DNA of 33,689 nucleotides from a virus (lineage: Duplodnaviria > Caudoviricetes). Made by a program: the position numbers and the translations under genes. This document shows positions 1-33,689 of this stretch, piece after piece. The stretch covers positions 1-33,689 of the IMG/VR virus record IMGVR_UViG_3300049202_000053; one strand, 5' to 3'. Under the pieces are notes generated by a model that was not told where the DNA came from, searched no databases, and saw nothing but the letters and a program-made list of their open reading frames with translations. Each line of letters starts with the position of its first letter. The stretch's first letter is position 1.

Positions 1-309
1 TTAAGCGACCATCTTAGACAGGACATTAACGTCCATTTTTCCAGACTTCTTCACTTCTTGCCAAAAAATTACCAAAGAATTATTACCGCGCTTTTCTTCG
101 CGCTCTATATGAGCGTCAGCCAGCACCGCTAAAGGGTTTAGGTCTAAAAGGTAGGAAATTTTGATCGCTAAATCATCTTCCATAGCGCCACCTCTTGTGC
201 GGTAAGTGCTTATTCTTGACTGATTTACAGCAAGTTTGTTCGCTAACTGATAGTCAGAATCCAGCAAATACGCAGCTTTGACAGCGTCAAGATAATTGAC
301 GGTTTTCAT
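1..309 (-). CDS. Small HTH repressor of the filamentous-phage type (DUF3693-like), ~102 aa
   Basis: MKTVNYLDAVKAAYLLDSDYQLANKLAVNQSRISTYRT is an XRE-like HTH of the YLDAxK..SDYxLAxxL pattern. ATG at 309 follows a GGGGGA SD. Divergent from the early operon. No peptidase domain. Confidence 0.75.
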   Translation of the reverse strand: MKTVNYLDAVKAAYLLDSDYQLANKLAVNQSRISTYRTRGGAMEDDLAIKISYLLDLNPLAVLADAHIEREEKRGNNSLVIFWQEVKKSGKMDVNVLSKMVA

Positions 310-314
310 GTTTT

Positions 315-443
315 GTTCCCCCAAGAACTAACTTTCACTATTGCAGTTTAGGGCCATGCTTCAAGCCCTACAACTAAATCGCACCATTGAAGTACTTCGA
401 GCCTGCGATTACGCTTTGTCCGTGCCCCAGTTCCCCCAAGAAC
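315..443. repeat. 14-bp exact direct repeat GTTCCCCCAAGAAC (315-328 and 430-443) in the switch region
   Basis: Read directly. Has a GTTC-N6-GAAC dyad; the first copy covers the repressor SD. Confidence 0.85.
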
Positions 444-455
444 ACAGGCGCAAAT

Positions 456-517
456 CCCTACGGGCGGCCAGTCAGAACTCCAATTTCCTGACTGGCTTAG
501 CCCGACCGACTGTAGGG
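456..517 (+). promoter_or_regulatory. Long stem-loop in the leader of the early operon
   Basis: GCCAGTCAG (467-475) pairs with CTGACTGGC (488-496), extended by GGGC/GCCC and CCCTAC/GTAGGG. Confidence 0.5.
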
Positions 518-561
518 GTCGGGGAATAGGGCGGTCAAAAACATACAGTGGAGTATCCAGC

Positions 562-852
562 ATGGATATACATACAGTACATCCCGAAAATGAACACAAA
601 CTTAAAGCCCCCATGGAGCTTTTGACGTATCTGGCCGCACATGCCAGCAACGACCAAACGGCTAATGCCAGCATTAATTCAGCGATTGTCGGCCTTGAGC
701 AATGCGCAAAGCTGAACGCCATCACACCGGAGCAAGCCCAGCGCAATGCCTCCTACCTCGACAAAATTAAAGCCATCCTTAAACCAGCCAAAGCCGTTAC
801 GCAGTCAGCCAAGCCCGTTTACACCAACCGTTTAATGGGGCTGCCGCTATGA
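562..852 (+). CDS. Hypothetical phage early protein (first gene of the rightward operon)
   Basis: GGAG SD upstream; ATGA-coupled to the next gene; no HTH recognised. Confidence 0.75.
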   Translation: MDIHTVHPENEHKLKAPMELLTYLAAHASNDQTANASINSAIVGLEQCAKLNAITPEQAQRNASYLDKIKAILKPAKAVTQSAKPVYTNRLMGLPL

Positions 853-1142
853 ACTCCAGCATTGAAAAACCAGTTGAAAACCCGCTGCTAAAAAGCAGTG
901 TGAAGAACTACACAGACGTGCCGCAACCGTGCCATGTGATCAACCTGATTTGTGCAGTGTGCGAGAAGAAAAGCTTTTCTGTAAAAGTGACCGGAGATAG
1001 TTTTTTTTGCTTTTGCGACAGCTGCGGTGCAAGCCATCAGTTAAGTGTTTATAAGTCGGGCCCAAACACAGAAACGCCAGTGGCAGAGTTGCTTATTAAG
1101 CGCCATCAGCCAGTAGTTGAAGTTGTGGAGGTGGCAGCATGA
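849..1142 (+). CDS. Hypothetical Zn-ribbon protein
   Basis: CAVC...CDSC motifs; ATGA overlaps at both ends. Confidence 0.75.
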   Translation: MNSSIEKPVENPLLKSSVKNYTDVPQPCHVINLICAVCEKKSFSVKVTGDSFFCFCDSCGASHQLSVYKSGPNTETPVAELLIKRHQPVVEVVEVAA

Positions 1143-1561
1143 GCAGATTTGATCCGCCACCAGTCAAGATTGGTAACGTCACTAGCCTTGAGAAATTGCG
1201 CCGAGAAACATCAGCCATAGCTTTGGAAAACGAAGCGAACTATTTGATGTGTTCGGTCCAGAAAGAAGACGCCGATTATTTCCTAACAGCCAGAATGGCT
1301 AAACGCTTAAAAGAGCGGGCGCAAAAAATGCGCGACGGTTTGCTGCCGATGTTTTTGATTTGCCCAGGTTGCGGCCTGCAGTTAACCGAAGAACTCAAAG
1401 GCGGCTACCTGTGTTTTTGCCGCCATTGCGTTAATGCATTCCCGCAGGCACCAGACGCGAACGGTTTTATTTTGGTTGGCAAGTATCCAGATTTTCAGTG
1501 GAAGCCAGTCACACAAAACGCTGTTGCCTACGTGCAGAACGGCGGGAAGGTGGCGCTATGA
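1139..1561 (+). CDS. Hypothetical protein with C-terminal Cys-rich domain
   Basis: CPGC..CFCRHC; GGAGG SD; translational coupling. Confidence 0.75.
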   Translation: MSRFDPPPVKIGNVTSLEKLRRETSAIALENEANYLMCSVQKEDADYFLTARMAKRLKERAQKMRDGLLPMFLICPGCGLQLTEELKGGYLCFCRHCVNAFPQAPDANGFILVGKYPDFQWKPVTQNAVAYVQNGGKVAL

Positions 1562-2010
1562 ACAGCATTAAACAAAATAGCCAGTTGTTGAGCCAGTTCG
1601 ATAGTTTTGTGGCTATGCCGCTGCAGGTCAAAGCCTATCAGATTAAACAGGGCGACACGGTGGACTACATCACCGGATGTATTGCAGAGCTGACAACCCA
1701 GCACGGTAAAATTGAGTTTAGCCACACAAGGCCAATCGCCTTGGGTGACTACTTAATTACAGCGATGGTGAACGGCGCCTGCTATGCGTTGCATATGGAT
1801 AAGCCGTCATTCCTTAGTGTTTATGCGCCAAAAGGTGAACACAGACCAACAGCTATAAACGAAAGCGCCGCAAAACAGCTGATCGAACAAGCTCAGGTTT
1901 TAGAAAGGATGCCAGCGCTAAACCACACCACCAGAGAAGCCAAAAAAAAAGTAGCCAACACGCTAAAAAGCGTGGCTTTCCTGCTGCGTAACGGGGAGAA
2001 GCCATTATGA
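1558..2010 (+). CDS. Hypothetical phage protein
   Basis: ATG at 1558 overlaps the upstream TGA, so it is preferred over the 1498 start. Confidence 0.75.
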   Translation: MNSIKQNSQLLSQFDSFVAMPLQVKAYQIKQGDTVDYITGCIAELTTQHGKIEFSHTRPIALGDYLITAMVNGACYALHMDKPSFLSVYAPKGEHRPTAINESAAKQLIEQAQVLERMPALNHTTREAKKKVANTLKSVAFLLRNGEKPL

Positions 2011-2480
2011 ATAATTTCAAAGACACAGCTTATAAGATTTCACCGCCAACAGGCCGTGGAACTGGCTTTAAGTCAGAAGAAGGAAATTACGACAATGGTT
2101 ATGTGTGGAGAAGTAACAGGGGTTTGGTTGAAACAATCCAAGGCTTGGTTCTTGCTACCAGCTATTACTACGGAAAAAGCAAAAAACAAGGCAGCTGCCT
2201 GAGCATCATCAAAGACGGTATGCAGCATCACCGTTTTTTTGAAAAAGAGTACACACAAAAAACGCTGGTTACTCTGGCTAAAAAGTTTGCTGCTGATGTA
2301 TTCAGCAACGCCTCAGACAGAGCAGCAGAGCGCGATGCAGCAGTGGCAGAGAAAGCTTATTCACAGGGTTTTCTTGACGGGTACTTTACCGAGGAAGTGT
2401 TAAACAACCCCAGTGCTGCGGCAGCCGATGGCGCTTCGATGTACAGCACACTTTTTAACACTATGGCAGGTGCCTTATGA
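2007..2480 (+). CDS. Hypothetical phage protein
   Basis: 157-aa ORF, ATGA-coupled, GGGGAG SD. Confidence 0.75.
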   Translation: MNNFKDTAYKISPPTGRGTGFKSEEGNYDNGYVWRSNRGLVETIQGLVLATSYYYGKSKKQGSCLSIIKDGMQHHRFFEKEYTQKTLVTLAKKFAADVFSNASDRAAERDAAVAEKAYSQGFLDGYFTEEVLNNPSAAAADGASMYSTLFNTMAGAL

Positions 2481-2692
2481 GCATTGTCGGAGGTTGCCCA
2501 ATTTGTGGCGCTATGACTGCGCTGTTTAGTGTGCTGATCCCAGGCACACACCACACAAGATACATCTGTGAAGACTGCGAAAACGATATCAACCGGGAAC
2601 TGGCGGCAAAAAATACTTGCTTAGGTTGCGGTGAAGTATCTGAAGAGTGTTCCTGCCCACAGGTTTTTGAGGAAAAGGCAGGTGCAGCATGA
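2477..2692 (+). CDS. Small Cys-rich (Zn-finger) protein
   Basis: CPIC, CEDC, CLGC, CSC motifs; coupled. Confidence 0.7.
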   Translation: MSIVGGCPICGAMTALFSVLIPGTHHTRYICEDCENDINRELAAKNTCLGCGEVSEECSCPQVFEEKAGAA

Positions 2693-2931
2693 CTATCGGA
2701 TCATATGGCATTCCATGTTCAGGCTGTGGCGTGAATTTAACGCAGGAAAATATCGGCGGTTATCGCTGCTACTGCGAAACGTGCGTTGCGGTGATCCCAC
2801 AACTGCCAGAAGCGCCAGCCGGAACGGGTTTTATCCTTACCGGCACTTACCCGTATTTTAAGTGGCACGCCGCCGCTGATAAACCAGCAGCGCCGAGCAA
2901 AGGCTTCACGGATGAGGATATCCCACAATGA
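2689..2931 (+). CDS. Small Cys-rich protein, paralogous to the C-terminus of 1139..1561
   Basis: CSGCGVNLTQENIGGYRCYCETC...GFILTGTYPYFKW aligns with CPGCGLQLTEELKGGYLCFCRHC...GFILVGKYPDFQW. Confidence 0.75.
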   Translation: MTIGSYGIPCSGCGVNLTQENIGGYRCYCETCVAVIPQLPEAPAGTGFILTGTYPYFKWHAAADKPAAPSKGFTDEDIPQ

Positions 2932-3740
2932 ATAAGCCATTTTTAAAATGGGCTGGCGGCAAGTCAAAACTGGCTGCCCGTATCAGCTCTGTGTTGCCAA
3001 AGGCTAAGTGCCTGGTCGAGCCGTTTGTGGGTGCCGGTTCAATTTTCCTGAACACGGATTATGAAGCCTATGTGTTATGCGACATAAACCCCGACCTGAT
3101 CAACACCTTCACGCAGCTTAAACAGCATCCATCGTTATTTATCGCCGATGCACGGGAGCTGTTTACATCGGCCAATAACAACGATGCCATGTTTCGCCAA
3201 CTGAAAGCCCGGTTTAATTCCACCGCTGATCAGTACGAAAAGGCGCTGTTGTTTGTATACCTGAACCGATTTTGCTTTAACGGCCTGTGCCGGTACAACA
3301 AGAAAGGCGAGTTCAATGTGGCGTTTGGAAAATACAAAGAACCGTATTTCCCATGCGAAGAAATGATCGCTTTTGCCAGCCGATTAGACCGCGCCGAACT
3401 GCATTGCCGCAGCTTTGAAGAAACCTTCAAACACCTGCCAGCTGACAGCGTTGTGTATTGCGACCCGCCATACCTGCCGCTATCCAGCACCGCCAACTTT
3501 ACAGCCTACAGCGCAGGCGGTTTCGGCCCACTCGAACAGCGCTATTTGGCCTATCTGGCGAAAAACTGCCAAGTGCCTGTGGTTATTTCAAACCACGACA
3601 CAGCCGAAAGCCGAGGCCTGTACTCAGGCGCAGAACTGCAGTGCTTTGAAGTACAGCGCAGCATATCAACCGACATAGAAAACAGGGGCAAAGCCCAAGA
3701 GCTGATCGCCTTGTTTATGCCACAGGAGAAGGCAGCATGA
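2928..3740 (+). CDS. dam: Dam-family DNA adenine methyltransferase
   Basis: KPFLKWAGGK, EPFVGAGS, LNRFCFNGLCRYN and DPPY motifs. Confidence 0.95.
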   Translation: MNKPFLKWAGGKSKLAARISSVLPKAKCLVEPFVGAGSIFLNTDYEAYVLCDINPDLINTFTQLKQHPSLFIADARELFTSANNNDAMFRQLKARFNSTADQYEKALLFVYLNRFCFNGLCRYNKKGEFNVAFGKYKEPYFPCEEMIAFASRLDRAELHCRSFEETFKHLPADSVVYCDPPYLPLSSTANFTAYSAGGFGPLEQRYLAYLAKNCQVPVVISNHDTAESRGLYSGAELQCFEVQRSISTDIENRGKAQELIALFMPQEKAA

Positions 3741-4627
3741 TAATTACCGCAAACAGCTATTTCAGCGGCATAGGCCTGCTGGATTTAGGTTTAATGCAAG
3801 CCGGAATTGTTATCAACAGCGCCTTTGAACTGGATGCAGACGCTTGCAAAACTTACAGTGCGAATCATCAGCACAAGCTGATCCAGTGCGACTTGTCCCA
3901 ACAGTTGGTTATGGAGCAAGAAAGCTGCGACCTGATGGCGTTTACTTATCCTTGCACCAAATACAGCACTATGGCAGATATAAACGGAACCCGCACAGGT
4001 GACGATTTATTCCTGCATGCGTTGCGTCATTTAGCCATAGCAAGACCAGAAGCTTACTTAGTTGAAAACGTGCCAGGCATGCGCGCTTTTCCGGTGGTAA
4101 TGGAAGCCATGAGTAAGTTGCCGGATTACTACGTGCAGGTTTTTTGCCCGATTAAAACCGAAACTTGGCTGCCACAACGCCGTGACAGGCTGATCATTAT
4201 TGGCACCCGCCGCCAGTTCGCTATTCGGCCGCCAGAAGGAACAAGGGCTATCAGCCTTGCGGATATTGTGGAAGCGGATCCACAGGTCACTTTGCCCAGT
4301 GCAATAGCCACCAGAATGAGCGGCCAGTACCGTGATTTACCAATCATTTCAGACCCAGCAAAAGGCGATATAGCACCAACGTGCATTGCACATTACGCCA
4401 AAGACAAAAGCACCCGCCTAATTGCGGATAAACGCTTTCCGTTAGGGGTTCGCCCTTACTCAGTACGTGAATATGCACGCCTTCAAGGCATACCGGATTC
4501 GTTCAAATTTCCAGTATCAGAAACCGCCGCTTATCGCCAGATAGGCAACGGCGTACCTGTGCATATGGGCCGCTGGGCAGGTAAGGAATTAGTGCGTTAT
4601 TTCAATCACAGGAGCTTAGCAGCATGA
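3737..4627 (+). CDS. C5-cytosine DNA methyltransferase (orphan)
   Basis: Motif I FSGIG, catalytic PC (TYPC), ENV, QRRDR, YRQIGNGV. Confidence 0.92.
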   Translation: MIITANSYFSGIGLLDLGLMQAGIVINSAFELDADACKTYSANHQHKLIQCDLSQQLVMEQESCDLMAFTYPCTKYSTMADINGTRTGDDLFLHALRHLAIARPEAYLVENVPGMRAFPVVMEAMSKLPDYYVQVFCPIKTETWLPQRRDRLIIIGTRRQFAIRPPEGTRAISLADIVEADPQVTLPSAIATRMSGQYRDLPIISDPAKGDIAPTCIAHYAKDKSTRLIADKRFPLGVRPYSVREYARLQGIPDSFKFPVSETAAYRQIGNGVPVHMGRWAGKELVRYFNHRSLAA

Positions 4628-4806
4628 CAGCAATAGCCGTGGGTATTTTGACTGGCCTGTCGTGGGCTTTGAATCTGTTTTTGCTGATCAAAGAAGCCAA
4701 TAAACCGCTGACCAGATCAGAAAAAATAGCAAAAGTTACATCACAAACTCTGCTTGTTGTGATGGTCATTTTATTAATTAATTTCCAAAGATTGGTGACA
4801 CCATGA
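4624..4806 (+). CDS. Small two-TM membrane protein
   Basis: Two hydrophobic stretches; GGAG SD; ATGA coupling. Confidence 0.6.
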   Translation: MTAIAVGILTGLSWALNLFLLIKEANKPLTRSEKIAKVTSQTLLVVMVILLINFQRLVTP

Positions 4807-5192
4807 GCCAGCAAACCAATACAGCCGCATTAGCGGCAATCACAAATTTTCGTGTTCCGGCTGGCCGTGCTGTAGCCGTTTTGAAAGACAAACTGCAGGG
4901 ATTAATCGCTATTGCGCCTGTCGGTTATTCCAATGGCGGTACAGAAGTGCATGAGCGTTTAGGCTTTATTCAAACCATAAACCCTGATCCAACCTGCGAA
5001 CACGCCGCCTTTGATTTTATGTACACCGACGAAGAAGGCACCGCAGAAACCACAATTGTGGACGATGAAGAAATAACCCTTTGCTTTATGCCACACCAGC
5101 TGCATTTGCTGGAAAAGTTTCAAAGCAAAACGATCACTAAAACAGCGGCTGTTGGTTTCAGCATGTTTGTCGGTAAGGGGCTTACATCATGA
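4803..5192 (+). CDS. Hypothetical phage protein
   Basis: 129-aa coupled ORF. Confidence 0.7.
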   Translation: MSQQTNTAALAAITNFRVPAGRAVAVLKDKLQGLIAIAPVGYSNGGTEVHERLGFIQTINPDPTCEHAAFDFMYTDEEGTAETTIVDDEEITLCFMPHQLHLLEKFQSKTITKTAAVGFSMFVGKGLTS

Positions 5193-5455
5193 TTTCAATC
5201 AAAGAGCCAAAGAAGTTTTCATTTGTTGATGCCGTAAAAGCCAGCGGAATTTTTGCAGGTGTTGGGTGCGGCATCAGCTTAGCCTTCTTGGTATTTATCA
5301 TTGCTGTGGTAGATGAAAAGACTGGAACCATTTCAGCCGAGTACTGCGCCGAAGAACTGGTATCACGCAAACCAGTAGACGGCCGCCTGGTTGAGTCGCG
5401 CAGCTGCAAAAGCTGGGTAGGTTGGCCAATTGAAATCCGTGAAGTAAAGCAGTGA
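5189..5455 (+). CDS. Small membrane protein
   Basis: One TM segment (GIFAGVGCGISLAFLVFIIAV); coupled. Confidence 0.65.
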   Translation: MISIKEPKKFSFVDAVKASGIFAGVGCGISLAFLVFIIAVVDEKTGTISAEYCAEELVSRKPVDGRLVESRSCKSWVGWPIEIREVKQ

Positions 5456-5462
5456 TCTGACT

Positions 5463-7439
5463 ATGCATTTAAACCCAGCCCTTAACCGTGACCAGCAGCG
5501 TTTTGTCGATAAAATGCTGCATGGGATGCCAAAGTCTTTCACGGCAGAGCTTTGGCCTTTGGCGCAGGCAGCAAAAGACAACCCGACACCAGAAAACAAC
5601 CTGAAGTTACGCAAAGCGGCCACGAAAAAGCGCAAGCAATACGGCCGAAAACTGCGTTATCTGCAACAGTTTAAAATTCCCGCCAAGGTGATAAACCACA
5701 AAGAAAGCACCAAAAAGCTGGCCGACGAATTGGCCCAGCAGTGCTATGCCGACATGGTGGAAGCCGCCGAATGTTTAGGGCCGGAATACATCGAACACGA
5801 AGACAGAGTAAAAGCGGTGTACGAAATAGTGTGCAGCTTAAGCGTGCAGCGTTTGCCGCAAGTTCAGCCGCCGCTGTGGGGTATGGAAACCGACACCTTA
5901 GCCATGGAATGCGCTTTACTGCGGATCCAGTGTGCCAAGTGGTGGCGCCGCAAGCTGCTAAAGCTGCGTCGTCAGCACCTTGAAACGCTGGAAATAATGC
6001 AAGGCAAGGTTGGCAGAGAATCCAGCCCATACGCCAGCCGCCGCGCTGTGGCAGAGTTTATCCGGGATAAAGCAGCACAGCGCCGCTGGGCCGAATCTTT
6101 AACATTGGTCAATGAATGCGGCGACGAAATAGCACTGATCAACGCCATTGAAGCAAGCACAGCCAACCCTGAAAACGCCCGGGCTGAACTGATGAAACGC
6201 ATTCGCGGCATGGAAGAATGGGCCGAAGAAATAGGCTTTGGAGCCGTGTTTATCACAGTGACAGCACCGTCTGAATACCATTCAGCCAGCAGCCAATGGA
6301 ACGGCAGCAACCCAAAAGACACCAGCAGATACATGGTTGATACCTGGGCAAAAGCACGCGCCAAACTAAAAAGGGCAGGTGCCCAGTATTTCGGTGTACG
6401 GGTGGCAGAACCACACAAAGACGGTACGCCGCACTGGCACATGCTGCTGTTTGCACCAAAGGGCGACCTTAAAGCAATTTGCCGTTGCATTCGCTGGTAC
6501 TTCTGTAAAGAAAATAAAGACGAACTATTAGCCCGTTTTAAAAACCGCCATAAGTTACGCAAGCTTTACCGCAAAGCCCGTTCTGCGTGGGGTTATCAAA
6601 AGTCATTAGGTAAAAAAGCCAGCGAGCCGCGCAAGTTCCATTATCCGTTTCAGCCACGCTTTGATGCTGAATACATCGACCAAAGCAAGGGCAGTGCAGC
6701 GTCTTACATTGCGAAATATGTCAGCAAAAACATTAACGGTTTTGAAGTGGCTGATCTGATAGACGCCGAAACAGGCAAAACCTTGGGCGAAGGCGTAATG
6801 AACGTGAAAACGTGGGCCAGCGTATGGAACATTCGCCAATTCCAGTTTCAGGGCTGCGACCCAATAACGGCCTACCGCGAAATTCGGCGTGTGCGCGAAG
6901 CCTTTAGCGAAGAACACATGAAAGAACTGGAGCAATTGCGCCAGGCTGCAGAAAGCAACGACTTTGTAAATTTCATCAGGGCGCTACGCACGATAAAGGT
7001 AGAAATTCAGTACGAAGTTACCCCATACGGCAACGAGTACGGCGAAGCAGTAAAAAGAGTAAAGGGCATCGGCACATTTTCAGTGGCGGTTTTGACGCGG
7101 CCGCATAAGTGGGAAATGCGCCGGAGCGCTGTTAAGTCTGGCGCAGCCGGACAATCTTGGACTTGTGGCGCTAACTGTACGGATGGATCGCAGGGGGGAT
7201 CAGAAGATCGGGGTTCTGTCCGGAACTCAGGTAAACAAATAGCGCCAACCCAAAAGCCGCCAGAAAAGGCCAATCTCCACGGGCTTGACGCCGAGGCCAT
7301 CACCCTGTTGAACAGGGGCTATACGGTAAATATCAGCGGTACGCGCTGGAAAATGCGCCACGGAACCGTGGAACAGCTGCCAGAACCACCAAACCAAAGC
7401 CAGAGGGTGAATTATGTTGTTGCTCGCGGTCGACCATAG
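5463..7439 (+). CDS. P2 gpA-type rolling-circle replication endonuclease
   Basis: FITVTAPSEYH, HUH motif EPHKDGTPHWH, YIAKYVSKNI catalytic tyrosines, WASVWNIRQFQF. Confidence 0.95.
   Translation: MHLNPALNRDQQRFVDKMLHGMPKSFTAELWPLAQAAKDNPTPENNLKLRKAATKKRKQYGRKLRYLQQFKIPAKVINHKESTKKLADELAQQCYADMVEAAECLGPEYIEHEDRVKAVYEIVCSLSVQRLPQVQPPLWGMETDTLAMECALLRIQCAKWWRRKLLKLRRQHLETLEIMQGKVGRESSPYASRRAVAEFIRDKAAQRRWAESLTLVNECGDEIALINAIEASTANPENARAELMKRIRGMEEWAEEIGFGAVFITVTAPSEYHSASSQWNGSNPKDTSRYMVDTWAKARAKLKRAGAQYFGVRVAEPHKDGTPHWHMLLFAPKGDLKAICRCIRWYFCKENKDELLARFKNRHKLRKLYRKARSAWGYQKSLGKKASEPRKFHYPFQPRFDAEYIDQSKGSAASYIAKYVSKNINGFEVADLIDAETGKTLGEGVMNVKTWASVWNIRQFQFQGCDPITAYREIRRVREAFSEEHMKELEQLRQAAESNDFVNFIRALRTIKVEIQYEVTPYGNEYGEAVKRVKGIGTFSVAVLTRPHKWEMRRSAVKSGAAGQSWTCGANCTDGSQGGSEDRGSVRNSGKQIAPTQKPPEKANLHGLDAEAITLLNRGYTVNISGTRWKMRHGTVEQLPEPPNQSQRVNYVVARGRP
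7156..7180 (+). other. Putative rolling-circle origin (nick site) inside the rep gene
   Basis: CTTGGACTTGTGGCGCTAACTGTAC resembles the P2/186/HP1 ori pattern CTYGGAST..TG.CA.TAACTGT, which lies in the 3' part of gene A. Confidence 0.7.
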
Positions 7440-7916
7440 TCGGCAATGTCTGCGCCAGCTGGCACCGGCACGAATAGACAGGGCCGACTGCACAGGCCTT
7501 GCTGCTGCTTTTACAGCTGCAGCACAGTCAGTTTTGACTACGCTGGCCATAGCGAAAAATGTAGTTGAATTTGACTATGGGACCTGGGTTCGTAGACATA
7601 TCTGTCTGTGCTTCAGCGTAGTCGGGGGCAGCTATGTCAGCAGCTAGTTACTTGGGCGCGAAAAATGGCAGCGGTGTTTACCAGGCAATTATCAACCTGA
7701 TGCCACCACACGACACCTATATCGAAGCGTTTTTAGGCACTGGCGCAGTCATGCGCAGGAAAGGCCCAGCCAGCCGCAGCATTGGTATTGATAAAAATCA
7801 GGAATGCATAGACGGTTTTGTCTATGCCAGCTCGAGTGGAATAGATGCAGCTGACTACGTGGTACCAGAACTTGTTTTAGGGGATGCCTTTAGCTACATA
7901 GCGAACTTTGACTACG
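7435..7916. repeat. Array of nine 20-bp imperfect palindromes NRYAG-N10-CTRYR
   Basis: Units start at 7435, 7473, 7523, 7560, 7591, 7617, 7807, 7840 and 7897 (e.g. CATAGACggttttGTCTATG). Confidence 0.85.
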
Positions 7917-8359
7917 CTGCAGCTGGTAAAACGCTGATCTACTGCGACCCGCCTTATTTGCATAGCACCAGAACGAGTAAACATAGGTATAAGTTTGAGA
8001 TAACAGAACAAGAGCACAAGGAATTGCTGCAGATAATAAAGGCAGTGCCTGCACTGGTGATCTTATCGGGCTACCGAAACGACATTTACGAACAGGAATT
8101 ATCAGGCTGGTGGAGCATGGATTTTCAAGCTATGTCACACGGCGGGGTAAGAACTGAAACTGTGTGGTGTAACTTTGAACCAGGTAAAGTGCATTACCAC
8201 CGCTACGCCGGAAAAAACGCCACAGACAGACAACGTATTCAGCGCAAGGCTGCACGCTGGGCAAAGAACTTTGCCGAACTGCCGCCACCAGAACAGCAAG
8301 CAATACTGGCCGCTTTGTTATCAGCAGGTGATAAAACACAACCGCAGGGGGATTTATGA
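7634..8359 (+). CDS. Small D12-class N6-adenine DNA methyltransferase
   Basis: SYLGAK, YIEAFLGTGAV, IYCDPPY, ILSGY, TETVW motifs. Confidence 0.88.
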   Translation: MSAASYLGAKNGSGVYQAIINLMPPHDTYIEAFLGTGAVMRRKGPASRSIGIDKNQECIDGFVYASSSGIDAADYVVPELVLGDAFSYIANFDYAAAGKTLIYCDPPYLHSTRTSKHRYKFEITEQEHKELLQIIKAVPALVILSGYRNDIYEQELSGWWSMDFQAMSHGGVRTETVWCNFEPGKVHYHRYAGKNATDRQRIQRKAARWAKNFAELPPPEQQAILAALLSAGDKTQPQGDL

Positions 8360-8556
8360 CACCAGTAGTTTTCCGGACATATGGCGTCCATGGTGGACCA
8401 GTTCACATTATTGTTGAAAGAATTACGCACTGGGAAGAAGTCAGCTACAACGGGAGAAGCGGCACACTAATACACCTTGATACAGGTGAATCAGTGACAG
8501 TTGATGCCTGGGGAACTGACGTAAGTAAAAAAGTGACTGAAGCACAGAAGGCTTAA
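8356..8556 (+). CDS. Hypothetical protein
   Basis: Coupled by ATGA; GGGGGA SD. Confidence 0.65.
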   Translation: MTPVVFRTYGVHGGPVHIIVERITHWEEVSYNGRSGTLIHLDTGESVTVDAWGTDVSKKVTEAQKA

Positions 8557-8559
8557 AAC

Positions 8560-8823
8560 ATGGACCAGAAAACGAAGCAGTACTTAGAAACAAAAATAAG
8601 AATTTGCCAATGTCTGCTGGATGGCAGAATTTTTCATGTGAAAAATTCAGAAATAGACTGTGTGCCTGTTGAAGTCATGACAAAGACGGCAGCGAAAAAG
8701 AAGGGACTGGTTTTAAAGCGTGGAGCTAAGAAAGTAGGTACATGGGATTTTCAATTAGGCGCAAACAGTGCTAGGGCTTGCGGCGATCTATATCTGGCAA
8801 AGAGCTTTAAAAAAGCTGAATAA
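8560..8823 (+). CDS. Hypothetical basic protein
   Basis: 87-aa ORF in the operon; AAGG SD. Confidence 0.65.
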   Translation: MDQKTKQYLETKIRICQCLLDGRIFHVKNSEIDCVPVEVMTKTAAKKKGLVLKRGAKKVGTWDFQLGANSARACGDLYLAKSFKKAE

Positions 8824-8837
8824 GCGAGGTTGTAACC

Positions 8838-9086
8838 ATGCGGATACTATGCCCAACGTGTGCAGCAAAAGCGGTGATCGGGAAAACGGACAGAATCAGT
8901 GTTGGCTACGCAAACCTGTACTGTTCCTGCACGGATCCAGAATGCGGCCACACCTTTGTAAGTACAGTGTCGTTTAGCCACACCTTAAGCCCATCGTCAA
9001 AAACAGCCAGTGAATTGGTATCAGCAATGTTCAAAGCGTTGCCGCCAGCCGAGCGCAAAAAGCTGCAGCAGGAACTGTTGTTTTAA
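8838..9086 (+). CDS. ogr: Ogr/Delta-family zinc-finger late-gene activator
   Basis: CPTC...LYCSCTDPECGHTF...SHTLSPS. Confidence 0.92.
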   Translation: MRILCPTCAAKAVIGKTDRISVGYANLYCSCTDPECGHTFVSTVSFSHTLSPSSKTASELVSAMFKALPPAERKKLQQELLF

Positions 9087-9145
9087 TGTGACTGCGCAGC
9101 GCCGAAGCGCTGTGACTTATCGAGTTTAAACAACTGTGACTGGAC
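9087..9145 (+). repeat. TGTGAC-N4-C direct repeats x3, 24-bp period
   Basis: GTGAC at 9088, 9112 and 9136. Confidence 0.75.
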
Positions 9146-9150
9146 GGCAC

Positions 9151-10185
9151 TTAAGCCGCCTTCGTTTTTTCTTCCATATCAAACACCAGTTTTAAATTAG
9201 CTGGCACTTCCGGATCACGCGCCACCGCATCCTGCATGATTTTAATCAAAGGTTTGGTTTCGCTGGTGAAATACACTTCGTTGTATTTAAGCGGGTCGCC
9301 AAGGCCTGCGGTGTTAGTCGGGATCATGCCTCCCAAGCCAGCGGGGAAGCGGTGGGCGTTAAACACGTCCTGCGCACTGATAGACTTAACATGCATAAAT
9401 TCATCCCGACTTTCGAAGTTACCAACCGGAATAATCTGTATGCCGTGTTCTTTACCGTTGGGGATATTCACAAAAAGAGAATTAAAGTTACCAACGCCTT
9501 TGCTGTCCTGAATTTTTTTCTTCAGCTCTACTTCAGTTTGCGGGTCAAGGTTTGGGTCGGTGGCGTACAGAATAAAGCCCATGTGAGCACCGTTGATGTA
9601 GTACCTGCGACGGAACAGAGTAGCGTCTTCACTCAGCATGGCCGACTGTAAGCCGCCCAAATAGTCAGGGCAGCCGTACACCTGTTGCACTGTGTCGTAA
9701 ATCTGGCACCAGATAATGTCGGAGGCCTTATAGCGTCTGATCTCGTTGTTGCGTTCCAGCACTGCACAGCCACCGTCACCAGTTACACGGCTGCGATAGC
9801 TTGGCAAAGGGAAAAGGCGCAACACCTTGCCAAAGCTGTTACGGATTTTTAAAAGAGGAACATCACCGAACTGGACAAGGTTTAGAAAGCCAGAACCCAT
9901 TTGCTGGGCTGTCATGCCGCCGGATATGTAGCGGGATAAAGCCAGATTCGCACGGCTTTGCAAAATGCCACCATGCTGGGCATTACGCCGGGGCAGGTTA
10001 GCCAGCAAATGGCGGTCTATAGGTGGCTCCCAGTAGTCGTATGTTTCGTTGAAATAAAGCGAGTCGTAATCAGTCAGCCACATTTTAGGCATCACGGTTT
10101 CAGGCATACTGAACACCACAGTGCTGGGCTTTTTCTCTGCTTCAGCCGATTGCTGATCAGTGGTGGTAAGTGCTAAATCGACCAT
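9151..10185 (-). CDS. Portal protein (P2 gpQ, PBSX family)
   Basis: [39 protein letters not shown] motifs; position. Confidence 0.95.
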
Positions 10186-11972
10186 GTGGAAGACCTCTTA
10201 TGCTGGTAGTTAATTGGTTCGTTAATGATGGCGTGGCTAAGCGCCCAAAAGCCGTCGGCGTGGCCCACTTTTTCAGAGCGGTCAGCCTTGAATGTCATCA
10301 TCCCGCCGCCGCCGCTCATGCCGCGTTTAATCGCCATAAAAGCGGCGGGTAAATCTTTCATATCCTGATCTAGCTGCAGCCGGTTGCCTTCGACTACATC
10401 AATCATCTTCATCACCAGGCGGTTTTTGTTTTCGTTGCTGTAGTGAATAGCAACAGCTTCGCGGGGGTGCAGGGTGTGAATAATGTCCCAAACGCCAGCG
10501 CCAATACCTGTGGTGTCAACTCCCAGGTAAGTGACGTTGTAGCGCTTAAACACTTTTTCTATTTCGTTGACGTGGTGCTGAAAGTTCAGGCCTTTCCAGT
10601 AGTGCCGTTCAAGGCAGCGGAATTTCTCTATGGCAACAATGGGCGGGGCCACAACCACTAAGCAGGCGTTGTCGCGGGTGCGCGACGGATCATAGCCAAG
10701 CCACACTTCACGATTACCAAAGGGGCGAGCTTCGCCTGGCTTAAAGTCCTGCCATTTAGTGGCATCTATCATCAGCTTAGAAAGCGCATCGAACTTGAAC
10801 ACAGAAGCGGTATCGTCAACGAACACGCACATATAAAGGTTCGCGTAAGCTTCGGGGCTGTATTCCTCTTTCAGTTCTGCCGGGTCAATCAGGTGGCAGC
10901 CCATTGCAACAGCGGTTTCAACGTCAATGATGTAGCGCCATTGCTTATCAGGGCATACACGGCCGCCGTCTTTTAATTCGGCATCGGTAGGGAACTCAAT
11001 AAATTCGCGGGCTTTGTTGTCGCCCTTCCAAACGTCACCCGTCCAGAACGGATAAGCAGGGTGGTTCTTCGCGCTGGGTGTTGAAAAGTAAGTTTTGTGA
11101 AAATGGGTATGGGTAGCACACGCCGTTACAACTTCACTGACCTTTCTAAAGTCCCTGATCCAGAAGTATTCGTCCACATACACGTTGCCAGCGCGGGACT
11201 GTGCAGAGCTTGCGCTGGTAGCTAAAAAGTGAAACTCAGCCCCGTTGCTTAAAACAATCGGGTTGCCTTTGAGCTCAATTTCAAAGAACTCCCACGCTAT
11301 TTTTACAATGTAAGAGCGGAATACTTCGGCCTGAGCGCGTGTTGCTGATATAAAAATCTGATTTTCGCCAGTAAGTACTCCATCCTCAAAAGATTCACCA
11401 GAAAAGCCGTAGGTAGCGCCGATTTGGCGTGACTTCAACACGTTGCGGGTTCGGGGCTTGGTGGGGTCGTTTTTTAAGTCCCGCAATAGCTTTTGGTAAT
11501 CAAATAAACTGTCGACCCAGGTTTCAAAATCTTCCGGCTTTAAGTGGCTGATGTCGTTTTTCTTCTTACTGCCGCCTTTGCCTTTACCGCTGCTTTTGCT
11601 GCCTGATCCACCACCAACATCACCGGCCTTGCTGCTTTGATCTGAATGGCCTTCGCCGTTTGCCTCGGCTGTCGCTTTGCGCTCTGCATCCACCCTTTGT
11701 TTTTTCAGCCGCACATGCTGGTTAATCAGCATGTCCAATTCTTTGATCTGGTTGCCGGTTTTGTCGGCGATATCAGTCAGCAGCACAATGCGGCGGGCTA
11801 TAGCCTCGTCCACTTCTTCTTCGCGCAGCAAATCACGCCAGCCGTGTTTATCCGCCCAGTAATAAATAATCCGGTTGTTGGGTAGCCCTAAGTCGTCGCG
11901 GATCTCGTCAGGCGTCCAGCGCTTTAGATAAAGACGTTTTGCCGCTTCGCGCAGTTCGGGGGAGTAGGCCAT
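10173..11972 (-). CDS. Terminase large (ATPase) subunit (P2 gpP)
   Basis: N-terminal [12 protein letters not shown] Walker A, VYVDEYFW Walker B, GYDPSR, HADGFWA. Confidence 0.96.
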
Positions 11973-12014
11973 AGATAAAGTGGTTTGCCCGGTTTTATAT
12001 CAACATGGCCCCAG

Positions 12015-12084
12015 TGTATTGAGTTGCAGACAAGCAATAACTAACTGAAATTCCTACCTATTCCGTTTTAATAAAAATCGGAAT
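12015..12084. promoter_or_regulatory. Divergent late-promoter region with candidate Ogr site and an inverted repeat
   Basis: TGT-N12-ACA at 12015-12032 (P2 Ogr/Delta consensus); ATTCCG...CGGAAT dyad at 12060-12084. Confidence 0.45.
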
Positions 12085-12169
12085 TACGCGTAACTTTGTC
12101 AAGTGATTACCCGTTTACAAAGCCGTAAGCTGCAAACATTAACGCAGATTTACACAAAAGAGCAGACAG

Positions 12170-13096
12170 ATGCCAAAACAAACTGGATGGGTAATAGCAG
12201 CAACCGAAGGCGCAACAGTTGACGGCCGCATTATCAATAAACAGTGGATTGAAGACATGGCAGCCCAGTATTCAACAGACGAATACACGGCGCTGATCTG
12301 GCCTGAACACTTCCGCTCTTCATGGGGACCATTTGAAGGCAAGAACTGGGGCACTGTTGACGAAGTGAAAGCCGCCAAAGAAGGTGGAAAACTGCGCCTG
12401 TTCGTCAAACTAACCGCCAATAACTACCTGCTGGAAGCCAACAAAGACGAACAAAAGCTCTTTATGTCCATTGAGCCAGAGCCGGATTATAAAGGCACAG
12501 GCAAAGCCTACCTGATGGGTATTGCTGTTACTGACTCCCCAGCCAGCACAGGAACAACCAGGCTTAAGTTTTCAGTAGGCGAAACAGCCCACGACTACGA
12601 AGTAAGCCAACTTGAAGAGCTGCTTTTCTCCGACTTCATCAAAGAACAATCAGAACCAACCGAACAAAATCACTCAGCCAAGGAAAAAGGCCTGCTTGCC
12701 GTTATTGCCAACTATTTCAAAACATTCAACACGCCTGATCCGGCAACAGACCCAACCGAGGACGAAGAAATGAAACCAGAACAATTTGAAGCGCTGATGC
12801 AAAAGGTCGGCGGCATTGAATCGAAAGTGAACGAGCTGGAAACCAAATTCAGCAAAGCACCTGAAGGCGACAAGCCTGCGGATAAGCCAGCCGACAAGGT
12901 GGAAGACAAGCCAGCAGATAAACCAGTGGGTGAAGTAACCATCACTGCGGAACAGTTCAGCAAGCTGAATGAAAGCCTGACAGGTTTGGTTCAGAAAGTG
13001 GAAGGCCTTGAAACACAGTTCAAAGCAGCCACTGGTGAAGTGCCAGGCCAAGAGCCTGATAAAGCCGGTAAAGGCGAAACTTATATTCCAGTTTAA
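12170..13096 (+). CDS. Capsid scaffolding protein/protease (P2 gpO)
   Basis: ATEGATVDGR, AYLMGIAVTDSPASTGTTRL; DKPA repeats in the C-terminal part. Confidence 0.95.
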   Translation: MPKQTGWVIAATEGATVDGRIINKQWIEDMAAQYSTDEYTALIWPEHFRSSWGPFEGKNWGTVDEVKAAKEGGKLRLFVKLTANNYLLEANKDEQKLFMSIEPEPDYKGTGKAYLMGIAVTDSPASTGTTRLKFSVGETAHDYEVSQLEELLFSDFIKEQSEPTEQNHSAKEKGLLAVIANYFKTFNTPDPATDPTEDEEMKPEQFEALMQKVGGIESKVNELETKFSKAPEGDKPADKPADKVEDKPADKPVGEVTITAEQFSKLNESLTGLVQKVEGLETQFKAATGEVPGQEPDKAGKGETYIPV

Positions 13097-13150
13097 TCGC
13101 TGCCAGTCAGCACTTAAACCTTAGTCAAAACTTAGCAGCGAGAACAGAAC

Positions 13151-14179
13151 ATGAATTTAACTAAAATCGCATTAGCGTGCGTGCTGGCATACAGCTCAGC
13201 AATGGCGAAAGCCTACGAAACACCAGATACCAGCAAACAATTTGCTGTCACTGGCCCAATGGAAACTAAATTACGTGCCGCCATTCTGGATTCAGTGGAA
13301 TTTTTAAAACTGATCACATGCATGGACGTCGACCAAATTAAAGGACAGGTCGTCAGTGTTGGTAATACCGGCATTGCAACGGGCCGTTCGTCCACTGGTC
13401 GATTTGTTACAGGTCAGGGCGTAGACGGCAACGAATACGAACTGAAAGAAACTGATTCATGCGCTTATGTTGACTGGGCAACGCTGGCGGTGTGGGCAAA
13501 TGCGGGTAGCGAACGTGAGTTTATGAAGCTCATGTCAGAAAACGCCACCATGCGATTTGCTCTGGACATTCTGCGTGTTGGCTTTAACGGCACATCAGCC
13601 GCGGCCAACACAGACCCAGTGGCAAACCCATTAGGTCAGGACGTGAACAAAGGCTGGCACCAACTGGTAAAAGATAAAGCGCCAGACCAGATCATGGTTG
13701 AAGACATTTACTTCAACCCGGACGCAACAGGCGAACTGGAAGACGGCGAATATAAAACGCTGGACGCCATCGTCACCGAATTAAAGTTAACGCTGATCCC
13801 TGAACAGTTCCGTAACGACCCGCGCTTAGTTGTGCTGGTGGGCAGCGACTTAATTGCTGCGGCTCAAATCAAGCTGATGAATCAGGCCGACAAACCAACC
13901 GAGCGCGTTGCCGCCCAAATGATGGACAAGTCTATCGGTGGTTTACGTGCTTATACGCCGCCTTTCTTCCCAGGTAAACGCATCGTTGTAACCATGCTGC
14001 AGAACCTGCACTGCTACACCCAAAAAGGCACTCGTTCGCGCAAATCTGAAAACGTGGAAGACCGCAAACGCTGGGAAGACAAGTACTGGCGCTTTGAAGG
14101 CTATGCAGTGGACGAATATCTGGCATATGCCGCAGTAGACGAAGCAGCAATGAATATCGGCCCAGCTCCGGCACCTTAA
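13151..14179 (+). CDS. Major capsid protein (P2 gpN)
   Basis: FALDILRVGFNGTS, NPLGQDVNKGW, PPFFP motifs. Confidence 0.96.
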   Translation: MNLTKIALACVLAYSSAMAKAYETPDTSKQFAVTGPMETKLRAAILDSVEFLKLITCMDVDQIKGQVVSVGNTGIATGRSSTGRFVTGQGVDGNEYELKETDSCAYVDWATLAVWANAGSEREFMKLMSENATMRFALDILRVGFNGTSAAANTDPVANPLGQDVNKGWHQLVKDKAPDQIMVEDIYFNPDATGELEDGEYKTLDAIVTELKLTLIPEQFRNDPRLVVLVGSDLIAAAQIKLMNQADKPTERVAAQMMDKSIGGLRAYTPPFFPGKRIVVTMLQNLHCYTQKGTRSRKSENVEDRKRWEDKYWRFEGYAVDEYLAYAAVDEAAMNIGPAPAP

Positions 14180-14187
14180 GAAAAAAC

Positions 14188-14214
14188 AGCCAGGCACTGA
14201 TCAGGTGCCTGGCT
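14188..14214. terminator. Hairpin after the capsid gene (terminator or stabiliser)
   Basis: AGCCAGGCAC-TGATCAG-GTGCCTGGCT, 10-bp stem; upstream A-run, weak downstream U-tract. Confidence 0.6.
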
Positions 14215-14263
14215 ATTTCATAAACCGGATTTTAGTGAATCGCACAACAGCAGGAATAAAGCC

Positions 14264-15019
14264 ATGGGCGCAATTGCAGATTTTAAAAAACGCCGTGCCG
14301 CAGAACGCGCACAGCAAGCCAATGTAAAAACCGCACAACAGCAGGTTAGCGAAACCAAAGCGCCTGAAAACGAAGCACTGGCACTGCTGGCGGCTTTGAT
14401 CGGTGTTAATCCTGAAAACGCCATTGAAGCAGCAAAGGAACTCGCTGAAAAAGAATATGTGGTTGTTGATCAAGACCAATTGGTAGAGCTGGAAAAAGCA
14501 GTAGACAACGCAAAATTTGAATCAGCAGAACGGCTGGATTTATTGGCTGAGCTGCTTGGAGTTGATGAAGCCGTAGCTGTTACTCAGGCAAAAATTCTGA
14601 TTGGAAAAGGCGGATATTTTGCCGGGCTAACCGAAGAACAGCGGGAAGCAGTTATGCATCAAATCGGCGTCGACTTAGCCAGTGGCGAAGATAAAACCGT
14701 CATTGCCAATGTAAAAGGCGGCCAAATCGAAAGCATTACCGAACTGGCCAAGCAAACAGCCACTGATCTGGAACAAAGCGCCGGTGCAGTGGAAGGCGCA
14801 GCCGATGCCGTAACAGGTGCCGCTGAACAAGTGGGAAGTGCAGCTGCTGATCTGGAAGGAACAGCCAACCAGTTAGCCTACACGGCCGAAGATATTGGCC
14901 AGGTAACAGCTGATCTGAAAGAAGCGACAGCCGAATTAAAAAAGCCGTCGGTGGCGCCAGCATCCTCGCGTGGAAAAACAGACGCCAAGGCGAAAAGCAG
15001 CTCGAAAAAGTCAGGCTAA
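14264..15019 (+). CDS. Ala/Glu-rich protein; probable 0-frame product of a frameshifted terminase small-subunit gene
   Basis: AGGA SD; 251 aa; contains A_AAA_AAG at 14938-14944 in frame. Confidence 0.8.
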   Translation: MGAIADFKKRRAAERAQQANVKTAQQQVSETKAPENEALALLAALIGVNPENAIEAAKELAEKEYVVVDQDQLVELEKAVDNAKFESAERLDLLAELLGVDEAVAVTQAKILIGKGGYFAGLTEEQREAVMHQIGVDLASGEDKTVIANVKGGQIESITELAKQTATDLEQSAGAVEGAADAVTGAAEQVGSAAADLEGTANQLAYTAEDIGQVTADLKEATAELKKPSVAPASSRGKTDAKAKSSSKKSG

Positions 15020-15711
15020 CAGGTAACGCCGAACACGCGCCAAGCCTGCACATACAGCTGATTGAGCTGGAAGCAGACTTAAAGCGCCTGAAAGCCTTTG
15101 AACGCAGGGCCGACAAAATAGCCCACAAACGCGACGTATTGCTACCCAAGTGGCTGCCCATAGTGGACGCCTACTTAACCGAACGGAAGGAAAAGAGTAA
15201 TGAAAAAACGCTTAACGACCATCCTATTTTCGCTTATTGCACTGTCTGGCTGTTTGACACCGGCAACCTGTGCCGAGCTCTTGAATTTGCCTTCTGTGCA
15301 ATCGAATTCGGCCAGCCAATGGCCGGAGACATTCGCCGTAAATGGCCAGGCTTTATTGCAGACACCGTCTTTGACTGGGCAGAGCTGCAAGCTGAGCAAG
15401 GCAACAGCATCGAACCCTATTTCGGAAACGTGTTTCAGCGAGTTATTAAGGACTGGAAACTACCAGAACCCGTTACCGCAAAGTTTTACAAATTCGCGGG
15501 GCTGGCGTTACTACGTGCAAAAAACGGCGACATCACGCCAAGCCACGTTGGCGACATTGAACGGCTTAAACAGGCCGATCAGCTTTTAGAAAAAGCCGCC
15601 AGCCTGCACAAGCACGCGCAGGTAAAAACGGTGAGAAACAAAATTGCAATGCGGATCAGGGCGATTGAAGAACTGACCAGCCAGGGCAAAGAAGTACCGG
15701 AAGAAAAGTAA
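14941..15711 (+). CDS. Terminase endonuclease/small subunit (P2 gpM), -1 frame portion
   Basis: LEADLKRLK...KRDVLLPKWLP, VWLFDTG, AKFYKFAG are gpM-like; sits between N and L. The frame is open from 14914 with no ATG or GTG ahead of the conserved segment. Confidence 0.85.
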   Translation, partial: KAVGGASILAWKNRRQGEKQLEKVRLTGNAEHAPSLHIQLIELEADLKRLKAFERRADKIAHKRDVLLPKWLPIVDAYLTERKEKSNEKTLNDHPIFAYCTVWLFDTGNLCRALEFAFCAIEFGQPMAGDIRRKWPGFIADTVFDWAELQAEQGNSIEPYFGNVFQRVIKDWKLPEPVTAKFYKFAGLALLRAKNGDITPSHVGDIERLKQADQLLEKAASLHKHAQVKTVRNKIAMRIRAIEELTSQGKEVPEEK

Positions 15712-15892
15712 TTAAGGATTAGCTGCAGTGTAGTTAGTGCCGTCTATGCGGTACCCACAAGGAAAATGCAGCACGGGAAAGACTCCCAACCCTCCAGTGC
15801 ACTAGCGGAGTGTTTAGCAGGCGACTGTTAAAAATCACTGTGAAGCTAACTGCACTGAACCTAATTCAACGAGTGAGCAAGCGGGTAAGCAT

Positions 15893-16354
15893 ATGAGCGG
15901 TTTCGGTTTTACATCACCAGCACAGGAAAGCATCACCATTGATGCCAATAGCGGCTGGCCGGAACTATCAACCGAGCAATTTCGCAAAGACCGCCGCATT
16001 CCTGAAATTTTCGAAGAGACAGCACTTGCAGACTCACTCAACCGCAGCGTGGCAGAAATACAGCTGCAGCTGATCAACTATGTAACGAGCAGTAGCGCAG
16101 ACAAGGACGTCCCTTTTACCCTGGGCGAAGGCTTAGCTCCTGATTTCAGTGAGCAGCAAATCAGTATTTACCGGGGCGCTGTATACGCACGTTCCCACGC
16201 CGATTTGCTGGGTTATTTTTCTGCTGTAGACCAAAAAGAGGCTGGAAACAACAAAGCGCAGGATACACCGCAGCAGGACGCAATCCTTGCCCAGTCCAAC
16301 CGTTCAGTGCGTTTGCTGCTGGGACTTGGCCGTGTGGGAGTGCATTCGCTATGA
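15893..16354 (+). CDS. Head completion/stabilisation protein (gpL-like)
   Basis: GWPELS..FR..RRIP, YRGAVYARSHADL; synteny. Confidence 0.88.
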   Translation: MSGFGFTSPAQESITIDANSGWPELSTEQFRKDRRIPEIFEETALADSLNRSVAEIQLQLINYVTSSSADKDVPFTLGEGLAPDFSEQQISIYRGAVYARSHADLLGYFSAVDQKEAGNNKAQDTPQQDAILAQSNRSVRLLLGLGRVGVHSL

Positions 16355-16839
16355 GCCAAACAGTTAGCCAGTTGCAGCAAGTCACCGCCTTTTTACTGGC
16401 CAGCCTGCATCCTTACGTCACCGCCAACACCATAGACGCATGGCAAGAAGGCGGAACACTGATGTTAAGCGGTGAAGACCTTGGCACCGATGGCTATCAG
16501 GTGGCGAAGTGGAAGTACAGAGCCACTATATACATCCAAAAATTCCCGCACCGCAGGGTTTCGCCTTATAACCTGCTGGCCATGCTGTCAGCATTTTTAT
16601 TAGACAGCGATTGGCCGCGTGACCAATACGGCTTAAGTGATCCTGAGCTGGATATAGACGAAGTAAGCAAAGACAACACGGACGTACAGATAGAACTGGA
16701 ACTGATGGACGATATCGACCTGATACCGGATGCAGCAGGGCCAGTGCTGTTTAACGGCCAACGCTACCGCGTGGCATTGGTGCCGGTGAATGTGGCCGAA
16801 GAAGTGGACGTGCAAACACAGCCAGGCGGTGCGTCATGA
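16351..16839 (+). CDS. Tail completion/terminator protein (gpR-like)
   Basis: Synteny after L; size; YRATIYIQKFP motif. Confidence 0.75.
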   Translation: MSQTVSQLQQVTAFLLASLHPYVTANTIDAWQEGGTLMLSGEDLGTDGYQVAKWKYRATIYIQKFPHRRVSPYNLLAMLSAFLLDSDWPRDQYGLSDPELDIDEVSKDNTDVQIELELMDDIDLIPDAAGPVLFNGQRYRVALVPVNVAEEVDVQTQPGGAS

Positions 16840-17495
16840 GCCTGATCATAAAGCCAAACAAGCAACAGGCATTAAACGTCACCATGCAGTTGGCGTTGTT
16901 AAAAATGCCAGCCAATAAGCGCACCCGAATTTTAAAAACGCTGGGCCGTTATGAAAAAGCCTTAGCCCGTAAACGCATCAGCAGCCAAACCACAGTGGAA
17001 GGCACCGCATTTAAAGCCAGAGCCAACGGCAAGAAAGGCCGCATGCTGCAAAACGTGGCAAAAAAATTAGAGCCGTATGTGAAGGGCGCCAACCTGTTAG
17101 AGCTAAAGCACAAAGCCACCTTAACAGGCCGGATTGCTGCACTGCATCAGGAAGGCGGCCGCGAACGCATGACCGCCAGCCGTATGGCCAGAATTCACGG
17201 CGCGCCTGACTACGACGCACCCTGCAGCCGCAGCATGGCAAAAGCCCTAGTGGCCGAAGGCTACAAAGTGCGTAAGGCCAAAGGCAAAGGCTACCGCAAA
17301 GCCACTATCAGCGAAATAAGCGACACCTTAAGTCAAGGTCAGGCAGGTTTAATACTGCGCCAACTGCGTGGCAATCAGAACAAAAAAAGCTGGGATATCC
17401 CAGTAGACGGCCGTCCGTTCCTTGGCGACACCACGCCAAACGTGCAGCGCCAGTTAGTCAGCATCATTGAAAAAATTAACCAGAAAAGGGGCTAA
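16836..17495 (+). CDS. Virion morphogenesis protein (gpS-like)
   Basis: Basic protein; IAALHQEG and C-terminal RPFLG. Confidence 0.8.
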   Translation: MSLIIKPNKQQALNVTMQLALLKMPANKRTRILKTLGRYEKALARKRISSQTTVEGTAFKARANGKKGRMLQNVAKKLEPYVKGANLLELKHKATLTGRIAALHQEGGRERMTASRMARIHGAPDYDAPCSRSMAKALVAEGYKVRKAKGKGYRKATISEISDTLSQGQAGLILRQLRGNQNKKSWDIPVDGRPFLGDTTPNVQRQLVSIIEKINQKRG

Positions 17496-17497
17496 AA

Positions 17498-18604
17498 ATG
17501 TCACTAGGTAAAGTGCAGGTAAACAATTTAAACCAAGGCCAAGGTGACATTACCGCCATCGAACGCCACTTCTTATTTGTAGGTCTGGCAGGTGCTCCAG
17601 GTGAAGAAAGTCAGCTCTTCAGCATTGGCGCGCAAACTGACATTGAAACCGAATTTTCAGCGAGCAACTTGCGAGCCCAGCTTATTGCCGCGCAGTTAAA
17701 CGCCGGTCAAAACTGGACAGCAGCAGTCTACCCACTGGCAGCAGATGAAGATATTTACGACGCAATCACCGCAGCCAACGAAGTACAAAGCTTTGAAATG
17801 GTGGTGTTTTGCGACGTTAGCTCCACAGGTGCCGCGCTCAGTGCTAAGCATGACTACCTGCAAAGCCTGCAGGCCAGCCACGGCCGCTTTGTATCAGGCC
17901 TTGCTGCTATTGCTGGCATTGATGATGAAGCCCAAACATGGAGCCAGTACGAAGCCGCCACCGTGGCCGTACAGGCAGGTATTGCAGCGCATTTACTCGT
18001 ACCAGTGCCACAGCTGCACGGTAACAACGTCGGTGTGCTGGCAGGGCGCTTGTGCAACCGTGCAGTAAGCATTGCCGACAGCCCTATGCGTGTAGCCACA
18101 GGTGCAGTGCTGGGATTAGGTGCAGGACCAGTCGACAGCGCAGATAAACCGCTGACACTGGCCACACTGGAAACCTTAGCCAATGCACGTCTTTCGGTGC
18201 CTCAGTGGTATCCGGATTTAGAAGGCGTGTACTGGGGCGACGGCACCACACTGGAAGCCAACGGCGGCGACTATCAATACATTGAACATCTGCGCCCTGT
18301 GCATAAAGCCAGCCGCGAAGTGCGTATTTTAGCAATCCGCCGCATTGCCAACCGCGCCTTAAATTCAACGCCAGCCAGCATTGAATTAAACAAAGCCTAT
18401 TTCATGCGGCCACTGCGCAACATGAGCAAAAGCACGGTGATTTTAGGCACCCAGTTCCCAGGTGATATTCAGCCACCACAAGACGGTGATATCACCATTG
18501 TGTGGACCAGCAATAAGGCCGTCACCATCTACATGGTGATCCGTCCTTACAACTCACCGAAAGAAATCACCGTCAACATCTTGCTTGATTTAAGCAGCAA
18601 CTAA
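17498..18604 (+). CDS. Tail sheath protein (HP1/K139 type, DUF2586-like)
   Basis: GKVQVNNLNQGQG, GVLAGRLC, IADSPMRVATG, SVPQWYPD. Confidence 0.9.
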   Translation: MSLGKVQVNNLNQGQGDITAIERHFLFVGLAGAPGEESQLFSIGAQTDIETEFSASNLRAQLIAAQLNAGQNWTAAVYPLAADEDIYDAITAANEVQSFEMVVFCDVSSTGAALSAKHDYLQSLQASHGRFVSGLAAIAGIDDEAQTWSQYEAATVAVQAGIAAHLLVPVPQLHGNNVGVLAGRLCNRAVSIADSPMRVATGAVLGLGAGPVDSADKPLTLATLETLANARLSVPQWYPDLEGVYWGDGTTLEANGGDYQYIEHLRPVHKASREVRILAIRRIANRALNSTPASIELNKAYFMRPLRNMSKSTVILGTQFPGDIQPPQDGDITIVWTSNKAVTIYMVIRPYNSPKEITVNILLDLSSN

Positions 18605-18617
18605 GGGAGCCGCCACC

Positions 18618-19067
18618 ATGCGCATTTCTGGAAAGAATTTCACCACGACTATGGGTGATATCAAGGTAACAGTTGACACAGCAACTCTGGCAATCACCGA
18701 CAACAGCGGAGTAAGCCAAAGCGGAGGCGTGCCAGATGGTTGGGTGGATGGCGACGTTGCGGCCAGTGGTGAACTGAACGTCAACGCCAGCAATTTTGCG
18801 CTGATCTCAGACGCTGCAAAGTCGGCAGGTGCATGGCGGGCTATGGAAACGTTCGACATCATGTTTTACGCAAAAACAGCCAAAGACGAAATAAAAGTGG
18901 AAGCCTTCGGTTGCCGAATTAAGTTGTCGGACATTTTGGATCTCGACTCAAAAGGCGGCCAAGCCAGCCTGTTCAAAATCCCGTTTGATGTCACAAGCCC
19001 GGACTTTGTGCATATCAATGGTGTGCCATACCTGCGGCCTGAAGAAATCGAAAACATTAAGCAGTAA
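18618..19067 (+). CDS. Tail tube protein (DUF2597-like)
   Basis: RISGKNF, GVPDGWVDGDVAASGE, VTSPDFVHINGVPYL. Confidence 0.9.
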   Translation: MRISGKNFTTTMGDIKVTVDTATLAITDNSGVSQSGGVPDGWVDGDVAASGELNVNASNFALISDAAKSAGAWRAMETFDIMFYAKTAKDEIKVEAFGCRIKLSDILDLDSKGGQASLFKIPFDVTSPDFVHINGVPYLRPEEIENIKQ

Positions 19068-19075
19068 AGCTGCAG

Positions 19076-19204
19076 CACAGTCATTCGTGACTGTGCCAGC
19101 TGTGACAGTCCGGATTAAAAAATCCGTGACTGCTACAGGACAAGCAAGCGTGACCGAGCTGGCCGCAAAAGTGACCAGCCGGCACTTAAAAAGTGTGACA
19201 ACAA
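19076..19204 (+). repeat. One perfect-arm palindrome plus a GTGAC direct-repeat array
   Basis: CACAGTC-attcgt-GACTGTG at 19076-19095; GTGAC at 19102, 19126, 19150, 19171 and 19195. Confidence 0.85.
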
Positions 19205-19215
19205 GGCAGTAAGTA

Positions 19216-19764
19216 ATGACAACAGTAAATTTTGGCTTCATTTCGGAATTAGAAGGCGGCCCAGCATTAAAGGGCTATGTGCCTGATCCGAAAAATTCAA
19301 ACTCAGGCGTAACAATCGCCACTGGGTTTGATATTGGCCAACGTTCACTGAACGAGCTTTACAGCCTGTTCACACCAGAGTTAGCCAAAAAGTTAGCGCC
19401 TTACTACGGCCTGAAAAAGCAAAAGGCCGTGGCAGAGCTGCAAAAAACACCACTGCGGATCACCGCTGAACAAGCTGCAGAAATTGACCAAGTGGTAAAA
19501 GGCCAGCTGCTGAATCAACTGGAACAGCGCTACAACAGCGCAGCACATACGAACTTTGCTGATCTGCCCGAGTGCATGCAAACCGTTATCGCATCAGTGG
19601 CCTTTCAGTACGGCGACCTAAGCAAAAAGTGCCCTAAATTCTGGCAGGCCGCTACCAGTGCAGACAGCGAAGCAATGGCAAACGAACTGAATCACTTTGG
19701 TGATCGTTACCCAACGCGCCGCCGCCGTGAAGCCGCTTATTTAATCAAAGGTGAAGCCGTATGA
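19216..19764 (+). CDS. Endolysin, pesticin C-terminal-like muramidase
   Basis: FISELEGG..GYVP..SGVTIATGFDIGQ, QTVIASVAFQYG, RRRREA. Confidence 0.88.
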   Translation: MTTVNFGFISELEGGPALKGYVPDPKNSNSGVTIATGFDIGQRSLNELYSLFTPELAKKLAPYYGLKKQKAVAELQKTPLRITAEQAAEIDQVVKGQLLNQLEQRYNSAAHTNFADLPECMQTVIASVAFQYGDLSKKCPKFWQAATSADSEAMANELNHFGDRYPTRRRREAAYLIKGEAV

Positions 19765-20315
19765 ACTGGAAAGACATTGCAAACACAGTAGGCGGCATAG
19801 CTGGCGCAGTAGCCCCGTTATTAACTGGCCCTGTCGGTTTAGCGGTCAGCATTGGCAGCCAAATAGCTGGCGCACTGGGCACCGAAAACACACCTGAAGC
19901 CGTAGCCGCAGCACTTAAAAACGACCCAGCCGCAGCATCACAGCTGCAGAAGTGGGCCCACGAAGAGCGGGAGCAAATTCGCCAGGCAAACATTCAGCTC
20001 CAAACGCTGGCTGTGGAAGAACACAAGGCGATTCTGGCAGACCGCCAACACGCCAGAGTGCAGCACAAAGACCACTGGATGCCAGCAGTGCTTACCCTGA
20101 TTTTAGTGGCCATGTTTGCCGCTCAATTGGCTGTACTGTTTTTCGTGGATATCCCAACCGGCAACCGTGATTTGCTGGTGTACCTGTCGGGCAACTTCCT
20201 GCCATTTATCGCCGCCGCCGTCGGGTACTGGGTCAGCTCAACCAAAGACGCCAACGACAGAGAAAAATTACTAAACGGCACAGGCCAACAACAGGGGCAG
20301 CAGCCATGGAAGTAA
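19761..20315 (+). CDS. Holin-like membrane protein
   Basis: Follows the lysin; N-terminal Gly-rich hydrophobic segment, two C-terminal TMs, GYWVSS motif. Confidence 0.6.
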   Translation: MNWKDIANTVGGIAGAVAPLLTGPVGLAVSIGSQIAGALGTENTPEAVAAALKNDPAAASQLQKWAHEEREQIRQANIQLQTLAVEEHKAILADRQHARVQHKDHWMPAVLTLILVAMFAAQLAVLFFVDIPTGNRDLLVYLSGNFLPFIAAAVGYWVSSTKDANDREKLLNGTGQQQGQQPWK

Positions 20316-20569
20316 GCAACTGGATGTTAGTCGGGATCGGATTTTTAACGCTGGTTTTGATAATCGTTGTGCCTGTGGTTGGAAGCTTATACAGGGCGCA
20401 AAAGGCGACAGATAAAGACTTAAGCAAGCACCAAATTCACGTTGCAGAAACCTATGCAACCAAGCACGACATACGAGAGCTGGGCGAACGTATGGAGCGC
20501 CAAATGAAAGACGGATTTGAAAACCTAAAAGAACTTTTAACCAACAGAAAAAATAAGGACGCAGCATGA
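20306..20569 (+). CDS. Single-TM coiled-coil lysis-cassette protein
   Basis: N-terminal TM, then HVAETYATK and a charged helix. Confidence 0.65.
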   Translation: MEVSNWMLVGIGFLTLVLIIVVPVVGSLYRAQKATDKDLSKHQIHVAETYATKHDIRELGERMERQMKDGFENLKELLTNRKNKDAA

Positions 20570-20832
20570 AACAACTAATCACCTTAGCCATCGGCACCAC
20601 TGAATTTGCTTTCAACGTCACAGCGCAGGACCACAACGACTTTGTGGATGCAGCCGCGCGCGGCGGTTCAATGACAGCAGCAGCGCGAAACTTTGTGGTT
20701 CGGGTAATCGACCCAGCTCAAAAAGAAGACTTTAAAAAGCTGTTAGACAGTTCACCAGGCGCAGAACTGCAAATTGCTGGAGCCCTGAAAGAAGAGTTTT
20801 CGCCAGTACTGGAAATCACTGTAAAAAAATAA
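20566..20832 (+). CDS. Tail assembly chaperone
   Basis: Precedes the tape measure gene; ends GTA AAA AAA TAA (slippery). Confidence 0.85.
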   Translation: MKQLITLAIGTTEFAFNVTAQDHNDFVDAAARGGSMTAAARNFVVRVIDPAQKEDFKKLLDSSPGAELQIAGALKEEFSPVLEITVKK

Positions 20833-21020
20833 ATGGGCTGATCGAGTCTATCGACTCGAATCAGCTTGAGCAGATGTTCATTTTGCGGCGGCACTTGCTG
20901 CCGCATGAAGACGACAGCGAACAAAGTTTAGCAAGGGCGGCGTGGTTGAATAAACGCAGCAAAGAAGACTTAGAAGCCATAGTCACCAACGCAGTATGTA
21001 AAGCCTTTGGTGGTCGATAG
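20826..21020 (+). CDS. -1 frameshift extension of the tail assembly chaperone (G-T type)
   Basis: A_AAA_AAA at 20823-20829. The -1 frame reads INGLIESIDSNQLEQMFILRRHLLPHEDDSEQSLARAAWL...AFGGR to TAG at 21018-21020. Confidence 0.8.
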   Translation, partial: KINGLIESIDSNQLEQMFILRRHLLPHEDDSEQSLARAAWLNKRSKEDLEAIVTNAVCKAFGGR

Positions 21021-21058
21021 TTGGCAGGTAAAGCAGGTTAACCAGAAGTAGGGCGCAG

Positions 21059-23011
21059 ATGAGCTTACCAGCACCGCTAATGTTCACAGTGGGTTTGATA
21101 GACCAGATAACGAAGCCGATTGCAAAAATACGCGGCCAGTTAAATGGTTTATCAGCCAACTACCAAGCAGGAACCATGCAAATGGCGTCTGGTATTGGTG
21201 GCGTGGTGGCAAGTGGCTATACACTGCAAAACGCCTTAATGCCAGCCATAGAAATGAGCCGCGCTTTAGGTGAGGTGAAATCGCTGGGGGTGCAGGAAAG
21301 CGCCCTTAAAACTCTGTCGCAGAACTCATACAAGTACGCCTTGCAGTATGGTGAATCGGCCACCGAATTTGTGCGGTCCAGCTACGACATTCAATCTGCC
21401 ATTGCCGGGTTGAGCGACACCGACTTATCACGCTTTACCATGGCGTCGAACGTACTGGCCAAAGGCACCAAGTCAGACGCCGCCACCATCACCAGCTACA
21501 TGGGCACCATGTACGGCATCTTTAAAAATGACGCCATGCAAATGGGAGAAGGTGCGTGGGTAGAACGCTTAACAGGCATGACAGCAACAGCGGTTAGGGA
21601 ATTTAAAACCGACGGTAAAAAGATGGCCGATGCCTTCGGCGCTTTGGGTGCTTCGGCTGGCCTTGCGCCACTGGAAGAGCAAATGGCGATCATGGGCAAG
21701 TTACAAGCCACTATGCAGGGCAGCGAGTCGGCCACCAAATATAAAGCGTTTTTAGCAGGTGTGGGCAAAGCACAAAAGGCACTTAACCTGCAGTTTTCCG
21801 ACGCCAACGGAAACATGCTGCCAATAGTCGACATCCTGAACAAAATTAAAGGCAAATATGGCGACGTGATCAGCGTTGCCGAAAGTGACGCATTATCCAC
21901 GGCTTTTGGCTCACAAGAAGCCGTCAGCCTGGTTAAGTTGCTGATGAACGACATCAACGGCCTGAGCGGTTCGATAAACATGCTAGGTAAGGTCAATGGC
22001 ATGGAACAGGCTGTCAAGATGGCTGAGGCCATGACAGACCCGCTTGAGCGGCTAAATGCCTACTGGTACGTGATCAGGTCGACTTTCGGCACCGCAATAC
22101 TCCCGGTGTTTAATTTATTCGTTAAGAAAATCGCTGAAATGGGAAATGAGGTTCTTTGGTTTACAGAAATGTTCCCAAACATTACGCGCATGCTGGGCTA
22201 CGTCGGAGTGGGTATTCTTTCATTCGTAGCCGTAGGCGGATTGATAACAATCATGATGGGCGCTGCCACAATGGCTATGGCGGTATGGACCACTGTGGCC
22301 ACTATAGCGACAGGAGTATACAAGGGATTAGCCTGGGCCATAAAGCTTCAGAACTGGCTAATAGCACTGCAAAAATTAGCGTGGATTGCAAACACCATAG
22401 CTTTTAAAGCCTACTTTTTAGCGTTAAGAATTGGCACAGCTGCCATGTGGCTGTTCGGTGCAACAAGCAAGGCAGTAACAGCCACGATTTGGCTATTCTC
22501 TGCGGGTTTGTCGTTTCTTCGTGGGGCCATGCTTGCCGTAAACATTGCAATGGCAGCAAACCCGATTGGTCTGATCGTTGTAGGTATCGCAGCAGCAATA
22601 GCAGCAATCGGCGCGCTGATTTACTACTGGGACGACTTAAGAGCCACTATGTCAGAGTGGGGCTGGTTAACTGCTTTGGGCGAAATTTTTAGCTCAATGT
22701 GGAGCGGAATCCAAAAGATGTTCACCGCTGCGCTAAGTTGGATTTTTGACAAACTTAGCTATCTAGGAATAGACATTCAGGCTGAATTCGGCGCTGGAAA
22801 GCTGCCAGATATGGCCGCAATGAATTCAGGCTCAAGCATCAGCAGCATAAGTGCCATTCAGCCAGTAAAAGCCACACCGCCAAGCGGAGGCATCAGCCAG
22901 CAAATAGCCAACGCTAATACCAGCAAATCAACCAGCGTCGGCCAGATCAACATTTACCCGCAAAAAGTGGATGCCGACTTTAGCAACTATGTGGAGATGC
23001 ACGCATCATGA
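21059..23011 (+). CDS. Tail tape measure protein
   Basis: 650 aa, Ala-rich, ALGEVKSLG, SSYDIQSAI, ANPIGL, hydrophobic segments. Confidence 0.93.
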   Translation: MSLPAPLMFTVGLIDQITKPIAKIRGQLNGLSANYQAGTMQMASGIGGVVASGYTLQNALMPAIEMSRALGEVKSLGVQESALKTLSQNSYKYALQYGESATEFVRSSYDIQSAIAGLSDTDLSRFTMASNVLAKGTKSDAATITSYMGTMYGIFKNDAMQMGEGAWVERLTGMTATAVREFKTDGKKMADAFGALGASAGLAPLEEQMAIMGKLQATMQGSESATKYKAFLAGVGKAQKALNLQFSDANGNMLPIVDILNKIKGKYGDVISVAESDALSTAFGSQEAVSLVKLLMNDINGLSGSINMLGKVNGMEQAVKMAEAMTDPLERLNAYWYVIRSTFGTAILPVFNLFVKKIAEMGNEVLWFTEMFPNITRMLGYVGVGILSFVAVGGLITIMMGAATMAMAVWTTVATIATGVYKGLAWAIKLQNWLIALQKLAWIANTIAFKAYFLALRIGTAAMWLFGATSKAVTATIWLFSAGLSFLRGAMLAVNIAMAANPIGLIVVGIAAAIAAIGALIYYWDDLRATMSEWGWLTALGEIFSSMWSGIQKMFTAALSWIFDKLSYLGIDIQAEFGAGKLPDMAAMNSGSSISSISAIQPVKATPPSGGISQQIANANTSKSTSVGQINIYPQKVDADFSNYVEMHAS

Positions 23012-23337
23012 GCCTCTACAGAGATTTGCACATTAGCAATGGCGACGTGGTACTGGATGCCGGCTTAAACCCAGCCTACTTAACCGACAGAGATGCCATA
23101 GCACAGGACATAGTTCACGCCATTTTAGACACAGGCCTTGCCCATTTGCTGGTAAGCGACAGAGGAACAGGCGTAACGGCCGACACCCAAATAAAAATCA
23201 AACTGCTGGTAGAAGATGACGTGCGGATCATGCCAGGCACAGTACGCATTCAAGAAGTAAGCAGCGGCCAGTGGTGGGTATTTGCTGACACCATCGACTT
23301 CGGCCCCATTTCATCCAGCATAGGCGGAGTGCTCTAA
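23008..23337 (+). CDS. Baseplate protein (DUF2590/gpW-like)
   Basis: IAQDIVHAI, VEDDVRIMPGT; synteny. Confidence 0.8.
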   Translation: MSLYRDLHISNGDVVLDAGLNPAYLTDRDAIAQDIVHAILDTGLAHLLVSDRGTGVTADTQIKIKLLVEDDVRIMPGTVRIQEVSSGQWWVFADTIDFGPISSSIGGVL

Positions 23338-24537
23338 ATGGCAGATAAAATCACCGTGCCAACCATCGACTTTGCCAAAATTGTGCAAGCTGCAGGCATA
23401 CCAACCACAGAGCAGGGCTGGAAAGACCTGTTTAAACAAGACGTGGAAGCAGAAGGCAGCATCATTGCCAACGATTCGCCTTATTCACCGTTCTGGCGGC
23501 TAATCACCGCAATAGTGGCAAAGCCAGCGGCTTGGATAGTCAACAACGTGCTGATCAAGGTGATATTGCCAAACCTGTTTTTACTCACAGCAACAGACGA
23601 TCAGTTCATTGAAGCCAAAGCGTGGGAACACGACTTAACGCGCAAAGAAAAAACCAAGGCAGAAGGTAAAGTCAGATTCAACCGCGCTGCAGCAAGTGGA
23701 CCAGGTTTATTAATACCAGCGGGAACCGTGATCCAAACCGATGCGATCAACGGCACCGTGTACCGGGTCATCAGCAAAGAGGATGTAATTTTACCGCTGA
23801 ACAGCTTAAGTGTTTTAGTGCCGGTAATCGCCGAAAACGCAGGGGCAGCCTACAACTTAGGCGCGGGTTACTTTCATGTGCTGCCAGAGGCCGTAACAGG
23901 CATTGGCAGTGTAGCCAACGAGGCAGACTGGTTAGACGTACTGGGCGCTGATGCCGAAAGCAACGACGATTTAAAGCTACGCACCCGTAACGCCTTTACA
24001 GCAAGAGCGCCTTGGCATATCGACGCCGTTTACCGCGCAATCATCACAGAACGGGCAGGCCTAGACACCGATAACGTGTATTTTGAACACGACGCACCAC
24101 GCGGCCCAGGCACAGCGAACGCCTATATTTTGCTGGATACAGGCGAGCCATCCACCGAACTGCTGGAAGACCTGCAGGAATACGTCATGGAAAAAGGCTT
24201 CCATGGCCACGGCGACGACATGGAGATATTAGCCATGCCAGGTATTGATCATGAAGTGGGCGTTATCGTGTACCCGCACACCTATTTGCTGGAAGATGAA
24301 GTCACCGCATTGCTAAGCGATATAGAACAGTTTATACGCTGTGCCTTTCGTGAAAACACCGATTACACAGCCACCCGCACGGAACCATTTGGCCGCTTTA
24401 GCTTTAGCCGTTTAGGCCAAGAGCTGCATGCCCAATTTGCAGGCATTGAGTCACTGAACTGGAGCCAGCCAGACATAACCAGCGGAAACAGCGTGCCGAG
24501 ATTAAGCACGCTTACAGTCGAAAACGGTAACGCGTAA
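23338..24537 (+). CDS. Baseplate J-like protein
   Basis: SPFWRL, GAAYNL, GADAESNDDL, APRGPGTANA, HGHGDD. Confidence 0.92.
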   Translation: MADKITVPTIDFAKIVQAAGIPTTEQGWKDLFKQDVEAEGSIIANDSPYSPFWRLITAIVAKPAAWIVNNVLIKVILPNLFLLTATDDQFIEAKAWEHDLTRKEKTKAEGKVRFNRAAASGPGLLIPAGTVIQTDAINGTVYRVISKEDVILPLNSLSVLVPVIAENAGAAYNLGAGYFHVLPEAVTGIGSVANEADWLDVLGADAESNDDLKLRTRNAFTARAPWHIDAVYRAIITERAGLDTDNVYFEHDAPRGPGTANAYILLDTGEPSTELLEDLQEYVMEKGFHGHGDDMEILAMPGIDHEVGVIVYPHTYLLEDEVTALLSDIEQFIRCAFRENTDYTATRTEPFGRFSFSRLGQELHAQFAGIESLNWSQPDITSGNSVPRLSTLTVENGNA

Positions 24538-25166
24538 TGGTTATTGACTGGAAAGCACTCACCAAAATGCCGTACTGGCTGGCACGCCCAGCCAGCGAGT
24601 TAGACAAGCTGCGCAAAGGCGCAGTGCGGTTTTGGCAGCGCTTTACAGAAATGCTGCAATTCCCAGCCAGCCAGCTCGACCCAATGACAGCGGATCTGGA
24701 AATAGTCCACCTGCTGGCATGGGAGCGAGACATAGAACAAATACCAAACGAGACAGAACTGATTTACCGCACCCGGGTTAAATACGCCTTACCTTTTGCC
24801 AAAGGCGCTGGCAGCAAGTCGGGTTGGCTGGATATGTTTAAAAGGTTGGGCCTGCCTTGGGTCACCATTGACGAACGATTCAGCGAAGTAGATTGGGACG
24901 TTGTAGACCTGATGCTGATGGACAACGACATCAGCCAAAACCAGCCATTGATCAACGCAATATGCAGACAGTACGGCAGAACAACACGCCGTTACCAATA
25001 CAGCACATTGGCCATGATGAATGCCAATACAGCATTTTGCACTTTTGATAACCAAAGCAACTACACAGTGGCAGCAGTGAATTTAAACCTACTACCTGCC
25101 ACCAGATTTATGACGATGGACAGCGACAGCAGCTTTGTCGTTGCCAAAATAACGCAAGGAACTTAA
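24537..25166 (+). CDS. Baseplate/tail protein (gpI-like)
   Basis: QLDPMT...LLAWERDI...YRTRV; synteny. Confidence 0.85.
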   Translation: MVIDWKALTKMPYWLARPASELDKLRKGAVRFWQRFTEMLQFPASQLDPMTADLEIVHLLAWERDIEQIPNETELIYRTRVKYALPFAKGAGSKSGWLDMFKRLGLPWVTIDERFSEVDWDVVDLMLMDNDISQNQPLINAICRQYGRTTRRYQYSTLAMMNANTAFCTFDNQSNYTVAAVNLNLLPATRFMTMDSDSSFVVAKITQGT

Positions 25167-25169
25167 ACC

Positions 25170-28040
25170 ATGGCACAAGTAATCACATTCGCGGGCGAAC
25201 AATTATTCGCAACAAAGGCCCAAAACAACCAGCCTTTAGACATCGACACTTTTATTTTTGCCATGGTGCCAGGGCAAGACCCAAACACGCCAATTAACCG
25301 GGCAGAAACCTTGCCACCTGCTGGCCAGATAGTGCATACGCAAATTGTGCAGCAGTACGGCAAAGTAAATAACAACGTGGTGATCTACTCCACAGTGCTG
25401 GACAGCACCATTGGGCCATTCGAATTTAACTGGGTTGGCCTGAAATCATCAGTCAACAACGTATTAGTAGCCATTCAGCACATCCCAACCACGCCAAAAA
25501 CAATCACAGTGCCAGGTGCTGCAGGTAACACTTTAAACCGCAACTTTGGCATTGAGTACAGCGGCATTGCAGAGCTGGCAGGTATTACTGTAGACGCTGA
25601 AACATGGCAACTGGACTACACAGCCCGCCTGAACGGCATGGACGATTTAACCAGACAACTGGCCGCCGATATGAACGGCAAGGACTGGTTTATCGGCGAA
25701 GGTTTTAAGGTAGAGCCACGCTCCACATTGAATAGCTTCAAAGTAAATGCCGGAGCAGGTTACGTTGGCGGCCTGCGTGTTGAGATGGAAGAAGATCAAA
25801 TTTTAACGTTAAGCTTCTACCCGCGTTTTGTGTATGTAGACGCATGGTTCGAAGGCACCAGTGAAAGCGTTTGGAAAGGCCAGTCGTCAATTAAAGTGAC
25901 GAATACAGAATTGGTAAACTATGTAGATGAAAACGGGAAAAATCACTACGTAACGAAAATAGCATTGATATCAGATGCAGAAGAAGTAAAAGATTTAAGA
26001 AATATCAGCGGCGTTGTCAGAGTATGTGGCTCGGCAAATGAGTTAGAAATATTAAGCGGTGAGTACGAAGGGCAAGCGGTAATATTATCCAGTTTTTACC
26101 ATTCTGAAGGACTTGGCGGTGGTGAATTCAATTTTACAAAAATAAACCCAAATCTATTAAGGGGTGCTGCTTTTTCATGTCCAAATGGCTGGTGGGTTAG
26201 GAAATTCGCTGGCGTTATTACTCCTGAAATGTTTGGCATGAATGGTCAGGTAGAAGATGACTTGGCATACAGCTATATGGTGTCGTACGCAAAAGAAAAA
26301 GGAATGAAGTTAATTGAAACCAATGTGAATCAGAGTGAACAAGCCTCTATTATTAAAAGAAGTAACGTTATTTTCGTCGGAGAAGGCGAGTTCTACGGAA
26401 CAAACAAAGACAGCGGCACATATAGAAGGAACGTAATACCTAAAAACGCGCTTCCGGCTATATCTTATCCCGACAAAAACATGAATTTCATGTGCAATAA
26501 ATTTTCAGCGCCATTAAAGATTGTAATAGCGGGTGACAGTCTGACGACATACGGAGCGGAAACCCTGACTTGTCAGGACGGTTTTACAGAAATGTTTGCT
26601 ATGAAAATCAGAGCAGACAACCCAGATCTTGAGTTTGATATAGTCAGCCGGGGCGTAGGGGCGCAAAAGGCAGAAAACTTAGACACGTTACCCAACGTTA
26701 GCTATCCAATTGCAGATAGATACCCATGGTACACAAACCCAGCAAGAGCCTGGCTTGATTACGTTTTTGATGAAAACCCCGACTATGTAGTGCTTTCATT
26801 TGGCATGAATGATCAATATTCATTTGACAGAGCTGCTTTTGAAAGTGTGGTTCAAAAAATAAAAAACTATGGTGCGCAAGTAATCATTGCTACGAACTTG
26901 GTGCCAAATTTAAGCCCAAACAGCGACTATGAAAGTTACGGCACATTCGATAGTCAGGAAGGCAGAGACTATGCAGCAGGATGGTTAAGAACCTATGCAA
27001 TGTACAATGGGTACCCACTGATTGATCTGAATAGAACATTTAATATCGTCAGAGACGGAAGGGACATTTTAAATACATATTTTGTGGAGCAGGAAGAAAT
27101 AATATATGCGGAGCCGTCCGTTTTTCTGCCAACAGTGGACCAGCAATGCAGGGACTTTTTTATAATTGGGATGGTTACTCCTGAAGCGTGGGCGTATGAA
27201 TACCCAATGTCAGTGAAGCTATCATCAGGCCTAAACAGTGTTGTTTTTATTGACGATGATAACGGGTTTGTAAGGTTCAAATTCTATAAAGGGGGTGATA
27301 GCGCCCTGTATGACACAGTGACAAGTGAAATACCAACCCCATCTGTTACTTCTAAAGTAGAAATAACGGTAAAAAATAACAACTTTAGCTTTAGAGTTTT
27401 GCCGGGAACAGCAGGGTATCAGGCGGGTGTGAAACCATTTACAAGAAAGATAATAAGATACGGAGGGCTATTCAGACCATACGTGCACTATTTTAGTAGC
27501 GGTAATGATGATATCGGCCCTTTGCTAAGCGTTAAATTCGGTGTGGGTAAAGAAGTTAAGCATTTACCGTCAGGTTTAGATAGCGAGATATGGGGAATTA
27601 AAGAGTTTGGGGCAAGTACCGCCGCAGAGACTGGCGGTAACGGAGTAAACCACCCTTCATCATTGGGTGCCGCGCTAGTTTATGGAGTGCATTTTTCAGG
27701 ACAAAACTACAAGTTAGAAAAAGGCGTTGAGATAGTAGAAAATATCAACGGCCTGTGCAGCAGATATTTTGATGGAAGACAGGTTTGTGAAGTAACAAAA
27801 GCCGCAGAAAGTGCCCCAACCATACCCTCTGGGGCAGTTTTTACCAATACCGCTACAGCGTGGGATTTTCCATTGCCATTTTTAGATCCACCTTATGTGT
27901 ATGGCAAAGTAAATAATTTAACGCAATGGCTGGGGTATAGCACCGGCAGCTTTGTTAGCCAAGGATTTACAGTATTCGACACATTAAGTGATTCAGCTAT
28001 ACCTACGGTTAAGTTGAAAGCGGAGGGGCGTTGGAGATGA
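25170..28040 (+). CDS. Tail fibre/spike with SGNH (GDSL) hydrolase domain
   Basis: Conserved N-terminal baseplate anchor (GPFEFNWVGL, TWQLDYTARL); SGNH blocks IAGDSLT, SRGVG, FGMND, GVNHPS. Confidence 0.88.
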   Translation: MAQVITFAGEQLFATKAQNNQPLDIDTFIFAMVPGQDPNTPINRAETLPPAGQIVHTQIVQQYGKVNNNVVIYSTVLDSTIGPFEFNWVGLKSSVNNVLVAIQHIPTTPKTITVPGAAGNTLNRNFGIEYSGIAELAGITVDAETWQLDYTARLNGMDDLTRQLAADMNGKDWFIGEGFKVEPRSTLNSFKVNAGAGYVGGLRVEMEEDQILTLSFYPRFVYVDAWFEGTSESVWKGQSSIKVTNTELVNYVDENGKNHYVTKIALISDAEEVKDLRNISGVVRVCGSANELEILSGEYEGQAVILSSFYHSEGLGGGEFNFTKINPNLLRGAAFSCPNGWWVRKFAGVITPEMFGMNGQVEDDLAYSYMVSYAKEKGMKLIETNVNQSEQASIIKRSNVIFVGEGEFYGTNKDSGTYRRNVIPKNALPAISYPDKNMNFMCNKFSAPLKIVIAGDSLTTYGAETLTCQDGFTEMFAMKIRADNPDLEFDIVSRGVGAQKAENLDTLPNVSYPIADRYPWYTNPARAWLDYVFDENPDYVVLSFGMNDQYSFDRAAFESVVQKIKNYGAQVIIATNLVPNLSPNSDYESYGTFDSQEGRDYAAGWLRTYAMYNGYPLIDLNRTFNIVRDGRDILNTYFVEQEEIIYAEPSVFLPTVDQQCRDFFIIGMVTPEAWAYEYPMSVKLSSGLNSVVFIDDDNGFVRFKFYKGGDSALYDTVTSEIPTPSVTSKVEITVKNNNFSFRVLPGTAGYQAGVKPFTRKIIRYGGLFRPYVHYFSSGNDDIGPLLSVKFGVGKEVKHLPSGLDSEIWGIKEFGASTAAETGGNGVNHPSSLGAALVYGVHFSGQNYKLEKGVEIVENINGLCSRYFDGRQVCEVTKAAESAPTIPSGAVFTNTATAWDFPLPFLDPPYVYGKVNNLTQWLGYSTGSFVSQGFTVFDTLSDSAIPTVKLKAEGRWR

Positions 28041-28582
28041 TATCCCTAAACGCCCAAACCATCCCGCTAAAAACCCTTCGGATCACAGCCAGCCAAGAGC
28101 TGGCGACCGAAGACGCCAGCGGCCAGAGCAGCAGCACGGATTCTGCTGAAACAGGCATGAAAGCCAAAATGCTTTCAGTGACTGGCTTTATCCCATTTGC
28201 CAAAGTCGAAATCCTGACCAACCTGTTCAAACTGGCCGAAGCCACCCAGGGCGGCGCGCGGGTAACGTACCGTATCGCCAACCGCACAGCCGAGGCTTTA
28301 GGCGTCAAAGAAGTGAAGTTCAGCAGCAGTATTGAAGCCGTGGAGCAAGAAAACACCCGCCAGTGGAGCATTAGTTTCACACTGGCGGAAGTGCGTAGCG
28401 TGCCACAGAAAAAAGAAGAACGGACACCACAAGCCGCCGCTGCACAACAAGGCGCAACAGGCCAAACGGCAGCCACCGAAGACGCACCGCCACAAACAGA
28501 AGTTCCGCTGACCGGCTTTACTGCATTTTTAAAGTCAGTTGACCAAAGCCTTGCACCGGCACCAGAAACGGGTAACGCCTAA
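28037..28582 (+). CDS. Baseplate/tail protein (gpU-like position)
   Basis: ATG at 28037 overlaps the fibre stop; ASGQSSST..AETG.KAK motif of HP1/K139-like phages. Confidence 0.75.
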   Translation: MISLNAQTIPLKTLRITASQELATEDASGQSSSTDSAETGMKAKMLSVTGFIPFAKVEILTNLFKLAEATQGGARVTYRIANRTAEALGVKEVKFSSSIEAVEQENTRQWSISFTLAEVRSVPQKKEERTPQAAAAQQGATGQTAATEDAPPQTEVPLTGFTAFLKSVDQSLAPAPETGNA

Positions 28583-29271
28583 TGGCCGAGCCAAACGCCA
28601 AATTTATCACCCGCGCTTACATTGGCAGCCAAAAAGTGGCGGTCAGTGATCATTGGGTGGTGCTGCAGGCAAAAAGCCCGGGCACCTGCCAGATAACTAT
28701 CGACAAACCAGCAGAGCGCCTCACACCAGTGGCGTTCGAAATGGGCTGGGGCGACATGATAGACCGGGTGTTTTTTGGCTATATCGAACGGGTAATGCCA
28801 GCAGCAAACGGCCACTACACCGTATTTTGCCGCGAACTAACATCAGGCCTTGCCAACAACCTAAGCGTAATGCTGCGACACCCCACGCTACGCCAGGTAT
28901 GCAGCGAAATAACCGCACAAACAGGCCTTGAGTTTGCACTACCTAAAAAGCCCTATGCAGACACCGCAATACCCTGTTTTTACTGCGACTGTTCCGGCTA
29001 TGCCATGCTGGACAACATAGGCCGCGCCTACAAAATTGCCGACTTTATCTGGCAACAACAGGGCAATGGCACAATCTATGTAGGCAGCCATGCCGACTCA
29101 TACTGGAACGGAAAAAACATAGCCATACCCCAAGGCCTGATGACAAACCAGCAAGGCGGCAAAACAGCCACCATACCAGCCACCCCAAAAATACGGCCCA
29201 ACGTAATAGCCAACGGCGCCAGAGTGCAAAAAGTAGAATTCAAAAAAACCGATATGCAAATAACGTGGTAA
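28582..29271 (+). CDS. Baseplate hub protein (gpD-like)
   Basis: FFGYIE, CREL, FIWQQQGNG.IYVGS; synteny. Confidence 0.7.
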   Translation: MAEPNAKFITRAYIGSQKVAVSDHWVVLQAKSPGTCQITIDKPAERLTPVAFEMGWGDMIDRVFFGYIERVMPAANGHYTVFCRELTSGLANNLSVMLRHPTLRQVCSEITAQTGLEFALPKKPYADTAIPCFYCDCSGYAMLDNIGRAYKIADFIWQQQGNGTIYVGSHADSYWNGKNIAIPQGLMTNQQGGKTATIPATPKIRPNVIANGARVQKVEFKKTDMQITW

Positions 29272-29281
29272 GGGGGTAAAC

Positions 29282-30019
29282 GTGGAAGCCGCAATTAAAA
29301 AAATACTACTTCGCCTGTTCCCCGAGCTATCAGCACAGTTGCACCTGCCGCGCTGGGGCGAAGTGATCGCACTGCCAGAACTGCCAACTGAAGAAGGCGA
29401 GCGCGGCAGCGACCCGTTTTACCCACGCTGGGCAGTCGACGTACAACTGCTGGACGAAAACGGCACCGCCACCAAATCCAAAGTACTGCAAGCCGTACCA
29501 CTGCCATTGATGGGCGCAGGCGACAAAGCAGGGCACATGCAACCGCCAGCCATCGGCAGCATTGTCGAAATAGCCTTCGCCTATGGCCGCCCGGATAAAC
29601 CATTTATTCGTACAGTTCTGCCGTATGGTTTCAACTTGCCGCCAATAAAAGAAGGCGAAGCACGCACCCAAACCAAAGATGGCGTATACCAGCAAATAGA
29701 CGCCACCGGCAACTTTGAAAACAAAACGCCAGAAAACCTAAAAGACATCATTGGCAAACTGGCAGAACTGCAATGCCAAACCCGCAAAGTAACGGCCAGC
29801 GCAGAGCAAGACCACCGCAGCCCAAAAACATGGCTGGGTAGCGAAGGCGAAAACGTGCTTAAGTTACTGTCCGAACTGATGGCAACAGTAAAAGCACTAG
29901 CCACCGAATGCGCAGGCCATACTCATGCAGGGCCACCACCTGATCAGGCCGCCGCATTCACCGCCAAAGCCAACGAAGCCCAAGCACAAAAAGACAGGCT
30001 CGACCCAATCACCAAATAG
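29282..30019 (+). CDS. Baseplate spike protein (gpV-like)
   Basis: DPFYPRWAVDVQLLD, VEIAFAYGRPDKPFIR; C-terminal HTH (HxH) metal-binding tip. Confidence 0.75.
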   Translation: MEAAIKKILLRLFPELSAQLHLPRWGEVIALPELPTEEGERGSDPFYPRWAVDVQLLDENGTATKSKVLQAVPLPLMGAGDKAGHMQPPAIGSIVEIAFAYGRPDKPFIRTVLPYGFNLPPIKEGEARTQTKDGVYQQIDATGNFENKTPENLKDIIGKLAELQCQTRKVTASAEQDHRSPKTWLGSEGENVLKLLSELMATVKALATECAGHTHAGPPPDQAAAFTAKANEAQAQKDRLDPITK

Positions 30020-30169
30020 CCAGCCACAACTACGCTTCAGCACAGTCAAATTCATCTACATAACCAGGACACAAAGCCGAATATAACTACGCTGGCCACA
30101 GCAAAAACATGCTGCAGTGTAGTTGTATTTGTCTGTGCATTCCGGCACCAATAGCCATCCACAACTACA
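30015..30169. repeat. Array of six 20-bp NRYAG-N10-CTRYR palindromes
   Basis: Units start at 30015, 30041, 30072 (one mismatch), 30097, 30118 and 30150. Confidence 0.8.
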
Positions 30170-30188
30170 GTCGACAACAAAAGCCAAA

Positions 30189-30362
30189 CGTGACCATGCC
30201 GGCCGATAAAACCGTGACTGGGCTCAGGCAAACCAGTGTGACAAAGCCAGGTCATTTTAGCGTGACTTGGCCAGAGCAATTGTGACCCGACGGTCGATGC
30301 AAAGTGTGACAAGACGTTCGGAAAAAAATGTGACTATCCGGGTAAACTATCCGTGACCCAGC
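30189..30362 (+). repeat. Array of eight YGTGAC-N4-C direct repeats, ~24-bp period
   Basis: GTGAC at 30190, 30214, 30238, 30262, 30282, 30306, 30330 and 30353. Confidence 0.9.
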
Positions 30363-30386
30363 TCAAGGCAAAAGCCGTCCCTAAAC

Positions 30387-30415
30387 TTGAACAATAAAAC
30401 TAAAGCGGCTAGTTT
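30387..30415 (+). promoter_or_regulatory. Candidate sigma70 promoter of the moron
   Basis: TTGAAC-17 bp-TAGTTT. Confidence 0.5.
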
Positions 30416-30452
30416 AAGCACTCCTTGGGGGAACAATGAATAAGGGATATTC

Positions 30453-31475
30453 ATGGCACAGACGAAATCAATTACAGGTAAGGCAGATTTTGAAAAGTCG
30501 ATCAATTCACTGATAGGCATTATTGAAGGCATTACCTTAGACGGAAAAGTAAATAACACAGAGATACAGTTCCTTGAAAACTGGCTTAGCGACCATCGAA
30601 TAAAAAGAACAGTTCACCCGTTCAGTGAGTTGTTGCCAGTAGTTGAGCAGGCCATACAGGATAACGTCGTAACACTGGATGAAATAGAAGACATCAAGTG
30701 GTTATGCAACAAACTAACATCAAGCGAATACTACAGCTCATTTACTGCCGACATGCAAAGGTTGCATGCAGTCATTGGTGCAATTGGTGCAGATGGAGTG
30801 ATCACAGAAAAAGAGCTAAGAGGGTTAACCAAATGGCTGAAAGAACATAAGCACCTACAAAAAATCTGGCCTTACGAAGAAGTACATACGCTGATCACAA
30901 CAGTAATGGCAGACAAAAAAATTGATGCAGAAGAACATAAACAACTGATGAAGCTATTCGGCGAGTTCGTATCTATATTCGACAATAAAACCATCGTAAA
31001 CCCAGCGGTCAAAGAAAAAAGCAGCATAGGAAACTTATGTGCAGTTAATCCAGTAATTAACTTTGAATCGGTATTTTGCCTAACAGGCGAATCAGAAAAG
31101 TACAGCAGAACGGAGTTTAAGTGGATTATTGAACAGCTCGGCGGTGGCATTGCAGATTCTGTCCATCAGGGTGTGGACTACCTAATTGTAGGCGGGAAAG
31201 GCAGTAAAGACTGGGCCTTCGCCTGTTACGGTAGAAAAGTTGAGGCAGCAGTAATGCTAAAGAAAAACGGCCACCACATCACTATCGTGCACGAAAGCGA
31301 TTTCCACAAAGCGGTGGCATCACACAAACCAAACGCTATTGAGGTGCCTTGGCGAAAAGAGCCAAGTCGAAGCAAAAAGAAGCCAGAAGAGAATACCAAT
31401 ATTAAAGAAACAAGAAATGGCTGCCTAGTTTTGATAGTTGCCATATTCTTAGTGGCATGGTGTTCAATGCCATAA
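30453..31475 (+). CDS. Moron: duplicated TerB-like helical domain + BRCT domain + C-terminal TM anchor
   Basis: Two repeats of G.I..DG.(V/I)...E...L..WL; BRCT FCLTGES..SR...IEQLGG..V..GVDYLIVG; hydrophobic C-terminus; AT-rich. Confidence 0.8.
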   Translation: MAQTKSITGKADFEKSINSLIGIIEGITLDGKVNNTEIQFLENWLSDHRIKRTVHPFSELLPVVEQAIQDNVVTLDEIEDIKWLCNKLTSSEYYSSFTADMQRLHAVIGAIGADGVITEKELRGLTKWLKEHKHLQKIWPYEEVHTLITTVMADKKIDAEEHKQLMKLFGEFVSIFDNKTIVNPAVKEKSSIGNLCAVNPVINFESVFCLTGESEKYSRTEFKWIIEQLGGGIADSVHQGVDYLIVGGKGSKDWAFACYGRKVEAAVMLKKNGHHITIVHESDFHKAVASHKPNAIEVPWRKEPSRSKKKPEENTNIKETRNGCLVLIVAIFLVAWCSMP

Positions 31476-31501
31476 ACCACCAAAACACAACCTCACTCAG
31501 G

Positions 31502-31538
31502 AAAAATGGCCGCCGCAAAATGCGGCCATTTTTATTTT
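31502..31538 (+). terminator. Rho-independent (bidirectional) terminator
   Basis: AAAAATGGCCGC-cgcaaaat-GCGGCCATTTTT followed by ATTTT. Confidence 0.85.
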
Positions 31539-31714
31539 CCACTCCACCAGCTACAGCAGTCGGCAACACGATAGCTGTACGGCATCAAACAAAGCGACTC
31601 AATGAGCGGCACCACCACGCAACAAACCAACAAAGACAGCAGCGAACGAAAGTAGGGCGCTGATCACGCCTCACAGCCAACCACAAGCGCGAAAAGGGCG
31701 CATTTGCACCGCAT

Positions 31715-31980
31715 CACGGAAACCAGCGCCAAGGGAAAACCCCGCCACGGAATCCGCACTCTTCCTCACCCTCCTGCGCGCTCTGTTTTTGCGTTTTTTT
31801 TCAGTTTTTTGCCCCTACAGTCCATAACCGCAGGCCGCGCCATTTCTAAAGGCTTGCGAGGATCTGAGGATCTGAAAAGAGTGCTGTTTTTTTCAGTGTT
31901 TTACAGTTTTGCACAGCGTAGTTGGTGGCATAGTGAAAAACTAAGTGCATGAAATAAAAGCGGATTCCGTGGATTCCGTG
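31715..31980. other. Candidate cos/packaging region
   Basis: CCCCGCCACG at 31740-31749 (revcomp CGTGGCGGGG, like the core of P2/186-type cos). 13-bp inverted repeat CCACGGAATCCGC (31745-31757 / 31960-31972). Position near att as in HP1. Confidence 0.45.
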
Positions 31981-32173
31981 AGGTTTTAGGAACTGCCTTA
32001 ATTTTGACGTGAATTTAAAACGGTAGGAATAACAACAACTTAACCGAAAACAAAACTGAAATAAAAAACGGGTGAAAAGGATCATGTGGCGTCGCTTGCC
32101 AGGTGAATAACATCAAAGAAAACAAGAAAAGGCCACGGAAAATACTGCAAGGCTTCCATGGCCAGAAAGAATT

Positions 32174-32686
32174 TTAACCGCTTTTACTGTGCCCGGATAA
32201 ATCATTCACCAGCATAGTAAGGCTGTGGGCGGTATTAACCAGCGCCTGCAGTTTGTCGGATGATTGCATAGTCTGAATTTTGACATTTAACGCCTTAAGA
32301 CTTCGGGTTGTTTGCGCAGCTGACCACTTATAACGCCACAACATAGCCAAATCACCGGCAGTACATCGGCCATATGGCGTATGCAAAACACCATGTTCAT
32401 CTATACGCATATCAGCCCAACCGTTTGCATACGGCAGATAGCCAGCAAAATGGATATTTAAATGGCGGTGAGCAGCAGGGTGAGGTGTGTTACTTGCGAA
32501 CCAACGCCTGCAGGTTCGGGCCGAAACTCCAAAGAATTCAGCCGCCCGATCATGATTGCTTTCATTGATACCGAACACAACCAGGTACATTTCGCAGAAG
32601 TCATTTAGCCTTTCACCTTTGTTACGACGTGTAGAGTTAGTGTTTTTACCTTTATTTTTTGCACTCTCTATAGACTGTGTTTTCAT
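32174..32686 (-). CDS. HTH + DUF3653-like protein, XafT-like Xer activation factor candidate
   Basis: HTH: DRAAEFFGVSARTCRRW. DUF3653-like: GWADMRIDEHGVLHTPYG...DL. Start lies ~190 bp from the dif-like site. Confidence 0.7.
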   Translation of the reverse strand: MKTQSIESAKNKGKNTNSTRRNKGERLNDFCEMYLVVFGINESNHDRAAEFFGVSARTCRRWFASNTPHPAAHRHLNIHFAGYLPYANGWADMRIDEHGVLHTPYGRCTAGDLAMLWRYKWSAAQTTRSLKALNVKIQTMQSSDKLQALVNTAHSLTMLVNDLSGHSKSG

Positions 32687-32876
32687 TAGCTTAGCCTTAC
32701 TTATTCCATGTAGTTATAAAAAACGGGTTCTTCCCGCTAAAAGTTAACTGCATAAAACAGGCCTTATCACACGCTTTTTAACTAAAACCATCAAAACCCT
32801 AAGTTAGGTAAATTATGAGTGTTGGGGGCGCTCATAAAAAAACCAGCATAAACAGCAGATTCAACCTAAATAAGAC

Positions 32877-32904
32877 ATTTAACATAATAATCATTATGCG
32901 ACAT
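32877..32904 (-). other. dif: dif-like XerC/XerD recombination site (probable prophage att junction)
   Basis: Minus strand ATGTCGCATAA-TGATTA-TTATGTTAAAT versus E. coli dif GGTGCGCATAA-TGTATA-TTATGTTAAAT. The XerD arm is identical. Confidence 0.9.
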
Positions 32905-33110
32905 TAAGCATGCTGTGGTTAAAAGGGGTATCTCTATATTTATCAATCAGATATCTAAATCCACATGACTATTGTTCTGCTGCTTATATGCTATTACTTG
33001 CGATATAAATCTTTCTTTGCAGCGTTAAACTCGTTAATTAGAATACATGCATAAGCTAAACAGGAAAACCATACATATCAACCTATATGGTTTTCATATC
33101 AAGATGAAGA

Positions 33111-33689
33111 TTAATTGCGTGAAATCAGTTTAATACCATCGTCGTAACATTCAGTTGTTTTGCCTGAATCCGATATCACCTGGATATGATCAAAACCACC
33201 GGCTGGCGCAGACTTCTCCAGCAAGTCGGTAAAATCATCAGCTATGTCGCTGATTTCATCTCCTTTTTGTTCTAAAGCTGCGAAATGTGGTCTGTGGCGT
33301 TCTGTGATTTCATGAATTTCTTCGGCTAATTTGTGCTGTTCAGCCATTTTAACTTTATCTATACGAATACTGTGTTCATCTTCCTGATGCACAAGATCTG
33401 AAAGCTCAGCCATACGTTCGCTGTGTTGCTCCATTTCTGCTTCAAAAGCTTTTAAAGGTAAATGCAGCTCTTCCATTTGTTGCTCAACAGCTTCTAAGCG
33501 TTGGTAAGCCGCGAATTCATCTGTGGTCATAGCGCGCTGCTGTATAACTTTACAGTTTTTGATAAAAGCAATTTGTTGAGGTGCTGAGGTAACACTTGCC
33601 GAAGCGGTTTCAGCCTGAGCTGTACAACCAGCAGTGATTGCAATAGCGACGGATAACAAAGTGAAGGTCAATGATTTTTGAAATTTCAT
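33111..33689 (-). CDS. Probable host lipoprotein or exported helical protein
   Basis: Signal peptide with lipobox-like ITAG/C; lies beyond dif; AT-richer codon usage than the phage core. Confidence 0.7.
   Translation of the reverse strand: MKFQKSLTFTLLSVAIAITAGCTAQAETASASVTSAPQQIAFIKNCKVIQQRAMTTDEFAAYQRLEAVEQQMEELHLPLKAFEAEMEQHSERMAELSDLVHQEDEHSIRIDKVKMAEQHKLAEEIHEITERHRPHFAALEQKGDEISDIADDFTDLLEKSAPAGGFDHIQVISDSGKTTECYDDGIKLISRN

Follow-up and report, generated by a model that had tools for sequence, protein, structure and literature searches.

The arrangement closest to the one described here is known from the PM2/NO16 double jelly-roll prophages and the CTX-I inoviruses, in which a module of repressor, P15/XafT-like gene and dif-like attP replaces the integrase, and which also share with the present phage a variable cargo slot beside the xaf-like gene, tandem arrays and int-type sisters (PMC12715192). 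TLC with XafT and VGJ with XafV likewise carry the gene for a small HTH protein beside attP and no integrase (PMC6744903, PMC9226527, 10.64898/2026.06.12.731946), and TLC has a double-stranded attP, as here (PMC6744903, PMC9226527). Among tailed double-stranded DNA phages, Legionella LME-1 enters dif by way of the host recombinase and leaves one intact and one modified dif (PMC9765430, PMC12407071). The original prediction for the locus studied here held that Xer is exploited mainly by filamentous phages, the TLC satellite and some islands; the novelty that this gave to a tailed element does not stand, since LME-1 is already in print and Xer use by a tailed phage is not new in kind. The Burkholderia phages phiE12-2, GI15, PI-E264-2 and PK23 (Duodecimduovirus) resemble the present phage in belonging to the Peduoviridae and in having a homologous repressor with attP right after it, an HTH gene on the opposite side and no integrase (PMC2920897, PMC13026187). 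For phiE12-2, whose attP lies between gp24 and gp25, and for GI15 and PI-E264-2, the 2010 report noted no obvious integrase and concluded that a different mechanism was required (Ronning et al., PMC2920897), and phiE12-2 is classed in the Peduoviridae though it is without int and a C/cox or cI/apl switch (PMC3448106).

The DNA analysed, referred to as the window, is the whole of an IMG/VR provirus record of 33,689 bases with a completeness rating of 98%, and by its gene content it is a near-complete HP1/P2-type prophage. Searches against Pfam and PHROGs gave an HP1/P2-type gene set (gpA initiator, Ogr, portal, terminase, P2 capsid, sheath, tube, tape measure and baseplate), and, as judged from gene content, hallmarks of the Peduoviridae are present (P2-family capsid, scaffold, terminase, gpA, Ogr, contractile tail and cos). 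The closest isolated phages by capsid are Pseudoalteromonas C5a and PY3 (66% identical), of the HP1-like Peduoviridae and kin, which have the same structural gene order and the same cos. The usual P2/186 int with a C/cox or cI/apl switch was absent from the window (Pfam, PHROGs, PF00589). The features of the window are as follows.

1..309, minus strand: P16-like repressor, leftmost prophage gene (PHROG 4441/638)
562..9086, plus strand: early region with three DNA methylases, gpA replication initiator (5463-7439) and Ogr (8838-9086) (Pfam, PHROG)
9151..30019, no single strand: HP1/P2-type portal, terminase, capsid, contractile tail, lysis and baseplate genes (Pfam, PHROG)
30453..31475, plus strand: BRCT-domain cargo gene in a variable slot between tail genes and cos (Pfam BRCT)
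31744..31909, plus strand: cos region, core about 31759-31774 (aligns with both record ends of the isolated phages C5a and PY3)
32174..32686, minus strand: P15/Xaf-like 170-aa protein, putative Xer activation factor (homolog, profile and model evidence)
32692..32786, minus strand: conserved non-coding element 5' of the xaf-like gene (conservation in relatives)
32877..32904, minus strand: intact dif, prophage-host junction (arm search, simulation)
33111..33689, minus strand: host gene past the junction (homologs at equivalent junctions)

The right end thus reads BRCT cargo gene, cos, 170-aa ORF on the minus strand, a 190-bp gap, the 28-bp dif-like site and the host gene, and the alignment with C5a and PY3 supports the cos candidate proposed earlier. 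The BRCT gene was also found in the Rheinheimera marina prophage G001 and in metagenome contig L117, and had no tblastn match in the related prophages G002 and G134. The element upstream of the xaf-like gene is 87% identical to G001 over 95 bp and 75-84% identical to G134, L117 and L118 over 55-72 bp, and is likely a promoter, an operator or an accessory site; a promoter scan gave a chance-level result (2 found, 3.4 expected). A homolog of the host gene adjoins the same junction in R. marina (37% identical) and in G002 (97%), and this flanking gene, together with the hosts of the homologs, suggests that the host of the window is likely Rheinheimera or a close genus.

Several structural and early genes deserve a remark of their own. 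The small terminase frame (14914-15711, plus strand; PF05944) has no ATG near its start and is conserved from an A AAA AAG run at 14938-14944, inside the upstream ORF 14264-15019. The run holds the same frame position in the window and in all eight relatives with a match, including C5a and PY3 (phiE12-2 gave no match), and a programmed -1 frameshift fusing ORF 14264-15019 to the small terminase is likely. The three DNA methyltransferases, two adenine and one cytosine, lie at 2928-4627 and 7634-8359, and the set varies among relatives. The tail fibre (25170-28040) has a GDSL esterase domain at residues 455-629, with relatives sharing the N-terminal part only, and the endolysin (19216-19764) is a pesticin-like muramidase, as are those of C5a and PY3.

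The dif-like site consists of an XerC arm, ATGTCGCATAA (32904-32894), a centre, TGATTA (32893-32888), and an XerD arm, TTATGTTAAAT (32887-32877). It is the only exact XerD arm among eight matches in the window with two or fewer mismatches, and among 500 simulated windows none had an inner XerC arm joined to an exact XerD arm and 11 had a lone XerD arm, confirming the perfect XerD arm that had been placed at the phage-host boundary. The TGATTA centre had been taken as the sign of an att hybrid. This was rejected, because the same centre is present at both ends of G002 and at both sites of the contig that holds loci L115 and L118, and because dif centres differ between species (PMC2731167). At L006:1281-1325, a dif-like site was seen in which the host-type XerC arm stands two bases farther from the XerD arm than usual.

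Neither PF00589 (tyrosine) nor PF00239 (serine) had a match in the window, and no recombinase was found among the 48 ORFs scanned against Pfam and PHROGs, in agreement with the original prediction. The window record begins at the repressor stop codon and its own left junction lies outside the record, as in G205, which also stops at the repressor; G003 supplies the repressor end only. In the three relatives with both ends in hand, the whole prophage lies between two direct dif-like sites, the second of them about 100 bp past the repressor (98 bp in G002, 99 bp in G001 and G134), with prophage sizes of 32.9 kb in G001, 33.1 kb in G002 and 29.2 kb in G134. Over nine measured loci, the distance from repressor stop to dif-like site was 97-109 bp in eight and 43 bp in the ninth. 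PF00589 and PF00239 were also without a match inside the dif-bounded prophages of G001, G002 and G134, where eight long ORFs had no window-protein match, a reverse transcriptase and a DndB protein among them. The integration site in G001 and G134 is considered to be the chromosomal dif, because GC skew and KOPS polarity reverse across the prophage: in G001 all 9 pieces ahead of it had positive skew and all 7 beyond it negative skew (315 of 380 kb of contig), in G134 the skew was positive in 5 of 5 and then negative in 4 of 4 (180 of 424 kb), and KOPS counts in G001 went from 13:1 to 0:8. R. marina encodes XerD and an XerC-like protein, and its prophage has host genes on both flanks; in G002, G003 and G134 the prophage shares a tandem array with a second element. 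The earlier reading of an IMEX, an integrase-less tailed element at dif, is therefore supported by the two-site layout, the lack of an integrase and the terminus position in relatives, and integration at dif without an integrase appears well supported by comparative evidence. Four sequencing runs (X1-X4) compared with window positions 31000-33689 gave no excision or empty-site joint; run X1 may be the source of the window, and one contig of run X4 spans the xaf-dif-host junction, with 51 differences from the window. Runs with small shares were left aside.

The accessory genes of these relatives vary. The G002 reverse transcriptase (437 aa; L013:6555-7865) lies in the early region and is absent from the window; its Asn-rich start suggests a diversity-generating retroelement. 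The DndB-family protein of the G134 prophage (L031:7619-8653) is likewise in the early region, and in R. marina a GNAT-like and DUF1778-like pair (L001:10522-11306), by eye a toxin-antitoxin module, stands between cos and the xaf-like gene.

The two prophage ends differ in a constant manner. The XerD arm is exact at both, and the XerC arm is of host type on the xaf side and degenerate on the repressor side, with the centre identical at the two ends (TGATTA in G002, TTTCCA in G001, TGTATA in G134). Because of this geometry, the excised circle should read repressor, degenerate XerC arm, centre, XerD arm, xaf-like gene and cos. An attP-type junction of this kind is found in L117 (35,019 bases), which reads repressor, site, xaf-like gene, cos and BRCT gene, and L119, from the same metagenome sample, has the same arm with another flank; the pair fits free circles beside an integrated copy, with a tandem double lysogen as the alternative. 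Six smaller elements have two sites and a close homolog of the xaf-like gene; in five of them the centres differ, the variant centre staying with the degenerate arm (L003 was omitted as truncated, and only the G002 element was read as an inovirus). By the strand geometry of Xer recombination, XerD-side exchange would leave the variant centre with the degenerate arm, and the pattern may be a weak hint of such an exchange. A TLC-type attP, with a canonical XerC arm and a degenerate XerD arm, was not found, and TLC-like polarity was rejected: here the intact arm is XerD and the degenerate one XerC, whereas in TLC it is the XerD arm that is non-canonical (PMC9226527). Since the half-site polarity is opposite, TLC chemistry is not transferable to this phage. 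The 17-bp attP of PM2, made up of XerD arm and centre, matches the polarity seen here (PMC12715192).

The gene between cos and dif had been described as encoding an HTH plus DUF3653-like protein resembling XafT. The 170-aa protein had no Pfam match at E≤0.01, giving HTH_23 only at E 0.06 and no PF12375 (DUF3653), and its best NCBIfam match, the VC1465 Xer activation factor family (NF040522; E 1.1e-5), reached 25 bits against a cut-off of 70, so that both direct comparisons fell below their cut-offs. XafT was not located in the pTLC record and was compared through the NCBIfam model only. The HTH stood, as did an indirect likeness to DUF3653: a profile search gave 68 homologs, and the DUF3653 cut-off was passed by 18 of the 65 scanned (of 74 homologs found, nine fragments or long repeats being omitted). 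XafV and PM2 P15 also fall just under this cut-off, and the atlas ranked DUF3653-bearing clusters first for the 170-aa protein (0.92; 42% of members). BLASTP matched NO16 gene 7 (37% identical, E 1e-10) and PM2 P15 (29%, E 7e-9). A wide profile of the family gave a probability of 99.5 for PM2 P15 and 96.5 for XafV, and a narrow profile of close homologs gave 96 for PM2 P15 and only 7 for XafV. The XafT-like label is thus better replaced, the protein being closer by score to PM2 P15 and NO16 gene 7 than to the XafT family, and on these comparisons it is a relative of the tested activators and not a family member by score. NO16 gene 7 (L113:1192-1623) is annotated as S-adenosylhomocysteine hydrolase, yet is a clear DUF3653 protein (57 bits), and the annotation looks wrong. 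The predicted structure of the 170-aa protein (pLDDT 86) has an HTH, a small beta domain and long C-terminal helices, and a fold search in the viral library and PDB returned nothing at E≤0.001, finding the HTH only. In a complex predicted for R. marina XerD with a dimer of the Xaf-like protein of the same species, the score was 0.12 and the mark 0.32, a result that counts neither for nor against an interaction. When isolated phages were queried with DUF3653 and XafV, only small Vibrio phages were among the matches listed. The combination of an HTH and DUF3653-like domain with a gene beside attP is present here, the xaf-like gene adjoins attP in every Rheinheimera-type case showing that end, and it is kept or swapped for another family member (34% identical in G134, 31% in L117).

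The repressor at the opposite end of the prophage is 39% identical to NO16 gene 6 and 75-80% identical to the repressors at L115 and L118, and matched PM2 P16 by hhalign (prob 77, E 2e-5). The L115 and L118 repressors lie 12.4 kb apart on one contig, and the genes after the L118 site resemble those of tailless prophages. The xaf-like proteins of the window and of an inovirus in G002 share 49% identity, and the G134 and L117 versions are 45-48% identical to the L118 version. Because of these likenesses, the cassette is seen as common to filamentous and tailless phages at the same dif, and by homology the P15/Xaf-like protein with the P16-like repressor is the module published for those phages. 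The near-identical early regions at L115 and L118 share the repressor, the next gene and gpA with the tailed phage, and early modules appear to have been swapped between tailed and tailless phages. The G002 inovirus (L014:3876-14526), which has a xaf-like gene of its own, forms a tandem array with the tailed prophage that precedes it, and is followed by a third dif-like site and a second copy of the end of the inovirus repressor. Relative to the site, the inovirus repressor and xaf genes are arranged in reverse compared with the tailed phage.

The window repressor also matches gp24 of phiE12-2 (40% identical at E 3e-8 in one comparison, 33% in another), a myovirus whose annotation lists no integrase. 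Its published attP contains the B. mallei dif XerD arm (11 of 11 bases) plus the centre, with the arms taken from PMC2731167, and its virion genome has the order repressor, attP, gp25 side, as in L117. Of 22 related Burkholderia-type IMG/VR loci, 16 records were searched, each of which shows one end at most, and the counts rest on these, structural genes apart. PF00589 was found in none of the 16. One XerD arm is kept in nine, at the gp25 end with a host-type XerC arm in four, one of which matches both B. mallei arms fully, and after the repressor with a degenerate XerC arm in five; in five records the strict Burkholderia arm was absent, and variant arms were then found. At the junction in the phiE12-2 virion, the arm from the repressor side continues into the flank that L086 shows at its gp25 end. 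The likeness of gp25 to the Xaf-like family is in the HTH only (prob 12; atlas DUF3653 rows under 0.9). Taken together, the dif-type layout likely explains the integration of phiE12-2, reported as unexplained in 2010. Its att was not called a dif site in the literature searched, which was mostly without subscription papers, and the accessible text of a 2026 paper calls GI15 a non-tRNA location without mention of Xer (PMC13026187). A 34-kb Ralstonia record, YO188_1, was considered as a two-ended case and dropped, its two sites being only 7.7 kb apart.

As controls, we examined three P2-like prophages of the same host family (G025, G030 and G120). In all of them an integrase lies no more than about 17 kb from the capsid gene, and neither the repressor nor the xaf-like gene had a match; the lone exact XerD arm seen near the integrase-bearing prophage of G120 is an event of about 2% by chance in window-sized sequences. 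The six Rheinheimera-like rows of dif type group in a single starred clade of the portal tree, among int-type rows, and in the terminase tree dif-type rows are unresolved from int-type sisters. PhiE12-2 lies apart from the Rheinheimera type on both, so that its group is likely a second acquisition; the dif/int label needs two changes, and two independent gains of dif-type lysogeny would be the simplest reading of these unrooted trees. A class-wide search found the repressor family in 9 of 400 genomes, with an XerD-like arm nearby at 6 of 12 loci, and because only G001 showed P2-like neighbours within 1.5 kb, the evidence for the dif-type layout covers two lineages. Within the host family, repressor matches in 8 of 201 genomes included two with P2-like and two with PM2-like ORFs by eye, the remaining four being outside the typing, and the P2 capsid, present in 9 of 201, was associated with a dif-type layout in two, with an integrase in three, and unresolved in four.

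The reading that we favour, and consider likely as a whole, is that of an integrase-less P2/HP1-type prophage at dif that uses host XerC/XerD and brings its own P15/Xaf-like switch. In the P2 life cycle, the genome closes at cos after infection, and the same would be expected here. The circle would then carry the repressor, an attP made up of degenerate XerC arm, centre and intact XerD arm, the xaf-like gene and cos. Recombination of attP with dif would leave one dif intact beside the xaf-like gene and another crippled beside the repressor, the configuration seen in G001, G002 and G134, and the cell would keep one working dif. Excision would likewise proceed through host XerC/XerD. Integration at dif by host Xer is the part we hold with greatest assurance, as very probable, and we infer its dependence on XerCD. 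That the 170-aa protein is an Xer activator seems probable, with less assurance; by analogy with XafT and XafV, it would free the reaction from FtsK and offset the poor XerC arm. Exchange on the XerD side as the likelier first step is a weak inference, which we prefer by a narrow margin.

The 170-aa protein of a dif-targeting phage might also be a transcriptional regulator only, in which case integration would draw on basal Xer activity, FtsK or a trans-acting activator from a neighbouring filamentous or tailless prophage. This would suit the fold search, which found an HTH only, the lack of clear homology past the HTH in gp25, the description of PM2 P15 as a transcriptional regulator (PMC12715192) and the tandem second elements of G002, G003 and G134. 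Against it stand the host genes on both sides of the prophage in G001, the placement of the xaf-like gene beside attP in every Rheinheimera-type case showing that end, with the gene kept or replaced within its family, and the finding that the XafT and XafV genes adjoin attP and raise integration in vivo (10.64898/2026.06.12.731946). We regard the regulator-only explanation as unlikely, though it is the most serious of the competitors.

The remaining explanations treat the site itself as incidental. If an ordinary P2-like prophage had lost its integrase beside a dif-targeting small phage, the repressor and xaf-like gene would be relics and the dif sites leftovers, and indeed prophages are commonly arrayed in tandem at dif, where such an array is often mistaken for a single element (PMC12715192), and the G002 inovirus has a xaf-like protein 49% identical to that of the window. 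Against this, the repressor-site spacing is nearly constant, the layout recurs among prophages whose tail proteins are only 32-42% identical, and the attP-type junction exists in L117 and is carried by phiE12-2 virions; we hold this explanation to be very improbable. Only slightly higher do we rate the proposal that the dif-like site resolves multimers of a replicating circle, insertion being a by-product of RecA or accidental Xer events. Plasmid Xer sites do resolve multimers (PMC9226527), and the 17-bp identity of attP and dif could permit rare events, but the three fully seen prophages all lie between dif-like sites, two of them on long host contigs at the terminus, and no other lysogeny route was found in the phage among the families scanned.

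Returning to the favoured reading of a phage that enters dif through host XerC/XerD, the results would add ordinary P2-type myoviruses to the small non-tailed phages that hijack XerCD with the help of an activator gene, and they offer a testable answer to the 2010 puzzle of integrase-less integration by phiE12-2, GI15 and PI-E264-2. Tailed genomes that lack an integrase in this way would be wrongly scored as lytic or defective, with consequences for predicting lifestyle and for choosing antibacterial phages. R. marina, with a single such prophage between host genes, makes direct testing possible, and the reversed attP polarity makes the Xaf-like protein a useful probe of XerCD switching by activators. 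Going further, we lean slightly toward the idea that a portable cassette of P16-like repressor, half-dif attP and Xaf-like activator moves among filamentous, tailless and tailed phages and, within the Peduoviridae, has taken the place of the integrase on at least two occasions; phiE12-2, PK23 and GI15 would then be cultured XerCD-hijackers, and the Rheinheimera-type protein would activate an attP without an XerC arm, in a mirror of TLC. A P2-like tailed element that exploits Xer, or a tailed one using XerCD plus an activator, was not described in the literature searched (including PMC9966536, PMC12860723, PMC11630473 and PMC3861242), which was mostly without subscription papers; the supplement of PMC6744903 has a DUF3653 survey that could include such prophages.

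The phage also differs from each of the known systems. C5a and PY3 differ from it in encoding their own site-specific integrase and their own repressor switch. LME-1 has a T7-like short-tailed virion and a single recombinase, XerL, with no activator identified in the accessible text of the reports (PMC9765430, PMC12407071). The phiE12-2 group stands on a separate branch of both trees, has in gp25 a likeness to Xaf that is confined to the HTH, and is not described as Xer-dependent in the accessible parts of its literature (PMC2920897, PMC13026187). Set beside TLC and VGJ, the present phage is a helper-independent one, and its likeness to XafT and XafV is below the family cut-offs. The PM2/NO16 and CTX-I elements share its module, but the accessible text of their description covers non-tailed phages only (PMC12715192), whereas here the module is found in a 29-33 kb contractile-tailed, cos-packaging phage, and so in a third viral realm.
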